Part shown: positions 1 through 64,000 of the stretch, one piece after another
How positions within the stretch are numbered: the stretch's first letter is position 1
Layout of the letters: the number at the start of each line of letters is the position of its first letter
Assembly: GCA_030646995.1 (NCBI GenBank)
Contig: JAUSKF010000002.1
Coordinates: forward strand, 76,092-140,091
Reading direction: 5' to 3'
DNA length: 64,000 nt
Origin: a bacterium
GTDB lineage: Bacteria > Patescibacteriota > Minisyncoccia > UBA6257 > WO2-44-18
Notes under the pieces: generated by a model
What the model was told of the DNA's origin: nothing
Database searches by the model: none
Seen by the model: only the letters and a program-made list of their open reading frames with translations
Translations under genes and position numbers: made by a program

Positions 1-7
1 AACAACG

Positions 8-643
8 GTGATCGCGTTGAGCTTAGAACTTACAACTAGCATGAAAACCTCCGTCTACAATTTGAAGGGTGATGTAATCGGCGAAATTGAATTGCCGGAG
101 GATATTTTCGCCCGCGAATGGAATCCTGATCTAGTACATCAGGTTCTATTGTCGCAAGCCGCTAATCGCCGTCTCCCTTGGGCGCACGCCAAGAACCGCG
201 GAGAAGTTCGTGGTGGCGGCAAAAAGCCTTGGAAACAGAAGCACACCGGCCGCGCTCGTCATGGCTCTATTCGTTCTCCAATCTGGAAAGGAGGCGGCGC
301 TACTCATGGCCCGGTAAAGACTCGTAATTATTCTCAAAAAGTTAACAAGAAAATGGCCAAGGTGGCTATCTATTCCATTCTTTCCAAGAAATTGGCCGAC
401 GGTCATCTAAAAATAGTGGATACATTAGAATTGGAAACCGCCAAAACTAAAACATTATTCGCTTCCGTAAAAAAGTTCTTGCCTGCTTTGCTGATTGCCG
501 CTAAAGAAAACAAGAATATCGCCCGCGCTTCCAATAATATTCCAAGAACCCGTAGCTTGAGTGGAGCCAATTTGAATATCGAAGACGTGACGAAATACAA
601 GAATATCTTGCTGGATAAAAAGGCCGTATCGGAAATACAATAA
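8..643 (+). CDS. rplD: 50S ribosomal protein L4
   Basis: Translation carries the L4 signature ...GGGKKPWKQKHTGRARHGSIRSPIWKGGG...; first gene of a canonical S10-spc gene order. Confidence 0.9.
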   Translation: MIALSLELTTSMKTSVYNLKGDVIGEIELPEDIFAREWNPDLVHQVLLSQAANRRLPWAHAKNRGEVRGGGKKPWKQKHTGRARHGSIRSPIWKGGGATHGPVKTRNYSQKVNKKMAKVAIYSILSKKLADGHLKIVDTLELETAKTKTLFASVKKFLPALLIAAKENKNIARASNNIPRTRSLSGANLNIEDVTKYKNILLDKKAVSEIQ

Positions 644-666
644 AAATTTAAATATTTAAAAATCAT

Positions 667-945
667 ATGAACAAGTTTTTAATAAAACATCCGGTAATCA
701 GCGAGAAGGCGACTCAAATGGCTGCTTTGAATAAATACATCTTTGCCGTTGCCGACGAAGCCACCGCCCCGGAAGTAAAAAAGGCCATAGAGGGCATCCA
801 TAAAGTTAAAGTGGCCAAAGTAAATATGATTAACGGAAAAATGAAACCGAAACACTTCGGCCGCTTTTTGAACGAGCAAGCAGGATACCGGAAAGCGATC
901 GTTACTTTGAAAGAAGGTCAGAAACTCGATATTTTACCAAAATAA
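667..945 (+). CDS. rplW: 50S ribosomal protein L23
   Basis: 92 aa, position between L4 and L2, typical L23 N-terminus and length. Confidence 0.88.
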   Translation: MNKFLIKHPVISEKATQMAALNKYIFAVADEATAPEVKKAIEGIHKVKVAKVNMINGKMKPKHFGRFLNEQAGYRKAIVTLKEGQKLDILPK

Positions 946-982
946 AATATCGAAAATTTAAATATTTAAAGATTTAAACATT

Positions 983-1816
983 ATGAAAGTTTATAAACCA
1001 ACCTCACCATCACGCAGACACTTAACCGGCATCAAGTACTCGGATATTTTGACTACCAGTAAGCCGCATAAAGCGCTGACCCAGAAACTGCGGACTAATT
1101 CCGGCCGCAATAATCGCGGAGTAATTACGATGCGTCATCAAGGTGGCGGAAATAAAAAAGTTTACAGGATAGTTGATTTCTTGCAAAACAAAATCGGTGT
1201 GCCTGGAAAAGTAGAAACCATCGAATACGACCCGTATCGCAGCGGTTTTATCGCTTTGGTTTCCTATAAAGATGGCGATCGTCGCTATATTTTGGCTCCA
1301 AAAGACCTGAAAGTAGGGGATGTGGTAATCACTGCCGAAAATGCTCCTTTGAAGCCCGGAAATCGATTGCGTATTAAAAATGTGCCGGTCGGCTATTTCG
1401 TTTTCAACGTAGAAATTCGCGCCGGTGGCGGAGCTAAACTAGCTCGCTCAGCGGGTGCCTACGTAGAAGTTTTAGCTCACGAAGGCGGCTTAACGGATCT
1501 TCGCATGGGCTCGAAAGAAGTCCGAAAAGTCTCATCTGAAGGTTGGGCATCAATTGGACAAGTTTCCAATCCTGACTATAATCTAGTGAACATCGGAAAA
1601 GCCGGCCGTTCCCGCTGGTTGGGTATCCGTCCGACTGTCCGTGGCTCAGCTATGAATCCGGTTGACCATCCGTATGGTGGAGGTGAAGGCGCACAGCCTC
1701 GTGGCACCCGCCGTCCGAAAACTATCTGGGGTAAGGTTACCGGTGGACACAAAACTCGGGATAAAAAGAAATGGTCATCCAAGTGGATTATTCAACGTCG
1801 GCCGAAAATTAGATAA
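983..1816 (+). CDS. rplB: 50S ribosomal protein L2
   Basis: 277 aa with conserved L2 C-terminal region (GGGEGAQPRGTRRP...KTRDKKK); operon position. Confidence 0.95.
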   Translation: MKVYKPTSPSRRHLTGIKYSDILTTSKPHKALTQKLRTNSGRNNRGVITMRHQGGGNKKVYRIVDFLQNKIGVPGKVETIEYDPYRSGFIALVSYKDGDRRYILAPKDLKVGDVVITAENAPLKPGNRLRIKNVPVGYFVFNVEIRAGGGAKLARSAGAYVEVLAHEGGLTDLRMGSKEVRKVSSEGWASIGQVSNPDYNLVNIGKAGRSRWLGIRPTVRGSAMNPVDHPYGGGEGAQPRGTRRPKTIWGKVTGGHKTRDKKKWSSKWIIQRRPKIR

Positions 1817-1822
1817 AAAAAT

Positions 1823-2176
1823 ATGTCACGCTCAAGTAAAAAAGGTCCATTCGTGGATCCAAAATTATTGAAGAAGATTGCCAACATTAAACCCGGTCAA
1901 AAGACGGTTGTTAAGACTTGGTCGCGAGCTTCTGAAATTGCCCCGGAAATGGTGGGGCATACTTTTGGCGTGCACAACGGAAAAACTCATATCGAAGTCT
2001 TCGTCAAAGAAGAAATGGTGGGACATCGCTTGGGAGAATTTTCACCAACTAAGAAATTCGTGAAACACGGCGGTAAAATGCAACGAGAATTGGAAGCTTC
2101 TCAGCAAGCCGCTGAAGTTGCTAAAGCCCAAGCCGCTAAAGCAACCGTAGCTCCAGCTGCCGGCGCAAAGAAATAA
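1823..2176 (+). CDS. rpsS: 30S ribosomal protein S19, with Ala/Lys-rich C-terminal extension
   Basis: Core [11 protein letters not shown]...[17 protein letters not shown]...; ~30-aa low-complexity AKA-rich tail. Confidence 0.9.
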
Positions 2177-2178
2177 TT

Positions 2179-2670
2179 ATGAATCAGCAAATTGCAAAAC
2201 TTAATTATCTGACGATTGCCCCACGAAAAGTGAGGCTTATTGCCAATACCTTAAAAGGCTTGTCGGTTCAAGAAGCGGAAGCGCAACTTTTACTTCGCGT
2301 TCAGCGTTCCGCCCCTCCTCTATTAAAGCTTCTGCGTTCCGCTATCAGCAATGCGAAAAATAATAAGATGGACGCCTCCAAGCTGGTGATTTCTTCTATC
2401 TTAGTAAACCAAGGCCCGATGTTGAAGCGATTCTTGCCTCGAGCTATGGGCCGAGCTACTCCAATCCACAAAAAAATGAGTCATGTTGTTTTGGTGCTAA
2501 AAGAATCCGACAAAAAGATCGTGAATCGTTTCGTTATTACTCCACCGGCGAAGAAATCCACCGCTCCAAAAAAGGAACGGGTGAAGCCGAAAGCCGAAGG
2601 GGGACAAGCCGAGAAACCCAAGGATCAAAGGGGTTTCTTCAAAAAGATGTTCCAACGGAAATCCGTATAA
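2179..2670 (+). CDS. rplV: 50S ribosomal protein L22, with ~50-aa Lys-rich C-terminal extension
   Basis: Operon position between S19 and S3; L22-like core, basic tail. Confidence 0.85.
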   Translation: MNQQIAKLNYLTIAPRKVRLIANTLKGLSVQEAEAQLLLRVQRSAPPLLKLLRSAISNAKNNKMDASKLVISSILVNQGPMLKRFLPRAMGRATPIHKKMSHVVLVLKESDKKIVNRFVITPPAKKSTAPKKERVKPKAEGGQAEKPKDQRGFFKKMFQRKSV

Positions 2671-2718
2671 TGATATTTAAATATTTAAACGTTTAAATAA
2701 AAAAAATAAACAACCATC

Positions 2719-3408
2719 ATGGGTCAGAAAATACAACCATTTAAATACCGCTTAGGCATCATCAAGAACTGGAATTCCCGCTGGATGCCGAAGCACTTAA
2801 ACTTCAAGAATTATCTTGAGGAAGATTTAGTGATCCGCAAAATCATTCATAGCAAAATCGGATTGGCCGGAATCGTTTCAATTGAGATTGAACGCGGCAC
2901 CGATAATTCTTTCCGTGTGTTCGTGAAGGCCGCGAAACCGGGCTTAGTGATTGGCCGGGGAGGTAAAGGTGTTGAAGAGCTCTCCAAAGCCATCGATGAT
3001 AGCTTGAGGAAGTTATTCATTAAAAGGAAAACCGAAAAAGCCAAATTTTCGGTCCGTTTGAATATCGAAGAATTAAAACGTTCGGAGCTTTCCGCTCAGT
3101 TTATCGCCCAATCAATTGCTTGGGATATGGAAAAGCGCCTTCCTTATCGCCGCACTCTGAAAAAATATATTGAGAGCACGATGCAAAGCCGCGACGTACA
3201 GGGTGTAAAAATCAAAGTTTCCGGCCGCTTGGATGGAAATGAAATTGCTCGCCGTGAGTGGTTGGCGAAAGGTAAATTACCTTTGCAAACTTTGCGCGCC
3301 AACATTGATTACGGGGAAGCTGCTTCATACAACAGCTACGGCACCGTAGGTGTGAAGGTCTGGCTATACAAAGGCGATGTATTCAATACCGTAAAACGCG
3401 ATATTTAA
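2719..3408 (+). CDS. rpsC: 30S ribosomal protein S3
   Basis: 229 aa, KH/S3-C domains (GRGGKGVEEL...), operon position. Confidence 0.9.
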   Translation: MGQKIQPFKYRLGIIKNWNSRWMPKHLNFKNYLEEDLVIRKIIHSKIGLAGIVSIEIERGTDNSFRVFVKAAKPGLVIGRGGKGVEELSKAIDDSLRKLFIKRKTEKAKFSVRLNIEELKRSELSAQFIAQSIAWDMEKRLPYRRTLKKYIESTMQSRDVQGVKIKVSGRLDGNEIARREWLAKGKLPLQTLRANIDYGEAASYNSYGTVGVKVWLYKGDVFNTVKRDI

Positions 3409-3427
3409 ATAATAAAAATATCCTACA

Positions 3428-3841
3428 ATGCTAGTTCCAAAAAAAGTAAAACATAGAAAGTGGCAGAAGGGCCGCTCCAAGACCAGAATGGTGGAAACGC
3501 GTGGTACTACCTTAGCGTTCGGTTCTTTTGGTTTGAAGGCCACAACCGCCGCTTGGATAAATTCCCGCCAAATCGAAGCCGCCCGTCGCACCATCAGCAA
3601 CTTTATGAAACGCGAAGGAAAAGTTTGGATTCGCATCTTTCCGGACAAGCCGATCACTAAATCAAGCGGCGCCACTCTTGGTGGAGGAAAAGGAGCCGTG
3701 GACTACTATGTATTTCCGGTAAGACCCGGCCGCATGTTGTTCGAAATTGACGGAATCACTCCGGCTATCGCCAAAGAGGCTTTGCGTCTGGCCAGCCACA
3801 AACTTCCGGTGAGAACCAGAATGATTACCAAAGCTAAATAA
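3428..3841 (+). CDS. rplP: 50S ribosomal protein L16
   Basis: 137 aa, MLVPKKVKHRK...GGGKGAVDYYV... typical L16. Confidence 0.9.
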   Translation: MLVPKKVKHRKWQKGRSKTRMVETRGTTLAFGSFGLKATTAAWINSRQIEAARRTISNFMKREGKVWIRIFPDKPITKSSGATLGGGKGAVDYYVFPVRPGRMLFEIDGITPAIAKEALRLASHKLPVRTRMITKAK

Positions 3842-3846
3842 CAGCT

Positions 3847-4050
3847 ATGAAAAAGAAAGAAATTCAACAACTGAAAACGAAGCCCGTCGAAGAATTGAAA
3901 AAAATGCTGTCCGAACAGACGGAAAATTTGTGGACTTTAAAGCAGAGCCTATTGAACGGCAAAGTTAAAAATGTTAAAGAGATGCGTGACGTTAAGAAGG
4001 GAATTGCCCGACTTATGACGTTCGTCAAACAAAACAATGGAACAAAATAA
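3847..4050 (+). CDS. rpmC: 50S ribosomal protein L29
   Basis: 67 aa helical protein between L16 and S17. Confidence 0.8.
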
Positions 4051-4312
4051 AGCCAAAGCTGAAGTTAAGCACCGTAAACTCCAAGGAGTGGTGGTTTCGG
4101 ATAAAATGCAGAAAACTGCAGTCGTGGCTGTGACGCATGAGCGAAAGCATTCTAAATATTTGAAATACTTTAAGGTCACTACCCGTCTTAAAGCCCACAA
4201 TGAAAATAACGAATACAAGACAGGGGAGGTAGTAGTCATTGAAGAAACCCGCCCGCTCTCTAAAGAGAAGCGCTGGAAAATCATAGAAAGAATTGTTGAG
4301 AAAAAAGCATAA
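4037..4312 (+). CDS. rpsQ: 30S ribosomal protein S17
   Basis: 91 aa, [16 protein letters not shown]...[14 protein letters not shown] typical S17; overlaps rpmC by 14 nt. Confidence 0.85.
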
Positions 4313-4318
4313 AATAAC

Positions 4319-4687
4319 ATGATCCAAGAACGAACAATCTTAAAAGTTGCCGACAATTCAGGAGCGAAAACCGTTCGTTGTTTTCGCGTTCTCGGAGGTA
4401 GTCGCCGCCGCTACGCCGAAGTAGGGGATGTCATCGTGGCTTCTGTACAGGTAGCCGAACCGAGGAAGCCGGTAAAGAAAAAGGATGTTGTGAGAGCGGT
4501 GGTAGTCCGTCAGCACAAAGCCTTGCGTCGCGCCGATGGATCCTATGTGCGCTTTGACGACAACGCGGTCGTTTTAATTGACGACAAACTTGAGCCAAAG
4601 GGCACCCGCATCTTCGGACCAATTGCCCGCGAGGTCAAAGAAAAAGGTTATGAAAGTATTGCTTCATTAGCAGAAGAATTAATTTAA
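4319..4687 (+). CDS. rplN: 50S ribosomal protein L14
   Basis: 122 aa, [17 protein letters not shown]... highly conserved L14 start. Confidence 0.95.
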
Positions 4688-4700
4688 ATACTTAAATACC

Positions 4701-5021
4701 ATGCTTAAGAAAAACGACACAGTAAAAATAATCGTAGGAAAAGATCGCGGTAAAACCGGCAAGGTTTTGCGCGTGGATGTAAAGAATGGAATGGTGCTGG
4801 TAGAAGGCTTAAACACCGTTAAAAAGCATGTCCGTCCGAAAAAACAGGGGGAAAAAGGCCAGACGATTTCCTTGCCGCAGCCTTTATATTTTTCAAAAGT
4901 TATGCTATTTTGCTCTAGTTGCGCCAAAGGCGTAAGAACCAGGGTTAGAATGACCGAAAATAAGACTTCCAGTGTCACCCTAAAAGAGAGGGTGTGCATA
5001 AAATGCCAGAACGTAATCTAG
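4701..5021 (+). CDS. rplX: 50S ribosomal protein L24 (KOW)
   Basis: KKNDTVKIIVGKDRGKTGKVLRV... KOW motif; operon position. Confidence 0.85.
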   Translation: MLKKNDTVKIIVGKDRGKTGKVLRVDVKNGMVLVEGLNTVKKHVRPKKQGEKGQTISLPQPLYFSKVMLFCSSCAKGVRTRVRMTENKTSSVTLKERVCIKCQNVI

Positions 5022-5034
5022 CTATATAGCGACC

Positions 5035-5538
5035 ATGAAAATCACACCAATAAAACAAATCGAGAAGATAGTTGTGAATACCGGAATCGGGCGTCTTTCT
5101 TCACAGCCAAATTTCTCAGATAAAGTTCTGCCGGAGATCTCCGCTAATTTCGCCGCCATTACCGGCCAGAAACCCTCGGAACGTTCCGCAAAAAAGTCTA
5201 TTTCCAGCTTCAAACTTCGCGAAGGAACAGTAGTTGGTTTAAAAGCTACCTTGAGAAAAAAGCGGATGGAATTATTTTTAGATAAAGTAATCCGTGTTGT
5301 CTTGCCCCGCGTTCGGGATTTCCAAGGAATTAGTATTAATAATATTGACGGGCATGGAAATTTGAACTTTGGAGTAAAAGATCAGCTCGTTTTTCCGGAA
5401 ATCAACCCGGAAACTTCGAAATCTAATTTCGGTCTTGAAATCACGGTTGTTCCAAGAAAACACAAAACCAAGGATGAGGCGATCGCCTTTTATAAAGAAA
5501 TCGGAATTCCATTTGAAAAAACAATCACTAAAAAATAA
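5035..5538 (+). CDS. rplE: 50S ribosomal protein L5
   Basis: 167 aa; operon position; L5-like [13 protein letters not shown] region. Confidence 0.9.
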
Positions 5539-5723
5539 TGGCTAAGAAATCAGTGGTAGCGCGGGCCCTAAAACCGCCGAAGTTTTCTACCCGGATTGTC
5601 CGCCGTTGTTTCCGTTGCGGCCGCCGCAGGGGATTTATGCGAACCTTTGGAGTTTGCAGGATCTGTTTCCGAGAATTAGCGGCTAAAGGAGAAATTCCGG
5701 GAGTTAAGAAGTCTTCCTGGTAA
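5538..5723 (+). CDS. rpsN: 30S ribosomal protein S14, zinc-binding short type (Z)
   Basis: 61 aa with CxxC...CxxC ([20 protein letters not shown]). Confidence 0.88.
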
Positions 5724-5734
5724 AAAATAAAGAC

Positions 5735-6118
5735 ATGTTAAACAATCTTTTAATTACAATTAAAAACGCCCAGAAAGCACGGAAGGAAGCCGTGAAATTA
5801 CCGTACTCCAATTTTGACTTTGCAATCGCGGAAATTTTGGCGAAAAGAGGTTTTGTGGAAAGCGTCGCTAAAAAAGGCCGCATGCCGAAAAGAATAATTG
5901 AAGTAAAGATTAAATATGATGCTAACGGGCTAGGAGCAATCACCGGCATCAAAGTATTGAGCAAGCCATCCCGCCGCTTATATTCCGGCTACGCCGAGTT
6001 AAGAGCCGTTAAGCAGGGCTACGGTGTTTCTATTGTATCCACCTCAAAAGGAGTTATGACTTCCTCTGAAGCCAGAAAACAGAAAGTCGGCGGTCAATTA
6101 CTATTTGAGATCTGGTAG
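5735..6118 (+). CDS. rpsH: 30S ribosomal protein S8
   Basis: 127 aa, operon position, S8-like C-terminus ...GGQLLFEIW. Confidence 0.9.
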   Translation: MLNNLLITIKNAQKARKEAVKLPYSNFDFAIAEILAKRGFVESVAKKGRMPKRIIEVKIKYDANGLGAITGIKVLSKPSRRLYSGYAELRAVKQGYGVSIVSTSKGVMTSSEARKQKVGGQLLFEIW

Positions 6119-6137
6119 AGTAATCACGAATAAAAAA

Positions 6138-6689
6138 ATGTCTAAATTAGCTAAAAAACCAATAATCGTTCCGGCAGATGTAGAAGCCAAATTGGCCGAC
6201 GGGTTTTTGCGATTTTCCGGAAAAGAAGGAAAATTATCAGTAAAAGTTCTTCCTTATGTATCTGCTGAATTGAAAGATGGTCAGATAACTTTGAAATTGG
6301 AAAATGCCATCAAGCAGGGCCGCGCCAACATCGGCACGCTGGCGGCTTTGATAAAAAATTCGATTGCCGGTGTCAGCGCCGGATTCGTTAAAATTTTAGA
6401 AATGGAAGGCATCGGCTTTAAGGCCAGCATGGAAGGAACAACCATAGTTCTGACCGTAGGATTCTCTCATCCTGTAAAATATATTCCGCCTGACGGAGTA
6501 AAGGTGGTGGTAGAGAAAAATGTAATCAAAGTTTCCGGAGCCGACCGAGCCTTAGTTGGCTTGGCTGCGTCAAAGATCCGCAAAGTGCACCCACCGGAAC
6601 CTTATAAGGGTAAGGGTATCCACTATAAAGGAGAGGTGGTGCGACGCAAGGCCGGTAAAAAAGTTGCAGGCGCAGGAACGGCGGCCTAG
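6138..6689 (+). CDS. rplF: 50S ribosomal protein L6
   Basis: Start moved to MSKLAKKPIIVP (internal Met of the track ORF); two-domain L6. Confidence 0.88.
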   Translation: MSKLAKKPIIVPADVEAKLADGFLRFSGKEGKLSVKVLPYVSAELKDGQITLKLENAIKQGRANIGTLAALIKNSIAGVSAGFVKILEMEGIGFKASMEGTTIVLTVGFSHPVKYIPPDGVKVVVEKNVIKVSGADRALVGLAASKIRKVHPPEPYKGKGIHYKGEVVRRKAGKKVAGAGTAA

Positions 6690-6726
6690 GTAAGATTTCG
6701 AAATATCGATATATCGAAAATTCATT

Positions 6727-7080
6727 ATGAACAAAGCACAACTAAAAAATTTAAACAGGGGATTGAGGCAGAAACGTAACCGAGCGCGTGTTTCCGGCGT
6801 CTCCGAAAAGCCGAGGCTTTCCGTATTCCGGAGCAATAAATACACCTACGCTCAACTCATCGATGATGTTAACGGCCGCACAATCGCCTCTGCCTCCACT
6901 CAAGAGCTAAAAAAGAAAGGCAAAAAAACCGAACTCGCCCAAGAATTAGGGGCTTTGATTGCCGAAAAAGCAAAAAAGGCGGGGGTTACGGAGGCAGTTT
7001 TCAATCGCTCGTTCTATAAATTCCACGGCCGCATTAAAGCAGTCGCCGAAGGAGCTAGACAAGGAGGCCTCAAAATTTAA
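6727..7080 (+). CDS. rplR: 50S ribosomal protein L18
   Basis: 117 aa, RLSVFRSNKYTYAQLIDD... typical L18. Confidence 0.85.
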   Translation: MNKAQLKNLNRGLRQKRNRARVSGVSEKPRLSVFRSNKYTYAQLIDDVNGRTIASASTQELKKKGKKTELAQELGALIAEKAKKAGVTEAVFNRSFYKFHGRIKAVAEGARQGGLKI

Positions 7081-7117
7081 ATTTTTAAATATTTAAATAA
7101 AAAAATACACAACCAAC

Positions 7118-7690
7118 ATGGAACCAGTAAAACCAACAACTCAAGCAGTAGCGCCGGCAACCGGTAAACCAGGAGCCCCACATATGGGTGCCGCCACTCG
7201 CTTTGGCCAGCATCGTCCGGGTGGACGCCGCCCAGGGCGCCCGAAAGAGCAAAATCCATTCGGAATGAAAGATAAGATGTTGGATTTGCGTCGTGTTACC
7301 CGTGTAGTAGCCGGAGGTAAAAGATTCCGCTTCCGCGCCACAATTATTCTTGGTGATGAAAAAGGAAAAGTAGCTGTTGGTGTTGCTAAGGGATTAGACG
7401 TTCAATCCGCTATCTCTAAAGCTAAGCATGATGCCGCAAAGCATATCATTACCGTTCCGCTCAAAGGACGCACGATTCCTCATGAAGTTGCAGCAAAATT
7501 CAGCGCCGCTGATGTAATTATAAAACCAGCCAAAGAAGGTCACGGCTTGAGAGCGGGAGGCGCCGTACGCGTTGTGCTGTCATTGGCCGGAATCAAAGAT
7601 GCTACCGCCAAATGCCTTGGCCGCACTCCGAATAAATTGACTAATGCCCTCGCTACAATTGAAGCTTTAAAGAAACTGAAAAAGAAATAA
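7118..7690 (+). CDS. rpsE: 30S ribosomal protein S5 with Pro/Gly-rich N-terminal extension
   Basis: Core LDLRRVTRVVAGGKRFRFRATIILGDEKGKVAVGVAKG...; ~45-aa low-complexity N-terminus. Confidence 0.9.
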   Translation: MEPVKPTTQAVAPATGKPGAPHMGAATRFGQHRPGGRRPGRPKEQNPFGMKDKMLDLRRVTRVVAGGKRFRFRATIILGDEKGKVAVGVAKGLDVQSAISKAKHDAAKHIITVPLKGRTIPHEVAAKFSAADVIIKPAKEGHGLRAGGAVRVVLSLAGIKDATAKCLGRTPNKLTNALATIEALKKLKKK

Positions 7691-7694
7691 AATT

Positions 7695-8177
7695 ATGCAA
7701 TTACACGACTTAAAACCTAACCATCCGCTAAAAGCCAAAAAGCCGCGCGTCGGCAGAGGTGGTAAACGCGGAACTATGTCTGGAAAAGGGCAAAAAGGAC
7801 AAAAGTCCCGCGCTGGCCATCGTATCCGTCCGGCAGAACGCGACTTCATTCAACGCTTGCACAAATTGCGCGGTATTAAGAATAAACCTCACGAAGAAGG
7901 AGCGGCAGTTCTTAACGTTGGAGTTTTAGCTAAAATGGCTAAAGATGGCGTTATCAGCGAAAAAGTTCTTGGGAAAAAGGTGAAGATTTTAGGAGAGGGA
8001 GAAATTAAAGTAGCGCTAACGATAATGGGCTTAGAAATTTCTAAGTCTGCGCAAGCAAAGATTGAGAAAGCCGGTGGCAAAGTAGTGGTAGGAGTAAGAA
8101 TCGTACAGCCAGCGAAGGGGATGGGTAAGACGAGGTTGCCGGGCAGAAGGATAAAAGTAGCGGAGAAGACTAAATAA
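7695..8177 (+). CDS. rplO: 50S ribosomal protein L15
   Basis: 160 aa, KAKKPRVGRGGKRGTMSGKGQKGQKSR... typical L15. It begins 4 nt after rpsE, so no L30 gene lies between them. Confidence 0.85.
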   Translation: MQLHDLKPNHPLKAKKPRVGRGGKRGTMSGKGQKGQKSRAGHRIRPAERDFIQRLHKLRGIKNKPHEEGAAVLNVGVLAKMAKDGVISEKVLGKKVKILGEGEIKVALTIMGLEISKSAQAKIEKAGGKVVVGVRIVQPAKGMGKTRLPGRRIKVAEKTK

Positions 8178-8208
8178 GATATATAATTAGTGATCAGTAG
8201 GCTGAATA

Positions 8209-9480
8209 ATGAATAAACTACTTCAAATCTTTAAAATTCCGGACCTAAGAAAGAAAGTTTTTTACGTTCTCTTGGGATTGGTAGCTTTCCGCATCCTTGG
8301 CGCAATCCCGATTCCGGGAATTGATGCCGCAAAGCTTGCCCAATTCTTTAATTCGAACCAAATTTTTGGCTTCTTCAACTTGTTTTCTGGTGGTGGTCTA
8401 ACCAATCTCTCCATCGTAATGTTGGGAGTCGGTCCATATATCACCGCCACAATCATCATGCAGTTGCTCACAATGATTTTCCCAAGCTTGAAAGTGATGT
8501 ACTACGAAGAGGGAGCGGCCGGCCGAGCTAAGTTCAATCGCATCTCCCGCTATCTCACTATTCCTCTAGCGGCTCTACAGGCATATACATTCTTAAAGTT
8601 GCTTGGTAGCCAAGGGATTCTAGGCACCCTAACACCACTAGAAGCCCTTCAAAATGTCCTCATTATTACTGCCGGTAGTATGCTCTTGACTTGGATTGGT
8701 GAATTAATCGGCGAGCAAAAAATCGGAAACGGAATCTCTCTTATTATCTTCGCCGGTATCATTAGCGCTCTTCCGACAGTCATTAAAAATACCGTCATCT
8801 CCTTTGATCCGGCGAATCTTCCTACCTACATCGCCTTCGCGATTCTTTCCGTGATTATTATCGCCGGAGTCGTCTTCGTGAACCAAGGAGAACGCAAAGT
8901 ACCGGTCTCATATTCCCGACGTATCCGAGGGAATAAAGTTTATGGAGGCTCATCCAGCTACTTACCGCTAAAAATTAACCAAGCGGGCGTAATCCCGATT
9001 ATCTTTGCCATTTCAATAATGCTTTTCCCGCAATTCTTTGCCCAAATTATTTCTCTTTTCGCGCCGGAGCCTGCGGCGACATTGCAAAACTTAATTAATC
9101 AATTCTTAAATAACCAATATATCTACAGCGCGGTCTACTTCACTTTGGTTGTCGCCTTCACTTATTTCTACACTTCGATCACTTTTGACCCCAAAGAAAT
9201 TGCAAAGAATCTCCAACAGAGCGGGGGATTCGTGCCGGGAATTCGCCCGGGCGAGCCAACCGGAGAATACATCGGCAATCTTACCAAGCGATTAACTTTG
9301 TTCGGAGCTTTATTCTTAGGCTTGATAGCAGTTTTGCCGAACCTGACCCAAATCCTTACGGGGGTGCAAACTTTAACTATCGGCGGCACCGGCCTATTGA
9401 TCGTGGTTTCGGTAGTATTGGAAACTATAAAGCAATTGGATTCGGAACTAACCCTCCGAGAATACGAGGGGATTCAGTAA
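8209..9480 (+). CDS. secY: preprotein translocase subunit SecY
   Basis: 423 aa, 10 TM, conserved SecY segments (GIDAAKLAQFFNS..., RPGEPTGEYI). Confidence 0.92.
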   Translation: MNKLLQIFKIPDLRKKVFYVLLGLVAFRILGAIPIPGIDAAKLAQFFNSNQIFGFFNLFSGGGLTNLSIVMLGVGPYITATIIMQLLTMIFPSLKVMYYEEGAAGRAKFNRISRYLTIPLAALQAYTFLKLLGSQGILGTLTPLEALQNVLIITAGSMLLTWIGELIGEQKIGNGISLIIFAGIISALPTVIKNTVISFDPANLPTYIAFAILSVIIIAGVVFVNQGERKVPVSYSRRIRGNKVYGGSSSYLPLKINQAGVIPIIFAISIMLFPQFFAQIISLFAPEPAATLQNLINQFLNNQYIYSAVYFTLVVAFTYFYTSITFDPKEIAKNLQQSGGFVPGIRPGEPTGEYIGNLTKRLTLFGALFLGLIAVLPNLTQILTGVQTLTIGGTGLLIVVSVVLETIKQLDSELTLREYEGIQ

Positions 9481-9533
9481 GGGCTCCGGGAATAGCCTCC
9501 GGCATGTTCCTCGAAACTATTCCCTGCGCTTTG
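9481..9533 (+). repeat. short (53-bp) member of a dispersed structured repeat family (GGGCTCCGGGAATAG...CTATTCCCTGCGCTTTG)
   Basis: Matches the two ends of the 141/149-bp copies at 58299-58439 and 21179-21327; starts on the nucleotide after the secY stop codon. Confidence 0.7.
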
Positions 9534-9544
9534 TATAATATTGA

Positions 9545-9580
9545 AAAGCCCCGTTTTAAACGGGGCTTTGATTTTATTTA
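9545..9580. terminator. rho-independent terminator (bidirectional) after secY and after the minus-strand 199-aa gene
   Basis: AAAGCCCCG-TTTAAA-CGGGGCTTT stem then T-run. Confidence 0.7.
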
Positions 9581-10177
9581 TTCGATCCAGCCGCGGTCAA
9601 TGTAGCGGCCGCGATCAAAGATTGCAGATTCCAAATGCACGCTTCGGACCGGGAGAACTTTCTTAGCAGCAGTGAGTTTCTCGGCAAAGATCATTTCTGC
9701 GATTCGCGGGCTCATCCCATCGCTGATTCTTTGGGTCAGATAATACTTCAGCAGGCCGTCTTCTCTCGGCAAAAGATTTCGGCTCCAAGCCATGTTCAGG
9801 TCATCCGACAACTTCATGAAGGTCTTCACCTGATCCGGCTGCAACCCGAAGATGAAGTGAGTCTCATGGTAGATGGTTTGCGGAAAAAGTGTTGCCATTT
9901 CTCCCAGCCGGCACTCCAGTTTTGTCCTCATAATCGTGAACCCGGCCTTGCGCACATCCTCTTCCAGTTTGGTAATGTAATCTTCCATCTTCACGAAGCC
10001 GCACTGCAGATTTACCGCGCACATCATCTGTATGGGATACTGGCCCTTAGACAACTCAACCAGCACCGGCTTGATTTCGTTAGCCTTGCAGAACTTGGTC
10101 CACTTCTCAATTTCGGTCGGCGGATCAACGGTGATATGAAGCTCAAAATCCATCCTAGCCTCCTCTTCTTCTTTCAA
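9578..10177 (-). CDS. hypothetical protein inserted on the opposite strand between secY and adk
   Basis: 199-aa ORF with ordinary protein-like composition; the antisense ORF is His/Gln/Leu low-complexity. No family recognised. Confidence 0.5.
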   Translation of the reverse strand: MKEEEEARMDFELHITVDPPTEIEKWTKFCKANEIKPVLVELSKGQYPIQMMCAVNLQCGFVKMEDYITKLEEDVRKAGFTIMRTKLECRLGEMATLFPQTIYHETHFIFGLQPDQVKTFMKLSDDLNMAWSRNLLPREDGLLKYYLTQRISDGMSPRIAEMIFAEKLTAAKKVLPVRSVHLESAIFDRGRYIDRGWIE

Positions 10178-10226
10178 TGAACTAGCATACTTTATATTAA
10201 ACGCCGATCGTTGTAAAATGTTTCAT

Positions 10227-10913
10227 ATGGCAAAAGCAGTAGTAATTTATGGACCGCCCGGATCTGGAAAGGGGACACAGGCCAATCTTTTGGCATGGAC
10301 AAAAAACTATATCCACTTTGATACCGGAAAAATTTTGGAGCAATCTTTGAACGACCCGGAAAATTTAAAAGATCCGGAAGTTAAAAAAGAAAAAGAAAAT
10401 TTCGACAGCGGAATTTTGGTGACGCCGTCTTTCGTTTTAAAACTCACTGCGGAGAAAACAAAAGAAATAGGGGAGTCCGGTTTCAATATTGTTTTTAGCG
10501 GTTCACCTCGCACAATGTTTGAAGCCTTCGGCGATGATCAGAATGAGGGTCTGATTTCGGTTTTGGAAAAATCTTACGGGAAAGAGAATGTGAGTTTCTT
10601 GTTTTTGAAGATCGATCCGCAAGTGGCCATCAAGCGCAACGCCAACCGGAAAGTCTGCTCGCTTTGCGCTACGGCCATTCTATACAACGACTCTACCCAC
10701 CATCACACCGAATGCCCGCTCTGCGGCGCTAAACTGCGCACCCGAGCCGTGGATAATTTAGAAGTACTCCAGACCCGCATTAAAGAATACGAAGAACGCA
10801 CTAAGCCGATAGTTGATGAATTAAAGAAGCGCGGTTACAAAATTCTAGAAGTTGACGGAACCCCCGCTCCTTATATAGTCTTTGCGGAGGTCAAAAATAA
10901 CCTGGGACTATAA
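10227..10913 (+). CDS. adk: adenylate kinase (Zn-lid type)
   Basis: P-loop VVIYGPPGSGKGTQ, Cys4 lid CSLC...CPLCG; start set at MAKAVV. Confidence 0.85.
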   Translation: MAKAVVIYGPPGSGKGTQANLLAWTKNYIHFDTGKILEQSLNDPENLKDPEVKKEKENFDSGILVTPSFVLKLTAEKTKEIGESGFNIVFSGSPRTMFEAFGDDQNEGLISVLEKSYGKENVSFLFLKIDPQVAIKRNANRKVCSLCATAILYNDSTHHHTECPLCGAKLRTRAVDNLEVLQTRIKEYEERTKPIVDELKKRGYKILEVDGTPAPYIVFAEVKNNLGL

Positions 10914-10915
10914 AG

Positions 10916-11674
10916 ATGATTCTTAAAACTAAAGAAGAAATTGAGAAGATCCGGCAGGCCGGAAAAATTTTGGCGCAGGTAGCAAAAACCATTCTCGCGC
11001 AGGTGGAAGTAGGCGTGAATCTTAAATCGCTAGACCGACTTGCCAAGGAGCTGATTACCAAAGCAGGGGGCAGTCCGGCGTTTTTGAATTACCGGCCATA
11101 CGGCGCCGATAAACCATACGCCTTTTCTATCTGCACATCGCTAAATGAAGTCGTAGTGCACGGCACTCCGAAAGACTACAAGCTAAAGAACGGCGACATT
11201 TTAAAACTGGATTTCGGGGTGGACTATCAGGGCTACAAAGCTGACGCCGCTTGGACCATCGGAGTCGGACAAATCAGCGAGCGGGCGCAAAAATTGTTGA
11301 GAGTTACCGAAAAAGCCTTGTTTGATGGAATCAAAGCGGCAAACATCGATAAACATTTAGGTGATATCGGCCACGCAATCTCCGACACCGTTAAACAACA
11401 TGGCTTTTCAGTAGTAGACGGGCTAACCGGTCACGGAGTTGGAAAAGAATTACATGAAGATCCTAGCGTCTTCAATGAAGGGAAGAAGGGGAGTGGCCCG
11501 GTATTAAAAGAAGGTCTAGTGATCGCTATCGAACCGATGGTCAGCATTGGCTCCCCTAGCATCATCCAAACAAAAGACGAGGCCTACGCGACCGCCGACG
11601 GCAGTCTTTCCGCCCACTTTGAGCACACGATTGCGCTGACGGAAAACGGCACAGAAATACTGACTCTGATATAA
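10916..11674 (+). CDS. map: methionine aminopeptidase type I
   Basis: 252 aa, pita-bread fold motifs (FSICTSLNEVVVHG, DFGVDYQGY, HGVGKELHE). Confidence 0.9.
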   Translation: MILKTKEEIEKIRQAGKILAQVAKTILAQVEVGVNLKSLDRLAKELITKAGGSPAFLNYRPYGADKPYAFSICTSLNEVVVHGTPKDYKLKNGDILKLDFGVDYQGYKADAAWTIGVGQISERAQKLLRVTEKALFDGIKAANIDKHLGDIGHAISDTVKQHGFSVVDGLTGHGVGKELHEDPSVFNEGKKGSGPVLKEGLVIAIEPMVSIGSPSIIQTKDEAYATADGSLSAHFEHTIALTENGTEILTLI

Positions 11675-11704
11675 TAAATAAGTCGTAAAAAAATAAAAAC
11701 TTAA

Positions 11705-12163
11705 ATGCCGGAAAAATCAAAATCTAAAAAAAGGACAGTCATAGCGGTCGTTTTGTTGGCCATGGTCGCAGTAGTGTTATTACTCGGTTATTACTTATGG
11801 CAAAATGGCGGATTGGACTGGAAGCTGCCCACCTTACCACTTTTATCAGAAGCGCCCTACCAAGCGGTATTTTTGACCAATGGGCAGGTATATTTCGGTC
11901 GGGCATCTAATTTAAACGCCAATTACGTCACCTTAAAGGATGTTTATTACCTCCAAGTCAGTCAGGTTTTACAGCCGGTCCAGGGCAAAAAGGCCCCGGA
12001 AACCCAGCAATCCATCAGTTTAGCTAAACTGGGCGTTACCGAACTTCATAAACCAAAAGACGAAATGAAGATTAATCGGGCGCACGTGATATTCATCGAG
12101 GATCTAGATGATGACTCACAGGTGGTCAAAGCGATAGAGGATTACAAAGCAACGTTGAAATAG
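11705..12163 (+). CDS. hypothetical membrane-anchored protein
   Basis: 152 aa, N-terminal TM helix (VIAVVLLAMVAVVLLLGYYL). Confidence 0.5.
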   Translation: MPEKSKSKKRTVIAVVLLAMVAVVLLLGYYLWQNGGLDWKLPTLPLLSEAPYQAVFLTNGQVYFGRASNLNANYVTLKDVYYLQVSQVLQPVQGKKAPETQQSISLAKLGVTELHKPKDEMKINRAHVIFIEDLDDDSQVVKAIEDYKATLK

Positions 12164-12195
12164 AATAACGAATCAAGAATCATGAATTATGGAAA

Positions 12196-12218
12196 GGCGT
12201 CCACCCGGACGTTTTTTC
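12196..12218 (+). terminator. rho-independent terminator
   Basis: CGTCC-ACCC-GGACG followed by TTTTTT. Confidence 0.6.
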
Positions 12219-12355
12219 ATTCGTCAGGGGAGTGGCTTTCTGATTTATGAGGTACCTGTCGCAAAACCCTTCTTGTGCGACACTACCACTAATTCAAGCT
12301 GGGCGCTCCCCGACCTACTAATGCCGGTTTTTTCCTGTTATTATTTAGATGTTTT

Positions 12356-13666
12356 ATGAAGCAAGAAAAAAGAAACAGAGTTCATTTCATCGGCATCGGC
12401 GGGATTGGTATGAGCGCTTTGGCGCGATATTTTTTATCCGAAAAATGGCAGGTCTCCGGCTCCGACCTCTCCCCTTCATCTATTACCGACGAATTAAGAA
12501 AGGAGGGGGTGAAATTTTTCTCTGGTCATAAGGCTGCGAATATTTCTACAAACATCCAACTCGTCGTCTATAACAATGCGATTCCCGTCAGTAATCAGGA
12601 GTTAAGCTACGCTAAAGAGCTTGGACTCGCCTGCCGCACCTATCCGGAGGTCGTGGGTGAATTAACTAGAACTTACAAAACCATTGCCATCGCCGGCTCA
12701 CACGGGAAAAGCACTACCACCGCAATGACGGCGCTGATTCTTATTGAAGCCGGAATCGATCCGACAGTAATCGTAGGCACAAAATTGAAAGAGTTTGGTC
12801 CGCCATCCGCCCCTTCTGGCGGAGGCGGAAAAAATTTCCGTAAGGGAAAAGGCGGGTATCTGGTGCTCGAGGCCGATGAATGGAAGGCCGCCTTCCACCA
12901 CTACTCCCCTTTTGTGGCGACTATCACCAATATCGATGCCGAGCATTTGGATTTTTATAAGACTTTCGCCAACGTAAAAAAATCTTTTGAGAAATTTAAA
13001 TCACAGTGCCATAAAATCGTGGAGCGTCCGACCGACAAAAAAATTGCGGAAAAGATTCGCCGCGTCTTAAAAATACCCGGAGAGCACAATGTGCAAAACG
13101 CCTTGAATGCCTACGCGGTGGCTAGTTTTTTGGAAATCCCAGAAAAGATAATTTTGTCGGCTCTGGGTAAATACCAAGGCGCTTGGAGGCGAATGGAGTA
13201 TCGCGGAAAACTCGGGAATGCCCTCGTTTATGATGACTATGGCCACCACCCCTCCGAGATTAAGGCTACCCTAGCCGGATTTAGGCAGAAATGGCCTAAA
13301 AATGCCCTAATTTGCGTCTTTCAGCCCCATCAGGCCAAGAGACTAGTTGCGCTCTATGATAGCTTTAAAACGGCGTTTAAGGACGCTAGTCGGGTGGTTA
13401 TTCTACCTACCTATCAGGTAGCGGGCCGGGAAGCGGAAAAAACCAACAACCGACGACTAACAACTAACGACAAAACGGCGGAGGGGCTGGCTAAGGACAT
13501 CGGGGCCACTTACGTTCCCCATCCCGAAATAGACCTGAAAAAAGTCTTACTTTCCCTAGTCGCCCGGTCGTCAGTCGTAGGTCGTCAGTCGCCCCCCGTT
13601 ATCGTAATGATGGGCGCCGGAACTATTAACGAACTAACCCCCAAGCTACTAACTACTAACTACTAA
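12356..13666 (+). CDS. murC: UDP-N-acetylmuramate--L-alanine ligase
   Basis: N-terminal HFIGIGGIGMSALA, Mur ligase middle domain GSHGKSTTTAM, YGHHPSEI motif. The 3' end sits in a CTACTAA heptanucleotide repeat. Confidence 0.8.
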   Translation: MKQEKRNRVHFIGIGGIGMSALARYFLSEKWQVSGSDLSPSSITDELRKEGVKFFSGHKAANISTNIQLVVYNNAIPVSNQELSYAKELGLACRTYPEVVGELTRTYKTIAIAGSHGKSTTTAMTALILIEAGIDPTVIVGTKLKEFGPPSAPSGGGGKNFRKGKGGYLVLEADEWKAAFHHYSPFVATITNIDAEHLDFYKTFANVKKSFEKFKSQCHKIVERPTDKKIAEKIRRVLKIPGEHNVQNALNAYAVASFLEIPEKIILSALGKYQGAWRRMEYRGKLGNALVYDDYGHHPSEIKATLAGFRQKWPKNALICVFQPHQAKRLVALYDSFKTAFKDASRVVILPTYQVAGREAEKTNNRRLTTNDKTAEGLAKDIGATYVPHPEIDLKKVLLSLVARSSVVGRQSPPVIVMMGAGTINELTPKLLTTNY

Positions 13667-13678
13667 CTACTATTTTGT

Positions 13679-14452
13679 ATGGATTATTTTACAAACGTTG
13701 AACAATTCAAAGAGCAGTGCGGTTACACGATTGATGGAATTTGGTATCCGCGGGTCACAAAGATTGTTGGTATAAAAAATAAACCTGCCCTACTTTTCTA
13801 TTACGCCGAAGCTCCTAGCTATGCCGCCGCGCTGGCGCAGACGAAGATCTCGGCCGAGGAAGGCACTTTAATCCACCAGACAATGGAAAAAATATTCGTG
13901 GGAGAATCTCCGGAAATTCCGGAAAGTATCGCTCCGGCCATTAAGGCCGCCAAAGAATTAATTGCCCAAAAAGGAATCCAGATAGATGCGGCGAACATTG
14001 AGCGGAGAATATTCGACCATGAGCATCGATACGCCGGCACAATCGACGGCCTCGCTCTTATCGGCGGAAAATTTGGCGTGCTGGATATTAAAACCTCGCA
14101 GGCGATTTATCGGGATTACAATCTGCAAACTTCAGCGTATATGTTCGCCCTCTGCAAAGACCCAATCCTTTCGGGATTAAATACCCGCTGGATCTTCCGT
14201 ATCGATCAGCAAAAACAATGCTACCGATGCGGCGCTTCAATGCGCCCGAAGGGAGGACGGGAAAAAATCCGTGGCGCTAAAAAAGGAATTTGCCCGAATG
14301 ACGACAGCCATGAATGGTCCCCTCTTACCGGTATTGCCGAGCTACAAGAATTTCCGCTCTGGCGCGGGGATTTTGATGCGTTCTTGGGCGCGAAAAAATT
14401 GTGGGAGTGGGAGAATGAAGTATGGCTTCAGAAGACGGGATATTTAAAGTGA
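13679..14452 (+). CDS. PD-(D/E)XK (RecB/Cas4-like) nuclease-fold protein with C-terminal zinc ribbon
   Basis: Motif order ...GTIDGLALI...VLDIKTSQ...QTSAY (D, D/ExK, QxxxY), then CxxC...C...H. Confidence 0.45.
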   Translation: MDYFTNVEQFKEQCGYTIDGIWYPRVTKIVGIKNKPALLFYYAEAPSYAAALAQTKISAEEGTLIHQTMEKIFVGESPEIPESIAPAIKAAKELIAQKGIQIDAANIERRIFDHEHRYAGTIDGLALIGGKFGVLDIKTSQAIYRDYNLQTSAYMFALCKDPILSGLNTRWIFRIDQQKQCYRCGASMRPKGGREKIRGAKKGICPNDDSHEWSPLTGIAELQEFPLWRGDFDAFLGAKKLWEWENEVWLQKTGYLK

Positions 14453-14455
14453 TAT

Positions 14456-14506
14456 AAAAAAAGCCCCGCCACCCGCCAACATCTGCGAAGTTGTGGCGGG
14501 GCGGGG
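14456..14506. terminator. bidirectional GC-rich terminator hairpin between convergent genes
   Basis: GCCCCGCCAC...GTGGCGGGGC 10-bp stem; A/T runs on both sides. Confidence 0.65.
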
Positions 14507-14513
14507 CAGAACT

Positions 14514-14723
14514 TCACTTCCAGCAGTGGATCCGGAACAGCCGGATGCGGGCATCGGACACCTCGCTGACCATCGGATCAAGAATCTGGCGTCCGATTAC
14601 GACATCCTCCCCCTTGGTCTTCGCTTCCGTCAGATCCACGGCCTTGATTGTTTCGGCCGTGGAAACAATGTTTCCCGTGGGGTTGAGAAACTCGTAACTC
14701 ACCAGGTACTCGTTGTGGGGCAT
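14514..14723 (-). CDS. small hypothetical protein (69 aa)
   Basis: Start chosen at MPHNEY, preceded by AAGGAGAG RBS and a TTGACA-17-TAAACT promoter-like sequence. Confidence 0.4.
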   Translation of the reverse strand: MPHNEYLVSYEFLNPTGNIVSTAETIKAVDLTEAKTKGEDVVIGRQILDPMVSEVSDARIRLFRIHCWK

Positions 14724-14898
14724 AGCGCTCTCCTTGTTTGAGATGCGAACTAAAAAGAACTTAACGGCACAGGGGAAGTTTAGCATAAATATCGTGTCTT
14801 GTCAAGCCCGAAAACTTTGACAGCCCGAGCTTAGCCCCTCGAATTAACCATCAAAAAGGTTTATAATCTGGAAAGCGCAACTTGATCGGGGTCCGAAA

Positions 14899-15093
14899 AT
14901 GCTCAAGAAAAAAACCTTCTACAAAAACGGTCCGAATGCCGTCAAAGAGCTGGAAGAGGCGGTGGAAGATTGGCTGGATGAAATGGACGACAAAATTGAG
15001 ATTGAAGATATTCAGGAATTTGAAGACGAAAATGCGCAGGGAAAGATTACCATCACGGTAATTTCTTATAGAGATTTACCGGCCGACGGATAA
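14899..15093 (+). CDS. small acidic hypothetical protein (64 aa)
   Basis: ORF followed directly by a terminator; Asp/Glu-rich. Confidence 0.4.
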   Translation: MLKKKTFYKNGPNAVKELEEAVEDWLDEMDDKIEIEDIQEFEDENAQGKITITVISYRDLPADG

Positions 15094-15095
15094 AA

Positions 15096-15118
15096 CTGCC
15101 CCACTAGGGCAGTTTTTA
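15096..15118 (+). terminator. rho-independent terminator
   Basis: CTGCCC-CACTA-GGGCAG + TTTTT. Confidence 0.6.
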
Positions 15119-15122
15119 ATAG

Positions 15123-15950
15123 CTAGGCAGGCCTCCCTGATTTTTCAAATATCTTCAAGAATCTTCCGTAAGCGGCTTTTATATCGGGATTAACCGCAGG
15201 ATGTTTTGAAAAGCTTTCCGCCTGTTCTTTTAACTTTCCAATCAATCTCATCGAAGACTCGACGAGCTCATCAGATTCCACTCCTCCGGCCAAGTCGCGC
15301 ATCATACCCTCTAACTCGTCGCCGTCAAAAGAAATTATAAAATACGGAAGCTTTTGATTAGCTTTTTTTACCGCTTTATATCCGGGAGCCTCTTTTGTTT
15401 CCTCCAACGCATAGCCATATTTTACTTCCGCACCGTTTAATACTTTCTGAATTATTTCTTTTTGATCCTTTAGTTTAGCGGCCTGATTAGTGGTGGCATC
15501 AATAGCGGCCAATGGTTCGCGGGTAATCGTATCAAAAATTAAATTATCTACCTTATTACCGCACATATCATCATATTCAGAAGAGCGGACGGCAATGAAT
15601 CTTCCGCCAAACCAATGACTGTTTACCCCGGAAGTCTTTGTAACTTCCAACGCCTCCCCTACCGCCTTTTCAGCTTTCTTCTCCGGACTCGCGGCTGATT
15701 CTTTTTCAAATTTTGCCTTCAATTTTTTGGTTAGCGTCAGGTCGTCTTTTATCTCTTTTATCGGCACAGGGCCCAAAAACGCCTCCATTTTGACTCGGCA
15801 GTTTTCGTCCACATCAAAACCGAACTTATTCAACTTCTCCGCCTGCATTTTTAACTCCGGAGCCAATTGCTCTAATTTCTCCTGAAAAAACTCTCCCCTG
15901 TCTAATTTCTCGGTTTTAGATTCCGGCCGGCCGAATTTCATAGTAATCAA
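15123..15950 (-). CDS. hypothetical protein (275 aa)
   Basis: Long ORF, protein-like composition, no recognised family. Confidence 0.5.
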   Translation of the reverse strand: MITMKFGRPESKTEKLDRGEFFQEKLEQLAPELKMQAEKLNKFGFDVDENCRVKMEAFLGPVPIKEIKDDLTLTKKLKAKFEKESAASPEKKAEKAVGEALEVTKTSGVNSHWFGGRFIAVRSSEYDDMCGNKVDNLIFDTITREPLAAIDATTNQAAKLKDQKEIIQKVLNGAEVKYGYALEETKEAPGYKAVKKANQKLPYFIISFDGDELEGMMRDLAGGVESDELVESSMRLIGKLKEQAESFSKHPAVNPDIKAAYGRFLKIFEKSGRPA

Positions 15951-15981
15951 ATTATAACAGAACTGCTGGTTCAGCCGCTTA

Positions 15982-16010
15982 TTGACATTTATCTAGTTTT
16001 TTGCTATATT
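15982..16010 (+). promoter_or_regulatory. sigma70-like promoter (TTGACA-17nt-TATATT) for the 199-aa gene
   Basis: Near-consensus -35/-10 with 17-nt spacer, ~45 nt upstream of AAGGAG RBS and ATG at 16059. Confidence 0.5.
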
Positions 16011-16058
16011 ACCTGAAGTTGCACATCGACATCCCTCTTCCCCTTAAGGAGTCAGGCC

Positions 16059-16658
16059 ATGAATAACGGACCTACGGTTTTCACGTCGGAACTTCTCTGG
16101 AGGTTGGCAGATATCGGAAAGCATCTCCGCGACTGCACGGAAGACATCGTGAAATTCTCCAACATTTTCGGCGATCAGTTGGTTGCCGCAGGAGAATCCG
16201 AAATCCAGCCGAAAAATTTCGTCCTAAATTGGATCATCGCCCGCCGTAATTTCGCCGGACGCACTTCCCCGGAGCGCGCCGGTGACATAGAGCAGAAAAT
16301 GCCTATGTTTGCCGAAGATCTCTGTGGTAAAGAATTTGCGGCCGAAGTCCAGTTAATTCGTTCGCAAATCTATCCACCTTTCTCTATTGAAAGAGAGCGC
16401 CAGAGGCTTTCTGCTTCTGCCGCCTGCTACCCATTCCTTCCCGAAAAACCAGTAATGGTGACGGAGGCCGAACAAGGTATTCCCCAGAATGACGACGGAT
16501 CGCGGCAGACCGACTGGGCGGGCTTCACGAAGCTCGGCGAACGCCAGCCGGAAACGCCTACGGACGAGGAGGAATTCAAACCGGCAAGCCAATTACCACC
16601 CAATTATCGATTCAAGGAGCAACTCACCGACGAACATTCTTTTGACGGAATCGAATAA
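16059..16658 (+). CDS. hypothetical protein (199 aa)
   Basis: ORF with RBS and promoter upstream, terminator downstream. Confidence 0.5.
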   Translation: MNNGPTVFTSELLWRLADIGKHLRDCTEDIVKFSNIFGDQLVAAGESEIQPKNFVLNWIIARRNFAGRTSPERAGDIEQKMPMFAEDLCGKEFAAEVQLIRSQIYPPFSIERERQRLSASAACYPFLPEKPVMVTEAEQGIPQNDDGSRQTDWAGFTKLGERQPETPTDEEEFKPASQLPPNYRFKEQLTDEHSFDGIE

Positions 16659-16671
16659 CCCACAACCCAAC

Positions 16672-16698
16672 CCGCGCACGGTGCGCGGGTTTTTTGTC
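16672..16698 (+). terminator. rho-independent terminator
   Basis: CCCGCGCA-CGG-TGCGCGGG + TTTTTT. Confidence 0.7.
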
Positions 16699-16743
16699 TT
16701 GAATTTTTGTCCTTACTACTTACTACTCGCTACTTACTACTTT

Positions 16744-19101
16744 CTACCCCCTAAGCCTCTTCAAAATATCCAACTCCACCATCTGCCGATTGCGGCCGTA
16801 AACTTCCCGGGATAGATTCTTTGCTTTATCAATCATATTCAAATTGCCTTTTGCCGGAGGGAAAATATGGATATTGAAAGGCCTGGCGGTCTGCCCTTTA
16901 ATTAAAAGCTTCGCGAAGGCGTTGAAGTTATCGATATTCAACAAGTCATTTTTCGTAAAGACCGGCTCGAATTGCTTCACCAGAAATTCCGCATCTTCGG
17001 CGCCAACACGGAAGACAATCTGCGAACCGACGTTACCAAAAACCGCGTCGCGGATTTTTTCGGTCAACTGGCCGATAAACTGATGCGCGATTACCAAATT
17101 CAAACGATATTTCCGGGCTTCCGACAAAATCGTGGCGATAGAATCAGTGGTAAAGTTTTGGAACTCATCAATATACAAAGTAAAATCTTTCCTCTCTTCC
17201 TGCGCTGTGTCTACTCTAGAAAGCGCGGCAAGCAGAAGCTTTCCAACCACGACCATACCCAATAATCCGGCGTTAATATCCCCTATCTTACCTTTGGATA
17301 AATTCACCAACAAAATCTTCCCTTCATCCATAATCTTCCGGAAATTCAACGAAGAATTTGGCTGACCGATAATCGGACGTATATAATCATTCGAAGTGAA
17401 ATTATTAAACTTAGAGGTGATGTAGGGCGTCATATTCGCCAGCGAAGCCTCTCCTCCCGCCTTGATGGCTTCCTTTTCCCAAAAATCAATCACCGTCGGG
17501 TTAGTCGCTTTTTGTAAAAGACGCTTCCGATAATCCACGTCGGTAAAAACCCGCGGCACTTCCATAATAGTGGCGTGCTCATTCGGGTCATCCATAAGCA
17601 GTAGCAAGGCGTTCCGCATATACTGCTCAAACATCGGACCCATTGTTTCCGGATTGAAGAGTTTATTAAAAATACTCTGCATCTCATTGACGATAAAAGT
17701 CTTTTCTTCGGGCCGATTCGCATCGTATTCAAGCATATTCAAACCCAAAGGATGCTGGAGATCCCCCGGATCAAAAATCACCACATCTTTAAGGCGTTCT
17801 TCCGGAATTAAACCGAGCATATGCTCAATTAAATCTCCGTGCGGATCCACCACTGCTATCCCCTTTCCCGCCTGAATATCCCCTGTGGCCATATTAAACA
17901 TCGCCGTGGATTTACCGGTACCGGTCTGACCGATAACGTAAACGTGGCGGCGACGGTCTTCATCGGTAATAAACACTGGCCTTGATTCTCCACGGAATAC
18001 ACTTTCTCCTATCAACATTCCTCTATCCGGCAAAACAGACGGCGGTGGCGCGGACTCTTTCGACTTTACCCATTTCAATCTTGGAATTTCCGTCAGAGAA
18101 GTCGGGAGGTGCCAGATGCTCGCAATCTCGTCGGCATTCAAAATCATACTTTGGCTTTCATCGAATTCACGAAAAACAAATTTAAAAACCAAATCTTTCG
18201 GGTTACGCAGTTCGGATACTTTAAATTCGTTTCTCAAAGGAGCGGCAAATTGACTAAACGAGCCGGTTAGGGCGTAGAGCAATTCCTCCGCGCGATAGGC
18301 AGACGGGGCCGAAGAGACCAGCCGCACATTCACTTCAAATAACGGCTTAGAAACCTTCTGATTCAGAAGCTTCACCGCTTCTTCGTCTATCACCACAGGT
18401 TCCGGTTTATCTTCGGGTTTGGGCGGAGCTTTAGGAAGAATTCTACTAAGCAATTTAGTGTGGAAAAGATCACCCAACTTCTCTCCCTTCTTCAAACGAC
18501 CGATATAACTGGAAATACTTTTCCTTGCGGATTCGGGTGCCGGACGCACTAAAACTTGGAGCGCTATGCCTTCACCCGCCAACTCTACTTTGGAAAAATT
18601 ACTCAACATCGGCAAAAAGGTATCAATGTTCGCCTCGGCAAAAGTCCGCACCGGAGTGGCGTAATGTTGTTTTAATTTTAGAAAAGCCGCTTTTACTGCT
18701 CCCTGCGAATTAAAGATTGTGTAATCGTCGCATTTAGTCACCTGCGCGTCGGGCCAAAGCCCTTGAACCTGTTTCGCGGCGAACTCCATTGATTCCTCCG
18801 GCACAGCGACATAGAAATGAATATCCTCGCCTACGTTATGTACCGCCACCTCCAAGGAAAACGGTATCTTCAAGCCGGACAGGAGGCCGAAAAGCTGGCT
18901 GGAAGAATTAATCTCCTGCAGCATATCTTTCTTCTCCCGCTCGTCCATTTTTTGCGCCAAGCGTACGGATAAAAGCCGCAAGCGCAAAGTCTTTAGAAAT
19001 TGCCTACGTCGATTTTTTAGAAAACTCAAAACCGCCAAAACCATTGCCACAATTAGCAATGGAATGCCAAAAGAAACTGCTAACGCAATGTATCGGTCCA
19101 T
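16744..19101 (-). CDS. membrane-anchored P-loop ATPase of the HerA/VirB4/TraG (type IV secretion / conjugative coupling-type) superfamily
   Basis: N-terminal TM; Walker A VIGQTGTGKST, VVDPHGDL, Walker B LYIDEFQNF, then RKYRLNLVIAHQFIGQL. Confidence 0.5.
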   Translation of the reverse strand: MDRYIALAVSFGIPLLIVAMVLAVLSFLKNRRRQFLKTLRLRLLSVRLAQKMDEREKKDMLQEINSSSQLFGLLSGLKIPFSLEVAVHNVGEDIHFYVAVPEESMEFAAKQVQGLWPDAQVTKCDDYTIFNSQGAVKAAFLKLKQHYATPVRTFAEANIDTFLPMLSNFSKVELAGEGIALQVLVRPAPESARKSISSYIGRLKKGEKLGDLFHTKLLSRILPKAPPKPEDKPEPVVIDEEAVKLLNQKVSKPLFEVNVRLVSSAPSAYRAEELLYALTGSFSQFAAPLRNEFKVSELRNPKDLVFKFVFREFDESQSMILNADEIASIWHLPTSLTEIPRLKWVKSKESAPPPSVLPDRGMLIGESVFRGESRPVFITDEDRRRHVYVIGQTGTGKSTAMFNMATGDIQAGKGIAVVDPHGDLIEHMLGLIPEERLKDVVIFDPGDLQHPLGLNMLEYDANRPEEKTFIVNEMQSIFNKLFNPETMGPMFEQYMRNALLLLMDDPNEHATIMEVPRVFTDVDYRKRLLQKATNPTVIDFWEKEAIKAGGEASLANMTPYITSKFNNFTSNDYIRPIIGQPNSSLNFRKIMDEGKILLVNLSKGKIGDINAGLLGMVVVGKLLLAALSRVDTAQEERKDFTLYIDEFQNFTTDSIATILSEARKYRLNLVIAHQFIGQLTEKIRDAVFGNVGSQIVFRVGAEDAEFLVKQFEPVFTKNDLLNIDNFNAFAKLLIKGQTARPFNIHIFPPAKGNLNMIDKAKNLSREVYGRNRQMVELDILKRLRG

Positions 19102-19102
19102 C

Positions 19103-19369
19103 TCAGTGATGCCTGAATGCCCTCCTTTCCCAATTGAAGGCAGCGACCTTGTGGTGATTTATAGGCGCGCTTGCGAGCGATATAAACATATCGCGAGTAT
19201 GCGTAACACCTAAATCAGCCAAGTGTCGCGCCTCCCGAAGGGTAAGGAAATTTTTATCAACTCCTTCGTTGCTCGGGCTGGAAGTAGAGTCTACATCTGC
19301 GCTCTCGCGCCTTGGAGATTGAGTAAAAATTTCTCTTATCAATTGGGAAAAAGGGTATTCAGGCATCAC
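19103..19369 (-). CDS. hypothetical protein (88 aa), translationally coupled upstream of the ATPase
   Basis: Stop/start adjacent to neighbours; operon with 19372-19788 and 16744-19101. Confidence 0.45.
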   Translation of the reverse strand: MMPEYPFSQLIREIFTQSPRRESADVDSTSSPSNEGVDKNFLTLREARHLADLGVTHTRDMFISLASAPINHHKVAAFNWERRAFRHH

Positions 19370-19371
19370 CT

Positions 19372-19788
19372 TCAGTTTAGCAAACCACGCTTCTTGAGCT
19401 CTGGGTACAACTTATCAATTAGCGCATCATGAAAGGCATCTAAGACCAACGGACCCGAAATAGCCGCTTCTTTAGCGGCATGTTGAATGCCTTTATGCCA
19501 AGCAAGGTCGAGTAATTTCTCCACTTTTAGCTTCACGTCTGCCGGCTCCGATTGCATATACTCGGGAAGGGGGCTATTGGCAGATGGCGCTGGAGTCGCA
19601 GGCTGAGGCGCTGTTGGCTGGCCGGCCGCTCCCGATGAAGAAGACATTTTTTCTTTCAGGACTGATTGCAAAGCCTGTCTCCCCTGCTCGGAAAGCCCGC
19701 GTTCTTTTATCTCGCTGGTGAGTTCTTTGATATCCTGCTCGATTATTGAATGCTCTGTTGGTTCTGCAAATTTTTCTGCCATACGCAA
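19372..19788 (-). CDS. hypothetical protein (138 aa, Pro/Ala-rich linker), first gene of the ATPase operon
   Basis: ORF; operon context. Confidence 0.45.
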   Translation of the reverse strand: MRMAEKFAEPTEHSIIEQDIKELTSEIKERGLSEQGRQALQSVLKEKMSSSSGAAGQPTAPQPATPAPSANSPLPEYMQSEPADVKLKVEKLLDLAWHKGIQHAAKEAAISGPLVLDAFHDALIDKLYPELKKRGLLN

Positions 19789-19811
19789 ATTATAAGTTTT
19801 CTAAAAATTTT

Positions 19812-19858
19812 AAGCAAAAGAAAATCCCCATAGCATCTTTGATACTATGGGGATTTTA
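19812..19858 (-). terminator. rho-independent terminator for the small membrane-protein gene
   Basis: AAATCCCCATAG...CTATGGGGATTT 12-bp stem, T-run on the minus strand. Confidence 0.65.
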
Positions 19859-19879
19859 CGGCGCCTACGCTGGCGTGTT

Positions 19880-20068
19880 TCATTCGGCCTCCTTTTTGGA
19901 AAAAAAGCACCAACCGACCCAGCAACCGGCGACTCCGCCGATTACCGCTCCGATCACGATCCCCACCCACGGCATCGGGTAGCTGTAGGCCAGCGGCTTT
20001 GCCGCGGCCATCAGCGCTCCGCTCGCCGCGCCGAGCACCGTCAACATCACCTTCAGTTTGCGTCTCAC
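19880..20068 (-). CDS. small membrane protein (62 aa, Gly-zipper TM helices)
   Basis: Two hydrophobic helices; GGGAGAG RBS upstream. Confidence 0.4.
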   Translation of the reverse strand: MRRKLKVMLTVLGAASGALMAAAKPLAYSYPMPWVGIVIGAVIGGVAGCWVGWCFFSKKEAE

Positions 20069-20434
20069 ACGAGTCTCTCCCTAGATAAAACTCTGTTTTG
20101 TCGGGCGACCAATCCACAATGGATTGGTTTAGCCTTTCCTAATTACTGTTTGCAAGTATAGCGGAAAATTTCCCCCTTGTCAAGGGCTCATCGGCATTTC
20201 TTTCAGGAACCCGGTCCGGCTAGAAAAAATAGATTCGCTCCGGTTGATTTTTGGGATAAATTGAACAGCTCCCGTTCCTCCCTTCGGGATTTTCCGGCCA
20301 TTCAATTTTTTAACCAAAAATCTGTCCTGCGCTCATTATTTTGGGCTAGCCTCCCCTTGTGGTTCCTTACAAAGAAATGCCGATTCGCTTTGTTCTATAA
20401 ACGACGCCCTAATCGCTAGTGCCTGCCGCAGTTT

Positions 20435-21085
20435 TTATTTGCGCCGCATTACATAAAAATGCACCGAAGCTCCTTGCTGATTGCCACTCTTGTGAACAAT
20501 TCTTTCCAGTATCTCAAAGTAGCTTCCATACAACACCTCCACTTGCTGTGGCGATACGGCAATTTTTTTGATCCACTCCTCCACCCCCGGCATTGGATCA
20601 TCTTCGCTTTCTTTGCCGAACGTTTCAAAAAAGTAGTACCCGCCACTAGCTTGAACCTCCGCCAACTGCTCGATAAAAGAACTTTTCTCGTCGCCAATTA
20701 AAAATTGCGAACTTAAAAGGTCTAAAACAACGTCATATCTACGGGCCGCAATTTCTTTAATTTTTGCGAGGGCTGAAAAGTCTCCAACGAAAAACTCACT
20801 TTTTGCTCCCGCCGACTTAGCTTTTTCTCTTGCTTCAGTAATTGCAACTTCGGAAATATCTATGCCAACTGTTTCAAATCCATTTTTAGCGAAAAAAATT
20901 GATTTATCACCCACGCCACAACCGATATCCAACAATAATCCGCCTGATAATTTATATTTTTTTATCAGTTCTAGAAAAAAATCCGCTCTTTCGCCGCCCC
21001 AAACCGCAACCCCCTTTTTCTGCTTGTAGAAATCATTCCATATCATAACCTTGGTAACGTCCACTTTCGAAACGGCAACCAACAT
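20435..21085 (-). CDS. class I SAM-dependent methyltransferase
   Basis: Motif I LLDIGCGVGDKS; start uncertain (track ORF starts 21142, internal Met at 21085). Confidence 0.65.
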   Translation of the reverse strand: MLVAVSKVDVTKVMIWNDFYKQKKGVAVWGGERADFFLELIKKYKLSGGLLLDIGCGVGDKSIFFAKNGFETVGIDISEVAITEAREKAKSAGAKSEFFVGDFSALAKIKEIAARRYDVVLDLLSSQFLIGDEKSSFIEQLAEVQASGGYYFFETFGKESEDDPMPGVEEWIKKIAVSPQQVEVLYGSYFEILERIVHKSGNQQGASVHFYVMRRK

Positions 21086-21178
21086 GCAACTTCCTTTCAA
21101 AGTTTCTAGCAAGATTATAGCCACGATAAGGAAAAATGACAATGGCTCGGTCTAATTACTTACAAGAACTCGATCCTC

Positions 21179-21327
21179 CAAAGCGCAGGGAATAGTTTCG
21201 AGGAACATGCCGGAGGCGATTTTGCTTGGTTCGTTTGTTAATACAAACGAAAAATCGCCGAGGGAGAGGCAAATTTGCTCGCTGGAAGCAAATTATGCCG
21301 TTTCCGAGGGGCTATTCCCGGAGCCCC
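21179..21327 (-). repeat. 149-bp full-length member of the structured repeat family
   Basis: Reverse complement aligns end to end with 58299-58439 except for a different-sequence central hairpin; abuts the ychF stop codon. Confidence 0.7.
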
Positions 21328-22346
21328 TATCCGTGACGGAATTCGGTAACGTCCCCATCCTGAAACACATATTCTTTTCCTTCTAAGCGGAGCCAGCCTT
21401 TTTGCTTGGCAGAGCTCCAAGAACCGGCTTCTAATAGTTTTTGCCAGTTGATGACTTCAGCTCGGATGAATTTCTTTTCAAAATCGGTGTGAATAGCGCC
21501 GGCGGCTTGCGGAGCTTTGCTTCCCTGTCGGATCGTCCAGGCGCGAGATTCATCTGGTCCGGTAGTGAAGAAGCTCATTAGGCCGAGGATTTCATAAGCT
21601 TTTTTCACCAGCTCTGGAATTTCAGCGGCAGAAGAAAGATCAGACACCACATATCCCGCTCCCCTTTCGGCAATCTTTCCCTTCAAATCTTCAGACACAT
21701 CCTCCGGTTTGCCGTTCAATAAATAAACCTGCTTTTTCGCGGTGAGCAAATTTAGAGCGGAAACTTTTTCATTCTCCAAAGCCTCGGCAAATTCCGGAGT
21801 AGCCAAATTTTTCCCGGACTCCAATGCTTCTTTAACTTTTTTAATTGCTTCAAAATCTTTGATTGCCTGCTTTTGCGCGGGCCCGCCGGTTTTCGTGTCG
21901 CCTTCCGCTTTTTTATAAACTTTTTCTATTGAATCCAAATCTTTCAACCCCAGCTCGGCGTTGATAATCTCCATATCCCGAATTGGGTCAACCGAATTTT
22001 CCACGTGAATAATTTCACTACTCTGAAAAACACGAAGCACCATCAAGACCGCGTTGGTTTCGCGGATGTGGGTCAAAAATTTATTTCCCAAACCCTCTCC
22101 AGCACTCGCGCCCTTCACCAAACCGGCAATGTCGTAGAACTCCACTATGGCAGGAATGGTTTTCGCTGACTTACTCATTTCTGTAAGCTTGCTCAAACGC
22201 TCATCAGGAACGGTAACCACGCCTACATTCGGATCAATTGTGCAAAAGGGATAGTTGGCAATATTTACGTCATTTTTCGTGAGTATTTTAAAGAGCGTGG
22301 ACTTCCCCACGTTCGGCATCCCCACGATTCCGATAGATAATTTCAT
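21327..22346 (-). CDS. ychF: redox-regulated ATPase YchF (Obg-like GTPase family)
   Basis: MKLSIGIVGMPNVGKSTLF...NYPFCTIDPNVG; start set at the internal Met. Confidence 0.85.
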   Translation of the reverse strand: MKLSIGIVGMPNVGKSTLFKILTKNDVNIANYPFCTIDPNVGVVTVPDERLSKLTEMSKSAKTIPAIVEFYDIAGLVKGASAGEGLGNKFLTHIRETNAVLMVLRVFQSSEIIHVENSVDPIRDMEIINAELGLKDLDSIEKVYKKAEGDTKTGGPAQKQAIKDFEAIKKVKEALESGKNLATPEFAEALENEKVSALNLLTAKKQVYLLNGKPEDVSEDLKGKIAERGAGYVVSDLSSAAEIPELVKKAYEILGLMSFFTTGPDESRAWTIRQGSKAPQAAGAIHTDFEKKFIRAEVINWQKLLEAGSWSSAKQKGWLRLEGKEYVFQDGDVTEFRHG

Positions 22347-22419
22347 TCGCTTGATTATAGCCGATTTCAGTGGCAAAATAAAGCACGTTCGTTGAAAACT
22401 ACAAAGAACAGGAGGCGGG

Positions 22420-23532
22420 ATGAAACGAATCGTTCTGACTGGCGGACCTTGCGGTGGAAAAACCACAGGGAAAGAATATGTACGGGAAAAGCTGTTGAAT
22501 TATGGCCGCTCCCCTATCTTCGTTCCGGAGGTGGCAACACTAATCATTGGGTGCGGATTGAATCCTGGAGAACTGTCTCCGGAACAATATTTCGAATTCC
22601 AAAAACTTATCTTCAGCACCCAAATGAAATTTGAGGATGATATTTTCCTCAAAGCAGTAGAGATTAAAGCATCAAAAAAACCGATGATTATAATGGATCG
22701 GGGATTGATGGATGCCAAGGCTTATATGACTCCGGAAATGTTTGAGGCAGTGCTGAAAGATCACGGAATGGACGAAGTAGAGGCGCGGGATAAGCGTTAT
22801 GATGGCGTATTTCATTTGTCTACTGTAGCTGATGGCAAGCCAGAACTTTATAGTCAGGCAAATAATCCCTCCCGATTGGAAAAAACCCCGGAAGAAGCGG
22901 TATCTGCCGATCACAAGACGCGCAATGCCTGGCTTGGCCATCCGCATTTGCGAGTCATCGACAATTCCACAGACTTTGATCAGAAGATGAATCGTCTGTT
23001 GAACGAAATTCGGAGGTTGCTGGGAGATCCGGTTGCAATCGAAACCGAACGCAGTTTCGTGGTTCACGGAGGATTTCAGCTTCAGAAAATTCCTATTCCG
23101 TTCAAAAAAATCCACATCGAACAAGTTTATCTGAAGGGGAAAGCGGGAGAAGAAAGCCGGATACGCAGACGCAGTCAGGAAGATGCCGGTTCCGTCTACT
23201 ACGAAACCAGGAAACTGCCGGCCATTTCCGCCGCTTCTCGGCCGGAAAATGAATGGCAAATCTCCGCGAGGGAATACGCCAGCAAGCTTAGCTTGGCGAG
23301 TCCGGACCACGACATTGTCCGGAAAAATCGCTTCTGCTTCTTGTACAAAAATCAGTACTTTGAACTTGATAGGATTTTGGAACCGAAGCGACTATTTGGA
23401 CTCGTGCGCTTGGAAATTGAACTCACCGAAGAGAACGATAAGGTGGAAATTCCCGACTGGCTCGGGAAAGTCGAGGAAGTAACCGGCAATCCGAAGTGGA
23501 GCAACTACGAACTGTCCCGAAGGCCGAAGTAA
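22420..23532 (+). CDS. fusion protein: N-terminal P-loop nucleoside/nucleotide-kinase-like domain + C-terminal CYTH (triphosphate tunnel) domain
   Basis: IVLTGGPCGGKTT Walker A; C-terminal IETERSFVV...LEIELTE matches the CYTH ExExK start and closing acidic strands. Confidence 0.5.
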   Translation: MKRIVLTGGPCGGKTTGKEYVREKLLNYGRSPIFVPEVATLIIGCGLNPGELSPEQYFEFQKLIFSTQMKFEDDIFLKAVEIKASKKPMIIMDRGLMDAKAYMTPEMFEAVLKDHGMDEVEARDKRYDGVFHLSTVADGKPELYSQANNPSRLEKTPEEAVSADHKTRNAWLGHPHLRVIDNSTDFDQKMNRLLNEIRRLLGDPVAIETERSFVVHGGFQLQKIPIPFKKIHIEQVYLKGKAGEESRIRRRSQEDAGSVYYETRKLPAISAASRPENEWQISAREYASKLSLASPDHDIVRKNRFCFLYKNQYFELDRILEPKRLFGLVRLEIELTEENDKVEIPDWLGKVEEVTGNPKWSNYELSRRPK

Positions 23533-23540
23533 AAAAACAA

Positions 23541-23566
23541 CCCCCTCATTGAGGGGGTTTTTGTTG
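23541..23566 (+). terminator. rho-independent terminator
   Basis: CCCCCTC-ATT-GAGGGGG + TTTTTGTT. Confidence 0.7.
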
Positions 23567-23629
23567 CCAAAGCTATTTTTTTCTGGTAAAATAACTCCGG
23601 TTACTTTTACAAGAAAAGAGGAGGCTAGA

Positions 23630-24910
23630 ATGAACCGCGCAGTAATCGTGGACGGAGTACGAACTCCTTTTATGAAGGCGGGCTCGCTGACGAGTCTGCG
23701 GGCAACTACTCTGGGATGCGACGTAATCGAACATTTGCATCTGAATCTTCATGGGTTCCGGCTCGAGGACATTGATTTGGTAATTGGCGCCAACGTCGGC
23801 AACCAAGTTCTCCCCCCCGACGGTTCTAATCTGACCCGCCTGATTGCCTTAAAAGCAGGGATTCCAATAAAAGTTCCGGCTTTTACGGTAAATATCAATT
23901 GCGCTAGCGGCCTTCATGCCATTTTGACAGCGGTGAAAGAGGTGGAGCTGGGTCTGGCGAATTGCGTATTGGTGGTAGCGGTAGAAGTAATGTCGGATTA
24001 CACCGCCGCCTACAGCCGTAAACAGCGGCAGAAATTCGCTAATCTCCTGACAGCATCGAGAAGTAAATCGCTTTTGAAAAAGCTTTCATCCACCGCTTCA
24101 GCGCTTGTGAAAGTAAAGATTATGAAGCATGACCCGCAGTGGATGATTAAACTCGGTTTGACCGATCCGTCCTGTAATTTGAGTATGGATAAGGTTTCCG
24201 ACAAGATTGCCGAGAAATACAAAATTTCCCGAGAAGAGCTGGATCTCTATGCTCTGGAGTCTCACCGAAGAGCAAATAATGCATCAGATCGTTTGCGCGG
24301 AGAAATGTGTTCATTCACCCTGAATGGAAAAAAAGAGCTGCCGTGGTTCTATGATGACGGCGTTCGGCCAAATCAGACTTTGGCGGCACTCGCGAAATTG
24401 AAACCGCTGAATGAAGGCGGGGTCACGACCGCAGGAAATTCCTCCCAGATCACTGACGGCGCCGTGGCATTCCTAATCGCCAACAAAGAATGGGCAGCAG
24501 CAAGAAAGCTTCCTGTGCTAGCCGCGATGAGTTCTAAAAATTCTGCGGCCTGCGGCTGTGAACCCTCGATGATGGGTCTCGGGCCGGTCGGCGCTATCTC
24601 TAAGTTGAGGGCGCAGGGTTGGACCAAGATGAGTGATTTCTCTGTTGTGGAGACCAATGAAGCTTTCGCTTCTGTGGTGCTCGCTCAGTCGAAGATGCTC
24701 AAAGAGATTGGAATGGGTCCGCTTGATTGGGATCGCACCAACGTAAATGGCGGCGCGATCGCTATCGGCCATCCGATCTCCGCAAGTGGTGCCAGACTGG
24801 TGTTGACCTGCGCGAAAGAACTTCAGCGACGCAATCAGCAATATGGCCTCGTGACACTTTGTGTCGGTGGCGGCCAGGGTGTCGCGGCAGTGATTGAAAA
24901 CAATGAGTAG
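23630..24910 (+). CDS. fadA: acetyl-CoA C-acyltransferase / 3-ketoacyl-CoA thiolase (FadA-type)
   Basis: Thiolase N-terminus VIVDGVRTPF, active-site region NINCASGL, C-terminal NVNGGAIAIGHP and CVGGGQG; GAGGAGG RBS. Confidence 0.8.
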   Translation: MNRAVIVDGVRTPFMKAGSLTSLRATTLGCDVIEHLHLNLHGFRLEDIDLVIGANVGNQVLPPDGSNLTRLIALKAGIPIKVPAFTVNINCASGLHAILTAVKEVELGLANCVLVVAVEVMSDYTAAYSRKQRQKFANLLTASRSKSLLKKLSSTASALVKVKIMKHDPQWMIKLGLTDPSCNLSMDKVSDKIAEKYKISREELDLYALESHRRANNASDRLRGEMCSFTLNGKKELPWFYDDGVRPNQTLAALAKLKPLNEGGVTTAGNSSQITDGAVAFLIANKEWAAARKLPVLAAMSSKNSAACGCEPSMMGLGPVGAISKLRAQGWTKMSDFSVVETNEAFASVVLAQSKMLKEIGMGPLDWDRTNVNGGAIAIGHPISASGARLVLTCAKELQRRNQQYGLVTLCVGGGQGVAAVIENNE

Positions 24911-24916
24911 CCCCAT

Positions 24917-24951
24917 CCCCGTGTTCAACGCGTTGAACACGGGGATTTTTT
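24917..24951 (+). terminator. rho-independent terminator, member of the CAACGCGTTG hairpin family
   Basis: CCCCGTGTTCAACGCGTTGAACACGGGG perfect 28-nt palindrome + TTTTTT. Confidence 0.75.
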
Positions 24952-24953
24952 AT

Positions 24954-24989
24954 ATAACACTTATGTCCTGGTCAGGATATAAGTGTTAT
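24954..24989. promoter_or_regulatory. 36-bp near-perfect palindrome (candidate operator) between fadA terminator and fadB start
   Basis: ATAACACTTAT-GTCCTGGTCAGGAT-ATAAGTGTTAT, nested inner palindrome TCCTG..CAGGA. Confidence 0.4.
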
Positions 24990-25064
24990 ATTTTCATTCT
25001 TGATTTTTCGTTGAGTTCCTGTTATTTTAAGTTCGGTTCGTTCACAAACGAAAGGGAGAAAATA

Positions 25065-27080
25065 ATGAGTAAGTTCTGGAAATGTTCGACCGACGAAGAA
25101 GGAAATATGGTTGCCGAGCTTGATCTCGGACCGGATGAAAAGCAAAACCTTTTGCGGGCGGAAGTTCTGAAGGAATTGAACGTCATTTTGTCTACGAACA
25201 ACCCGAAGTGTCTGATTATCACGACTGCCAAGCCGCACAGTTTCTGCGCGGGCGCGGATGTCGGAGAAATCAACGCTTTGGCGAACGGGAAACAGGAACA
25301 TCTGGTAGCAGCTCTCGAGAGTATGCATGCGCTTCTGCTGAAGATTCGCAATTCCTCTTATCCAATCGTGGCCGCGACTTCCGGAGAATGTCTGGGGGGC
25401 GGAACCGAACTAGTACTCGCCTGCCACAAGCGCATTGCCGCAAGACACCCTAAGACGCGCTTCGGCTTGCCTGAAGTGATGCTGGGAGTGATTCCCGGTT
25501 TCGGTGGAACACAGCTGTTGCCAAAGTTGGTCGGAGTCCGGAAAGCAATGGAAGTGATTGTTGGCCAGAGGAAGCTCTCGGCTGATGATGCTCTCAAATG
25601 CGGATTAGTGGACAAAGTTGTGATTCCGGAACTGCTAATCGTGGAGGCAAAAAAAATTGCGTTTGAAGAAACGGAACGTAAGAAACTTTCGTGGGTAGAC
25701 AGAATCGGCGCCGTTCGTGATTTCGTGATGAGAATGGCAAAAAAGCAGACTCTGAAAGCCACGAAAGGTGTCTACCCTGCTCCGATGAAAGCCATCGAAG
25801 CAATCGATTTCAGCGACGCCAATCTGGAAGACGGTTTGGCCCGTGAAGGCCAACTCTTCCTCGAATGCGCCGCGACGATGGAGTCCGCCAGCTTGCGGGA
25901 TATTTTTCTGAAACAGCGCGAGGCAAAATCCAAAGATTGGATTGGTGTCAATCCGCCATCCGCCCATTCTGGCGGAGGCGGAACTCCTCCGGAAAAAGTA
26001 CTTATGCTCGGTGCCGGCGTAATGGGACGCGCAATCGCTTACGCCGTTCTGGCGGGAGGCGTGAGGGTGAACCTGCACGATATGAGTTCAAAAGCGATTC
26101 ACGAAGCGGTATTGTTCATCGAAGGACAGCTCGCTAAAGAAGTCAAAAAGAGCAAGCTCTCGCTTGAGAAAGCGCAGGGCATGCGCGATCGGCTGATTGT
26201 CAGCTACGGCGATGAGCCGACGATCGATGGCGTGGATTTCGTGATTGAGGCGATCGTGGAAGATCTGACCATCAAGCCGCGGGTTCTAGCCGAGCTGGAA
26301 AAGAAACTTCCGGAGAATGCGGTCATCGCCACCAACACTTCTTCGCTCCTGCCGAGCGATATTGCCGCTCCCCTGACTCGCAAAGACAAGTTCTGCGCGA
26401 TGCACTTCTTCAACCCGGCCCACAAAATGGACCTGGTAGAGATCGTTGGCACGGCGGAAACTTCCAAAGAAACTCTGGCAAAAACGCTGGCGCTCATCAA
26501 AGCGATGGGTAAGACCCCGATCCTTTTGGATAAGGAATGCGCCGGCTTGCTGGTGAATCGAGTACTGGTGCGTGGAATGGCTAAGGCGCTTGATTGTCTA
26601 TTGTCGGGAGAAGATCCTTGGGAAATAGACATGGCGCTCGAAGGGGCCGGAATGGTTATGGGTCCGTTCAAAACCATCGACCTCGTCGGCTTCGACATTG
26701 CCTACCACGTGATGAAGATGATGGGCCACTACTATCCGGAGATTTACGGGAAAACAGAAGTCGGCAATCTGGAGCTGCACAAGTTTAAGGACATACTCGG
26801 TCAGAAAACCGGTAAAGGTTTCTATGTCTGGGAGAACAACAAAGCCGTAAAGCCCAACAAGGAAATTTTGAAGAAGTTCGGCTGGGAGTTGTTCCCACAT
26901 GACAAAGAAATCGGAGCATTGGACTGCTGTCATTTGATCCGCAAAGAAATGAACGAAGAAGCGATGGCGCTCGTTAGCGAACGCATCTGCTCCGATCCGA
27001 ATATGATTGACCTCTCGCTGGTACTGGGTGCCGGACTCTTCCCGAACCGGCGCGGACTGCTGAAAAATCCGATCATCTAA
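25065..27080 (+). CDS. fadB: multifunctional fatty-acid oxidation protein (enoyl-CoA hydratase + 3-hydroxyacyl-CoA dehydrogenase, FadB/FadJ-like)
   Basis: N-terminal crotonase fold, then GAGVMGRAIA Rossmann NAD site, 3HCDH C-terminal domain; AAAGGGAG RBS. Confidence 0.8.
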   Translation: MSKFWKCSTDEEGNMVAELDLGPDEKQNLLRAEVLKELNVILSTNNPKCLIITTAKPHSFCAGADVGEINALANGKQEHLVAALESMHALLLKIRNSSYPIVAATSGECLGGGTELVLACHKRIAARHPKTRFGLPEVMLGVIPGFGGTQLLPKLVGVRKAMEVIVGQRKLSADDALKCGLVDKVVIPELLIVEAKKIAFEETERKKLSWVDRIGAVRDFVMRMAKKQTLKATKGVYPAPMKAIEAIDFSDANLEDGLAREGQLFLECAATMESASLRDIFLKQREAKSKDWIGVNPPSAHSGGGGTPPEKVLMLGAGVMGRAIAYAVLAGGVRVNLHDMSSKAIHEAVLFIEGQLAKEVKKSKLSLEKAQGMRDRLIVSYGDEPTIDGVDFVIEAIVEDLTIKPRVLAELEKKLPENAVIATNTSSLLPSDIAAPLTRKDKFCAMHFFNPAHKMDLVEIVGTAETSKETLAKTLALIKAMGKTPILLDKECAGLLVNRVLVRGMAKALDCLLSGEDPWEIDMALEGAGMVMGPFKTIDLVGFDIAYHVMKMMGHYYPEIYGKTEVGNLELHKFKDILGQKTGKGFYVWENNKAVKPNKEILKKFGWELFPHDKEIGALDCCHLIRKEMNEEAMALVSERICSDPNMIDLSLVLGAGLFPNRRGLLKNPII

Positions 27081-27089
27081 TAACCTCAA

Positions 27090-27116
27090 GCCCCCTTTTC
27101 AAAGGGGGTTTTTTGT
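27090..27116 (+). terminator. rho-independent terminator
   Basis: CCCCCTT-TTCAA-AGGGGG + TTTTTTGTTTT. Confidence 0.7.
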
Positions 27117-27153
27117 TTTAAAATAGCTTCGGTTCCTTAATAAGGAGAAAGAC

Positions 27154-29139
27154 ATGGACGTTGCCAAGTCTTTGGGAGCGGGAGTGGCGATTGCAGAAGC
27201 AAGTCGCGACAAAGAAAAGCTGGCCAGTCTGATGCCGGATATTTTCCGGGGAAAGTTGGATGTCAGTTATTTCGAAGATCTTCCGAAAGACACTTTGTGC
27301 GATTTGAAGTTCCAGGCGAACTATCGAAAACTCGAGGAATTTTTGAAAACGGAAGTCGATCCGAATGAGATCGAGAAAACCAATGAAGTTCCGAAAGGGG
27401 TCTTGGATTGGCTTTGTGAAAATGGCTACTTCGCTCTGAAGTTGCCGGAAAAGTATGGCGGTATGAATCTGTTGCAGTCCCAGTATATGGCGCTGCTTCA
27501 GCTGACTGCCACGCGTTGCGGAGCGCTCGTTGCTTTGCTTTCTGCCTCCAACACCATCGGTGTCGGTTGGCCGATCATGGCTTTCGGCTCTCCGGAACAG
27601 CAGGATACCTGGCTTCCATTGGTTGCTAAGTCCCCTTCCGGATTCGCCTTCACTGAAGAAAAGGCCGGTTCCGATCCTTCCAGTATGGAAACCCATGCTG
27701 TGCGGGTTCGCGAAAACGGTAAGGTGGCCGGTTACCAGATTAGCGGTCGCAAGTGGTGGACCACTAACGGCCCGGCCAGCGACAATTCCTATCTTTCCAA
27801 GGTGATCATTGTGATCGCCAAGATCGTGGATTATCCGGATCAGCTTTCCGATTTGGAATACAAAAAGAATCCCGTTTTCGGAGCTTTTATTGTTCCGACT
27901 GGTTCTCCGGGAGTAAAGGTTGTTCAGAGATGTGAGTTCCTCGGTTTGAGGGGCATCTACAACGGCATCACGGACTTCGAAAAAGTCTACATTCCGCTCG
28001 AACAGCTGATCGGGAAGAAGACCGATTCCAGCGGAAAAACCGAATACTATCAGGAAGGTTCCGGTTTCCGGATCGCTTTGCAGGCGCTCAACAGCGGCCG
28101 AATCACGGTCTCCGGTTGTTGCTCTGCAACTGCCAAGATCGCTCTGCAAGTCGAGCGTTGGTGGGGTCTTACCCGCCATCAGTGGGGAAAGCAGATCGGC
28201 CAGCATGAACTTGTTGGCACCGGAAAGCTTGCCGAAGGCGTCGCGAAAGCTTTTACGATGGAAGCGATGACCTGGTTTGCCGCCGGTCGCGCTGATAAGC
28301 ATCTGGATTGCCGGATGGAGGCCGCGACTGCCAAAGTCTTCAATTCCGAACAACTCTGGCAGATCGTTGATGATCTGGCGCAGATCCGTGGTGGACGAGC
28401 CTACGAAACTCCGGAATCTCTGAAGAAGCGAGGCGAAGCGCCGATCCCAGTTGAAAGAATGATCCGCGATGCTCGGCCGAATCGAATCTTCGAAGGCGAA
28501 TCCTCGATCCTTGGACTGTTCGTAGTTCGTGAAGGAGTTGAGGAATACAAGGCGCAGGGTGAAATCTTCTTTGAAAAAGGCCGGTACGGAAAGAAAATGA
28601 AGGCCGCTGTTGGCTTCGCGAAAGAACTCGCTAAGCTTTCTATCCCGAACTTTAAAATGCGTTCACAAATCAAAAAGTTCTCGAAGGATTGGCCTCAGCT
28701 TGCGAAGCACCTACTTCACGCAGATAAGTGCGCGCGGAAGCTGGCAAAAGCGATCATTATCATTTCCGGTAAGTACCAGGCCAAGCTGATGCATAAGCAG
28801 CTGACCCTTACCCGGTTCTTCAATATCGCCACCGAGATCTACGCGATGGCCGCTGTTTGCGGATACGTGATCAAGGAGTGGCCGGTCCACGCAAAGGCTG
28901 ATCTGGCTGACTTCTATTGCCAGGGAGCCCGCCGTAGGATCGAAAAAGAATTCGCCGCCTTGTCGGACAACAGTGATGCGCTCGGTCGCAAAATTGCCAA
29001 TCTCACTCTAATGAATGGCTACGAAGATTTCCTTACGGACGGCACCATTCCGATGGTTGAGATGCTGGATCTGAAAGATCCCCAGCCTCCGAACCTCATG
29101 CCGCTGCCGCACTCACGCCGTGTTGATCGTAAAGCCTAA
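27154..29139 (+). CDS. long-form acyl-CoA dehydrogenase
   Basis: ACAD N-, middle and C-terminal domain motifs (GYFALKLPEKYGG, FAFTEEKAGSDPSSMET, WWTTNGP, QIRGGRAYE), ~250-aa extra C-terminal domain. Confidence 0.75.
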   Translation: MDVAKSLGAGVAIAEASRDKEKLASLMPDIFRGKLDVSYFEDLPKDTLCDLKFQANYRKLEEFLKTEVDPNEIEKTNEVPKGVLDWLCENGYFALKLPEKYGGMNLLQSQYMALLQLTATRCGALVALLSASNTIGVGWPIMAFGSPEQQDTWLPLVAKSPSGFAFTEEKAGSDPSSMETHAVRVRENGKVAGYQISGRKWWTTNGPASDNSYLSKVIIVIAKIVDYPDQLSDLEYKKNPVFGAFIVPTGSPGVKVVQRCEFLGLRGIYNGITDFEKVYIPLEQLIGKKTDSSGKTEYYQEGSGFRIALQALNSGRITVSGCCSATAKIALQVERWWGLTRHQWGKQIGQHELVGTGKLAEGVAKAFTMEAMTWFAAGRADKHLDCRMEAATAKVFNSEQLWQIVDDLAQIRGGRAYETPESLKKRGEAPIPVERMIRDARPNRIFEGESSILGLFVVREGVEEYKAQGEIFFEKGRYGKKMKAAVGFAKELAKLSIPNFKMRSQIKKFSKDWPQLAKHLLHADKCARKLAKAIIIISGKYQAKLMHKQLTLTRFFNIATEIYAMAAVCGYVIKEWPVHAKADLADFYCQGARRRIEKEFAALSDNSDALGRKIANLTLMNGYEDFLTDGTIPMVEMLDLKDPQPPNLMPLPHSRRVDRKA

Positions 29140-29143
29140 AAGC

Positions 29144-29172
29144 TCACCGCCCAGAAATGGGCGGTTTTTATT
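29144..29172. terminator. bidirectional terminator
   Basis: CCGCCCA-GAAA-TGGGCGG + TTTTTATTT. Confidence 0.65.
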
Positions 29173-29551
29173 TATCTTTAGCAAACCAAGCCTCTTTAAT
29201 CTCGGCCATCAATTCATCCGAAATAGGCAATCGCTTTCCGGGCTGACTTTTGCCGGGGTAACGCCAAGTAGAAATCATCACTCTTGTTGAACTTTTTACT
29301 TTCAACTTTTCACTATTCAACTCCCCCGAGCCAATTGCATACATCAGCCAAATCTCCTGCTTCCGCTTTGGTGTATCATTCCGCATCATCACCGCCAAAG
29401 TTCCTTCGGCGACCCCCTCTTCCTTGCGGGCGGGGTTTTTCAAAATAGTTTTAATTTTTTGCTCGGAAATGCCGTAAAAAAGCATCTTATCTTTTATATG
29501 CTGGGTCCACCGGAAATTCTTGTCGTTTTTAGGAAACTTCACGAAAGACAT
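29168..29551 (-). CDS. hypothetical protein (127 aa)
   Basis: ORF convergent with the ACAD gene; no family recognised. Confidence 0.45.
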   Translation of the reverse strand: MSFVKFPKNDKNFRWTQHIKDKMLFYGISEQKIKTILKNPARKEEGVAEGTLAVMMRNDTPKRKQEIWLMYAIGSGELNSEKLKVKSSTRVMISTWRYPGKSQPGKRLPISDELMAEIKEAWFAKDK

Positions 29552-29592
29552 AGAAGCGCCGTTAAGGCGTAGTTGTTATATACTAAAGGTAA

Positions 29593-31416
29593 ATGAGGTA
29601 CTTATCTACTCTGGTCCGGATCATCCTACTCTCCTTCATAGTTTTCTTAGCCGGAGTCTTAATGGTCAAAAGCTCCCTTGGAGACTCTCCTATTAGCCAA
29701 GAACCCGCCAATTTAGCCGCCGGCTATGGCTATATAAGACTTCTGGACTATCGACTTGGTGTGGAGCAACCGCCACTCGGCAAGGCTTTATCTGCGGTGC
29801 CACTTTTATTTCAAAAATTAACCTTCCCAATCGCCAGCTTGAACTGGCAACGAGATATTAATAGCTCGCAAGCCGTCGGCCGGCAATTTCTGTACGAATC
29901 AGGAAATAGCCCGAGTCAGATGATTAACGCCAGAAGAATCGTGCCGATTATTTTTACTTTATTATTAATCCTCGCAATTTATTGGACATCTAAAGAATTA
30001 ATCGGAAAATGGTGGGCGCTTTTGCCCGCTTTTCTTTTTGCCTTTTTCCCAACCGCGCTGGCCTACGGGCACTATGCCACCACTTCAGCCGCCTCCACTC
30101 TAGCAATCTTTGGAGCGGTAATAAGTTTTCTGTGGTTCCTCAATCAACCCTCCAAGCGAAAAATGCTCTGGGCGGCCGTCGCTTTCGGATTAGCTCAACT
30201 AACCACCTTCGCGGCTTTAATTCTTATTCCCTATTTTCTGATAATTTTGACAATTTTCTATCTGGCAAGCGTAACACGAGATTACCGGATGACTGACCCG
30301 CGCGAGCGCTTGCGACGCTTTGGCTTGCGGGCCTTTCGTTATTTTCGGTCACTGATGGTTATTTTCACAATTGGTTTCTTGTTGGTTTTTAGCATTTATT
30401 TGCTTTTCACTTTGAGCTACCCGCTTGAGAAACAGCAATCCGACACCACTTTCATCCTCGATCAATTCCAACCGCAATGGCTGGGCGACTTCGTAACACA
30501 AATTTCCGGCACGCCCGTCTTGCGGGCTGCCGCGCATTATCTTTTGGGAATTACATTGAATTGGCCGGTAGAATCCAACTCTGCAGAAGGGTCGCTCTTG
30601 ATAAGCGCGGGCCTCAAAACCCCAATCGCTTTGCTATTGCTGATACTCATCTCCTTAGTATTTTCTCTGATGAACATTGGCAAAGCCCTTTGGAGCATGC
30701 TCCGCCGCCGCACAAAGAACTTTTCTGATTATTTAAATACCGACTTCACTGAATTCGCGATGTTAATTTTCACTGGAACCTACTGGGCCGGTAGCCTAGC
30801 ACTGGGCGCGACAGGGTTAGAAAAAATACTACCCACACTCCCCTTCTTGTTCATCTTAATCAGCAACGGAATCAGAAAGTGGTCTGCCGGCACAGAGCTC
30901 GCCAATGCCCGCAATTTGGTAATCAAAATATTTCTAGTATACGAAGAATTTCTCCAACTTTCTTTAAAATCCGCAGCTTTGATAATTCTGGTAGTCGCCT
31001 ATTTCATAACTCCTCTGATTACCTATCCTCATTTTCTATCATTCTCTAATTTGCTGGCCGGCGGCACAAAAAACGGCCATCGACACCTCACCGATTCAGA
31101 TTATGACCTCGGCCAAGATTTAATCCGCCTTAAAACTTGGACTGTGGCTAACCTACCCGAATTTGATAAAATTGCCGTGGACTATTCCGGCGGCGGGGAT
31201 ATAAAAATCATAGCGCTAGCCGAAGAGTGGGAGTCCGCAAAAGGCGACCCGATTAATGATGGAATCCGCTGGCTTGCAATCTCCGCAACTACGCTCGCCA
31301 ACGCAAAAAAATCTGCCAATGCCGAAGATCAATATATCTGGCTAACCGCGTCCGCCAGCTGGCGGATTTACGCCCGCGCCGGAACTTCGATATTTATTTA
31401 TAAACTGGTGGAGTAA
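29593..31416 (+). CDS. large polytopic membrane protein, possibly GT-C-fold (PMT/ArnT-like) glycosyltransferase
   Basis: 607 aa, >10 predicted TM helices; family assignment by architecture only. Confidence 0.4.
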   Translation: MRYLSTLVRIILLSFIVFLAGVLMVKSSLGDSPISQEPANLAAGYGYIRLLDYRLGVEQPPLGKALSAVPLLFQKLTFPIASLNWQRDINSSQAVGRQFLYESGNSPSQMINARRIVPIIFTLLLILAIYWTSKELIGKWWALLPAFLFAFFPTALAYGHYATTSAASTLAIFGAVISFLWFLNQPSKRKMLWAAVAFGLAQLTTFAALILIPYFLIILTIFYLASVTRDYRMTDPRERLRRFGLRAFRYFRSLMVIFTIGFLLVFSIYLLFTLSYPLEKQQSDTTFILDQFQPQWLGDFVTQISGTPVLRAAAHYLLGITLNWPVESNSAEGSLLISAGLKTPIALLLLILISLVFSLMNIGKALWSMLRRRTKNFSDYLNTDFTEFAMLIFTGTYWAGSLALGATGLEKILPTLPFLFILISNGIRKWSAGTELANARNLVIKIFLVYEEFLQLSLKSAALIILVVAYFITPLITYPHFLSFSNLLAGGTKNGHRHLTDSDYDLGQDLIRLKTWTVANLPEFDKIAVDYSGGGDIKIIALAEEWESAKGDPINDGIRWLAISATTLANAKKSANAEDQYIWLTASASWRIYARAGTSIFIYKLVE

Positions 31417-31518
31417 TCACGAATAATGCAAATTAATTAACTAAATAATGCGAATGGTAATCCGCACTTCTTATTCGCAATATTACCTCCCCCAATTCGT
31501 ATTATTAGCGATTACTCC
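31405..31518. repeat. 114-bp intergenic element bounded by inverted copies of the GGAGTAATCRCGAATAA motif, each overlapping the stop codon of a convergent gene
   Basis: Left CTGGTGGAGTAATCACGAATAA (+), right TTATTAGCGATTACTCC (-); internal partial copies GGTAAT..GCGAATAA. Confidence 0.6.
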
Positions 31519-32256
31519 TTACCTGCTTTTAAGGTAAATCCGGTTTTCTACAGTAAAGTCTACGTATTCAGAAGTCCGCAGTTTGCCGGACAACATCAAA
31601 TCCTGAAGATAAGAAAATATTTTTAGAGAAGGTAAAAATCGGACGCTAAAAATTAACTTTTCCCCGCGCACGCCAAAAGCAGTCAGTTCCTGTAGACGCG
31701 CGTCAAAACGATATTCGCTGACTCCCAACACCAACCCATTCAATCCGGCCATAATCCTTTGCACGTTCTCAAAGGCATCAACCGCCATCACAGAATCTCC
31801 AATTCTGACAATTTTGCCGGCCGCATCCACAATCTTAGGAATGGCCGAACCCTCGGTGTCGGGGGCTTTCTCTATTAACTGCCCGCCTCGGCTAATCCAA
31901 TAGCAATCATTACTGCACCAGATTGCAAACCTATCAGCCGCTCTGGCCACTATTCGCAAAGTGCCGGTCAAGAAGTCCTTCTCTACCTTAAATCCTGAAA
32001 CCGTGGACGGCCAAGAAAGGAAGTTTCCGAAACCTAAAAATCTGGCTAAGTCGCCATTCAAAAGCTCCCCGCGAATCTCCTCGAAGTCCGCAGAGCCGGA
32101 AACATCAAATTTCTTAATCCGAAAAAAATCAAAATTTAAAAGAGTGTACAAAATGCCTAATCCTAGAAAAGTCAGCAGGCCTGCGTAGCAATAAAGTTTT
32201 AATCTAAGTCTGCGGTAGTATTTTCGCTTTTGAATTTTAGAAAGAGGTAGAGCCAT
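31519..32256 (-). CDS. FtsQ/DivIB-like cell-division protein (TM + POTRA)
   Basis: N-terminal TM, then FRIKKFDVSGSADFEEIRGEL POTRA-like; downstream of alr. Confidence 0.45.
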   Translation of the reverse strand: MALPLSKIQKRKYYRRLRLKLYCYAGLLTFLGLGILYTLLNFDFFRIKKFDVSGSADFEEIRGELLNGDLARFLGFGNFLSWPSTVSGFKVEKDFLTGTLRIVARAADRFAIWCSNDCYWISRGGQLIEKAPDTEGSAIPKIVDAAGKIVRIGDSVMAVDAFENVQRIMAGLNGLVLGVSEYRFDARLQELTAFGVRGEKLIFSVRFLPSLKIFSYLQDLMLSGKLRTSEYVDFTVENRIYLKSR

Positions 32257-32267
32257 CCGGTCATTAT

Positions 32268-33383
32268 TTACTTAATAATGCGTTCAATTAAAGGATTAAT
32301 CCGAGTTAAAACTTCATAATAACTCGCTCCACCGGCGCGACGGGCAACTTCGTAAGCGCTCATTTCTTCAGTTTTCTGCCTGCCTATCAACGTAACGGAA
32401 TCCCCTCTTTTTACAGAAATTCCTGTCACATCCACCACTATCATATCCATAGAAACGCGGCCCAAAATTCTAGCTCGCTTGCCTCCCACTAATACTTCAC
32501 CAACACCGGAGAGTGAGCGCGGATATCCATGCCAATAACCAATCGGAATTACGGCAATTTTAGATTTTTTGGAAACCCGCTCGGTTAGGTCGTAGCCCAC
32601 AAAATCACCGGCCTCCACTTCTTTCACCTCGCTGATCAACGCGCGCCACGATAGAACCGGTTCCAGTTTAATTTTTTCCATCTGAATGCCAAGCTCGGTA
32701 GAAGGCCATAAACCATAAAGCCCGATACCAATGCGGACCGCATCCAAATGGTATTTTTTATTCACTAAAGTGCCGCCGGTTGCCGCCGCGTGACGTAAAA
32801 GATTCTTCAGGCCGGCTTTTTCCAGAACCTCAACAGCTTTCTGAAATTCCGCGAATTGCTGATCAGTAAAGGTCGGGTAATTAATGTCTTTGGCGGAAGC
32901 GAAGTGCGTATAAACACCGGTGCAATCGGCTTTCATTGCATCATTCATTAGTTTCAAAGCGCCCGGTAAATCTTTTGTATAGAAACCTTGGCGATGCATT
33001 CCGGTATCAATCTTCAAATGAAACTCGGGATGATATTTTGAAGTCTTTAATTCTTTCAATGCCTCTAAGCTGGAGATAGTTATAGTAATTTCATTTTCCG
33101 CAGCCGCTTTTAGAAGATTCGTGAAGGTCGGGCCAAGTACCAAGATTGGCTTAGTGATCCCTTCTTCACGTAAGCGAACTCCTTCTACTACGCTATCCAC
33201 ACAAAAACCATCAACCCCCAAAGAATCGGCTATTTTAGAAAAGGTTACGAGACCATGGCCGTAGGCGTTGGATTTCACAACCGCAAAAAGCTTGGTCTTG
33301 GAACCAACCAAATTGCGGAAGATTTTCAGATTGCGCTGAACCGCCTTTCGGCTTATTTCTATCCAAGTCTTGTAAGTATTCAT
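32268..33383 (-). CDS. alr: alanine racemase
   Basis: PLP-lysine motif AVVKSNAYGHG; start set at internal Met (MNTYKTW). Confidence 0.8.
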   Translation of the reverse strand: MNTYKTWIEISRKAVQRNLKIFRNLVGSKTKLFAVVKSNAYGHGLVTFSKIADSLGVDGFCVDSVVEGVRLREEGITKPILVLGPTFTNLLKAAAENEITITISSLEALKELKTSKYHPEFHLKIDTGMHRQGFYTKDLPGALKLMNDAMKADCTGVYTHFASAKDINYPTFTDQQFAEFQKAVEVLEKAGLKNLLRHAAATGGTLVNKKYHLDAVRIGIGLYGLWPSTELGIQMEKIKLEPVLSWRALISEVKEVEAGDFVGYDLTERVSKKSKIAVIPIGYWHGYPRSLSGVGEVLVGGKRARILGRVSMDMIVVDVTGISVKRGDSVTLIGRQKTEEMSAYEVARRAGGASYYEVLTRINPLIERIIK

Positions 33384-33470
33384 CAATGAGCTTAATTTAT
33401 CACAAAAATTGCGTTTTGCATAGGTTCGTTGTAAAATAATTCTAGTTTTGTTGATAGATGAGGAGGCTGG

Positions 33471-33995
33471 ATGGCACGCTTTAAAGTTTGGCGGCCATTC
33501 AAAGAGTGGCCTCCGGTAATGAAAGCGGCGGCGTTTATGCTTCCGGCCACGCTGACCGTCATTCTGCATCAGTGGCTAATGCCCATATCACCCGACACTC
33601 GGGAAATATTGGCGCGCTACTATCGTAGCGAGCTGCAGTCTTGGATGAATATCGTGGACTTCATCATCTTTATTCCCTTTAAAGAAGAAGCCCTCTATCG
33701 CTGGCCATCGCTAATGCTCCTGCTTTGCTTGTTCGGTCAGATTCATAGGCGAGACCCAGCCAACAGGAGAAGCTGGGTGATAACGGCCTACGTTCTATCC
33801 ATCTCCACCCTGGTCGCGATGACGGCTTATTGGGCAAGCTTCCATGATTACCCGCTTACGGTTTTCTGCTACGGGCTAGTCTGGGGCTGGCTGATATTCA
33901 AAACCAGAAACCCTTTCTATTCCTGGCTCTTCCACTCCCTAAGCAACGCCTTCTCAATTCTCTTCATCGTTTTGGGCTATCACCTGATCTACTAA
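33471..33995 (+). CDS. CPBP (CAAX-protease/Abi) family intramembrane protease
   Basis: Motifs FKEEALYRW (EExxxR), FHD, HSLSN (HxxxN). Confidence 0.55.
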   Translation: MARFKVWRPFKEWPPVMKAAAFMLPATLTVILHQWLMPISPDTREILARYYRSELQSWMNIVDFIIFIPFKEEALYRWPSLMLLLCLFGQIHRRDPANRRSWVITAYVLSISTLVAMTAYWASFHDYPLTVFCYGLVWGWLIFKTRNPFYSWLFHSLSNAFSILFIVLGYHLIY

Positions 33996-34024
33996 TGACT
34001 AACAACAACTTACGACGAACGACA

Positions 34025-34053
34025 AAGCCTCCGAGAAATCGGGGGCTTTTTTA
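34025..34053 (+). terminator. rho-independent terminator
   Basis: AGCCTCCG-AGAAAT-CGGGGGCT + TTTTTT. Confidence 0.6.
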
Positions 34054-34074
34054 TTCGCGATTACTCCACCTGTC

Positions 34075-34175
34075 CGTCATTGCGAGGATTCACCAGAATC
34101 CGTGGCAATCTTACTATAGTGCGATTTATAAATAGCTTTTCTGCTAGATTGCCGCGGGATTACCCTCGCAATGAC
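34075..34175. ncRNA. 101-nt nested long hairpin element flanked by direct copies of TTATTCGCGATTACTCC (34051-34067 and 34185-34201)
   Basis: Outer 12-bp perfect inverted repeat GTCATTGCGAGG / CCTCGCAATGAC, inner CCGTGGCAATCT / AGATTGCCGCGG; lies between CPBP and serS 3' ends. Confidence 0.4.
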
Positions 34176-34184
34176 AGCCGGGAC

Positions 34185-35498
34185 TTATTCGCGATTACTC
34201 CTGATTTCTTTCTTGCCAACCAATTTTCTCAAAACTTTCGGTACCATCACCGTCCCCTCTTTAGTCTGATAATTTTCCAGAATCGCGATAATGATACGCC
34301 CGATGGCGAAAGCAGTAGCGTCGTTCATATGCACGAACTCGGTCTTCCCATCTTTCCGGCGGACCTTCGTCGATAATCGACGAGACTGGTAATCGGTCAT
34401 CAAATCAGAAGTATGGGTCTCGCGATATTTATTCTGACCGGGAAGCCAAGCCTCAATATCAATCTGCCGATAATCTGGACCGCCCATATCGCCGGTGCAA
34501 ACCGAAACCACCTGATATGGAATCTCCAGCTGCTGCATCAGATACTCCTGAATACCCACGATAAAATCTTGCTCCTTACGGGAATTTTCGGGAGTCGTGA
34601 AAGACTCCATTTCCAACTTATCGAACTGATGCATCCGCAAGATTCCCTTTACGTCTTTTCCGTGGGAACCGGCCTCACGGCGGAAGCTAGTGGAATAGCC
34701 GATATATCGTAAAGGAAACTTATCCTCCTGAATCGTAGAATCCATATGAATCGGACCGAGTGTATGCTCGGCGCTTCCAACAAGATAGATGTCGTCTGTC
34801 TGCAAATGATAACGCTCTTCTTCTTGGCCGGGATCTAATCGAGCCATTCTCTTAAATACTTCCGGCTTAATCATTACAGGAGGAAGGACCGGCACAAAAG
34901 GCTTCGCCGAATATCCTTTTTCAACTTGGTTAGCAATCTTTTTTAAAACTTTTTCATTTCCCAGCGTATCAAATACGAATTTGATGATTGCCATCTGCAA
35001 TAAAGCCGCATCCCCTTTCAGGTAAGCAAAACGGCTGCCGGAAACTTTTCCGGCGGTTTCAGTATCAATGATTCCTAGCGCTTCGCCGAGAGTCAGATGA
35101 TCTTTCGGTTCGAAATTAAATTTAGTCGGAGCGCCTTCACCCGCCTGGGCGGGCCACTGGCGGATTGGTTTATTCCCCGATTCATCAGGCCCCACCGGCA
35201 CATCGTCAGCTGGTAGGTTTGGGATTTTTACCCAAGCCAAATGCCTTTCTTTCTCCAATTCCGGCAGTCCCACTTCAGCCGCTTTCATTTCTTCTTTCAC
35301 TTTTTTCGCCTCTTCGATATTCCGCTCTTTACTGAACTGATTCAGTTTCGCGCGTAAATCCTCAATTTTCTTTACCGCCTCACGCCATTTGGTATCTTTT
35401 TCTAATAATAAATCCACGGCAGCAGCCGGCACATTCTTTTTGGCAACGCCATCTTTAACTAAATCTGGATTTTTGCGAATGAGTTCGATATCCAACAT
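34185..35498 (-). CDS. serS: seryl-tRNA synthetase
   Basis: MLDIELIRKNPDLV N-terminal coiled coil, class II motifs; start moved to the internal Met at 35498. The track ORF is extended upstream through the heptad repeat. Confidence 0.9.
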   Translation of the reverse strand: MLDIELIRKNPDLVKDGVAKKNVPAAAVDLLLEKDTKWREAVKKIEDLRAKLNQFSKERNIEEAKKVKEEMKAAEVGLPELEKERHLAWVKIPNLPADDVPVGPDESGNKPIRQWPAQAGEGAPTKFNFEPKDHLTLGEALGIIDTETAGKVSGSRFAYLKGDAALLQMAIIKFVFDTLGNEKVLKKIANQVEKGYSAKPFVPVLPPVMIKPEVFKRMARLDPGQEEERYHLQTDDIYLVGSAEHTLGPIHMDSTIQEDKFPLRYIGYSTSFRREAGSHGKDVKGILRMHQFDKLEMESFTTPENSRKEQDFIVGIQEYLMQQLEIPYQVVSVCTGDMGGPDYRQIDIEAWLPGQNKYRETHTSDLMTDYQSRRLSTKVRRKDGKTEFVHMNDATAFAIGRIIIAILENYQTKEGTVMVPKVLRKLVGKKEIRSNRE

Positions 35499-35504
35499 AC
35501 AAAT

Positions 35505-35545
<41 letters not shown>

Positions 35546-35548
35546 TCG

Positions 35549-35575
35549 GAACAAAAATCCATATGTCCAACGCGT
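35549..35575 (-). terminator. second of two tandem rho-independent terminators (CAACGCGTTG family)
   Basis: CCATATGTCTAACGCGTTGGACATATGG on minus strand followed by ATTTTTGTT. Confidence 0.65.
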
Positions 35576-35587
35576 TAGACATATGAA

Positions 35588-35615
35588 AAATAAAAATCCC
35601 CATGTCCAACGCGTT
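35588..35615 (-). terminator. first tandem terminator (CAACGCGTTG family) after the 88-aa gene
   Basis: CCCCATGTCCAACGCGTTGGACATGGGG perfect 28-nt palindrome, followed on minus strand by ATTTTTATTTTT. Confidence 0.75.
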
Positions 35616-35632
35616 GGACATGGGGATTCTAG

Positions 35633-35899
35633 TTAACAGCCGTTTTCCGGAGACCACTTCTTGTCGGCCGAAGTCTCTTCTGCTGTCTTTATCAGCCTCC
35701 TGGTTTCGGCATGAGAGTCAATTGGCTTTGGGGATTCCACTTTCGGAGTGAAGGGATAAGAGACCTCATTGAGCATTTCTACTGACCCTTCGCTGGTTTC
35801 CAGCAAAAGGTATCTTCCGCAGTCTTTGACCTTTACCCCATGACTCTGAAACAGGGCCGCGAGCTGTGCGACATCAATTTCCATGGCTTTCCTCCTCAA
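35633..35899 (-). CDS. hypothetical protein (88 aa)
   Basis: GAGGAGG RBS, TTGCTT-16-TAAAAT promoter-like element upstream. Confidence 0.45.
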   Translation of the reverse strand: MRRKAMEIDVAQLAALFQSHGVKVKDCGRYLLLETSEGSVEMLNEVSYPFTPKVESPKPIDSHAETRRLIKTAEETSADKKWSPENGC

Positions 35900-35946
35900 T
35901 AGTGCTGTGGGCTATTTTAGCACAACCGGCCCCAAAAGCAACCCCC

Positions 35947-35984
35947 CAACTTAAACATCTTACGACCGCAAGATGTTTAAGTTG
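35947..35984. other. perfect 15-bp stem hairpin (CAACTTAAACATCTT / AAGATGTTTAAGTTG, 8-nt loop) downstream of lysS
   Basis: Seen directly; no T-run follows, so not a canonical terminator. Confidence 0.5.
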
Positions 35985-36059
35985 AGGTGCGCAAATAGAA
36001 ATAAAATTTTTTGCAATCAAATTTAGCCCGTAATTCTACTATTGGCTTTTGGCTAAACC

Positions 36060-37400
36060 CTACCCCTTAGGCCTTAAAGTCGGAAACAAAATAATCTCCT
36101 TCACCGCGTGCGCTTTAGTGGCGATAGCTACTAAGCGATCAATCCCAATACCCAAACCAGCGGCGGGAGGCATACCGTATTCAAGGGCCTCCAAGAAATC
36201 CTCGTCTTTGCGGGAAGCTTCCTCGTCCCCTGCTCTGAATGCCTTCTCTTGCCGCTCCATCTGCTCACGCTGAAAAACCGGATCATTCAGTTCGGAAAAT
36301 CCTTTAACCACTTCCGCTCCGTTTACAATCAACTGGAAGCTTTCGGTCAGGGTTTTGTCTTTCTCATGCAATTTCGCCAAGGGCATTAATGACTCCGGAT
36401 AATCAGTCACAAAGGTAGGCTCCACAATCTTCGGACGTACAGAGCGCTTAAACGCCTCATCCAACTCTTTCGCCGGAATAGTCTTATAATCCTTGCCGGA
36501 GTGCTGTTTGAAAATTTCTGCAAAAGTAACTGTCTTCCATTTTCCGGGTATAAGTTTTTTCAATAATTTCTGAGTGAATTTCATCAAACCCTGATAATCC
36601 TGATAAGCCCAATAGAGCTCAAGCTCGGTGAATTCCGGATTGTGGTCGCGATCCATTCCTTCGTTGCGGAAAACTTTGCCCAGCTCAAAAACTTTCTCCA
36701 TTCCGCCGATCAACAATCGTTTCAGGTAAAGCTCCGGGGCGATACGCAGGAAAAAATCCACATCCAAGGCGTTGTGGTGAGTTTTAAATGGCCGAGCTTT
36801 GGCTCCGCCGGGAATCGGCTGAAGAGTTGGGGTTTCTACTTCCAAAAATCCTTCCTCGGCCAAAAAGTCTCGGATGTATTCAATTATCTGCGAACGCTCA
36901 ACCAACTGCTGGCGGACTTCGGCATTCAGCATTAAATCCAGGTAGCGTTTACGAAAACGTTCTTCGGTGTCGCTTAGGCCATGCCAGACGGATGGCAAAG
37001 GACGCAAAGTCTTCGTTATCACCCTCATCGATTTTGCCTCTACGCTCTTCTCCCCTCTTTTCGTCTTAAATAGCGGGCCGGCAACTTCCACAAAATCACC
37101 GATATCTAAATTATCTTTGAGGGCCTGAAAATTACCCAAATTAGTTTTGCTGAAAACAATCTGGATTTTTTCTCTCGAGCCATCAGTAAGATCGGCAAAA
37201 GCCACGCCACCCTGCACGCGAAGGCCAAGCAAACGGCCGGTCAACCAAACTTTAGTTTTCTTTTTAGATAACGCAGCGAAATCCTTTACCACATGAGCCA
37301 CCAGATGGGTGCGCTTAACTTGCGATGGATAAACGTTTACGCCCAGCTTCTCCAGCTCGGCCTTCTTTTTAAGGCGCTCTTTAATAAGGTCTTCCAACAT
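36060..37400 (-). CDS. lysS: lysyl-tRNA synthetase (class II)
   Basis: N-terminal OB anticodon-binding domain, class II motifs, C-terminal GIGIDRLV. Confidence 0.9.
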   Translation of the reverse strand: MLEDLIKERLKKKAELEKLGVNVYPSQVKRTHLVAHVVKDFAALSKKKTKVWLTGRLLGLRVQGGVAFADLTDGSREKIQIVFSKTNLGNFQALKDNLDIGDFVEVAGPLFKTKRGEKSVEAKSMRVITKTLRPLPSVWHGLSDTEERFRKRYLDLMLNAEVRQQLVERSQIIEYIRDFLAEEGFLEVETPTLQPIPGGAKARPFKTHHNALDVDFFLRIAPELYLKRLLIGGMEKVFELGKVFRNEGMDRDHNPEFTELELYWAYQDYQGLMKFTQKLLKKLIPGKWKTVTFAEIFKQHSGKDYKTIPAKELDEAFKRSVRPKIVEPTFVTDYPESLMPLAKLHEKDKTLTESFQLIVNGAEVVKGFSELNDPVFQREQMERQEKAFRAGDEEASRKDEDFLEALEYGMPPAAGLGIGIDRLVAIATKAHAVKEIILFPTLRPKG

Positions 37401-37416
37401 TTATATATAAAGAATA

Positions 37417-37869
37417 CTACTTAACAGACACAATCTTGTAAGTCATTTCGCCAGCCGGAGTTTTTACCTTAACGGAATCTCCTTTAGATTTATGCATAAA
37501 AGCGGAACCCATAGGCGATTCATTGGAAATCTTGCCACCAGCTGGATCGGTTTCATTATGGCCAACGATTTTGAGTGCTAATTTTTTACCGTCTTTTTCG
37601 ACTTCAATCTCGGAACCAATCTGCACCTTGTCTCCCTTAACTTGAGTAATCAAAATAGCGTTCTTAATCATGTCTTCCAGCTCAAAGATGCGGGTCTCAA
37701 CTTGCACCTGCTCATCGCGGGCCTCCATATATTCGGCGTTCTCGGAAAGATCGCCCAACTCTTTGGCGCGCTTCAAGCGCTCGGCAACCTCTGCGCGTTT
37801 CTGAGTTTTTAATATTTCCAATTCTTTCTTCAATTCCTCAAGCTTCTCGGATGATAGATGATATTCCAT
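37417..37869 (-). CDS. greA: transcription elongation factor GreA
   Basis: Coiled-coil N-terminus with acidic tip (LSENAEY), FKBP-like C-domain. Confidence 0.85.
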   Translation of the reverse strand: MEYHLSSEKLEELKKELEILKTQKRAEVAERLKRAKELGDLSENAEYMEARDEQVQVETRIFELEDMIKNAILITQVKGDKVQIGSEIEVEKDGKKLALKIVGHNETDPAGGKISNESPMGSAFMHKSKGDSVKVKTPAGEMTYKIVSVK

Positions 37870-37883
37870 TGTTGTATATTCTA

Positions 37884-37945
37884 ACTATTTAAACATTTAA
37901 ATATTTAAATATCAAGCAAAAATTTAAATATCAAGAATTTAAATC
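37884..37945. repeat. cluster of ATTTAAATATTTAAA-type motifs upstream of greA
   Basis: TATTTAAACATTTAAATATTTAAATATCAAG...AATTTAAATATCAAGAATTTAAATC. Confidence 0.6.
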
Positions 37946-38665
37946 ATAAGACTTCCTCCAGAGCCACCAGCGAACTTTCACCGCCTCAAAAAGCACCTGG
38001 AAATACGAGTACCATCGGACATGGGAGCGGGCGTCATTCACCCAATGCACCGGCATTTCACGAATCTGATAGCCAAGTGACCGAGCTAAAGCCAGAGCCT
38101 CCACGTCGGACCCCCAGCGATTCAGCCGGGCCAAAGAAAAAATCTTCTTACTCGCCTCTTCAGAAAAACATTTAAACCCACACTGACTGTCCCAAATACC
38201 CCGCAACAACAAAATCTGCACAAATAAATTACCCAACTTACCGGCGAGTTGCTTTAAAATATTCTGCGGCGGATTGAGCTTCGAGCCCTTCACTGCGCGC
38301 GAACCGATTACTACTTCATAGCCCTCATCAAGAGATGGAATCATTTTATTGAACTCGACGATTGAGGTGGAATTGTCGGCGTCCATAAATACCCGCCAGT
38401 TGCCTTTTGCAGCCAACATCCCCTCCCGTACCGCCGCTCCTTTCCCTTTATTTTCTTTCAGCCTGATTATTTTTAAATTTTCTATCAACGGCTTAAACCG
38501 CTCCGTAATCTCTGCGGTGGCATCAGTGGAGCCATCGTCAATCACCAGAATTTCATAGGAATACTCCTGCTCAGAAAGATGCCGGTCAACGTCAATCAAC
38601 GTCAAAGGAAGCCTTTTGGCTTCGTTGTAAGCGGGAATAATAACGGACAGATATGGTTTTGCCAC
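37931..38665 (-). CDS. family 2 glycosyltransferase (polyprenol-phosphate sugar synthase-like, DPM1/ArnC type)
   Basis: SVIIPAYNE...VIDDGSTD...FMDADN DxD region. Confidence 0.7.
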   Translation of the reverse strand: MAKPYLSVIIPAYNEAKRLPLTLIDVDRHLSEQEYSYEILVIDDGSTDATAEITERFKPLIENLKIIRLKENKGKGAAVREGMLAAKGNWRVFMDADNSTSIVEFNKMIPSLDEGYEVVIGSRAVKGSKLNPPQNILKQLAGKLGNLFVQILLLRGIWDSQCGFKCFSEEASKKIFSLARLNRWGSDVEALALARSLGYQIREMPVHWVNDARSHVRWYSYFQVLFEAVKVRWWLWRKSYDLNS

Positions 38666-38694
38666 TACTCTTAGTATATCAAAGCAACGAGATG

Positions 38695-39027
38695 CTAATT
38701 AAAAAAATCTAAGCCTATTTTATTCAGCACAAAATAGAATACTGAAGAAATTATGCCGAGCATCCAGTCAAAAATTTTAGCAAAAAATCTAACCACTATC
38801 ATCACTATCTTCCAAACCCCTGCCAAAAATCCCTTAGCCTGCTCTTCTGTGGGCAGTGCCTTATTAATCTCTTGCGCTACCGGAGCGATGTTAATCTTTT
38901 TTTGAATCTCCTGATTAACGGTTTTAGCGGCATCTAAAGCTTTATCAAAATTTACTTCGGCCAAGACGGGCGTGGCAGAAAGTAGTAAGTAGAAAATAGA
39001 TAGTAGAATAATTCGAAAAGGTATCAT
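38695..39027 (-). CDS. small secreted protein (110 aa)
   Basis: Signal peptide IFYLLLSATPVLA encoded by the AGTAGTAAGTAGAAA repeat; overlaps next gene start by 4 nt. Confidence 0.45.
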   Translation of the reverse strand: MIPFRIILLSIFYLLLSATPVLAEVNFDKALDAAKTVNQEIQKKINIAPVAQEINKALPTEEQAKGFLAGVWKIVMIVVRFFAKIFDWMLGIISSVFYFVLNKIGLDFFN

Positions 39028-40283
39028 AGGTAATTTCTAGGATTTAAATCTCCACCAAAGGGCATTGACCCGCAGACGCGACTCGCTCCCATATAGAAGG
39101 TCTGCGCGGCGTAAACTGTGAAATGAAGGTGTGGGCCGGTAGCGTAACCAGTGCGCCCCACATAGCCGATGAGTTGACCTCTCTTAACTATATCCCCTTT
39201 CTTGATTAGTTGTCCGTCCACACTTCCGAACCTGGAAAGATGCGCGTAAAGAGTGGTGAGGTTATTATCGTGCTGAACTACGATGAATTTTCCGTAAGCT
39301 CCCCGATAACAAAGCTGGTCCTGGTCTCCTATCGCCACTACCGTGCCATCTTCAGCAGACCAGACCTCCGAACCAATCGGCGCCCCAATATCTACTCCAT
39401 TGTGAAATTGCCCTTTGTACCCATATTTTGCGAAAGCAGTCGCGCCGTAATCCTGCGTCATCACTCCGGCGGCAGGCATCGCCAGCACTCCCGGCCTAGG
39501 GATTGGCAGCAACGAGGGATCAATACTTGCTCGCAATTCTTTTTCAATTTTTTCTATTTCCGCGGAAATATCCGCCTGTTTTTTAGATAAATCATCTAAA
39601 ACCAGCGCGTAAACCTTTTCCTGACTTTTTGTCTGAGTCAAAAGCTGCTGCCGCTCGGTTTTTTGATCGGCAACGATATTCTTGCGATTTTTTAGAGTGC
39701 TATTTTCTACTTCTATTTTTTTCTTTTTAGAACTAGTGGTTTGAAACTTACCATCCAGCTGCTGGCCCAATTCTTTCAAATTCGTAACTTCGGTGGAAAT
39801 TCCGTTGTTTAAGCTGGCGATACTTTCATTCTCCAACACACTCTCCGCCAAACTGCGGTTCTTCAATAACATCATCAGCGACCCCTCGCCGTCCTTTTCA
39901 TACAACTCACGCATTAATATAATCAGAGCAAGTTTTTTAGTGCCTACTGAGGCATTGATTTGGTTGATATCCAACTGAACTTCCTGTAATTCCAATCCCA
40001 ATTTTTCAATATTTATCTGACTAGACTTAATCCCCAAATTTAACTGATTAATGCCGTAATCTATGGTCTTGATCTCCTTACTCAAACTCTTTTGCTGACT
40101 CTGTGTCTGCTCTATTTGTTTCTGCGTAGCCTGAATCTGATTATTGATTTCCAATAATCCTTTGGCCTTCTCTTCAATGGCCTTACGTAAATCATCGGCG
40201 GCTGAAGCGCCCGCTGGCGCGGCAGAAAGTAGTAAGTAGAAAGTAGTAAGTAGAAAAACTGTAGCTAAAATAGAGCGTTTCAT
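39024..40283 (-). CDS. M23 family metallopeptidase with N-terminal coiled coil (EnvC/LytM-like)
   Basis: Signal peptide TFYLLLSAAPAGA; HxxxD and HxH M23 motifs (HNGVDIGAP, GPHLHF). Confidence 0.75.
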   Translation of the reverse strand: MKRSILATVFLLTTFYLLLSAAPAGASAADDLRKAIEEKAKGLLEINNQIQATQKQIEQTQSQQKSLSKEIKTIDYGINQLNLGIKSSQINIEKLGLELQEVQLDINQINASVGTKKLALIILMRELYEKDGEGSLMMLLKNRSLAESVLENESIASLNNGISTEVTNLKELGQQLDGKFQTTSSKKKKIEVENSTLKNRKNIVADQKTERQQLLTQTKSQEKVYALVLDDLSKKQADISAEIEKIEKELRASIDPSLLPIPRPGVLAMPAAGVMTQDYGATAFAKYGYKGQFHNGVDIGAPIGSEVWSAEDGTVVAIGDQDQLCYRGAYGKFIVVQHDNNLTTLYAHLSRFGSVDGQLIKKGDIVKRGQLIGYVGRTGYATGPHLHFTVYAAQTFYMGASRVCGSMPFGGDLNPRNYL

Positions 40284-40301
40284 ATCCTCTTTAATAATAG
40301 C

Positions 40302-41756
40302 TTACTTACCGAGCAATTTAATGGCTTCCGCAACCCGCACTAAAGTCTCTTTTTTTCCTATAACTTCCATAATTTCAAATGGGCCGGGAGATTTTTCCAA
40401 GCCGGACAAAGCGATTCTGATAGGCCACAAGAAATCCCCCTTCCCTCGCGCTTCCGCAATCGGCATTAAAACCTTATCCAATTTATTTTTCGCGAAATCA
40501 TCACTGATAATCGCGGAAATAATCTGCTCCGCCTCTTTGAGATTAGCCAGGGTCTTTTCTTTAGTGGAAGTTTTCCAAATTAAAAGCGCCGGATTATATT
40601 CGGCCACCTCCACAAAAAATCCCGCCATCTCCTGAAAATCAGAGAGTTTCTTTAGCCGCTCTTTCGTGGCTTCCACGATGCGCAAATTCTGTTCGGTATC
40701 TTTCACTTTCAAAAGCTTGGCCAAGTCTTTCGAGTCCATCTTCTTTATATACTGGGCGTTCAGCCAATCTAATTTATCCACGTTGAAAATCGCACCCGCT
40801 TTTTGGATGCGATTGATATCAAATTCTTTAACCAATTCTTCGGCGGTAAAAATTTCCTTCTCAACAACAGCGGACTTGCCCCGTGCCTCAACCGAAGGTT
40901 GTGGTGCGGGGTGCCAGCCAAGCAAAGCCATAAAATTCACCATCGTTTCCGGCAGATAGCCTTTTTCGCGATATTCGTTGATTGAAGTCGCCGAGAAGCG
41001 CTTGGACATCTTGCTTCGGTCGGCGTTCAAAATAAGCGGGATGTGGCCGTATTCGGGAGAGCCGAAACCTAATGCTTTCTGAATCAAAATTTGCTTAGGG
41101 GTGTTGGCAATATGATCTTCTCCGCGGATTACATGAGAAATCGCCATCTCCTCGTCGTCTACCACCACCGCAAAATTATATAAAGGCACCCGAGGGTCTT
41201 TAGCGATTGCTATATCCCCCATTAGGGCGGCATCAAAGGTAATGTCGCCACGGATGATATCGGTAAAAGTAATCTTGGTTTCCGGAACCTTCAAACGAAT
41301 AACATGACTGGCTGTGGATTTTAAATTTTCTTTTACCTGCTCGGCGGTTAAAAGCCGGCATCGCCCGCTATATTTTGAGCCGAACCCCTGCGCCAACATC
41401 GCCTGCCGCTCTTCTTCCAGCTGTTCTTTACTGCAGAAACAATAATAAACCGAGCCTTCGGCCAATAACTGATTAAGATATTTTTCATAAACCTCCAGCC
41501 GGTCAGTCTGCTTGATTGGACCTTCGTCCCAATCCAAACCAAGCCATTTTAAACTTTCAATAATATCTTTCTCATACTTTTCTTCCGAGCGTTCAAGGTC
41601 GGTGTCCTCAATACGTAAAACAAACACGCCATTGTTTTGCTTAGCAAAAAGCCAGTTAAAAAGCGCCGTGCGGGCAGTGCCGATATGCAAGTAGCCGGTC
41701 GGCGAAGGGGCGATTCGAACCCGAACCTGTTTTTTATTCGTTGGACTCATAAACAA
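40302..41756 (-). CDS. gltX: glutamyl-tRNA synthetase
   Basis: HIGH motif RIAPSPTGYLHIG, KMSKR at KMSKRF. Confidence 0.9.
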   Translation of the reverse strand: MFMSPTNKKQVRVRIAPSPTGYLHIGTARTALFNWLFAKQNNGVFVLRIEDTDLERSEEKYEKDIIESLKWLGLDWDEGPIKQTDRLEVYEKYLNQLLAEGSVYYCFCSKEQLEEERQAMLAQGFGSKYSGRCRLLTAEQVKENLKSTASHVIRLKVPETKITFTDIIRGDITFDAALMGDIAIAKDPRVPLYNFAVVVDDEEMAISHVIRGEDHIANTPKQILIQKALGFGSPEYGHIPLILNADRSKMSKRFSATSINEYREKGYLPETMVNFMALLGWHPAPQPSVEARGKSAVVEKEIFTAEELVKEFDINRIQKAGAIFNVDKLDWLNAQYIKKMDSKDLAKLLKVKDTEQNLRIVEATKERLKKLSDFQEMAGFFVEVAEYNPALLIWKTSTKEKTLANLKEAEQIISAIISDDFAKNKLDKVLMPIAEARGKGDFLWPIRIALSGLEKSPGPFEIMEVIGKKETLVRVAEAIKLLGK

Positions 41757-41759
41757 AAA

Positions 41760-42899
41760 CTAAGATATAAACTCAAGAATATCAACCGCAATGCGGTCGG
41801 CGGCATCGGCTTGGTAGAACGCGGTGGCGGCGGAAGACATTTTTGCTTTCACTTCCGGATCCAAGACGATTTTCTCAACTTGGTCTAAAAATATACTGGG
41901 CAATAGATTGTCCTGCTCAATCACTACCGCCGCCCCTGAAGAAGCATAGGCATAGCCATTTTCTTTTTGATGATCAGCGGACGCTTCGGGAAACGGCACA
42001 ATAATCGCCGGTTTCCCTTTCGCGGCTATTTCAAATATCGCTCCGGCTCCGCCCCGCGCCATAATCAAGTCGGCGGCATCCATTGCTTTACTCATTTCAA
42101 CCCCGAGATAATCAGAAAATTTATAGCTGGCGAGCAGAATCGGGGAAAAATTCTTAGTCAAAAAATCATATTGATTCTTATAATCTTGGAACTTTTCCCG
42201 GCCAATCACATGCATCACCTGAAATTTCAATAAAATTGCTTCAAGATTGCCGAGGATAAAATCGTTCATCCGATTGGAGCCCTGCGAGCCGCCAAAAATC
42301 AAAATCAGCGGTTTAGCGGGATCAAAACCTAACGCTACCTTGGCCTGCTCCGGAGAGGTTTTAATCAATAATTCAGAGCGGACCGGATTTCCCACTACAT
42401 CCAATTTCGCCGTAGTTCTCGGAAAACGCTTTGCGGCCGAACCGAAAGCTAAACCGATAACTCTGGCGAATCTGCTCGCCAGACGATTCGCTAATCCGGG
42501 AACTGAATCCGATTCATGGATAACTATAGGGGTAGCGTAGAGAAAGCTAACTAAAACCACCGGCAAAGAGCCCGGTCCGCCCTTAGAAAAAACTACATCC
42601 GGCATAAACCAATATATTTTCCATAAACACTGCAGTACGGAAAAACCGAATTTAAAAATATCCAGAAAGTTCAGCAAAGAAAAATAACGACGCCACTTAC
42701 TTTCCGCAACCCGAGAAATTCGAATAGCGTTAGCGGATAAAGCCTCCCGAAAAGCGCCGGGGTTTCCAAAATATCGGAAATCGGCCTGCACGCCGTTTTT
42801 TTCCGTCCAAGCCCGCAGTTTTTCTGAAACGGCGATAATCGGATAGATATGTCCGCCCGTTCCCCCTCCAGTAAAGATAATCCGAAGCTTTTTAGCCAT
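41760..42899 (-). CDS. murG: undecaprenyldiphospho-muramoylpentapeptide beta-N-acetylglucosaminyltransferase
   Basis: FTGGGTGGHIYP N-terminal G-loop; GT28 architecture; next to ftsW. Confidence 0.85.
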   Translation of the reverse strand: MAKKLRIIFTGGGTGGHIYPIIAVSEKLRAWTEKNGVQADFRYFGNPGAFREALSANAIRISRVAESKWRRYFSLLNFLDIFKFGFSVLQCLWKIYWFMPDVVFSKGGPGSLPVVLVSFLYATPIVIHESDSVPGLANRLASRFARVIGLAFGSAAKRFPRTTAKLDVVGNPVRSELLIKTSPEQAKVALGFDPAKPLILIFGGSQGSNRMNDFILGNLEAILLKFQVMHVIGREKFQDYKNQYDFLTKNFSPILLASYKFSDYLGVEMSKAMDAADLIMARGGAGAIFEIAAKGKPAIIVPFPEASADHQKENGYAYASSGAAVVIEQDNLLPSIFLDQVEKIVLDPEVKAKMSSAATAFYQADAADRIAVDILEFIS

Positions 42900-43041
42900 T
42901 AATGAAATTATATCAGAATTACTAAAGTAAGCTCTAAATTCTAAACCCTAAATCCTAAACAATGTCTTAATTAGAAAATTTCAAAATTTTGGTATTTGAA
43001 TTTATTTAGAGTTTAGAAATTAAGATTTAGAATTTTTAGAC

Positions 43042-44130
43042 TCAAGAGTGTTTGCTTATATTCGCCACAATCCCGCCCATTGTCATAAATACCGCAAGGG
43101 CGGTGCCGCCATAGCTAATAAACGGCAAAGGAACCCCAGTGAGCGGCAAAAGGCCAGAAATAGCGCCGATATTGATAAAAACCTGCAGACTAATCAGCGT
43201 ACCGAAGCCCACCAGTACTAATTTTCCGAACTTATCCTTAACGGATCTAGCCAAAAGTAGGATTCGCAAAACCAACAATAAAAACACTGATACCAAGCCG
43301 ACCGAACCAACAAACCCCAACTCTTCCGCCACTACGGCAAAAATTGAATCCCCGATTGGCTCCGGTAAATAACTTATTTTTGTAGTTGATTGCCCATAGC
43401 CAACACCAAAAATTTCTCCGGCTCCAATAGCCATTTGCGCCTGATTGATATGATAGCCTCCACCCAAAGGGCTGGCATCCGGATTTAAAAAATTAGCAAT
43501 ACGTTGAAAGCGATAAGGGGTCATGGCAACGGCAACAGCCAAAGCCAGAACTCCGATTACGGCCACGCCTCCTACATAAGAAAGTTTCGCCCCGCTCACA
43601 AAATAAAGCACCAGCGCCGAAACGGAAATAATCACTACGGTAGTGGTAGTCGGCTGCTTGAGCAGAAGACCGGCGACCGCCCCCAACACAATAAAAAACG
43701 GAAAAAAGCCCTTCCAAAAACTTCGGCTACGCTCACTCTGGCCGGCCAACCAAGCCGCGAAATAAATAATGACCGTCAATTTCAAAAATTCCGCCGGTTG
43801 GAAGGTAATCGGCCCAATCTGCAGCCATCGCTCCGCCCCGCCGGCTTTCAGTCCAAGCGGAGTGAATACTAGGGCAGTCAGCACTATACTCGCCAGCAGT
43901 AAAATCAGGGCAAATTTCTGATAGCGCCGATAATAGATATTATAAGCTAAGAAAAATCCTGCCAGTCCCACGATTAACCCGGTGAAGACCTGATGCTTCA
44001 GATAATAGAAGCTGTCGTTGAATTTTGCCTGCCCGAGATTGGAAGAAGCGCTCGCCAACGCCAGTAATCCGAAAATTACTAAGAAGAGCAGGCAGAGAAG
44101 AATTATATAATCCGGCCGATGACTTCTCAT
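43042..44130 (-). CDS. ftsW: SEDS family peptidoglycan polymerase (FtsW/RodA)
   Basis: 10-TM protein with conserved SEDS C-terminal region; dcw-like context. Confidence 0.8.
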   Translation of the reverse strand: MRSHRPDYIILLCLLFLVIFGLLALASASSNLGQAKFNDSFYYLKHQVFTGLIVGLAGFFLAYNIYYRRYQKFALILLLASIVLTALVFTPLGLKAGGAERWLQIGPITFQPAEFLKLTVIIYFAAWLAGQSERSRSFWKGFFPFFIVLGAVAGLLLKQPTTTTVVIISVSALVLYFVSGAKLSYVGGVAVIGVLALAVAVAMTPYRFQRIANFLNPDASPLGGGYHINQAQMAIGAGEIFGVGYGQSTTKISYLPEPIGDSIFAVVAEELGFVGSVGLVSVFLLLVLRILLLARSVKDKFGKLVLVGFGTLISLQVFINIGAISGLLPLTGVPLPFISYGGTALAVFMTMGGIVANISKHS

Positions 44131-44135
44131 CGCAA

Positions 44136-45641
44136 TTATATCTTCCTCAAAATTTCGCCCGATAAAATATTCTGGTACTGCCTATCCTTGACCGCCAACT
44201 GCCCATTAACAATGACATGTTCAACCTTAACTCCATGCCGAGTGGAGAACAACACCAAATCCGCAACCGCTCCTTCGGCAATCAAGCCGCGATTCTTCAA
44301 GCCGAACTTTTGCGCCGGTTCGGACGTAATCTTACTGATGGCCTGCGCCAAAGAAAGCATTTTTCTCTGGGTAACCACCTCGATAAATCTTGGGAAGGTA
44401 TTGGTGAATCGCTCATGCTTCAGCGAACGAGTATCATCCGGCAAGCTGGCGCCGTTGGAGGCGATTAATGCCTGCTCGCGCTCCAAATTCTGCAAAGCGA
44501 GATCCAAATTGATGTTGCGATAAAATACCAAAGCTCGTAATCCGGTTAAGCTCATCAGCTTCATCAAAGCTTCCGCCATATTCAATTCCTGATTTTCCGC
44601 AAAATCCTGCAAAGTTTTTCCAACCAGATAATCTTGGCCGGCTGCTTGCGCTATCCGAATATCTTTCCCTTTGATACCGGCAAAGTCTTTCAGAAGACGA
44701 GCCGCCAAGTCGGGATTTTTTAAATATGAAAGCATTATTTCCAAATTTCCAACCTGCGCCCAAGCCGGTAGTAGTGTGTATATCGGAATAATTGTTTCGC
44801 CAAAAGGATAGCTATCAAAATGAATATCCAGCGAAGCGGCGGAGCTATGGATTAACTCCACGGCTTTTTTATAATCTTGCTCGAATCCGATAATCGGCTT
44901 GAAATGGCTGATTAAAGTTTTAGCTTTAGTTTCTTCGGCAATTTTAATTGTTTCTTCCACCGCCGCCAGCACGCCCTCTTTATCGTCGCGCAAATGAGTT
45001 GCATAGACTCCCCCTTTTTCTGCCACTACCTTCACCAGCTCTTTAATCTCTGAATAAGGAACGCGGCGGGAATGCGCGTAACCCAAACCCGTAGATAACC
45101 CGAAGGCGCCTTCTTTAATGGCGTCTCTGACTATTTTTTTCAAAGCCTCCAACTCCGGCAGAGTAAGATCGCGGGCGTCTTCCTGCACTAAACCACGGCG
45201 AATCGTGGAGTGCCCGACCAAAGTTCCGAAATTAACTCCCAATCCCCTTCTTCCCAAAACTTTCAAAAACTCGGCGACGGTATGCCAATCAATATTTACC
45301 TGCTTGGTATCAGTCCACTTACGGATAGAATCCAAGCTTCCCGAAAACAACGGGGCAAGAGAGGCGCCGCAAACTCCGCCGAAGATAGTCGTGACTCCCT
45401 GAAGCAAAAAATCCTGCTGTTGCGGGTTAGTGAAAAGCGAAAGATGGTGGTCGGAGTCGGTGTCTACATCTATAAATCCGGGAGCAAGATAAAGGCCGAG
45501 GGCTTCTATTGTAAGCTGGGATTTCTTGGTCGGAAATTTGCCGATAGCGGCTATTTTATTACCCTTCAACAAAACATCGGCGGTAAAAACCGGCCGCTTC
45601 CCGGAACCATCCAGAATTTTCGCGCCTTTTATTAGAATCAT
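44136..45641 (-). CDS. amidohydrolase superfamily protein (D-aminoacylase / dihydroorotase-like)
   Basis: N-terminal GFIDVDTDSDHH metal-binding region, TIM-barrel amidohydrolase layout. Confidence 0.6.
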   Translation of the reverse strand: MILIKGAKILDGSGKRPVFTADVLLKGNKIAAIGKFPTKKSQLTIEALGLYLAPGFIDVDTDSDHHLSLFTNPQQQDFLLQGVTTIFGGVCGASLAPLFSGSLDSIRKWTDTKQVNIDWHTVAEFLKVLGRRGLGVNFGTLVGHSTIRRGLVQEDARDLTLPELEALKKIVRDAIKEGAFGLSTGLGYAHSRRVPYSEIKELVKVVAEKGGVYATHLRDDKEGVLAAVEETIKIAEETKAKTLISHFKPIIGFEQDYKKAVELIHSSAASLDIHFDSYPFGETIIPIYTLLPAWAQVGNLEIMLSYLKNPDLAARLLKDFAGIKGKDIRIAQAAGQDYLVGKTLQDFAENQELNMAEALMKLMSLTGLRALVFYRNINLDLALQNLEREQALIASNGASLPDDTRSLKHERFTNTFPRFIEVVTQRKMLSLAQAISKITSEPAQKFGLKNRGLIAEGAVADLVLFSTRHGVKVEHVIVNGQLAVKDRQYQNILSGEILRKI

Positions 45642-45676
45642 TTGACTTACCCTAAAATTATAGCATTTTGCTAATT

Positions 45677-45823
45677 AGTGCTGCCGAATAGCTTTCTCGG
45701 ACACAGCGTTGCTGGCCTCCGGCGGGCCAGCCCGCTTCTCTCTCGACAAGTTGTTTCGGCTAATCGCCGAAAACCAATCCAACTTGCCTCCGAGATGTTC
45801 CTTAAAAGCCATTCGGCAGCACT
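45677..45823. repeat. 147-bp element with 16-bp terminal inverted repeats (AGTGCTGCCGAATAGC / GCCATTCGGCAGCACT) and internal hairpins
   Basis: Seen directly; GC-rich relative to flanks, between a terminator and the amidohydrolase start. Confidence 0.5.
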
Positions 45824-45837
45824 AGCGAATCAAACAA

Positions 45838-45865
45838 AAAACCTCCCTTGCGGGAGGTTAGTCTT
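45838..45865 (-). terminator. rho-independent terminator after the 130-aa gene
   Basis: CCTCCC-GCAA-GGGAGG followed by TTTTTTGTTTG on minus strand. Confidence 0.65.
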
Positions 45866-45872
45866 GTTGCTG

Positions 45873-46265
45873 TTACTTCTTACATGCCACCCAGTAGTAG
45901 GTGGTGACGCCCGTATTGCCCTTCTGGTTGGCGGGCGCGGACGAAACAGAAACCATGCAATCAGCGTGATCCTTGCAGAACTTCACCAGCGCGGCTTCAT
46001 AGTCTTCGCGAGAGTCAGCGGAAGTCTTCACCTCTACCCGATAAACACCGCCTCCGAGGTCCTTCATTTCCACGTCACTCTTATCTACCGGATCAGCCAG
46101 GAGCTCCGGCTTCACATCGTCCGTCATGGGCCTTTCATCGGCTGGAAGGACAGGCGCAGGAGGATCGGCATAGAGACTCTGCGGAGAGAACCAAGCGAGG
46201 CAGAGCAATGTCAGCGCGGCGAGACAACAAACGGCGGCAAGAGCGTTACCGAGGAAATTCTTCAC
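45873..46265 (-). CDS. small secreted Cys-containing protein (130 aa)
   Basis: Signal peptide then ...YADPPAPV...; the overlapping plus-strand ORF is judged spurious. Confidence 0.45.
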   Translation of the reverse strand: MKNFLGNALAAVCCLAALTLLCLAWFSPQSLYADPPAPVLPADERPMTDDVKPELLADPVDKSDVEMKDLGGGVYRVEVKTSADSREDYEAALVKFCKDHADCMVSVSSAPANQKGNTGVTTYYWVACKK

Positions 46266-46342
46266 TGGAATACTCCCTTCATGAAATGAACGTACTAAAG
46301 GGTATTATAACAAAAAAAGCCCCCCAAAACAAGGGGGCTAAT

Positions 46343-47944
46343 CTATGCCGACACTACCAGATGATCATATGCCGCGAGCGTAAGGAACTCGGGGAACTTT
46401 TCGGAAAATACCATCTCCCGGAAAATCTTTTCGGCGAGGTTAAACTTCCCGCCCGCCCAGGCGGGCAAGCCCCGCAAATCCTGCATCACTTCCTTAATCA
46501 CTTCATCCAAAGCCTTAGCCGAACACATTTCCACGTTGTGCTTCCGCCACTGCCAAATCTGTGCGCGAGAAATCTCTGCCGTCGCCGCATCTTCCATTAG
46601 GTTGTTCAAAGTGACACAACCGACGCCCCGCAGCCAAGCCTCCAGATACTGGATGCCGATACTGACATTACTGTATACGCCATCGCCGCTAATTGCCCCC
46701 TTCGGAACGCGGAGCAAATCTTCCGCGGTGACATGGACATCTTCACGCAAAACATCCAGCTGATTCGGCCCGGGCATTCCCAGATCGAAAATTTCTTTCA
46801 CATCCGGAACATACGCCGGATGAGAAACCCATTTACCATCAAAGCCCAACCCTATCTCACGCGCAGAATCAGCTTTAACTTTCAGGCTATTTGCGATGTT
46901 AACTTTCTCATCCTTGCTGGGACTCTGCGCCGCCATTCCGCCCATCGCGAGAGCTCCCCGCTTATGACAGGTCTCCACCAGAAGATCAGCATACGGAGCG
47001 AGAAAACCTCCGTCCATTTTCAAAGTGGAGCGGTCCGGCAAAACAAAACGCGGATGAGCAGAAAGCTTCTTGATGTAGCTGAAAATGTAGTCCCAGCGGC
47101 CGCAATTCAGGCCAGCCGAATGCTCGCGAAGAGCATAGAGAATTTCTTCCATCTGGAACGCCGCCGGCAAAGTCTCAATCAGCACGGTCGCGCGGATAAT
47201 TCCCCGCGGCAAACCAAACTGGTCTTCAGACCACCGGAAGATTGCATCCCAAAGCATCGCTTCGACAGAGCTCTCCATTTTAGGAAGGTAGAGATAAACT
47301 CCCGTACCTTTATCTACGAGTGCCTGAGCGTTATGGAAAAAATACATTCCGAAGTCGAACAAACTCGCCGACATCGGCTTGCCGTCCACCAGCACGTGCT
47401 TCTCCGGCAAATGCCAGCCGCGAGGACGGAAAAACTGCACAGCTGTTTTTTCTTTCAGCGCATACTTTTTCCTGCCGGTCTCAAAATCAATCTGCCTTCT
47501 TACAGCGTCAAAAAGATTAATCTGCCCGTTGACGATATTCGCCCAAGTCGGAGCATCGGAATCTTCCGAGTCCGCCATGTAGCAATTCGCCCCGGAGTTC
47601 AAAGCATTAATTACCATCTTCCGGCTTGATGCCGGCCCGGTAATCTCCACTCGCCTATCTTCCAGATCTTTCGGAGCCGGAACAACTTTCCATTCGGAAG
47701 TACGAATAACCGTATTGCCGAAAGAAAGGCTACGGAAATCGCCGGTGTCTAGCCTGCGCTGGAAAACATCTCGCCACTCCAAATTTTTCCTGCGAATATC
47801 TCCGAACTCTTTATTAAGTTCGCCAACGAAGCGCAGGGCTTCAGGCGTCAGAATTTTCTCGTCCCCTTCTACCTTCGGACCTCTGACTCGGACGTCAGTA
47901 TTCACAAACCTCTCCTTTTCAATGGACCGAGAAGAGCATATCAA
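46343..47944 (-). CDS. aceB: malate synthase A
   Basis: Contains the malate synthase signature region ...REHSAGLNCGRWDYIFSYIKK...; 533 aa, typical of the A form. Confidence 0.85.
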   Translation of the reverse strand: MICSSRSIEKERFVNTDVRVRGPKVEGDEKILTPEALRFVGELNKEFGDIRRKNLEWRDVFQRRLDTGDFRSLSFGNTVIRTSEWKVVPAPKDLEDRRVEITGPASSRKMVINALNSGANCYMADSEDSDAPTWANIVNGQINLFDAVRRQIDFETGRKKYALKEKTAVQFFRPRGWHLPEKHVLVDGKPMSASLFDFGMYFFHNAQALVDKGTGVYLYLPKMESSVEAMLWDAIFRWSEDQFGLPRGIIRATVLIETLPAAFQMEEILYALREHSAGLNCGRWDYIFSYIKKLSAHPRFVLPDRSTLKMDGGFLAPYADLLVETCHKRGALAMGGMAAQSPSKDEKVNIANSLKVKADSAREIGLGFDGKWVSHPAYVPDVKEIFDLGMPGPNQLDVLREDVHVTAEDLLRVPKGAISGDGVYSNVSIGIQYLEAWLRGVGCVTLNNLMEDAATAEISRAQIWQWRKHNVEMCSAKALDEVIKEVMQDLRGLPAWAGGKFNLAEKIFREMVFSEKFPEFLTLAAYDHLVVSA

Positions 47945-47952
47945 AAAACCTT

Positions 47953-47982
47953 AGATTTAAAAAGCCACCCTCATGGGTGGCT
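47953..47982 (-). terminator. terminator/attenuator hairpin overlapping the nrdJ stop, 36 nt upstream of aceB
   Basis: AGCCACCC-ATGA-GGGTGGCT + TTTTTAAATC on minus strand. Confidence 0.55.
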
Positions 47983-50290
47983 AAATTTCACAAACTCCTC
48001 CGGCACAAGCTGCTTCCTTCGCGCCCTTGGTTTCATCATCCTGCTCATAAAGCACGATATCAGCGAAGTTAATTTCCGGAAGCTTGGCCTTCAACTCCCG
48101 ATATTTTTCTTCAGCGGTTTTTACTACCACCATTTCTCCGGTTTTTTCATTCACGGCTACATCATCCATAATTTCCTCATAAGGAGATTGCACGTAAACG
48201 TTCTGCTCGGAGAAGAAAGCCAGACCACCCACCATATCCCAATTTTTCCTCACCCAATGCACTGCCTCAATCCACTCTTCGGGCTTGATGTAAATCGAAG
48301 CCGAGGGATTGTGCTCGGTATAATTCTCTTTAAGAATTTTCCAATAATCCAGCTGCTGCACGACATTTTTATCGCGGCGGGTAATTGCTCCCTCTGGAGC
48401 TTTGACCACGAAAGTAATCACATAATTCGCCAGAGCACCCGTGCTCTGATAAGCATCAGCTTCATACGGGTATTTCTGCTCTTTAAGCATCTCAAAAATC
48501 GGATCGGTCGCGGACAAACGAGTGCGGCGAAGGTAGTACTTAGCATAGCGGGTATGCAGGCCGGATGCCGAATTGACCAATTGGGAAACAGTTCCGGACG
48601 GCTTCACACAAGTGATTGCCGTCGACTGATTGATGCCAAATCGCTTGGCATATTCCTTATTAACCTCAACGGCCCTTTCCTTAAGCTTTCGCAAGGTCTC
48701 AGGATTACGCACGGCAGGGCAATCCCACTGACCGGTTAGAGAAACGCCAAGAAGGCGCTCTTCGTCACAATTCTCCTTCCACTCTTTGGACAGATATGGA
48801 AAATTAGTAAGGGTCGCCTGATAGGTGCCCATAATGGTCGCCAAGCGTACCTTTTCCAGCAAAGTTTCCTCGGTATCTTCCGCCCGACAAATAACCTCCG
48901 TAAGGTTACAAAACTGTTTGGACTTCAACACAATTTCACCACAAGGATTAGTGCCGCTAGTGGCGGCATCCTTCTCAAAAATTTTCCAGCGCCGAGGAGG
49001 CAGCTGATCTTTCAGGCCCGCCCGATTAAATATGCCCCGTTCACCGGTTCCGCCTTCAGCCAATTGCTGCCATTCTTTCATCAAAACGACGTCAGTCGGC
49101 TTAGAAGCGTAGGCAACCGAGTTGTTGGCCATATGCCGCTGTTTTTCATCTCTCTCCCAAAAACGCTTATCTTTAGCAACGCGCATTTCCAAATCATCAA
49201 GATTGGACAAAGAAAGCATCGCGCTACGACGCACACCTCCCATTTCTACAATCTCTCCGACCTTACAGGCAATATCATGCACATCAATCGGCTTCAATCG
49301 CCTGTCCTGCCGCTCCAAAACTTTGTCGCGGGCAAACTCCATCAATGCCTTCAATGGTCCGGGGCCGGAACTTCTTCCGCCCATGGTATGCAATCTCGCT
49401 CCCATCGGGCGCAGTTCAGAATAATCAACTTCCACGTCCTTACCGTCATACCAATGTCGCATGCACTTCACAAACGCATCCGCCCATCCTTCTTTGCTGT
49501 CTTCTACGACAATTTTTACCTTAGGCTTCCCGGTCTGACGCTTAATCTGCGGAAGTTTTTCAATACTCTGATACTCCACAGAAAAACCGACTCCGGTACC
49601 GCACATCGAGAGATACATGATTTCACCGAAATCCTGAAGCTCCGAAATGGCGATAAACGAACAATTGTATCCGGAAACGTTGGTGGATTCAGCTGCCCCG
49701 CCGGCGCTCCAGAAAAGCCGCATAGACGGCATAACTCGCATATTGAGAACCGCCTCTTTCAAATCACCATATTCTTGGTCGATCATCTTGTTGCCAAGAT
49801 TTTTAAACATGAAATCGAAGTAGCGTTGAACGCTTTCAATCCAAGTTTCACGCCTTCCTTCCGATTCTATCCATCTGGAATACCGGCTAAAAAAAATGTA
49901 CTCGCTAAAATCATCAGAAAAGAATTTTTTACTGTCAGCTACGAGCTGTTTAACTTTCTCGGGCACTTCTTTTTTCTTTTCCCGGACTTCGGCTCGTTTT
50001 TCCCGATAAAGAATGTAGGCCTTGGCGGTCTTGGTATAGTCCAAAAGCATCAAAGTGCGCTCAACGTAATTTTGAATCGTTTCGATATCCAAAATCTCCT
50101 TCGCGGAATGCTCTTTTTTAAGCGCTTTCAGCACCTTGTCGGAAACACGAGCAGCTTCCTCCTCGCCACCTTCTCCTGTGGCATTTAGCGCCTTAAAAAT
50201 AGCGCTGGTAATGCGGCTCTGCTCGAAATCGAGGATTGATCCGTCCCGCTTACGAACTTTGGTAAACATCGTAGTTTCTTTTTTCATCAC
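47981..50290 (-). CDS. nrdJ: ribonucleotide reductase, class II (B12-dependent NrdJ-like) with N-terminal ATP-cone
   Basis: ATP-cone VRKRDGSILDFEQSRITSAI; RNR 10-stranded barrel motifs; C-terminal Cys pair ...ACAGGVCEI. Confidence 0.7.
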   Translation of the reverse strand: MMKKETTMFTKVRKRDGSILDFEQSRITSAIFKALNATGEGGEEEAARVSDKVLKALKKEHSAKEILDIETIQNYVERTLMLLDYTKTAKAYILYREKRAEVREKKKEVPEKVKQLVADSKKFFSDDFSEYIFFSRYSRWIESEGRRETWIESVQRYFDFMFKNLGNKMIDQEYGDLKEAVLNMRVMPSMRLFWSAGGAAESTNVSGYNCSFIAISELQDFGEIMYLSMCGTGVGFSVEYQSIEKLPQIKRQTGKPKVKIVVEDSKEGWADAFVKCMRHWYDGKDVEVDYSELRPMGARLHTMGGRSSGPGPLKALMEFARDKVLERQDRRLKPIDVHDIACKVGEIVEMGGVRRSAMLSLSNLDDLEMRVAKDKRFWERDEKQRHMANNSVAYASKPTDVVLMKEWQQLAEGGTGERGIFNRAGLKDQLPPRRWKIFEKDAATSGTNPCGEIVLKSKQFCNLTEVICRAEDTEETLLEKVRLATIMGTYQATLTNFPYLSKEWKENCDEERLLGVSLTGQWDCPAVRNPETLRKLKERAVEVNKEYAKRFGINQSTAITCVKPSGTVSQLVNSASGLHTRYAKYYLRRTRLSATDPIFEMLKEQKYPYEADAYQSTGALANYVITFVVKAPEGAITRRDKNVVQQLDYWKILKENYTEHNPSASIYIKPEEWIEAVHWVRKNWDMVGGLAFFSEQNVYVQSPYEEIMDDVAVNEKTGEMVVVKTAEEKYRELKAKLPEINFADIVLYEQDDETKGAKEAACAGGVCEI

Positions 50291-50532
50291 TGCTCCTTTG
50301 CTGGATTCGAATTATTAAACTGCTAAACGGAATTATACAGTTTGGGAACGAATTGGGCAACGAGTGATATCTAAATTTTTATATCTTCAGTCTACTCCCG
50401 CTTTTCAAGATTATAGAAGTGCATAAGTACTTTGTCGGTTGTTTTATCCCGCTACGCGGGATCCCGCCTTATTTATATTTAAAAATAGTGCGGCGGGACA
50501 AAATTCGGATTTCATGGTATCATCCAGGCAAT

Positions 50533-51240
50533 ATGGACAATGAAATTTTCCCGATGCGTCTCAATAAATATCTCGCTTGGAAAAAACTGGCTAGCCGCCG
50601 TGAAGCGGACAGGTTGATTTCAGACAAAAAAGTACTCATCAATGACAGGGTGGCGGTTTTGGGTGATAAAGTTTCAGAAAAAGACGTTGTAAAAATCATC
50701 GAAAGAAAGGGTAAAGAAGAACTTCCAAAATTAACCGTCGCACTAAACAAGCCACGCGGTTTGATTTCGGCCATTAATGAGAAGGGCGGCGAAACAATCT
50801 TTGATTATCTACCTCAATACAAACACCTCAACGCCGTCGGCCGGCTAGATAAAGAAAGCGAGGGTTTAATTCTGCTTTCCAACGATGGAGTTCTCACCGC
50901 CGTCGTTACCAGCGAAAAACATCTAATTGAAAAGGAATACGAGGTTCAGGTTTGGGAAAAAATTCAACCGTTGAGTCTTAGGCGCTTAGCGGAAGGCGTT
51001 CTACTGGATGGCAAAATGACTCTGCCGGCCGTAGTAGAGCAGCTAAATGACATGTCTTTTTCGATAGTTTTAAAAGAAGGACGCAAACATCAGATTCGCC
51101 GGATGGCCGCCGAGACACATCTGACAATTAAAAATTTGAAAAGAATTCGTATAGGGAAAATAACACTCAAAGAAATTGAAAAACCCGGCGAATATCGGGA
51201 ACTGAAGCCGGAAGAAGTAAATAAACTAAAAAACGCCTAA
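50533..51240 (+). CDS. rluB: pseudouridine synthase, RsuA/RluB family (S4 + catalytic domain)
   Basis: S4 domain MRLNKYLAW..., catalytic VGRLDKESEGLILLSNDG; start set at internal Met. Confidence 0.75.
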   Translation: MDNEIFPMRLNKYLAWKKLASRREADRLISDKKVLINDRVAVLGDKVSEKDVVKIIERKGKEELPKLTVALNKPRGLISAINEKGGETIFDYLPQYKHLNAVGRLDKESEGLILLSNDGVLTAVVTSEKHLIEKEYEVQVWEKIQPLSLRRLAEGVLLDGKMTLPAVVEQLNDMSFSIVLKEGRKHQIRRMAAETHLTIKNLKRIRIGKITLKEIEKPGEYRELKPEEVNKLKNA

Positions 51241-51257
51241 GGCGGTTTTTAGTTTTG

Positions 51258-51466
51258 GTGCCGCGGGAGGGAATCGCCTACAACTCTCGCCTCGCCGTCG
51301 CTCGGTTCGGTCGCAGGCCGCCCCTCGCGACCCCGCAAGCTTGCGGGGTATCGCTGCGTTCTTCAATATCCCTACGCGAGCCAAACAATTGGCTCGCTCC
51401 CGCCGCTACAAACAAAAAATAAAGCGCCTTTTCGTGGCGCTTTATTTTTCTGTTGTGCCGCGGGAG
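51258..51466 (-). ncRNA. GC-rich multi-hairpin segment ending (minus strand) in a 17-nt duplicate of the tRNA 3' end plus templated CCA (ATTCCCTCCCGCGGCAC-CA)
   Basis: Closed by a 12-bp helix 51262-51273 / 51395-51406; internal perfect hairpins ACCCCGCAAGCTTGCGGGGT and GCGAGCCAAACAATTGGCTCGC; terminators on both sides. Confidence 0.45.
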
Positions 51467-51761
51467 GGAATTGAACCCCCGACGCCAGCCTCTTCCAAAG
51501 GCTAGTTGGACTATCTCATTCCCGTTCTTAAAAACTTAAGAGTGCGGGATCGGGCGCTATTGCAGGATTATTGTTGGGACTCACCTGCTAGTCTCTACAC
51601 CTTCCAGAAAACTTAAACCCTTTCTGGCTCGGCTCGGGATTGTCGTATGCATATTTTACTATACATCCGGTTTTCCCCGAATTCACCCAATTTTTCGATC
51701 CGCATTACTACGGAAGGCCCCAAAGATCTAGGGCTGCGCTCTACCACTGAGCTACCGCGGC
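51467..51761 (-). tRNA. tRNA (inferred Phe, anticodon GAA) interrupted by a group I intron after U33; CCA not encoded
   Basis: Exons fold as canonical cloverleaf (acceptor GCCGCGG/CCGCGGC, D arm TAGCTCAGTGGTAGAGC, T arm GGGGGTTCAATTCCCTC, A73). Spliced anticodon loop is CU|GAAGA. Confidence 0.6.
51507..51729 (-). ncRNA. group I self-splicing intron (223 nt) in the tRNA anticodon loop
   Basis: P1 pairs 5' exon GCCCU with intron GGGGC (U.G at splice site); final nucleotide is G; P/Q/R/S-like elements GAATTCGGGGAAAA, CAATCCCGAGCC, GTAGAGACTAGCAGG, GAGATAGTCCAAC (P7 GACTA/TAGTC). Confidence 0.65.
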
Positions 51762-51764
51762 ATA

Positions 51765-52481
51765 CTAACTAAAATTGTGGTTCTTAACGCCATCTATCCA
51801 GCCAATTATGCGATGGAATAGCTTGGTATCACTTATTCTAACCTGCAAAACCCCATAAGGCAAGCGATTAAATGGCCTCTTTCCCATACTGGATTTACTA
51901 ATTCCAAGATAGGTTTTATTAAAGTTCTCCCTGGGAATACCGGTTGTCTTAACCCAATACTTCAGGGTCGCCTCAGCATTCATATGTTGAAAAATTCTTA
52001 AATTGGCTTTTATTTTCTCGACCGGTACTTTACAAATCTTTTTAATAAACGCCAAGAAGACATTGATTAAAACCGGATCAGCATTAGTAAGACTAATGGG
52101 GTGATATGTGACTTCCCTTCCACCTCTCACAATCGGCCGCTTATACCCCTCCGCCCAGTACAACGCCAAACCGATAAAAAATAGATTCTGAATAGAGATA
52201 TTTGCAATCTCGCCGTGCGCTAATTTCTGGATTTCTTCTTTTCTTTGCAGAGCCAAATGAGTTTGATTTTTATTTCTTTTCAAAAGGCCTTCCAACGATT
52301 TTTGTTTGGACCGATTCTCAATTTTTTCCCTTGCACTCGCGGATAAAACTATGTTTTTCAACCATAGCGACAAAGTAGACTTAGAAATACCAGGCAAGGT
52401 TTTCTGGATTTCGCTATAACTCTTGCCCTGCAACCGTAGCTTAATGGCCGAGAATTTATCATTACGCATTATATATATCAT
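51765..52481 (-). CDS. HTH + LAGLIDADG-like domain protein; candidate free-standing homing endonuclease ending 4 nt from the intron-containing tRNA
   Basis: N-terminal HTH KSYSEIQKTLPGISKSTLSLWLKN; motif FIGLALYWAEGYK resembles a LAGLIDADG helix ending in E-G. Confidence 0.3.
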   Translation of the reverse strand: MIYIMRNDKFSAIKLRLQGKSYSEIQKTLPGISKSTLSLWLKNIVLSASAREKIENRSKQKSLEGLLKRNKNQTHLALQRKEEIQKLAHGEIANISIQNLFFIGLALYWAEGYKRPIVRGGREVTYHPISLTNADPVLINVFLAFIKKICKVPVEKIKANLRIFQHMNAEATLKYWVKTTGIPRENFNKTYLGISKSSMGKRPFNRLPYGVLQVRISDTKLFHRIIGWIDGVKNHNFS

Positions 52482-52529
52482 AGCGCCGTCGTTCGATTAT
52501 ATCAACCCTCCCGCGACACAAAAATCAAT

Positions 52530-52600
52530 AAATAAAAATCCCCGCCACTATGCCATAGCATAGTGGCGGATATAAAAAACAGGCCCTAGGGCCTGTTTTA
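52530..52600 (-). terminator. two tandem terminator hairpins after the SemiSWEET-like gene
   Basis: ACAGGCCC-TA-GGGCCTGT + T-run, then CCGCCACTATG-6nt-CATAGTGGCGG + T-run on minus strand. Confidence 0.6.
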
Positions 52601-52870
52601 TTTTTCCCGATACAAAATGAATTTTTGAGTACAAATGATACCAATCATCACCAAAGCAAAAACGTTGACCCAAATCAAATGAGGATTGTCGAGAACCAAA
52701 CCATAAGCGCACCAGAGGATATGACTGACTAGTGGCCAAGCGGCATAGAAAGCCGTCAGACCAACCTTCTTTTCCCGATAGTGCTTAATAATTTGCGTCG
52801 GCGAAGCCACTGAAAAGAAAATGAAAGTGGCCACCGAAGCCGACCATCCGAGCATATCGGCGAGGGTCAT
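52598..52870 (-). CDS. SemiSWEET / PQ-loop family small transporter (3-TM)
   Basis: 90 aa, three TM helices, PQ-loop-like SPTQIIK. Confidence 0.45.
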   Translation of the reverse strand: MTLADMLGWSASVATFIFFSVASPTQIIKHYREKKVGLTAFYAAWPLVSHILWCAYGLVLDNPHLIWVNVFALVMIGIICTQKFILYREK

Positions 52871-52917
52871 CCGGACTCCTTTTTATAACCAAAGGGTTCT
52901 GCTCGTATTTTAGCTAT

Positions 52918-54093
52918 TTACCGCTCTTTGGCAATCTTCTCGCGGATTTCTTTCAAAAGTTTTTCCATAAAAGAAAGATTGTGGATAGTGGTCAGAATCG
53001 GGCCAAGCATTTCCTTGGCGTTAAAAAGATGGCTAATGTAAGCGCGGGAATAATTGGCGCAAGTATAACAACCGCAATCTTTATCAATCGGATTCTTATC
53101 TTTTCCATAGCGGCCGGATTTTATATTCAAGCGTTCGCCGCGCAGTAAAGCTCCTCCATTCCTTCCTAAGCGAGTCGGCGCTACGCAATCGAAGGTATCT
53201 ATCCCCCGCTTCACCGCTTCCCAAATATCTTCCTCCGAGCCGATTCCCAACAAATGCCGCGGTTTATTTTCCGGCAATAATGGAATCGTCCAATCCAAAA
53301 TCTTATACATATCTTTTTTAGACTTACCCAAGGAACCACCGATGCCAAAGCCATCAAATCCCATTCCGCCAATTAGTTTCGCGCTTTTCAAACGTAAATC
53401 CTTATAAGCTCCACCCTGCACGATACCGAAAAGAGCCTGACTTTGGACTAACGACTTTGGACTAACGACTTTGGACTTGAATGCCGCTAAGCAACGCTTA
53501 GCCCAATTATGTGTGCGCTCCAAAGATTTTTTAGTATATGCGTAGTCATGTAAAGGGGAAGTGCATTCATCAAAGGCAAAAATCAAATCAGCGCCTAGAT
53601 TCTCCTGAATTTTTATAGATTTTTCAGGAGTGAAGAAATGCTTTGAGCCGTCTAAATGCGAACGAAATTCAACTCCGTCATCGGTGATAGTGGTCAAACT
53701 CTGTCCGCGCGGAGAATTTTGCTTGTGCGCAAGCTCGGCTTCCGACGGGAAGATATTCGCAATCTTGCTCACGCCATGTTCAATTGCCGCCCCTAAGCTA
53801 AAGGCCTGAAAGCCGCCGCTGTCTGTCCAGATCGGCCGATCCCAGTTCATAAACTTATGAAGCTTACCAATTCTTTTCACCGTCAAATCTCCCGGCCTCA
53901 AGTAAAGGTGGTAGGTGTTACAAAGCAAAGATTCAGAGCCGATGGCTTTTAATTGATCGGTGGTTAAGCCCTTAATCGCCGCCTGCGTCGCTACGGGAAT
54001 AAAAGCCGGAGTATTAATCACGCCGTGCTTTGTGTGAATTTCTCCAAGTCTTGCGCGGGACTTTTTTGATTTCTTTAAAATCTTAAATTCCAT
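52918..54093 (-). CDS. tgt: queuine tRNA-ribosyltransferase
   Basis: TGT catalytic and zinc subdomain motifs (CGCYTCANYSRAY); contains a 15-bp tandem duplication at ~53447-53490. Confidence 0.88.
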   Translation of the reverse strand: MEFKILKKSKKSRARLGEIHTKHGVINTPAFIPVATQAAIKGLTTDQLKAIGSESLLCNTYHLYLRPGDLTVKRIGKLHKFMNWDRPIWTDSGGFQAFSLGAAIEHGVSKIANIFPSEAELAHKQNSPRGQSLTTITDDGVEFRSHLDGSKHFFTPEKSIKIQENLGADLIFAFDECTSPLHDYAYTKKSLERTHNWAKRCLAAFKSKVVSPKSLVQSQALFGIVQGGAYKDLRLKSAKLIGGMGFDGFGIGGSLGKSKKDMYKILDWTIPLLPENKPRHLLGIGSEEDIWEAVKRGIDTFDCVAPTRLGRNGGALLRGERLNIKSGRYGKDKNPIDKDCGCYTCANYSRAYISHLFNAKEMLGPILTTIHNLSFMEKLLKEIREKIAKER

Positions 54094-54140
54094 AGAATAC
54101 TTAATACTAGCTACTTTCTACTAACTACTAAAATTGTGCG

Positions 54141-54704
54141 CTAGGCGCGCACGATTTTATAAGGCTTCTTTGTCAAGTCTACTATCTTAGAGCCTTTTGT
54201 CTTTTTATTGATACCTGCATGGATAACCGCATCGATCATTTCCGCCGTTTTCTTGAACATTTCCTTATATTGGGAAGGGTCCCTCAACGGATCTTTTCCC
54301 GCAACGTTAGCGCTGGTCGCTATGATTGGCCTATCGAAGTAACGAAACAATTCCTTGGTCCAACGATGTTTGGCCAAACGAAAAGCGCCGGTGTGCTTCA
54401 TCGCCGCCAACGGAGAAAGATTTTTAGCTTTTAAAATGAAAGTGGTCGGCTTCTTAGACTTAGTCATCGCTTTTTTCTGGTCGGGACTAAAAGAAGCGTA
54501 CTCCGCCAACATATTAAAATCTTTAACCAGAATCGGAAAAGCCTTACCAATCTGGCGGCCTTTTATCTGATAGATCTTCAACAGCGCCTGCGGATTAGTG
54601 GCATCACAGCCGAGTCCATACAGAGTTTCAGTCGGAAAAATCATCACGCCGCCGGCATTAAGGATTTGAGTGACTTCTTGAGGTTTTAAGCTTATTTTAG
54701 GCAT
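54141..54704 (-). CDS. tsaC: L-threonylcarbamoyladenylate synthase (YrdC/TsaC domain)
   Basis: VMIFPTETLYGLGCDA...KGRQIGKAFPILV typical YrdC. Confidence 0.8.
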   Translation of the reverse strand: MPKISLKPQEVTQILNAGGVMIFPTETLYGLGCDATNPQALLKIYQIKGRQIGKAFPILVKDFNMLAEYASFSPDQKKAMTKSKKPTTFILKAKNLSPLAAMKHTGAFRLAKHRWTKELFRYFDRPIIATSANVAGKDPLRDPSQYKEMFKKTAEMIDAVIHAGINKKTKGSKIVDLTKKPYKIVRA

Positions 54705-54772
54705 AAGTTAAGTTAACAATGGAAATTATAGCAAAAATCCGCTTAGGTGTCAACCCTAAGCGGATTTGGTGA

Positions 54773-55270
54773 TTACCAGCAAAAAGCGATGAGTCTGATA
54801 ATGAAAATATTGTATAGGAAGTGGCTGAACGATACGGCCGCCAAGGCCTTGAACTGAAACTGGCTCTTGGCGTCCACGCACTTAACAAACAAAAGGCCCC
54901 AAACGAGAAAGAGCACTCCTTGCAAAGCCGCCGCGCAAACAATTGCCATGTTGCGCCCGGCAAAATCACGAAAAAGTTCGTAATGGGCCATTCCAAAATA
55001 AAGACTAGCGGGCAGAGCAACCATCAGCAAAATCCCTACCCTTTTCCGTCCGCAAAGAATTACGGTCAAAGCGATAAGCCACCACTGCGCAATAGCGGTC
55101 TCGCCCAACACGCCCATCATCTGCCCCACCAAATGCATCGCCGACGGAAGATTCCAGTTGATCTCTGGGGGCTCCAAAGAGTAACTCCGAATAATAATTC
55201 CGGTAACCATCAGACCCCAAAGCAAGGAAAAAATCGTAACTGCAAAGCCGATCTTCAACCAAGAGCGCAT
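54773..55270 (-). CDS. polytopic membrane protein, weak CPBP/Abi-like features
   Basis: Hydrophobic 5-6 TM protein, C-terminal SHFLYN (HxxxN-like); start uncertain. Confidence 0.3.
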   Translation of the reverse strand: MRSWLKIGFAVTIFSLLWGLMVTGIIIRSYSLEPPEINWNLPSAMHLVGQMMGVLGETAIAQWWLIALTVILCGRKRVGILLMVALPASLYFGMAHYELFRDFAGRNMAIVCAAALQGVLFLVWGLLFVKCVDAKSQFQFKALAAVSFSHFLYNIFIIRLIAFCW

Positions 55271-55411
55271 ATCGCTCGGGGGACTCTCTAGACAACTCAT
55301 CGCTTCCGACCAACAACTCTTCAACTTGCACATAACTCACCTCATTTTTAATGAACAAATCCAGTATAGTCAGTTGCTCGTTAATAGCAAATATTGTATC
55401 GTTTCCTCATT

Positions 55412-55484
55412 GGTCTCATCGTCTAGTTGGTCAGGACATACGGTTCTCATCCGTAAAACATGGGTTCGAATCCCATTGGGACCA
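55412..55484 (+). tRNA. tRNA-Glu (anticodon CUC), CCA not encoded
   Basis: Cloverleaf with acceptor GGTCTCA/TGGGACC, D arm TCGTCTAGTTGGTCAGGAC, loop TTCTCAT, T arm ATGGGTTCGAATCCCAT. Confidence 0.8.
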
Positions 55485-55649
55485 CAAAACTCAAAATAAA
55501 TCTGGGATTCGAACCCAGCAGCACACCGTGTTGGAAGGCGCTCGGAAACCAGAAGGTGTCCGAGACGGGGGTCGGGGTGCTGCGATAGTGGTTCGGCAAA
55601 CATTAGGCGGCAGCCTCAATGCGCAGCGAAAATCCCATTGGGACCACCA
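55485..55649 (+). ncRNA. structured GC-rich segment ending in a 17-nt duplicate of the tRNA-Glu 3' end plus templated CCA (AATCCCATTGGGACCAC-CA)
   Basis: 7-bp helix GCAGCAC/GTGCTGC enclosing hairpin CTCGGA..TCCGAG; T-arm-like TGGGATTCGAACCCA on the opposite strand. Confidence 0.45.
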
Positions 55650-55652
55650 AAA

Positions 55653-56615
55653 TTACGAGATCAACTTCTTCAACTCTTCCACCATCGGAACATTTTCCGG
55701 GTCAGCTCCGTATGCTTCAGCTAGGTAAAAAGCGGTCCAATCCGCCAAAAGAGTGCTGGAGAATATTTTCTCCCAAACATTACCGCCGGTCATTTCAATT
55801 TCTTCAACACCAAATCCCCTGTCCCGATAAAGCTTAGCGGTCACTGCCATCCGCTTTCCGATGCGCGGATGATCTTCTGAATCGCGCAGGAAAATAAAAT
55901 GGAAATTTTCCGCGATTGGTTTTGCTTTTGGCGCGCAATCAAAGCCGGTCATTTCGTTGTGATTCAATTCCGGAAACCGGTTGGCGAACGCCGGAATTTT
56001 CGCCGTTTCGTTAAATTTTATTTTCCAATTATAAGCGACGGGCATATTCACCCGCGAAGTATAAATAACCGGAACTTTTCCCACCAACTTCTCCGCCAGC
56101 TTCTTTCCGGCAACTTCGGACGGCTTGGTATTCAATTTCGCCACGGCGGCGATCTCTTTCAACGCCTCATCCATCCCCAATAGCGCCAAAATCGCCTTTA
56201 TGCTGAAGCCCGTAGCCATTCTGGGCTGGATACCGTCCGCCGGCAATTCAACGTAAGGCAAACCTAACTCCTTCGCTTTCGCCAGCAACTTCCCTCCCGC
56301 GGCCACCACTGCAACCGCCAAGCCAAATTCTGTCGCCGTCTCCATAGCGCTCAAAGTTTCTTCAGTATTTCCGGAGTAAGAACTGGCGATCACCAAAGTG
56401 CGGCTCAAATCGGCTTCAGCAATTTCCGGCAGGCCATAATCGCGATGGATCACCAGGTCCAGCAATGGATTCCAAACTTTCAAAAGATCCGCTCCCAAAC
56501 TGGAACCGCCCATTCCGGCAACTACAAATTTGCTGTATTGATGCAGTAAATCTTCGTTCTCTATTTTCGGCGCCCAAGCAAACTGCTTGGGGAAATTTTG
56601 GATCGCTTCTTTCAT
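55653..56615 (-). CDS. bifunctional phosphoglucose/phosphomannose isomerase (SIS-domain, archaeal-type PGI/PMI)
   Basis: SIS motif VVAGMGGSSLGADLL, two SIS halves, ~320 aa. Confidence 0.6.
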   Translation of the reverse strand: MKEAIQNFPKQFAWAPKIENEDLLHQYSKFVVAGMGGSSLGADLLKVWNPLLDLVIHRDYGLPEIAEADLSRTLVIASSYSGNTEETLSAMETATEFGLAVAVVAAGGKLLAKAKELGLPYVELPADGIQPRMATGFSIKAILALLGMDEALKEIAAVAKLNTKPSEVAGKKLAEKLVGKVPVIYTSRVNMPVAYNWKIKFNETAKIPAFANRFPELNHNEMTGFDCAPKAKPIAENFHFIFLRDSEDHPRIGKRMAVTAKLYRDRGFGVEEIEMTGGNVWEKIFSSTLLADWTAFYLAEAYGADPENVPMVEELKKLIS

Positions 56616-56629
56616 TGCCTAATTATAAC

Positions 56630-56660
56630 AAAAAGCCTCCCTCTTGCGAGGGAGGCGCTA
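56630..56660. terminator. bidirectional terminator
   Basis: GCCTCCCTC-TTGC-GAGGGAGGC. Confidence 0.65.
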
Positions 56661-56663
56661 AAG

Positions 56664-58238
56664 TTACTTCGGATTCTGATCGTCCTTCTTTTCCTGTTTT
56701 TGGTTCTTCACCATCCACTTCATCAGGTTGCCCATCATTCCTTCGTTATCGCCGCTCCCACCCCAGAAAGTGCCCTCGTTGGAAGGCATCCAGACGAAGG
56801 TGGTATTAGCCGCGATGGCCTTCGCGAACTCATAGCGAGCCAGCGATTCACCGCCTCCGAAAGCCTCGGTCATCACCTTGGTGCCGTCAGCGTCCGCCTT
56901 CTTCTTGAGGAAGATGACGTCCGCTTCAGCCGTGCCTCGGGCAACCGTGTTTTCGGCTTCCTTCTTGGCGGTCTGAAGATCAATTTCCGCCACCGCCAGC
57001 TTTTGCTTCGCCTGCGTCTCGGCAACCATCTTTGCCGTCTCGGCCTCGATCTGCTTCTTACGCTGATCGATCTTGGTCTCCTCTTCCATCCGCGCCGCGT
57101 CCGCTTTCGCCTTCTCCATCTGCTCCTTCGAGCGGAGGGTTTCCTGACGAGCGACCTCGGCTTCCCGGACCGGCTTGCGTAGTTCTTCCGGAACCTCGAT
57201 TTTCCGCACAAGGCAACGCAGAATTTCAATACCCTTCTCCACGCACACCCTCTTCATCTCTGCCAGGAAGGCGTGTTCAAACTTCTCACGACCGATGCCC
57301 TGGATGAATTCCTTGGCGCCATACTTCGATCCCTCGACTCGAGAGATCGAGCGGGTGTTCTGCACGATCACCTTACGATCCAGCGCCGCGATGTCGCCCT
57401 GATCCTGAAAAACCTTGGCGATCAGATGCTCGTTCACCTGCCACTCGACGGCCACGTCGAATTCGATCGTGAATCCGTCGTTGGAGGGGAACTCGATTGC
57501 ATCGTTAGCAGGGCCGGTCCCGTCGCTGTGAAACTCGGTCACCTGCGTCTGGGTACTCATTTGTGTGACCTGATACATGTAGGGGTTCATGAAGTAGGTG
57601 CCCGAACCGAGCACTTTTCCCTGAACACCTTTCTGTCCCTCGGTGGCCAGCTCCTGATCTTCTGGCGTTTTCTCACCAGACTTGGCAGTCACCACGCCCA
57701 CGAAGCCGGCGGGAATCTTGATCGAGTCCACCTTCTCCAGCTTGTACATCGTCGGATGGACACGATACCTGCCGGGGCCAAGCACCTGGGCCAACGGGCC
57801 CTGATAGTCGCTTTCCGGCAGACCGAATTCATTGGCCTTCTTTACCGGGGCCACGACCATTCCATTGGGCATCGTAGCTCCGAAACGCTGGTGCAAGACG
57901 CCGATCTGTCCTTCCGAGATCTCTTCCATCTTCACCGCTTCGGCTCTCCGACCCCAACGGAAGTAAAGAGTAAAGCCCTGTGAATGGATCTCTTGGGTCG
58001 GGCCGCGCTGGCCCGCCTGAGCCAGGTTCTGGCCCGCCGGCAAGCTCTCTCCGAACCGATTTACGAAGTAGTAGAACTCATCCTGATCGGGAAGGAGCCA
58101 GCCGACCGGACTCGCGACCACGAGGATCAGGAGCAGGCCAAGCAGGGTTCCACCGAAAACAGCAAGCTTCTTCTGCAATGAGGTCACTGCAATCTCCTTG
58201 AAAAGAACGGCTTCTGCGCGATTAACCCATCGCGCCAT
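56664..58238 (-). CDS. SPFH/band-7 (flotillin/YqiK-like) membrane protein with long coiled-coil C-terminus
   Basis: N-terminal TM, SPFH core, Ala/Glu/Lys-rich coiled coil; start set at MARWVNR. GC-rich alternative-frame ORFs inside are judged spurious. Confidence 0.75.
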   Translation of the reverse strand: MARWVNRAEAVLFKEIAVTSLQKKLAVFGGTLLGLLLILVVASPVGWLLPDQDEFYYFVNRFGESLPAGQNLAQAGQRGPTQEIHSQGFTLYFRWGRRAEAVKMEEISEGQIGVLHQRFGATMPNGMVVAPVKKANEFGLPESDYQGPLAQVLGPGRYRVHPTMYKLEKVDSIKIPAGFVGVVTAKSGEKTPEDQELATEGQKGVQGKVLGSGTYFMNPYMYQVTQMSTQTQVTEFHSDGTGPANDAIEFPSNDGFTIEFDVAVEWQVNEHLIAKVFQDQGDIAALDRKVIVQNTRSISRVEGSKYGAKEFIQGIGREKFEHAFLAEMKRVCVEKGIEILRCLVRKIEVPEELRKPVREAEVARQETLRSKEQMEKAKADAARMEEETKIDQRKKQIEAETAKMVAETQAKQKLAVAEIDLQTAKKEAENTVARGTAEADVIFLKKKADADGTKVMTEAFGGGESLARYEFAKAIAANTTFVWMPSNEGTFWGGSGDNEGMMGNLMKWMVKNQKQEKKDDQNPK

Positions 58239-58242
58239 CGGG

Positions 58243-58262
58243 TTGTCCCGCAAACGGGACAA
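58243..58262. promoter_or_regulatory. perfect palindrome TTGTCCCG-CAAA-CGGGACAA 4 nt upstream of the SPFH start codon
   Basis: Seen directly. Confidence 0.4.
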
Positions 58263-58298
58263 TGGCAATAAAGTAGCAAGAAATCTTATTAAAGTCAA

Positions 58299-58439
58299 GG
58301 GCTCCGGCCAATAGCCCCTCGGAAACGGCATAATTTGCTTCCAGCGAGCAAATTTGCCTCTCCCTCGCTTCGCCACTTTAGATAAGACCAAGCTGGCGAA
58401 GCTCCGGCATGTTCCTCGAAGCTATTGGCCTGCGCTTTG
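58299..58439 (+). repeat. 141-bp full-length member of the structured repeat family, in the divergent SPFH / membrane-protein promoter region
   Basis: Shares both ~50-bp arms with 21179-21327. Central hairpin differs in sequence but keeps pairing. End pairing GGCCAATAGC/GCTATTGGCC covaries with GGGAATAG/CTATTCCC of the other copies. Confidence 0.7.
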
Positions 58440-58458
58440 TTATAATTAAGCGATACCG

Positions 58459-59994
58459 ATGAAAAAAATTAGCGCCGCTTTGTTAATTTTAGGAGCTTTA
58501 GCGGTTTTTTGGCATTTTGTATCGCCGAACATACCCGATCTGGATAGTTTTTTTTATCTCGGAAAGGCCTTATTGATGCGAGAGCAGGGTTTGGCGGAAG
58601 CAACCTTCCCATGGGCCCAGCTGTCGGTCATTAAAGAAACTTCATCTTCCTTATGGTTCGGCTTCAGCTTATTGATGCTCCCCTTTTCTTTTTTGCCGTC
58701 ACCCTCTCTGGCGATTAAAATATTCGGAATCTTGGTCACCCTTTTCGCCTTGGGGTCGTGCTATTTCGTGGCGCGGCGGCATCAATTCCACTGGCCGATC
58801 TTTTGGCCGCTCCTGATGTTTTTTTCCGCGCCTAATGTCACGGCGCAGCTCCTGATGGTCCGCCCGCAAACTCTGACAGTCGGCCTCGGTTTGCTTTTGC
58901 TGTCGTTTCTGATCCGTGGCGGCTGGATGCCGGTCTTTATAGTTTCCTTTTTCATCTCTTGGATTCATTTAAATTTTTCCTGGATAGCCATCGCTATTTT
59001 GGGCATAGTAATAGTTGGCCGAATAATTATTGATAGAAAAGTAGAATGGCTGAAAATCATCGCGGTACCCGCGGCTTTATTGCTTGGCTGGGTAGCCCGC
59101 CCGAATCCGATCGGCGCCGCAAAACTTTTTTATATCCAGGTAGTCCAACAAATATTAGAGAAGCAAAGTGGGCTTCCCCTTCTTTTTGGCACCGAAAACC
59201 TTCCCCTTGGTTCAGCGACGCTCTTCCGTAACTTTTCGCCATTCCTGGCCATCTGGATATTCGCCGGTCTAATGCTCGCTTGGTGGATAATCAAAAAACA
59301 GCTAGTGGATAAACAAAAAATTCTGATTGCCTCGTCGTCAGTCTTCTTGTCATTGGTGTTTTTCTCGTTAAGCATCCTGATAGCGCGCCGGAGTTATAAT
59401 TTCTGGATTGCATTTGGAGTTCTGGCCATCGCCCTAGCCTTCAGTTGGATATTAGATTTAGCCAGGCAACGTTATGATTTAAAACCCCTAAAAGACTGGG
59501 CAGCCGGAATTGCTGTCTTCTCTTTAATATTTCTGACCTTCTTCTCCGGGTTAAAAACTCTGAATAGTCTGGCGAAAAGCTACCCGCCGGACCTAATGAA
59601 AGAATCTGCGGAATGGCTGGCAAAAAATTCCCAACCCGGAGATTTAGTGTTCAATCTGCATTGGAGCCATTTTTCTCCTTTATTTCTCTGGAATCGCTCT
59701 AATTATTACATCGGGGGGCTGGATCCAATTTTCCAATACCGCTACAACCCCGAACTTTACTGGCTTTTCCACTATCCGTCAGCCGGCATAAGCACCTCCG
59801 TGACCTGCCGATACCTAGAATGCACCAATGACTCAGTAGAAAGCACCTATTCTGCTCTGAAAAACGACTTTCGCGCGAAATATATTCTGGTCAGCAAGCC
59901 GCACAATCCAAACTTCAATAAATTCGCGGCCTCCGACCCAAGATTTGAAAAGGTGTTTGAGGCTGTCAATGAAGTCGTTTATCTAATAAAATGA
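58459..59994 (+). CDS. large polytopic membrane protein, paralog A (candidate GT-C-fold glycosyltransferase)
   Basis: ~10 TM + C-terminal soluble domain; D-x-D-S-F-F/Y motif in first extracytoplasmic loop (IPDLDSFFY); paralog of 60014-61579. Confidence 0.5.
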   Translation: MKKISAALLILGALAVFWHFVSPNIPDLDSFFYLGKALLMREQGLAEATFPWAQLSVIKETSSSLWFGFSLLMLPFSFLPSPSLAIKIFGILVTLFALGSCYFVARRHQFHWPIFWPLLMFFSAPNVTAQLLMVRPQTLTVGLGLLLLSFLIRGGWMPVFIVSFFISWIHLNFSWIAIAILGIVIVGRIIIDRKVEWLKIIAVPAALLLGWVARPNPIGAAKLFYIQVVQQILEKQSGLPLLFGTENLPLGSATLFRNFSPFLAIWIFAGLMLAWWIIKKQLVDKQKILIASSSVFLSLVFFSLSILIARRSYNFWIAFGVLAIALAFSWILDLARQRYDLKPLKDWAAGIAVFSLIFLTFFSGLKTLNSLAKSYPPDLMKESAEWLAKNSQPGDLVFNLHWSHFSPLFLWNRSNYYIGGLDPIFQYRYNPELYWLFHYPSAGISTSVTCRYLECTNDSVESTYSALKNDFRAKYILVSKPHNPNFNKFAASDPRFEKVFEAVNEVVYLIK

Positions 59995-60013
59995 GAGCAT
60001 AGACACCGCTGAT

Positions 60014-61579
60014 ATGTCGCCCGAATTCAAAAAAATAATTTATTGGCTCTTGCCCCTGGTCTTAATAGTCAGCTTCGCTTTTTTTATTCACGGAAGACTG
60101 GTTAATTTCTCCGATGCGGACAGTTTTTATCACATCCGTCATTCCTGGGTCTACCGCACGACGGGACTGTTTAATACTTCTTTTCCCTGGGTGCAATATT
60201 CGGTAATCAATCAGTACGCCGCGGATATTTGGTACGGCTTCCATATGCTGATTCTACCCTTCACTTATTTCCAAAATCTGACGGATGGAATCAACTGGGG
60301 AGCTTTGTTTGTGACCACGATTGCCGCCTCGCTTTTCTTTTTATCGCTTCTTAAGCTAAAAATACGCTGGCCCCTGCTCTGGCTGGGTGTATTTTTATTT
60401 GCCTCTGCGGATCTTCTGTATCGGATAACTATGCTCCGTCCCCATCCCCTCTCCCTTGGATTAAGTATGCTGCTGTTTGCCTATCTCTCCACAAAAGAAA
60501 CCAGCCGGTCCCGCTGGGTGATTTTCTTTCTTGCCGCCGGCCTATCTTGGCTCCATCTTTCTTTGAGCTGGATGGGCCTGCTGATAGTCGGAGTAGTTTC
60601 TATGATTGAATTCATACAACAACGAAAAATATCCATCTGGAAATATCTTACCGTGATTCTGGGACTACTGACTGGTCTGATTCTGCGACCAAATCCGATA
60701 GGTGCCACCAAGCTGGCCTATATTCAGGTGGTAAAATTGCTCTTTGAAAAACAAGGCGATGCACCTCTCCGATTTGGACGCGAGCTTACTCCGTTTGTAT
60801 GGGAAAATTTTGCCGACCAGCTTGTGCCCATCGCTATCCTAATCTTGATCGCCGTCGGATTCGTTATTTGGCTAATCGCGACTAAAAAATGGCGGGCTGT
60901 CCCTATTGATTTCCGCTCCCCGATCATCTCCAGCCTCGCGTTGGAAATAATTTTTTTCCTGCTGACTTTCGGGGTGGCTCGCCGCTCCAATGAAATTTTC
61001 ATCGGTTTCGCGGTTTTGTTTGTGGGATTGACCTTCTCGCAAGTAAAAATTTGGATATCAAAATATGAATGGCAGCACTACGCGCTCGGCATCGCGATTT
61101 TTATCGCCCTGATCTATATGCCATTTAAAACAATGTACCGCTTTGACACTTACATGGCCGGCACTTTCCCAGTTGACCGCTTCAAAGAAGTGACGGACTG
61201 GCTGAAAGCAAACACGCAGCCGGAAGAAATAGTTTTCAACATCCACTGGGACCGCTTTGCTCAACTGTTCTATCACGACCAGCATAATTATTTCATTAAT
61301 GGCATGGATCCGATTTTTGAATATGCGTATGACCCGAGTTTATATTGGAAAACGCATTTCCTTGCGATTGATGCCGCTACTTCACATACTTGTGGCAAGG
61401 TGCGTTGCACAGCGGAAGAAGTGGAACCGATCGCTCAAGTCTTGAAAAAAGACTTCAAAGCGTCGTATATTCTAGTAGAAAAGCAACGTAGCCCAAAATT
61501 ATCCGCATATCTGAACAGCGCTCCGGAATTTAATAAGGTTCTGGACACCGACCAAGACGCCCTCTATAAAATATTGTGA
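60014..61579 (+). CDS. large polytopic membrane protein, paralog B (candidate GT-C-fold glycosyltransferase)
   Basis: Same architecture; SDADSFYH loop motif; conserved C-terminal block NIHWDRF...GMDPIFEYAYDPSLYW matches paralog A. Confidence 0.5.
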   Translation: MSPEFKKIIYWLLPLVLIVSFAFFIHGRLVNFSDADSFYHIRHSWVYRTTGLFNTSFPWVQYSVINQYAADIWYGFHMLILPFTYFQNLTDGINWGALFVTTIAASLFFLSLLKLKIRWPLLWLGVFLFASADLLYRITMLRPHPLSLGLSMLLFAYLSTKETSRSRWVIFFLAAGLSWLHLSLSWMGLLIVGVVSMIEFIQQRKISIWKYLTVILGLLTGLILRPNPIGATKLAYIQVVKLLFEKQGDAPLRFGRELTPFVWENFADQLVPIAILILIAVGFVIWLIATKKWRAVPIDFRSPIISSLALEIIFFLLTFGVARRSNEIFIGFAVLFVGLTFSQVKIWISKYEWQHYALGIAIFIALIYMPFKTMYRFDTYMAGTFPVDRFKEVTDWLKANTQPEEIVFNIHWDRFAQLFYHDQHNYFINGMDPIFEYAYDPSLYWKTHFLAIDAATSHTCGKVRCTAEEVEPIAQVLKKDFKASYILVEKQRSPKLSAYLNSAPEFNKVLDTDQDALYKIL

Positions 61580-62280
61580 ATAAAGAAATGAAATTTTCCG
61601 TAATCATCCCCGCCTACAACGAAAAGGACACGCTTCCGGTTATTTTAGAGCGCGTCCAGAAGCAGAAACCAACTGAAATAATTATTGTTGATGATGCCTC
61701 CACCGATGGCACGGAGGAATTCCTGAAGACTTATCAGGCTAAAAACGTAAAAATTATCCGCCATCAACAAAACTCCGGCAAAGGAGCGGCGGTACACACG
61801 GGCATCAAAAATGCCACACAGGAAGTAATTTTGATACAGGATGCTGATTTGGAATACGACCCGGAAGAATACGAGAAATTACTCAACCCGATTGAAAGCG
61901 GGCTGGCAGATGTAGTTTATGGCTCACGCTTCATCGGCTCTTCTCCGCACCGCGTAATGCTTTTCTGGCATTTCACCGGAAATAGATTCTTAACCCTACT
62001 CTGCAATATCGCCGCCAACTTGAATCTCACCGATATGGAAACGGGCTTTAAAGCTTTCCGAAAAAAAGCTCTGGACTCCATAACTCTTGAAGAAACTGAT
62101 TTCGGATTTGAGCCGGAAGTCACGATTAAACTGGCGAAAAGGGGCTGGAAATTCTATGAAGTAGGAATTTCCTATCACGGCCGGGATTACGATCAAGGGA
62201 AAAAGATCCGTTGGACTGATGGCCTAAAGGCGATTGGTATCATTTTAAAACACTGGCTCAATCCCAGCGCTCAAAAATAA
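61576..62280 (+). CDS. family 2 glycosyltransferase, polyprenol-phosphate hexosyltransferase type (DPM1/GtrB/ArnC-like)
   Basis: SVIIPAYNE, IIVDDASTDGT, QDADLEYDPEE (DxD) motifs; overlaps previous gene by 4 nt. Confidence 0.75.
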   Translation: MNKEMKFSVIIPAYNEKDTLPVILERVQKQKPTEIIIVDDASTDGTEEFLKTYQAKNVKIIRHQQNSGKGAAVHTGIKNATQEVILIQDADLEYDPEEYEKLLNPIESGLADVVYGSRFIGSSPHRVMLFWHFTGNRFLTLLCNIAANLNLTDMETGFKAFRKKALDSITLEETDFGFEPEVTIKLAKRGWKFYEVGISYHGRDYDQGKKIRWTDGLKAIGIILKHWLNPSAQK

Positions 62281-62283
62281 CAA

Positions 62284-62318
62284 ACAAAAATCCCGCGACA
62301 CAAACGCGGGATTTTTGA
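62284..62318. terminator. bidirectional terminator between GT2 and pilin genes
   Basis: ATCCCGCG-ACACAAA-CGCGGGAT + TTTTT. Confidence 0.65.
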
Positions 62319-62335
62319 TTGCTATCGCTACCGAA

Positions 62336-62794
62336 CTAGCGGGAAACGGAAAGTGAAGTGGAGGCTTGTCCGGAAATTGTTTCTCCGTATTTTCCTTCCA
62401 CAGTAACTCGCCCAGCGTTATTCGCGATATCGTAATTAGTATCGTAATCGGTGCCACTAGTGAATGAACCGGCCGAAGGATCAAATGGCAAGCTGGTCAT
62501 ATAGGTAGGCACGAGACACTCATAGATGTCATATCCGCCGGTAGACTGCATCGTAGTAGTCGCAGTCGGAAGCGCAGCGCAATCGCCGGAGGTCTCCCAA
62601 ACACCGCGGTTATCAGCCAAGCGCTGGCCAACCGCGTTCAAGATGGCGTTGATGTTGGCGGAGCGTTGAGTGTTCCGAGCCTGGGCAAATTGCCGAGCCG
62701 GGTTCAAAGCTACGATAACTACTCCAGCCAAGATCGCGATAATGCCGATAACAACCAACAATTCGATCAAAGTAAAACCTTTTTTGTTTTTCAT
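62336..62794 (-). CDS. type IV pilin (prepilin with N-terminal cleavage/methylation motif)
   Basis: MKNKKGFTLIELLVVIGIIAILAG class III signal peptide; C-terminal Cys pair; start set at internal Met. Confidence 0.7.
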   Translation of the reverse strand: MKNKKGFTLIELLVVIGIIAILAGVVIVALNPARQFAQARNTQRSANINAILNAVGQRLADNRGVWETSGDCAALPTATTTMQSTGGYDIYECLVPTYMTSLPFDPSAGSFTSGTDYDTNYDIANNAGRVTVEGKYGETISGQASTSLSVSR

Positions 62795-62851
62795 AGTAAA
62801 TAATGTAATTTTCACGACCTTTCTTGATACACAATCACTTCAATTATTATA

Positions 62852-63253
62852 TCAAAGAGTAGGTAATTCTTCGAGGGAGACTGTGGATAAGCTAGTAGAA
62901 TTGACGGTTAGCTTCAAATTCGTAGTTGCTCCGTTGATGATAGCCTTGGCTTGAATTATTTTATTAGGCGCCGAAGTGGTAATTGCAGACAGCGTGCAGG
63001 CCCTGGAAGAGATCATCAAAGTTTCATTTCCGGTATAAGAAGATGAATCTGCCAACTTTAATAGCGCTTCGTTAAGGCAGGATCGGGCAATAAAATAACT
63101 CAACTGCTTATTGCCGAAATCAGCAACATTGAGCCGTGTAAATAGACTGGAAGACCCGAGTGATATTGCCACTACCATAAGCACCAGGGAAAGAACGATT
63201 GAGGACATTATTGCGATATACCCACCTCTGGGATTTTTTCTATTCATAATCAT
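62852..63253 (-). CDS. pilin-like / minor pseudopilin candidate
   Basis: Basic N-terminus then hydrophobic helix (GGYIAIMSSIVLSLVLMVVAISL), Ser/Thr-rich; degenerate prepilin motif. Confidence 0.35.
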   Translation of the reverse strand: MIMNRKNPRGGYIAIMSSIVLSLVLMVVAISLGSSSLFTRLNVADFGNKQLSYFIARSCLNEALLKLADSSSYTGNETLMISSRACTLSAITTSAPNKIIQAKAIINGATTNLKLTVNSTSLSTVSLEELPTL

Positions 63254-63771
63254 TTAGTGAGTATTACCGTGTTTAAATCAATTGAAGTGGAAGCAAAGGC
63301 GTTATACATCGTCCCGCTAATCTGGATTGCCGGGCGACCCGAGAAATCATAATTATGGAACTCCAGATTCTGAACCACAACATATTCATTAGTGATTGGA
63401 TTGGCTGCGTTACTTCCCAATTTTAATGTGACAACTCCATTGTTCACTGCCACTATCACCGGATTATTGACGTAGCTAAGTTTATTTACCGACAAGCTGG
63501 TGGTTGTAGCCCCGGTGGATGGGGAATTAATCGCGGACAAGTTCTGAAGAACCCAGTAGATTTTCTGTTCAAAAAATTTTTTATTCTCCGCCACCTCTTT
63601 GTGATGTCGTATTGTATCGGCAGAATCAATTAACTGATAGGAAGCGAAAATCGAAAAAGTAATCATGCCCGTTACGATAGCGGCATAAATTAAAATTTCT
63701 ATTAGCGTGAAAGCTTGCTCGCCTATGGAGAGCCGCTTATTGCCCCGCTGTGATAATTCTAAGCGCATCAT
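63250..63771 (-). CDS. prepilin-type N-terminal cleavage/methylation domain protein (minor pilin)
   Basis: GEQAFTLIEILIYAAIV motif; start at internal Met uncertain. Confidence 0.55.
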   Translation of the reverse strand: MMRLELSQRGNKRLSIGEQAFTLIEILIYAAIVTGMITFSIFASYQLIDSADTIRHHKEVAENKKFFEQKIYWVLQNLSAINSPSTGATTTSLSVNKLSYVNNPVIVAVNNGVVTLKLGSNAANPITNEYVVVQNLEFHNYDFSGRPAIQISGTMYNAFASTSIDLNTVILTK

Positions 63772-63994
63772 TGCTTCGCACAGACATAAATACCATATTA
63801 TCAGCATAATCGATTCCCGTGCCGACCTGCGGGAAATTCAAAGAGGCATATTCGGTCATGGCGTCGGGGTTAGCCACGTTAACCACAAGAAATTCTTTGC
63901 CGGTGTTCGTAGTAGATAGAAAAGCCAAATCTCCAGTCGCACACACGATATCATTCACCTCTCCGCCAACGTTTAACCGGTCGCGGACATACAT
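63737..63994 (-). CDS. hypothetical protein, N-terminal part outside the window
   Basis: ORF running off the window edge; overlaps the upstream gene start region. Confidence 0.3.
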   Translation of the reverse strand: MYVRDRLNVGGEVNDIVCATGDLAFLSTTNTGKEFLVVNVANPDAMTEYASLNFPQVGTGIDYADNMVFMSVRSNDALRIITAGQ

Positions 63995-64000
63995 CTGAGT

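Follow-up and report, generated by a model that had tools for sequence, protein, structure and literature searches.

The tRNA-Glu gene and the duplication of its 3' end

The window, the whole stretch of 64,000 nucleotides that was analysed, is a housekeeping region of a member of the Patescibacteria (CPR) coding for SecY, Adk, MurC, several aminoacyl-tRNA synthetases, TGT and Sua5. A complete, intron-less tRNA-Glu(CTC) gene is found at 55412–55484 (+) (ARAGORN; Rfam tRNA, 65.1 bits). CCA is not encoded in the gene, which is followed directly on its 3' side by C-AAAA. As proposed in the preliminary description of this DNA, the 3' end of the gene is present a second time downstream. The proximal copy (55469–55485, +) corresponds to tRNA nt 58–73 plus C74, is the exact 17-mer AATCCCATTGGGACCAC and forms an attL-like junction within the gene. 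The distal copy, termed S3 below (55631–55649, +), corresponds to nt 58–73 (A73 at 55646) followed by CCA (55647–55649), and its end is 3 nt away from the stop codon of the phosphoglucose isomerase (PGI) gene (55653–55655, minus strand). The 17-mer occurs exactly twice in the window (55469–55485 and 55631–55647) with none expected (100 shuffles), which rules out a chance origin of the pair. The copies are 162 nt apart from start to start and 145 nt intervene between them, a value that corrects the 148 nt given previously. The layout is not an artefact of MAG assembly because an independent Logan assembly (SRR13727527) reproduces the junction: the succession of PGI, distal copy and spacer is matched base for base up to the hairpin within which the contig stops.

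Anatomy and predicted fold of the element downstream of tRNA-Glu

The intervening DNA begins with an A-rich trailer (55486–55502, +). Homologous copies of this region in the related loci L163, L171 and L166 have an intrinsic-terminator hairpin at that place; sequence inspection and a terminator scan found no terminator between tRNA-Glu and the element in the window. The trailer is followed by S1 (55503–55517, +; TGGGATTCGAACCCA), a 15-nt exact inverted match that is the perfect reverse complement of the tRNA-Glu T-arm (nt 50–64, positions 55461–55475). This is the T-arm-like sequence reported earlier on the opposite strand, where it was read as a possible tRNA fragment; it is no stray fragment but an integral, tRNA-matched segment of the element that pairs with the distal repeat. 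A hidden tRNA or tRNA-like gene on the minus strand of the spacer was considered and discarded, the candidate having neither an acceptor strand nor a model match. On that strand the inverted T-arm copy (55502–55518) reads as a T-arm-like hairpin followed by AUUUAUUUUG, is terminator-like by scan, and this hairpin with its U tract may terminate the convergent PGI gene.

The remainder of the element is composed of two conserved core domains separated by a second tRNA-derived segment. Core domain 1 (55518–55589, +) is formed by the 7-bp helix GCAGCAC/GTGCTGC (55518–55524/55577–55583), which encloses the hairpin CTCGGA...TCCGAG (55541–55564) and short helices; both the helix and the hairpin had been described and are present. 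Its counterpart in L166 (16889–17017) is 90% identical and every pair is kept in both. S2 (55590–55595, +) is GGTTCG, a sense copy of tRNA nt 52–57. Core domain 2 (55596–55630, +), a conserved hairpin with a stem at about 55600–55622 and the loop GGCA, interrupts the copied tRNA sequence precisely between nt 57 and nt 58, and shows one compensatory change between the window and L166 (A-U to U-A).

In the predicted fold the 5' half of S1 pairs with the first 7 nt of S3 and its 3' half with S2, so that the T-arm sequence of tRNA nt 52–64 is rebuilt as a 13-bp duplex, broken by the hairpin at nt 57/58 where the tRNA identity begins. The last 12 nt of S3 (acceptor 3' strand, A and CCA) are predicted to be single-stranded. 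On one strand the element thus has inverted target-like segments whose predicted pairing imitates the target as a duplex, a feature of attC and attP sites, and its pairing is kept with compensatory changes in the copy found behind tRNA-Phe. The ends of the element, TGGGATT and AATCCCA, are complementary, copied from the tRNA and different in the Phe copy; the duplication measures 17 nt.

The consensus fold derived from both full copies comprises 45 pairs, every one of them standard in each sequence, and slid controls of this fold gave 27–41% paired positions. Five pairs are changed on both sides, one goes from G-U to G-C and none is broken, a covariation that is statistically weak as it is drawn from two sequences, the only full Glu-type copies found; the other differences fall within loops or bulges. 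Strand assignment by folding energy was dropped, the two strands being alike in this respect. Because plus and minus strands fold about equally well, the predicted structures would not distinguish RNA from single-stranded DNA as the active form, nor the plus from the minus strand. Note that two G-U pairs are valid on the tRNA-sense strand only.

Homologues of the element and their match to the neighbouring tRNA

Comparison was made with about 170 related loci (1.13 Mb) fetched via the neighbouring PGI gene and designated here by L numbers; a metagenome scan with PGI yielded no relative above 60% identity. Positions 55506–55634 of the window align over 129 nt, at 89.9% identity (E 7e-42), with an element of L166 that lies behind tRNA-Phe, from which it is separated by a terminator. 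The coding DNA of the window and L166 is 67–72% identical. Each of the three tRNA-derived segments matches its own tRNA, Glu in the window and Phe in L166: S1, the reverse complement of the T-arm, is TGGGATTCGAACCCA in the former and GGTGAATCGAACAC in the latter, S2 (nt 52–57) is GGTTCG and TGTTCG, and S3 (nt 58–74) is AATCCCATTGGGACCAC and ATTCACCCCCGCGGCAC, respectively. The double change in S2 and S1 (C-G to A-U, columns 14/89) reproduces position 52 of tRNA-Phe. Since pairing alone required no S2/S1 change, the sequences argue that the tRNA-derived segments would have been copied from the target rather than merely compensated.

A covariance model of the two Glu-type copies (R1) matches only window 55503–55637 and L166 16886–17020 in 1.1 Mb; its copies amount to one in the window and to one full and one decayed in L166 (1.13 Mb of fragments searched). 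Decayed copies of the core follow tRNA-Glu in L171, L166 and probably L163 (up to the contig end), while the element is absent at tRNA-Glu in L162, L002, L165, L167 and L003. A second type of spacer is shared by L164, behind tRNA-Glu, and L002, behind tRNA-Phe (94% identity vs 70–80% in coding DNA).

The tRNA-Phe locus of the window

The window has a second duplication of this kind at a tRNA-Phe(GAA) gene (51456–51761, −) that was missed by ARAGORN. The gene is split by a group I intron at about 51486–51739, in the anticodon loop at 33/34 (Rfam Intron_gpI, 41.4 bits vs a gathering score of 50, E 3.7e-07; sequence). Group I insertion at the identical site has been reported for Patescibacteria tRNA-Phe (PMC13011429), and the relatives L002, L003 and L165–L167 have an intron-less tRNA-Phe. 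The 5' end of the intron-containing gene abuts a 238-aa ORF (51765–52481, −) that is not found in L002. In its product an HTH_23 domain lies at the N terminus, and a LAGLIDADG-like motif (LALYWAEGYK) can be made out by eye; its identity as a LAGLIDADG homing endonuclease was unsupported by Pfam and PDB sequence searches.

The distal copy of tRNA-Phe nt 58–73 plus CCA is located at 51256–51274 (−) and is followed by a terminator common to the convergent pseudouridine synthase gene. The spacer (51275–51455, −) is unrelated in sequence to the Glu spacer. It comprises a bidirectional terminator (51421–51443) and GC-rich hairpins, a degenerate inverted copy of the tRNA-Phe 3' end (51397–51407) and an inverted T-loop-like piece (51361–51373). 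It is a homologue, in reverse orientation, of the tRNA-Phe spacer of L002, including the terminator and the old distal copy.

The duplicated unit has the same extent at the Glu and Phe loci, as described before. No significant sequence (pairwise alignment) and no covariance model is shared by the two spacers, model R1 giving no match in the Phe spacer. Pairwise alignment of all spacer types showed clear homology for the Glu-type pair alone, and a single family for both spacers of the window holds only at the level of architecture. In the preliminary description such a result was held to leave independent integration scars at the two loci. This is contradicted by the 90%-identical homologue of the Glu spacer behind tRNA-Phe elsewhere, because that homologue has tRNA-matched ends and structure-preserving substitutions and because all modules have one fold architecture.

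Recurrence of the layout behind other tRNA genes

Seven modules with a same-strand downstream repeat of the tRNA 3' end were found when all 73 tRNAs were scanned. Besides the Glu and Phe modules of the window (spacers of 145 and 181 nt), they are those of L166 Phe (172 nt), L002 Phe (about 170 nt), L059 Ser (about 118 nt), L071 Asp (about 128 nt) and L080 Ala (about 86 nt). The repeat starts at T-loop nt 56–58 in all seven and ends at nt 73–76. The part of the earlier proposal that recognized here the classic extent used by tyrosine integrases at tRNA genes is therefore borne out in seven loci; the integrase itself was not found among the ORFs scanned in the window. An inverted copy of the cognate T-arm lies a few nt past the tRNA trailer or terminator in 5/7 modules. 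Modules unrelated in sequence (L059 Ser, L071 Asp and window Phe) have the same fold plan as the Glu element: a helix that closes the structure and is made of T-arm-derived segments, hairpins inside it and an unpaired tail from the acceptor strand. Mismatches accumulate in the distal copies of L002 and L080.

CCA is present in the distal copy, with CAA in the proximal one, in three modules; the pattern is reversed in L080. CCA is encoded by 13/56 distinct tRNA genes of these loci (23%). The distal CCA as proof of reverse transcription is weakened by this frequency and by the reversed module. The base following the discriminator is C in 50 of the 56 genes (CAA in 18, CAT in 11, CCA in 13), and it looks as though a trailer retaining C74 only is conserved in these CPR genomes.

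Plasticity of tRNA loci in the clade

The tRNA loci of this clade are unusually plastic, and the Glu-type element is one well-defined component of this plasticity. With the PGI-Sua5-TGT genes, which do not change, as the reference, tRNA-Glu and tRNA-Phe read (+,−) in L002, L003 and L167 and (−,+) in the window, L165 and L166; both tRNAs flip jointly in all six genomes showing both. In-situ inversions are seen between L165 2825–2899 and L167 933–1007 and between L165 5582–5692 and L167 3928–4035. Inversion of the tRNA is also observed between the window and L002, L162 and L171, with the surrounding protein genes keeping their orientation. Flipping by recombination between inverted repeats of the acceptor stem or of the T-loop was considered, and the models worked by hand failed at the observed junctions.

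Partial tRNA copies in the related loci have boundaries that cluster at the anticodon loop (nt 34–37) and at the T-loop (nt 55–58). Two loci, L086 (about 1700–2130, +) and L046 (about 6200–6680, −), have an intact tRNA-Ile(GAT) nested within the anticodon loop (35/36) of a second tRNA-Ile. The inner gene is flanked by 10–15-bp inverted repeats; the outer one differs from it in the acceptor stem, and its D and variable loops are further interrupted by GC-rich hairpins. Tandem units are found upstream of tRNA-Glu in L170 (2120–2435) and L004 (1295–1430). Each consists of a promoter-like flank, tRNA-Glu nt 1–35, a GC-rich anticodon-loop hairpin and CACGGCAC. These tandem 5' halves are the 5'-side counterpart of the 3'-end duplications.

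Other repeats and structured motifs of the window

A structured repeat, CAAAGCGCAGGGAATAGTTTCGAGGAACATGCCGGAG ... CCGGAGCCC, is present in three copies, at 21179–21330 (+), 58300–58430 (−) and 9491–9545 (−). Two share an identical insert of 58 nt and also have a variable hairpin, the third being short and "empty"; the repeat has no Rfam match and may represent either another mini-element or a regulatory RNA acting in cis. The motif ATTTAAATATTTAAA occurs about 11 times in intergenic DNA, in short tandem pairs (641–983, 2672–2705, 7070–7113 and 37879–37941), and is possibly a promoter or regulator-binding motif. A weak match resembling the ZMP/ZTP riboswitch (22425–22542, +; 30.4 bits vs a gathering score of 39) aligns the conserved GACUGGCG...CCGCC features. 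The GC-rich palindromic repeat TCCGCCATCCGCCC.TTCTGGCGGAGGCGGAA of 32 nt is found twice (12799–12830 and 25952–25983) with 97% identity.

Searches for genes, RNA families and viral sequences

Pfam scans of the 39 larger ORFs across the 64 kb gave no match to an integrase, a transposase or a reverse transcriptase. An ORF is lacking in the 145-nt insert, and searching billions of predicted proteins with its translated frames brought up no homologue. The region 55486–55650 gave no Rfam match at the gathering threshold and none at E<=5 in a window-wide search, local search at E<=10 returning only short chance matches of at most 20 bits. There is no Intron_gpI signal in the Glu spacer. Exact scanning of viral contigs with three core motifs produced nothing besides one chance match within a coding region. 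No empty-site allele with alignable flanks and no circular or excised form was seen.

Nature of the element

A family of non-coding, strongly folded elements of roughly 130–165 nt exists directly 3' of tRNA genes in one clade of Patescibacteria. Its members are found behind different tRNAs with matched ends, are better conserved than the surrounding genes and are missing or decayed in close relatives. From their distribution alone we infer that they are mobile. The preferred reading, to which a probability of about 0.5 is assigned, is that 55486–55630 is a copy of a miniature, non-autonomous element whose homing target is the T-loop of tRNA genes, the tRNA remaining intact. The direct repeat would be a duplication at the junctions, nt 58–74 in the gene being attL-like and S3 attR-like, and insertion would retain a complete tRNA. 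The conserved core carries three segments derived from the neighbouring tRNA (S1, antisense to nt 50–64; S2, nt 52–57; S3, nt 58–76). The element would spread by recombining within the T-loop, through the action in trans of a recombinase presumably encoded elsewhere, and the folded strand is probably the att site that mimics the target, by analogy to CTX-phage attP and integron attC. Note that recombination as modelled covers S3 and the proximal copy, not the match of S1 and S2 to the new tRNA.

A rival reading is that of a functional small RNA, transcribed with or beside the tRNA, with an antisense T-arm at its 5' side and a 3' tail that mimics the tRNA end. It might act as a decoy, a sponge or a processing signal towards enzymes or toxins recognizing the ends of tRNAs; movement from one tRNA to another would be secondary. 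Its structure-preserving substitutions, a conservation exceeding that of the flanking genes, the two G-U pairs valid on the tRNA-sense strand only, the terminator-free stretch from tRNA to element in the window and the common architecture with a free NCCA tail of unrelated cores all speak for such an RNA. However, the closest relatives lack the element or have only decayed copies of it, so that it is dispensable, and in L166, L163 and L171 a strong terminator separates tRNA and element, where a promoter would not fit. Moreover, the minus strand folds at least as well, no Rfam family is matched and the distal copies of L002 and L080 accumulate mismatches. As the sole explanation the small RNA is judged unlikely; a functional RNA that mimics the tRNA end is compatible with mobility and is a live rival.

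The anticodon loop and the T-loop are the two classical integrase sublocations, and the boundaries of partial tRNA copies in the related loci fall at both. Williams (2002) reportedly described T-loop-type att sites of tRNA-integrating elements whose extent is like that of the repeats found here. The element could be an integration scar, a kb-sized, integrase-borne island or prophage that entered the T-loop of tRNA-Glu with a tRNA 3' end of its own and later shrank to attL, attR and 145 nt, since the repeat extends from T-loop to 3' end as such integrations leave it. Partial tRNA genes are generally explained as attR of integrated elements, with examples of 9–23 kb (PMC9897764). Against this stand the absence of an integrase among the 39 ORFs of the window, the seven spacers of about 86–181 nt with no gene remnant and the constant position of S1 within a few nt of the trailer or terminator. 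Random deletions would also not yield a 129-nt core that is 90% identical in genomes about 70% alike, behind a different tRNA and with matched internal segments. The miniature element is favoured over such a scar, which is regarded as improbable, because decay of a large island leaves the small spacers, the constant position of S1, the 129-nt core and the segment swap unexplained.

The plasticity described above could suggest that there is no element at all and that the distal and inverted T-arm copies are debris left by a flipped or replaced tRNA. Among relatives, tRNA-Glu and tRNA-Phe change direction with respect to PGI and TGT, and do so together; L165 and L167 are 87% identical overall, yet an identical tRNA-Glu is inverted in place; the Phe spacer of the window holds, inverted, the distal copy and terminator of L002; and an intact tRNA-Ile is nested in a disrupted one in L086 and L046. 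Rearrangement does not, however, explain a conserved core at Glu and Phe loci with perfect 14–15-nt segments matched to the tRNA, and L165 is flipped but free of a module, showing that flipping alone does not make one. We consider debris a quite doubtful explanation of the module.

Splicing of a mature tRNA-Glu from an exon ending at nt 57 and the distal nt 58–76 with CCA, across a T-loop intron, would fit the distal rather than proximal encoding of CCA and the abundance of tRNA introns in Patescibacteria (PMC13011429), but is highly improbable given that the proximal copy already completes a high-scoring tRNA, that the 162 nt have no group I or group II signature, that the introns known in this phylum lie in the anticodon loop (PMC13011429) and not in the T-loop, and that CCA is encoded in 13/56 tRNA genes with the proximal/distal pattern reversed in L080.

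Relation to known systems

The miniature element resembles the tRNA att sites of tyrosine recombinases by the direct repeat that starts in the T-loop and completes the gene, the intact gene, the displaced partial copy and the patchy presence. It differs from the elements that use such sites (9–23 kb or more) by an insert of about 86–181 nt in which neither a recombinase gene nor kb-scale cargo was found, by the antisense and second sense copies of the T-arm, and by the occurrence of one core at two tRNAs with matched ends.

The predicted fold would also be like the forked hairpin of CTX-phage attP(+) (a Xer-dependent IMEX) and like integron attC, small units whose inverted target-like copies fold into a target-like duplex and whose recombinase acts in trans, as proposed here. 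The target would in this case be a tRNA T-arm, unlike dif or attI, and the duplex is broken by a hairpin where crossover is presumed to occur. MITEs have in common with the element a length of 100–200 nt, the lack of coding capacity, a strong fold, short terminal complementarity, patchy distribution and decayed copies; unlike in MITEs, the complementary ends are derived from the target, the 17–20-nt duplication is always of the same part of the tRNA and the copy number per genome is apparently very low.

A scaffold with sense and antisense target-matching segments that change with the target may also recall the bridge RNA of IS110 and the omega RNA of TnpB/IscB. The analogy does not extend to an attached recombinase or nuclease gene, to the lengths and positions of the segments, which misfit, or to any Rfam or sequence match. 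Retroviral primer-binding sites and the Mauriceville retroplasmid of Neurospora likewise involve a copied tRNA 3' end that runs from about nt 58 as far as CCA, and three distal copies have CCA while the gene does not. Unlike those copies, the ones described here are in tRNA sense and adjoin their own gene; in addition, 23% of the tRNAs encode CCA, one module is reversed and no reverse transcriptase was found in the window.

Implications for tRNA loci of Patescibacteria

It is tentatively proposed that these sequences represent a new class, miniature tRNA-homing elements or tRNA-linked RNAs, in which three re-writable segments templated on the tRNA would together make up a self-contained att site or guide that can be retargeted, so that a unit of 150 nt could move between tRNA genes and regenerate an intact tRNA each time. 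Movement of this kind may likewise be what causes tRNA genes of the clade to flip in situ and to become nested. Partial tRNA copies are routinely dismissed as attR scars of large islands, whereas the "scar" found here is a conserved, folded and gene-less unit. If confirmed, it would be the smallest known tRNA-targeting mobile element and a natural, retargetable recognition site based on structure. It would lead one to ask which enzyme, acting in trans, recognizes a T-arm that a single strand has rebuilt, and would provide an annotation rule to tell real tRNAs from fragments. It would also help to explain the rearranged tRNA loci, with their flipped and nested genes and half-copies, of the tiny genomes of Patescibacteria.

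Follow-up and report, generated by a model that had tools for sequence, protein, structure and literature searches.

A lineage-restricted family of structured, probably mobile-type intergenic repeats in Parcubacteria-like genomes

Introduction

Non-autonomous derivatives of IS200/IS605-type single-strand transposons (IS608, ISDra2), which include PATEs and the REP/BIME sequences with RAYT, have no terminal inverted repeats. They do not duplicate their target, and they insert in a fixed orientation 3' of a specific sequence of 3–5 nt. Each end carries a separate sub-terminal hairpin, and on the folded (top) strand the target lies 5' of the element. These elements depend on folded single-stranded DNA, which tolerates G-T pairs.

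ERIC/IRU and Correia (NEMIS) elements are intergenic repeats of 100–160 bp that are often co-transcribed at the 3' ends of genes, fold into long imperfect hairpins, and occur as internal deletion and insertion variants. Both have terminal inverted repeats and TA target duplications (PMC3184786). The bcr1 repeat of the Bacillus cereus group is ∼155 bp long, interspersed and lineage-restricted, and its structure is kept by compensatory changes at the single-strand (RNA) level. Copies of bcr1 have 5-bp direct repeats with a TTTAT motif on both sides (PMC3184786, PMC6542083).

Genomes of the candidate phyla radiation (CPR) are tiny and are regarded as containing few repeats and little mobile DNA. 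Here five copies of one repeat were found in the window, that is, the whole 64-kb stretch of DNA that was analyzed, from a Parcubacteria-type genome. The repeats share the general nature of bcr1, ERIC and Correia but fail their defining end features. They are best read as a lineage-restricted, previously undescribed family of non-autonomous repeats of mobile type that depend on their structure, a reading that we hold to be probable. No match to the family was found in databases or in the literature.

Results

Family members in the window

The original prediction, drawn from the letters of the window alone, had proposed a dispersed family of three structured copies. The three copies are real. 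The 25-nt 3' arm occurs three times and the 33-nt P4 (inner) arm twice in the window, against 0 expected in shuffles for either. The count was too low, however, as five members are present in the window: two full copies that are nearly identical, a 53-nt deleted copy, a divergent full copy (45676–45826) and a type B copy (20184–20392), the last two of which had been missed. The repeats are 120–210 nt long, apart from deletion derivatives. Coordinates and scores are collected in Table 1.

A covariance model seeded from the two long copies and a match in L001 (L numbers denote DNA of relatives) found the divergent copy, while the type B copy was found by end-motif and profile searches. Covariance-model E-values were 1e-25 to 1e-44. 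nhmmer profile searches of all fetched loci gave no additional copies. A weak model match at 19816–19862 is a terminator hairpin and not a family member. With the model, annotators can mask or label these elements in Parcubacteria MAGs.

The arms of the two long copies (21179 and 58299) are 100% identical over 58 + 19 nt. The 53-nt copy had been described as the two ends joined without the middle, and it indeed lacks 95 nt from the interior of a long copy, the two parts meeting at a GCC microhomology. The divergent copy is 52–59% identical to the other copies and keeps every helix, and its outer stem is extended to ∼20 bp; its boundary cannot be placed to the base. The type B copy has the termini (CAAAGCG...GAGCCC on the folded strand) and the P1-P2-GGAAC...CGGAGG base of type A, while its interior is a long rod with an apical insertion relative to the type B copies of L079 and L087. 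No ORF is conserved. The only ORF common to the copies has no AUG in the divergent copy and runs for just 10 codons before a stop in the focal copy, and a protein-coding element was therefore rejected.

The focal copy lies between a −35-like TTGACT, which belongs to the promoter of an SPFH gene, and the start of the gene at 58459. The divergent copy lies between a terminator (45840–45859) and the TGCTATAAT promoter of an amidohydrolase gene, and the 53-nt copy between the secY stop and a bidirectional terminator (9545–9569). The GGGCTC end of the type B copy adjoins the −35 TTGACA of a minus-strand promoter (20183–20155). At the 21179 copy the GGGCTC end adjoins the TAG stop of the convergent ychF. 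Two copies had been said to begin on the nucleotide after a stop codon. This holds for the secY TAA (9478–9480) and the ychF TAG (21327–21329), except that nucleotide 21327, which had been counted as part of the element, is the last base of the stop.

Table 1. Coordinates, scores and loci of the repeat family and of associated features
Feature	Position or locus	Strand	Remarks
Type A, full, 141 nt (focal copy)	58299..58439	(-)	Folded strand is minus; covariance model 144.9 bits
Type A, full, 148 nt	21179..21326	(+)	Folded strand is plus; covariance model 165.1 bits
Type A with 95-nt internal deletion (P1 and junction loop only)	9481..9533	(-)	28.9 bits
Type A, divergent, full	45676..45826	(-)	101.6 bits; 143.7 bits with later model
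Type B, 209 nt	20184..20392	(-)	193 bits
P1 5' strand GGCCAAUAGCUUC, focal copy	58418..58430	(-)	Pairs with 58306–58318 (GGGGCUAUUGGCC); 13 bp including 2 G-U
P3, focal copy	58363..58407	(-)	CC/GG base, GGA/GA internal loop, 9-bp variable stem GCUUCGCCA/UGGCGAAGC
P4 hairpin, focal copy	58327..58358	(-)	GGCA-AAUUUGCU / AGCAAAUU-A-UGCC, loop CGCUGGA, bulged A
TTGACT, −35-like hexamer adjoining element end	58293..58298	(-)	Orthologous promoter in L089 has TTGACA at the same point and no element
TATAAT, host sequence	58441..58446	(+)	Flanks focal copy; absent beside homologous copies elsewhere
SAM-methyltransferase gene	20435..21142	(-)	Bracketed by type B and type A, inverted, GGGCTC ends outward
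Folding energy of 58299, RNA parameters			−68.3 (favored strand) vs −55.3 kcal/mol (originally proposed strand)
Folding energy of 21179, RNA parameters			−61.5 (favored strand) vs −52.1 kcal/mol (originally proposed strand)
Folding energy of 45677, RNA parameters			−85.3 (favored strand) vs −70.8 kcal/mol (originally proposed strand)
Folding energy of 58299, DNA parameters			−36.7 (favored strand) vs −29.9 kcal/mol (originally proposed strand)
Type A copies	L076, L077		SecY 93% and 90% identical
Type A copies	L081, L088, L001		One species, SecY 83%
Type A copy	L090
Type B copies	L079, L087
GGGCTC-end flank TAA	secY, this genome
GGGCTC-end flank TAG	ychF, this genome; secY, L079; rplT, L001; T4SS-like gene, L090
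GGGCTC-end flank TAGA	ychF, L087
GGGCTC-end flank (T)CAA	Focal copy; type B copy; L081b; L001b

Fold, covariation and folded strand

From the ends inward, the fold consists of a short outer helix P0, a P1 of 12–13 bp, a symmetric tandem GA/GA loop, P2 (GGAAC/GUUCC), and a three-way junction with P3 and P4. P3 has a base of 2–3 bp, a GGA/GA internal loop, a variable stem and an exposed UUGG, a conserved motif that is also contained in the P3 loop of the focal copy. P4 has a bulged A and, in most copies, a CRCNGGA loop, and across genomes its stem covaries in sequence. At the junction, the nucleotides GGAAC, CGGAG, CGAG and UCC(G/A)AG are invariant.

Selection on secondary structure had been proposed from the window copies, and covariation across eight full copies bears this out. 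These copies are 50–80% identical, and 94.7% of their pair cells are canonical. Double compensatory changes were found at 33/48 pairs, in an alignment that was fitted to the model and whose sequences are easily aligned by eye. None of 500 shuffles matched the observed covariation values. When partners were shifted by 1–3 columns as register-slid controls, pairing fell to 26–52%, with at most 10 double-change pairs. RNAalifold independently arrived at this fold and assigned it a covariation term of −10 kcal/mol.

The two long copies illustrate these changes. The central hairpin had been said to be unrelated in sequence with its pairing preserved, and the central 9-bp stem, CTTCGCCA/TGGCGAAG in one copy and GCGATTTT/AAAATCGC in the other, is fully paired in each, all differences being compensated. 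The claim that the terminal pairing covaries is likewise borne out. The outer terminal stem, GGGAATAG/CTATTCCC vs GGCCAATAG/CTATTGGCC, reads GGG/CCC in one copy and GGCC/GGCC in the other, so that even one extra base per side (a 1-nt indel) is compensated.

Wobble pairs favor the reverse complement of the orientation in which the repeat was originally read. The ratio of G-U to A-C was 10:0 for four copies, 13:0 for seven and 14:2 for eight. The favored strand also folds better with RNA as well as DNA parameters (Table 1). Wobble asymmetry and better folding thus place the selected strand antisense to secY, ychF, rplT (L001) and the T4SS-like gene (L090), and the orientation originally assumed has to be reversed.

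Distribution among relatives and site occupancy

The genome is a Parcubacteria/Harrisonbacteria-like MAG, its SecY being 100% identical to a MAG protein in NCBI and its named relatives belonging to Parcubacteria and Harrisonbacteria. DNA of relatives was fetched via SecY, YchF and SPFH homologues. The search of relatives for copies and empty sites that had been suggested as a check was productive on both counts: more members are present in at least four related Parcubacteria-like genomes (Table 1), and empty orthologous sites were found. All members come from only five related genomes. A scan for a conserved 19-mer, with one genome per GTDB species, returned one true homologue (L001) and 18 chance matches in GC-rich coding DNA. 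All 31 matches from a gapped-pattern scan of JGI metagenomes were due to chance, and four scans of viral contigs yielded nothing real. For the species of L001, L081 and L088, the MAG CAZJFE01 is labelled Candidatus Saccharibacteria. Its YchF is identical to that of Parcubacteria group bacterium Gr01-1014_19 and its loci are near-identical, and judging from these sequences the Saccharibacteria label is probably wrong.

Filled and empty sites occur among relatives whose YchF proteins are 88–93% identical. The ychF site holds type A in this genome and type B in L087, so two subfamilies occupy the same site in different genomes. It is empty in L086, L079 and L088; in L086 and L079 the next promoter begins right after the TAG. 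No element is present at the SPFH promoter of L089, whose TTGACA begins at exactly the end point of the element. The site of L081b is empty in L079 and in the window, and the L079 promoter starts with TTGACA at the element end point. The stop of the T4SS-like gene is occupied only in L090; in the window, L079 and L088 AAA... comes after its TAG. The window (∼16700–16743) has a TAG-rich spacer, TAGAAAGTAGTAAGTAGCGAGTAGTAAGTAGTAAGG, right behind the stop of the T4SS-coupling-protein-like gene, with a similar one in L088 and the family member in its place in L090.

The 3' end of secY is occupied in every relative with a SecY identity of at least 83%. It carries the deleted type A copy in this genome, full A' copies in L076 and L077, type B in L079, and in L081 a 5'-truncated type A copy (L081:11299–11435) plus a type B remnant. 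At secY (in this genome and in L079) and at rplT (L001) the element has the stop codon on one side and an intrinsic terminator on the other, which implies that it is co-transcribed on the sense strand within the 3' UTR at these three loci. In the more distant L084 (SecY 77%) secY is followed by an unrelated structured insert of ∼150 nt (11276–11458). Its long stem, GGTTGGTTTTGTG...CACAAAACCAAC, extends with the 3' arm as far as the stop codon. The Logan contig L085 breaks inside this insert.

In three samples, Logan short-read contigs break off within the element. With five copies in 64 kb, the dense family displays continuing turnover between genes and interrupts short-read assemblies at essential operons.

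Between ychF and a 135-aa gene lies a 1.5-kb block (19790–21326) that is absent from relatives. It holds, in order, type A, the SAM-methyltransferase gene, inverted type B, a promoter, a 62-aa membrane-peptide ORF and a terminator. The methyltransferase together with its type A and type B brackets is missing from relatives, and the block looks like a composite insertion bounded by family members.

Boundaries, target and flanking sequence

One boundary of the element is exact. Read in the originally proposed orientation, 10 of the 11 copies with a placeable boundary have TAG, TAA or (T)CAA directly before the GGGCTC end (Table 1). The CAA flanks are the complement of −35 TTGACA or TTGACT boxes, and in one case the 3' end of a tmRNA gene. 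In L076 and L077, 10 nt separate the stop from the A' copy. The flanking trinucleotides are native in empty orthologous sites. At the other side, the two flanks are never cleanly alignable in pairs of filled and empty sites, so the CAAAGCG-side boundary is set only by homology between copies.

The expanded member L001b (L001 7255–7525) adjoins the 3' end of that tmRNA gene (7510–7823, minus strand). An exact 18-nt direct repeat of the tmRNA 3' end brackets the 253-nt insert in which this member lies. Such an integrase-like att signature is seen at none of the other copies.

The original prediction had suggested that target-site duplications be sought in a larger sample. In a flank table of 13 copies, no di- to octanucleotide is common to both sides. 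A GGAT-like similarity flanks only the 21179 copy and the L090 copy and is absent elsewhere, and it was discarded as a target duplication. TA duplications, IS630-type CTAG targets and attC core sites were considered, and none was found. The ends GGGCTCCGG... and ...GCGCTTTG are not inverted repeats: P1 pairing begins 7–9 nt inside, and the outer nucleotides are non-complementary.

Two copies had been noted to be followed by TATAAT, with the suggestion that the element exports a −10 element to downstream genes. TATAAT does follow two window copies, but it is flanking host DNA, absent from the third copy that had been listed for the window and from all copies in other genomes. The hexamer thus lies outside the element, and export of a −10 is not borne out. 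The TATAAT at 58441 is probably the −10 of gene 58459–59994, whose ATG lies 13 nt on. At the short copy, TCGAAA of the element and the flanking TATAAT, with 17 nt between them, make a promoter-like match (9511–9539, 10/12 match). It faces only the terminator and is probably fortuitous, and at the focal copy the spacing fails. No T-run follows the stem on either strand, as an intrinsic terminator would have, and separate canonical terminators lie beside copies.

Discussion

Comparison with described systems

A MITE or Correia-like element had been proposed. The behavior fits a small non-autonomous mobile element, with filled and empty sites and with truncated and deleted copies, but the terminal inverted repeats and target-site duplications of such elements are missing. 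The same two features separate the family from ERIC and Correia repeats, and the IHF site and promoter features of Correia were not seen. The likeness to bcr1 lies in size, patchy distribution (filled and empty sites) and compensatory changes (double changes at most pairs). Unlike bcr1, the family has no flanking repeat or TTTAT motif and docks with one end on T(C)A(A/G). In sequence it shows no similarity to bcr1, its host belongs to another phylum, and its fold has a three-way junction.

The absence of terminal inverted repeats and duplications, together with oriented insertion 3' of a short specific sequence, recalls HUH transposons of the IS200/IS605 type. In the present family, however, a single global fold pairs both ends, and the wobble-favored strand has the target on its 3' side, opposite to IS608. 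Pfam identified no Y1 HUH transposase (TnpA or RAYT) among the window ORFs. Given the position of the target and the pairing of the ends, membership of the IS200/IS605 derivatives is not supported.

Integron attC sites are similar in their variable length and variable center, the conservation of structure over sequence, the position directly after ORFs and the folded strand antisense to the ORF. They differ in that the repeats have no RYYYAAC/GTTRRRY core sites, no integrase and no array, and that the neighbors secY, ychF and rplT are core genes.

A scan of the whole window at gathering thresholds with Rfam 15, whose families include self-cleaving ribozymes and the HEARO and IS605-orfB RNAs, also covered the 53-nt copy (9481–9533) and found only one tRNA. 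At E ≤ 10, the four full-length copies yielded no match or only noise well under the threshold. Hammerhead, twister and K-turn readings of the junction were rejected by inspection and the Rfam scans.

A possible mode of mobilization

If the repeats are mobile, a master copy would be mobilized through a folded single-stranded intermediate (ssDNA or RNA) by a trans-acting enzyme encoded elsewhere in the genome. Joining would occur in a fixed orientation and without duplication of the target, T(C)A(A/G), which would lie directly 5' of the GGGCTC end. TAG and TAA stops and the TGTCAA complement of −35 boxes would be those copies of the target where insertion is harmless, so that the surviving insertions would lie exactly after stops, between stop and terminator and folded antisense, or exactly upstream of promoters. 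A short T(C)A(A/G) target plus purifying selection would explain why the repeats sit exactly at stop codons and −35 edges, where, in intergenic spacers as short as these, the target can be hit without harm. The target rule would then be a cause and not a result of selection, and the copies would be neutral for the host. Inserted copies would later decay by internal deletion or truncation, or recombine together. Service as a mobilization substrate would be the most economical reason for a selected single strand. Both truncated copies retain the anchored end, which fits one-ended copying.

Pfam searches of the window ORFs identified no transposase, reverse transcriptase or integrase. With no mobilizing enzyme among these ORFs, we infer mobility from the comparison of presence and absence and not from a mechanism. 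An HTH_23 protein (51765–52481) was considered as the partner enzyme and rejected, as it resembles a homing-endonuclease-type protein. The long-term upkeep of four helices exceeds that of most MITEs and counts against mobility. The two long window copies have arms that are 100% identical yet P3 stems that are swapped, which needs recombination or strong selection. Finally, the occupancy of the secY 3' end in all of the closer relatives could instead mark a conserved functional locus.

There is a small but appreciable chance that the family reflects something more unusual. This could be an undescribed CPR mobilization route, in which a folded single strand (ssDNA with an unrecognized HUH-type enzyme, or RNA by target-primed reverse transcription) is anchored with one end at T(C)A(A/G) and homes without duplication, and with precision, to stop codons and the outer edge of −35 boxes, or it could be a new functional RNA with a three-way junction in multiple copies. 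The exact docking after stops and before −35 boxes without a target duplication, and a strand-specific selected fold that sets it apart from classical MITEs, are the reasons why the family may lead to an unrecognized single-strand transposition or retro-mobilization system, or to a new structured RNA.

Alternative explanations

The copies might be multicopy genes for a trans-acting structured ncRNA of ∼150 nt, protein-binding or an undescribed ribozyme, which is transcribed from the folded strand, was duplicated, and is kept by selection at each site. Strong covariation in all helices, invariant junction nucleotides between copies that are only 50–60% identical, and a G-U asymmetry that indicates one functional strand would all be expected of such genes. 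The presence of a member beside secY in every close relative and the complete identity of the arms of the 21179 and 58299 copies point the same way. We nevertheless regard this explanation as unlikely. Consensus scans, which unusual promoters could escape, found neither a conserved promoter ahead of the folded strand nor a terminator behind it. An intrinsic terminator 15–33 nt upstream of four copies, at 15 nt for three, leaves no room for a promoter, and the 3' end of the element runs directly into a convergent gene. Truncated and internally deleted copies are found even at the conserved secY site, other sites are filled or empty among close relatives, and Rfam has no match.

Equally hard to favor is a cis-acting element with a host function, either a stabilizer or processing site in the 3' UTR of the sense strand or an insulator that keeps read-through away from promoters and convergent genes, in which a mobile origin would be secondary (exapted, as proposed for REP/ERIC). 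Copies between stop and terminator at secY (this genome and L079) and rplT (L001) would suit the former, other copies lie directly upstream of −35 boxes, and ERIC-type repeats in 3' UTRs have been reported to alter mRNA stability (PMC3184786). The wobbles, however, show selection on the strand antisense to the adjoining genes and not on the mRNA strand. Orthologous genes in close relatives do without the element, and its positions relative to genes are heterogeneous. For these reasons a cis-acting function appears improbable as the primary explanation.

Similarity by chance, or plain palindromic sequence between genes without a selected higher-order structure, terminators for instance, has next to no probability: hairpins alone can produce low-scoring matches to the model, the 19816–19862 match being only a terminator hairpin, but this reading is refuted by exact repeats of 25–33 nt against 0 expected, by the E-values, by covariation beyond that of all shuffles, and by the lack of a U-tract after the stem.

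Other features of the window

The HTH_23 protein mentioned above is encoded by a 238-aa ORF on the minus strand that has a LAGLIDADG-like GLALYWAEGYK motif and unusually long non-coding gaps around it. It may be a free-standing gene of the homing-endonuclease type. At 23549–29139 and 46343–47944 the window encodes thiolase, enoyl-CoA hydratase/3-hydroxyacyl-CoA dehydrogenase and acyl-CoA dehydrogenase (a β-oxidation-like set) and malate synthase, which are unexpected for a Parcubacteria-type genome.

Follow-up and report, generated by a model that had tools for sequence, protein, structure and literature searches.

In a three-component scheme of extracytoplasmic glycosylation, a GT2 polyprenyl-phosphate sugar synthase is coupled to an outward-facing GT-C enzyme that uses a single-sugar donor (PMC11127046, PMC11194591). 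GtrA/GtrB/GtrC is such a system, as are ArnC/ArnT, CsbB/YfhO, GacI/GacL and PpgS/Rv3779. TfpW, the arabinosyltransferase of group IV pilins in Pseudomonas aeruginosa, is likewise a GT-C enzyme: its N-terminus is cytoplasmic, it has 11 TM helices, an acidic motif in loop 1 is essential, and its large C-terminal domain, which consists of TPR, faces outward. Its gene lies 3' of the major pilin gene, directly downstream of pilA on the same strand; its donor, polyprenyl-phosphate D-Araf, is supplied by the PRPP/DprE1/DprE2 pathway, and the enzyme polymerises its sugar. The tryptophan C-mannosyltransferase DPY19 and the protein O-mannosyltransferases PMT and TMTC transfer a single mannose from a Dol-P or polyprenyl-P donor, made by a DPM1-type GT2, to a polypeptide. 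Finally, the oligosaccharyltransferases STT3, AglB and PglB (GT66) have 13 TM helices and an acidic DxD in EL1. The archaeal pathway leads from AglJ to AglB, which adds glycans to archaellins and type IV pilins.

The locus described here is part of the window, the whole analysed stretch of 64,000 nucleotides from a Patescibacteria genome. An earlier note had regarded it as a candidate pilin glycosylation locus of the TfpW type, and the reading frames of MP1, MP2, GT2 and three minus-strand genes lie where that note had placed them (Table 1). MP1, MP2 and GT2 presumably make up a single transcription unit, in which the start of GT2 overlaps the end of MP2 by 4 nt, as had been noticed. The second GT2 (37931-38665; PF00535, E 7.8e-30) and the third large membrane protein (29593-31416) that had been pointed out elsewhere in the window are also confirmed, the latter as a recognisable PMT_2-type GT-C (E 3.1e-7).

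Table 1. Features of the MP1-MP2-GT2 module and the neighbouring pilus operon
Feature	Position	Strand	Description
MP1	58459..59994	+	ORF, 511 aa; predicted GT-C-fold membrane glycosyltransferase paralog, MP1-type clade
MP2	60014..61579	+	ORF, 521 aa; predicted GT-C-fold membrane glycosyltransferase, MP2-type clade
GT2	61576..62280	+	ORF, 234 aa, GTG start; resembles polyprenyl-phosphate sugar synthases
Terminator-like hairpin, bidirectional intrinsic type	62285..62317	.	stem with flanking A-run and T-run
PIL1	62336..62815	-	159 aa, type IV pilin, N_methyl PF07963
PIL2	62852..63253	-	133 aa, putative minor pilin, conserved pilus-operon protein
PIL3	63250..63807	-	185 aa, putative minor pilin, A|FTLIE site
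LVIVD beta-propeller gene, 3' end	63737..64000	-	C-terminus matches LVIVD-protein alignment A2

Judged from their sequences, MP1 and MP2 are paralogs, as had been proposed, with a similarity far above chance (35% identity across the full length, E 7e-102). Both carry the expected acidic motif after TM1 (D27-L-D29-S-F-F in MP1, D34-A-D36-S-F-Y in MP2), of which the two Asp are invariant among 56 homologs, and MP1 possesses all 24 invariant residues of the family, D27 and D29 included. Neither protein has a match in Pfam, NCBIfam or the PDB sequences, and profile searches with the family against the PDB sequences and verified PglB/STT3 C-terminal sequences detected nothing. Weak Pfam matches to EpsG (6 of the 56 members, best E 1.8e-6) and to DUF6057 (5 of the 56) occur elsewhere in the family. 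At 50% identity the family forms about 3,100 clusters, and it is present in multiple copies per genome. Its solitary members adjoin GT2 and PMT_2 genes, not pilins, and these two are the only neighbours enriched family-wide. The MP1-type paralogs are found only beside a second family member: 15 of the 16 stand in tandem with it, and the 16th has a partner 2.1 kb away. MP1 is probably an obligate partner of MP2, in a hetero-oligomer, for a second sugar or for a second site.

The fold of MP2 was predicted with AlphaFold (AF2; pLDDT 94.5, pTM 0.92). The top 27 Foldseek matches of this model in the PDB are all GT-C enzymes, in the order STT3 (E 7.9e-9), DPY19 (1.5e-7), PglB (2e-7), ALG9/12, ArnT, PMT and Emb. 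ALG9/12, ArnT and Emb are significant as well, PMT structures are weaker (E 1e-3 or worse), and no Wzy, WaaL or SEDS structure is found among these matches. Both the model and topology prediction give 11 TM helices, not the roughly 10 counted earlier, with N-in and C-out, in line with a K/R content of 12 in 41 residues for cytoplasmic loops versus 10 in 120 for external ones. In this predicted topology D34/D36 sit in the first extracytoplasmic loop, and of the 30 loop positions with at least 90% conservation, 29 point outward, with D34, D36, R142, H181, R225 and E257 among them. The paralogs thus did not prove to belong to a non-glycosyltransferase family, nor did their DxD prove cytoplasmic, the two outcomes that the earlier note had named against its proposal; they are predicted to be GT-C-fold glycosyltransferases.

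Outward, too, is the C-terminal globular domain of MP2 (residues 386-521), a 135-aa alpha/beta domain with a conserved Cys pair that appears OST-like: taken in isolation, it is closest to AfAglB-S2 (3vu0; probability 0.98, with a weak E of 0.015), followed by STT3 (probability 0.90-0.97). Since the nearest fold relatives, STT3/AglB/PglB and DPY19, modify peptides, and the C-terminal domain resembles that of OSTs, the acceptor is rather likely to be a protein, most likely one that is secreted or located at the surface. MP2 and TfpW have the GT-C fold, the cytoplasmic N-terminus, the 11 helices, the acidic motif in loop 1 and the large outward C-terminal domain in common, and both genes lie 3' of a pilin gene. 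However, the window module is convergent with its pilin gene and behind a terminator, TPR is replaced by the OST-like domain, and a DPM1-type GT2 serves as the donor synthase. The same-strand position after pilA, the TPR domain and the D-Araf donor are all absent. The TfpW type is not established, and neither is a role in pilin glycosylation; what stands of the original proposal is a GT2/GT-C module beside pilin genes.

The assignment of GT2 to the DPM1/GtrB type was borne out. It matches PF00535 (E 1.4e-40), the PfDPMS structure 5mlz (E 3.9e-21, DAD motif aligned) and, all below the equivalog cut-offs, the NCBIfam models for AglJ (4.7e-38), Dol-P-hexose transferase (1.5e-20), PpgS (6.7e-20) and ArnC-type enzymes (1.2e-16). 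The best matches are polyprenyl-phosphate glycosyltransferases without exception, and GT2 resembles a DPM1/GtrB/AglJ-like polyprenyl-phosphate sugar synthase, soluble or peripheral. All 13 of the MP2-clade loci have a neighbouring GT2 gene, which usually overlaps by 1-4 nt. In addition, two natural fusions (P0101 and P0255), only 24% identical to each other, begin with a cytoplasmic GT2, to which the GT-C is joined; the GT2 domain of P0101 is 44% identical to the GT2 of the module. The conserved translational overlap and the two fusions support a functional coupling, and GT2 and GT-C very probably form a lipid-sugar pathway. The pairing is like that of the three-component systems. Unlike GtrA/GtrB/GtrC, the module has two paralogous GT-Cs and lacks a gene for a GtrA-like or other dedicated flippase; it further differs from GtrABC-type systems in that its GT-C comes from an unnamed sequence family and its acceptor, by fold neighbours, is likelier a protein than a polysaccharide.

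In such a pathway GT2 would act at the cytoplasmic face and, like DPM1, GtrB, AglJ, PpgS and ArnC, load polyprenyl phosphate with one sugar taken from a nucleotide sugar; the lipid-linked sugar would then reach the outer face of the membrane. There MP2 and MP1 may take it as their donor: with the catalytic acidic DxD of external loop 1 and the conserved outward Arg, His and Glu residues, they would pass the sugar on to an acceptor that the outward C-terminal domain holds. This acceptor would most likely be a protein that is secreted or exposed at the surface, and the type IV pilins encoded in the adjoining operon would be foremost among the candidates.

Of the three minus-strand genes, all of which had been read as type IV pilins, only PIL1 is a firm one (PF07963, E 7.3e-10; TIGR02532, E 6.2e-8). 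Its product carries a KKG|FTLIE signal and two Cys that enclose a Thr-rich loop; the gene closes the pilus operon, and orthologs of it occur in over 40 pilus loci. PIL3 has a weak N_methyl match (E 0.04) and a conserved operon position. PIL2 has a hydrophobic N-terminus but no Glu5 and no Pfam or NCBIfam match; its position between PIL3 and PIL1 is conserved. The LVIVD gene, whose frame is open to base 64000, where the window cuts it off (full product about 480 aa), is a fourth member of the operon, and beyond it orthologous loci continue with another pilin-like gene, T2SSF and T2SSE.

Seen from the module, synteny is conserved: 11 of 13 MP2-clade loci abut this same pilus operon, versus 7 of 73 other family members. 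At least six different states are found on the far flank of the module in these loci, and the adjacency has been retained through at least five rearrangements there. Two other arrangements exist, with the module near the operon and divergent from T2SSE (L022) or about 6.5 kb upstream of the operon (L087). Seen from the operon, synteny does not hold: among the 31 such operons whose flanking sequence reaches far enough, the module lies at the pilin end in 4 and upstream in 1 more, and the remaining 26 carry housekeeping genes there. Compared with MP-less loci, the module behaves like an insertion or deletion precisely between PIL1 and DnaX. In the window, 55 bp separate the stops of GT2 and PIL1, and this gap contains the hairpin, with a 13-bp stem (7 GC pairs), an A-run on one flank and a T-run on the other. 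Because of the convergent orientation and this strong terminator, module and operon would not be co-transcribed. The adjacency is limited to one clade and could be explained by a single ancestral insertion followed by vertical inheritance. What links the module to pilins is gene order in one lineage only. Pilins are the leading candidates, and their being among the acceptors is a possibility rather than a probability.

It could be imagined that the same chemistry serves a non-protein envelope glycopolymer or a lipid, such as teichoic-acid-like polymers, cell-wall polysaccharides or lipoglycans, with the pilus adjacency as an inherited accident. The GtrABC, CsbB/YfhO, GacI/GacL, PpgS/Rv3779 and ArnC/ArnT systems are precedents. 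The presence of the module in just 5 of 31 operons, the separately terminated convergent units, the pilin-free surroundings of solitary members of this multi-copy family and the fold matches to ALG9/12, ArnT and Emb agree with this; the sequences of PIL1 pilins from loci that have the module cannot be told from those of loci that lack it, and the difference in junction breaks (2 versus 5) is not significant (p = 0.23). Nevertheless, the best matches of both the full-length protein and its C-terminal domain are peptide-modifying enzymes, and the adjacency has outlived the far-flank rearrangements and recurs in other arrangements. An envelope acceptor appears rather unlikely, though it is the strongest competitor.

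A general protein O-glycosylation system, similar to the actinobacterial Ppm1/Pmt, in which pilins are at most one of many secreted or surface substrates, is unlikely. The GT2/GT-C pairing and the outward active site fit its logic, several paralogs occur per genome, the MP1-type partner recalls Pmt1-Pmt2 heterodimers, and a pilin-specific sequence signature was not found. Yet the paralogs match neither Pfam PMT nor PMT_2 and align to the window's own PMT_2 protein with an hhalign probability of 0.46%, PMT folds match less well than STT3 and DPY19, and the genome already encodes a PMT_2-type enzyme. DPY19 is the second-best fold match, but the paralogs show no sequence similarity to DPY19, PMT or TMTC; they have no MIR or TPR domain, their C-terminal part being OST-like instead.

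A true N-oligosaccharyltransferase, which would attach a lipid-linked glycan to the Asn of N-x-S/T sequons, is very improbable, even though STT3 and PglB are top fold matches, the C-terminal domain is closest to AfAglB-S2, the acidic DxD of EL1 is common to both groups and GT2 is nearest to AglJ. The family lacks WWDYG, its sole invariant Trp there being Trp412 in the context H-W-D/S-x-F; the DK/MI motif is not recognised, Pfam STT3 does not match, the profile searches were empty, and MP2 has 11 helices instead of 13. The presumed donor is a monophosphate lipid that carries a monosaccharide, the operon contains no genes that would assemble an oligosaccharide, and mature PIL1, as read from its sequence, has no N-x-S/T sequon. 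A Wzy/EpsG-like polymerase or ligase acting on diphosphate-linked repeat units, suggested by the weak EpsG and DUF6057 matches in the family, is hardly credible, since the window proteins have no EpsG match, Wzy, WaaL and SEDS are missing from the fold matches, the GT-C has as its obligate partner a DPM1-like monosaccharide-phosphate-lipid synthase that is even found fused to it, and neither Wzx nor Wzz nor an initiating phosphoglycosyltransferase was noted in the vicinity.

Two-step extracytoplasmic glycosylation by MP1-MP2-GT2, with pilins as the leading acceptor candidate, is the best explanation overall, and we favour it tentatively. MP1 and MP2 are predicted to represent a new, sequence-orphan GT-C family within the known GT2 plus GT-C scheme, and the module would probably put a sugar on a molecule of the cell surface.

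MP1 and MP2, the two paralogous large membrane proteins encoded immediately before the synthase gene GT2, represent a new sequence-orphan family of GT-C glycosyltransferases inside a known type of system. The open reading frames of this three-gene module have exactly the coordinates of the earlier note and bear out the 4-nt overlap between MP2 and GT2 that it had reported; MP1 and MP2 are separated by a gap of 19 nt. The proposed paralogy holds as well, with 35% identity across the full length (E 7e-102), and so does the acidic motif claimed for both proteins: MP1 reads D27-L-D-S-F-F, and MP2 reads D34-A-D-S-F-Y. A protein identical to MP2 has been deposited, as hypothetical, from an unclassified bacterial MAG (162-kb contig), and its named relatives are all Patescibacteria or Parcubacteria MAG proteins that are likewise annotated as hypothetical. 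The start codon of MP1 is preceded, at a distance of 13 nt, by a perfect TATAAT, and a Shine-Dalgarno sequence is not obvious; together these suggest that the MP1-MP2-GT2 transcript is leaderless or begins with only a very short 5' UTR. Directly upstream of MP1 lies a gene for an SPFH/Band-7 (flotillin-like) protein with a long Lys/Glu/Ala-rich coiled C-terminal half. This gene lies in the 2-kb bin of highest GC content in the window (0.545) and is not conserved beside the module in other genomes; a 575-aa gene that follows GT2 at the metagenome locus L022 is not its ortholog.

Features of the module, the facing pilus operon and the rest of the window
Feature	Position	Strand	Length
Fatty-acid beta-oxidation cluster	23549-29139	+	
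PMT_2 protein	29593-31416	+	
Second GT2	37931-38665	-	
SPFH/Band-7 (flotillin-like)	56664-58391	-	575 aa
TATAAT	58441-58446		
MP1	58459-59994	+	511 aa
MP2	60014-61579	+	521 aa
GT2	61576-62280	+	234 aa
PIL1, pilin	62336-62815	-	159 aa
PIL2	62852-63253	-	133 aa
PIL3	63250-63807	-	185 aa
Larger gene (LVIVD beta-propeller), 3' end; runs off the window	63737-64000	-	

Neither MP1 nor MP2 has a Pfam or NCBIfam match, and no PDB sequence is found, be it by phmmer with the single sequences or with a 56-sequence profile of the family at E<=10. A relaxed Pfam scan of 56 family members yields weak matches to EpsG and DUF6057, in a minority only, and the N-terminal extensions of long members contain no Pfam domain. 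An AlphaFold2 model of MP2, built from the 56-sequence family alignment, reaches a pLDDT of 94.5 and a pTM of 0.92. When it is compared with the PDB by Foldseek, the best 27 matches are all GT-C enzymes, with TM-scores up to 0.70 on the query. Yeast and human STT3 come first (E 7.9e-9, TM-score 0.67-0.70 on the query), followed by the C-mannosyltransferase DPY19 (E 1.5e-7), PglB (E 2e-7), ALG9/ALG12 (E about 5e-6), ArnT (E 2.6e-5) and Pmt4 (E 1e-3), while EmbA/B/C and PimE match more weakly than Pmt4. The model and its structural neighbours thus point to a GT-C fold, as the earlier note had supposed, and not to a non-glycosyltransferase family.

Model helices and hydropathy give 11 TM segments for MP2. 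The cytoplasmic loops are short and basic, with 12 K/R in 41 residues versus 10 in 120 for the external ones, and 29 of the 30 loop residues that are conserved at >=90% map to the predicted outer face. Among them are D34, D36, P58-W59, W73, R142-P143, H181, R225-P226 and G255-x-E257; R323-R324 is found at the outer end of TM10. D34 and D36, invariant across 56 sequences, lie 7-9 residues past TM1 in the first extracytoplasmic loop, which is placed outside on the basis of the positive-inside rule and the conservation pattern. The DxD motif is therefore predicted to face outward and not the cytoplasm. Every invariant residue of the family is retained in both MP1 and MP2.

The family is large. 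An exhaustive profile search recovers 3,096 clusters at 50% identity, 1,158 of them at E<=1e-30, and genomes often contain several copies. Long contigs assigned to Armatimonadota (1.29 Mb) and Acidobacteriota (411 kb) carry members as well (L082 and L083), and a contig labelled Armatimonadota has three of the genes in tandem (L063, 5682-10777); unless these bins are mislabelled, the family may extend beyond Patescibacteria. A neighbour-joining tree of 94 members resolves the two relevant clades. In the MP1-type clade, 15 of 16 genes form a tandem with a gene from another clade, and the remaining one has its partner 2.1 kb off. MP2-type genes, with pairwise identities of 44-82%, can occur alone and MP1-type genes apparently cannot, which suggests an obligate partner role for the latter. 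Solitary family genes have GT2 and PMT_2 genes beside them, PMT_2 being one of their most frequent neighbours, and never pilins, which counts against a pilin link.

The GT2 protein has a GT-A catalytic domain with a DxD motif (PF00535, E 1.4e-40). Its top NCBIfam matches are all polyprenyl-phosphate glycosyltransferases, namely AglJ (4.7e-38), a haloarchaeal Dol-P-hexose transferase, PpgS and ArnC-type enzymes, and it aligns with the Pyrococcus Dol-P-Man synthase PfDPMS (5mlz; E 3.9e-21), including the DAD motif. The assignment to the DPM1/GtrB type is thereby confirmed, in that its nearest relatives are polyprenyl-phosphate sugar synthases. Since the scores fall far under the curated NCBIfam cut-offs, both for the AglJ equivalog (131 bits, cut-off 325) and for PpgS/ArnC and other equivalogs, the protein can be placed as polyprenyl-phosphate type only, without a sugar specificity. 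The coupling of GT2 and GT-C is well supported. A GT2 gene is adjacent in 13/13 genomes of the MP2-type clade, usually with an overlap of 1-4 nt, and in 7 of 73 other family loci. Furthermore, two family members, P0101 (769 aa) and P0255 (768 aa), are natural fusions in which an N-terminal GT2 leads directly into TM1 of the GT-C, the order that an N-in topology demands. These two share only 24% identity, and the GT2 domain of P0101 is 44% identical to the GT2 of the window (E 2e-55). From the coupled and fused DPM1-type synthases we infer that the donor of MP1/MP2 is a lipid-phosphate-linked sugar. No conserved small multi-TM ORF of the GtrA-like flippase kind is present at the window locus or at the MP2-clade loci.

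The window also contains the second GT2 and the third large membrane protein to which attention had been drawn. The former (PF00535, E 7.8e-30) shares no more than 29% identity with the GT2 of the module; it is flanked by greA on one side and by a 110-aa ORF and an M23 peptidase gene on the other, with no adjoining GT-C. The latter is a recognisable GT-C of the PMT_2 type (PF13231, E 3.1e-7) with no detectable sequence relation to MP1/MP2; hhalign against the family profile returns a probability of 0.46%. A fatty-acid beta-oxidation cluster encodes a thiolase, an enoyl-CoA hydratase/3-hydroxyacyl-CoA dehydrogenase fusion and a 661-aa ACAD9/VLCAD-like acyl-CoA dehydrogenase. Such a cluster is unusual in a metabolically reduced Patescibacteria genome and, with a GC content of 0.49-0.51 versus about 0.45 for the window, it may be a horizontally acquired island.

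As to the placement of MP1/MP2 among known GT-C families, the models of GT39 and GT83 (PMT, ArnT) do not fit: Pfam PMT and PMT_2 match none of the 56 members at E<=10. The relation to oligosaccharyltransferases (OSTs) is closer in structure. The C-terminal domain of MP2, predicted to lie outside, comprises 135 residues in an alpha/beta arrangement with a nearly invariant Cys pair (C460/C465). Modelled alone (pLDDT 94.6), it finds as its best Foldseek match the short OST AglB-S2 of A. fulgidus (3vu0; probability 0.98, TM 0.56, E 0.015) and then the C-terminal domains of human and yeast STT3 (probability 0.90-0.97). These matches are weak, the E values of 3vu0 and the STT3 chains being 0.015-0.04 and none reaching E<=1e-3. 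OSTs carry the motif WWDYG at what we take to be the place equivalent to the invariant Trp of the family. The family consensus there is x-H-W-D-R-F, with W412 and F415 as its only invariant residues; MP1 has Ser in place of D413, so that the Asp of 'WD' is not conserved. The WWDYG motif that defines GT66 is absent from the family, Pfam STT3 gives no match, and the profile search of PDB sequences is empty at E<=10. A likeness in the WWDYG register was rejected by hhalign of the C-terminal-domain profile versus the C-terminal sequences of PglB and STT3, retrieved and checked via PDB alignments (probabilities 0.2% and 0.15%), and the OST resemblance is therefore retained as a fold-level lead only. 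The family thus resembles OSTs in predicted fold and is not a member of GT66 by sequence or motif.

The genes that face the module encode pilus components. PIL1 has the N-methylation motif G|FTLIE of a class III signal peptide (PF07963, N_methyl, E 7.3e-10; TIGR02532, E 6.2e-8). In orthologous loci, the minus-strand genes continue with an LVIVD beta-propeller, a further pilin-like gene, T2SSF (PilC-like) and T2SSE (PilB-like), so that the window carries the distal part of an operon for type IV pili, with PIL1 as its last gene. Across Parcubacteria metagenomes, the gene order T2SSE-T2SSF-pilin-LVIVD beta-propeller (about 480 aa)-PIL3-PIL2-PIL1 is very common and stable, with 184 stretches confirmed by tblastn; the propeller has an N-terminal pilin-like 'GQSxxE' motif and may therefore be a large tip or minor pilin. 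The 55 bp between the stop codons of GT2 and PIL1 contain a 13-bp GC-rich hairpin with A- and T-runs on either side, which looks like a bidirectional terminator. Given this putative terminator and the convergent orientation, the module and the pilus operon are probably transcribed separately.

The candidate role in pilin glycosylation that the earlier note proposed is partly supported. In the MP2 clade, 11 of 13 loci border the pilus operon at its PIL1 end, whatever lies on the MP side, where six or more unrelated flanks occur across the clade. Pilus-like genes are found within 6 kb of family members elsewhere in 7 of 73 cases, at least one of them a false positive; an 'LVIVD' adjacency at L067 was discarded, the protein being an LVIVD plus GDSL-lipase protein outside any pilus operon. 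At L022, the module is directly divergent from T2SSE, near the same pilus operon, and at L087 an MP1-type gene lies about 6.5 kb upstream of it. The Fisher test of adjacency, in which phylogeny is ignored, gives p 8e-8. The MP2 clade is monophyletic, however, and every adjacency could go back to a single ancestral insertion that was then inherited vertically. For the junction breaks, 2 versus 5, the binomial test gives p = 0.23. In favour of the link, the DnaX-DUF4015-ScpAB segment that forms the far flank in one group is exactly the one that adjoins PIL1 in loci lacking the module, so that the module behaves like an insertion/deletion next to the pilin. Reciprocal synteny, anchored on the LVIVD protein in 80 metagenome loci, of which 31 have enough downstream sequence, places the module at the pilin end in only 4/31, with L087 upstream and housekeeping genes in the remainder; this weakens the pilin hypothesis. 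Finally, PIL1 carries no glycosylation signature by which module-carrying and module-less loci could be distinguished: the Ser/Thr content (about 18%), Cys pair and Thr-rich loop are the same in both, and the PIL1 of the window has no N-x-S/T sequon.

The likeness to TfpW, the group IV pilin arabinosyltransferase of Pseudomonas aeruginosa, is likewise partial. The two share an N-in GT-C topology with 11 TM helices, an acidic motif in loop 1 and proximity to the 3' end of a pilin gene. The tfpW gene, however, lies on the same strand, immediately downstream of the major pilin, whereas here the genes converge over the 55-bp gap; its C-terminal domain is a periplasmic TPR, whereas that of MP2 is alpha/beta without a TPR match; and its donor derives from the D-Araf pathway (DPPR synthase, DprE1/DprE2), whereas the synthase of this operon is a GT2 and not a phosphoribosyltransferase. 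The Gtr, Arn and Ppm1-Pmt systems have the same GT2 plus GT-C architecture for extracytoplasmic glycosylation (PMC11127046, PMC11194591). From the Gtr three-component systems, the module differs by the lack of a GtrA gene and the presence of two GT-Cs.

On the basis of these elements, it is highly probable that the module forms a GT2 plus GT-C lipid-sugar pathway. By homology, GT2 would load one sugar onto polyprenyl phosphate in the cytoplasm. The lipid-linked sugar would then be flipped, perhaps by a generic flippase or, as proposed for TfpW, by the GT-C. MP2 would subsequently transfer the sugar outside the membrane via the DxD of its first external loop; here fold and topology are predicted with high confidence and the chemistry follows by analogy. 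MP1 could be a partner of MP2 or a second-step enzyme. Peptide-modifying GT-Cs are the nearest relatives in fold both of the entire enzyme and of its C-terminal domain, and the acceptor is therefore somewhat more likely a protein than a glycan. Pilins may be among the acceptors, a reading to which we give rather less than even chances, and the adjacent pilins lead the candidates. It could also be imagined, though this seems improbable, that the family is a largely Patescibacteria-confined bacterial offshoot of the OST lineage, which kept an AglB/STT3-like core and a minimal C-terminal domain, lost WWDYG and uses a polyprenyl-monophosphate monosaccharide from an AglJ-like, sometimes fused GT2, the obligate MP1/MP2 pair glycosylating type IV pilins at non-sequon sites. 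If true, episymbiotic bacteria that contact their hosts via pili would possess a novel class of machinery for the glycosylation of pilins.

Patescibacteria need type IV pili for host attachment and motility. The glycosylation of their pilins has so far been a matter of computational prediction only and is explicitly termed unexplored (PMC11623550). With a lipid-sugar synthase dedicated to GT-Cs near the major pilin, the locus is a concrete candidate for it. The GT2/GT-C pair itself will not surprise specialists; what is useful is the unnamed large family, its STT3/AglB-like fold in company with a monophosphate-sugar synthase, and its pilin neighbours. A fold so near to those of STT3/AglB and DPY19, together with a synthase for a monophosphate-monosaccharide donor, bears on the diversification of protein-modifying GT-Cs. 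Whatever the acceptor, a GT-C family of about 3,100 clusters, which has no name and escapes both Pfam and NCBIfam, merits a family model and a CAZy-style classification.
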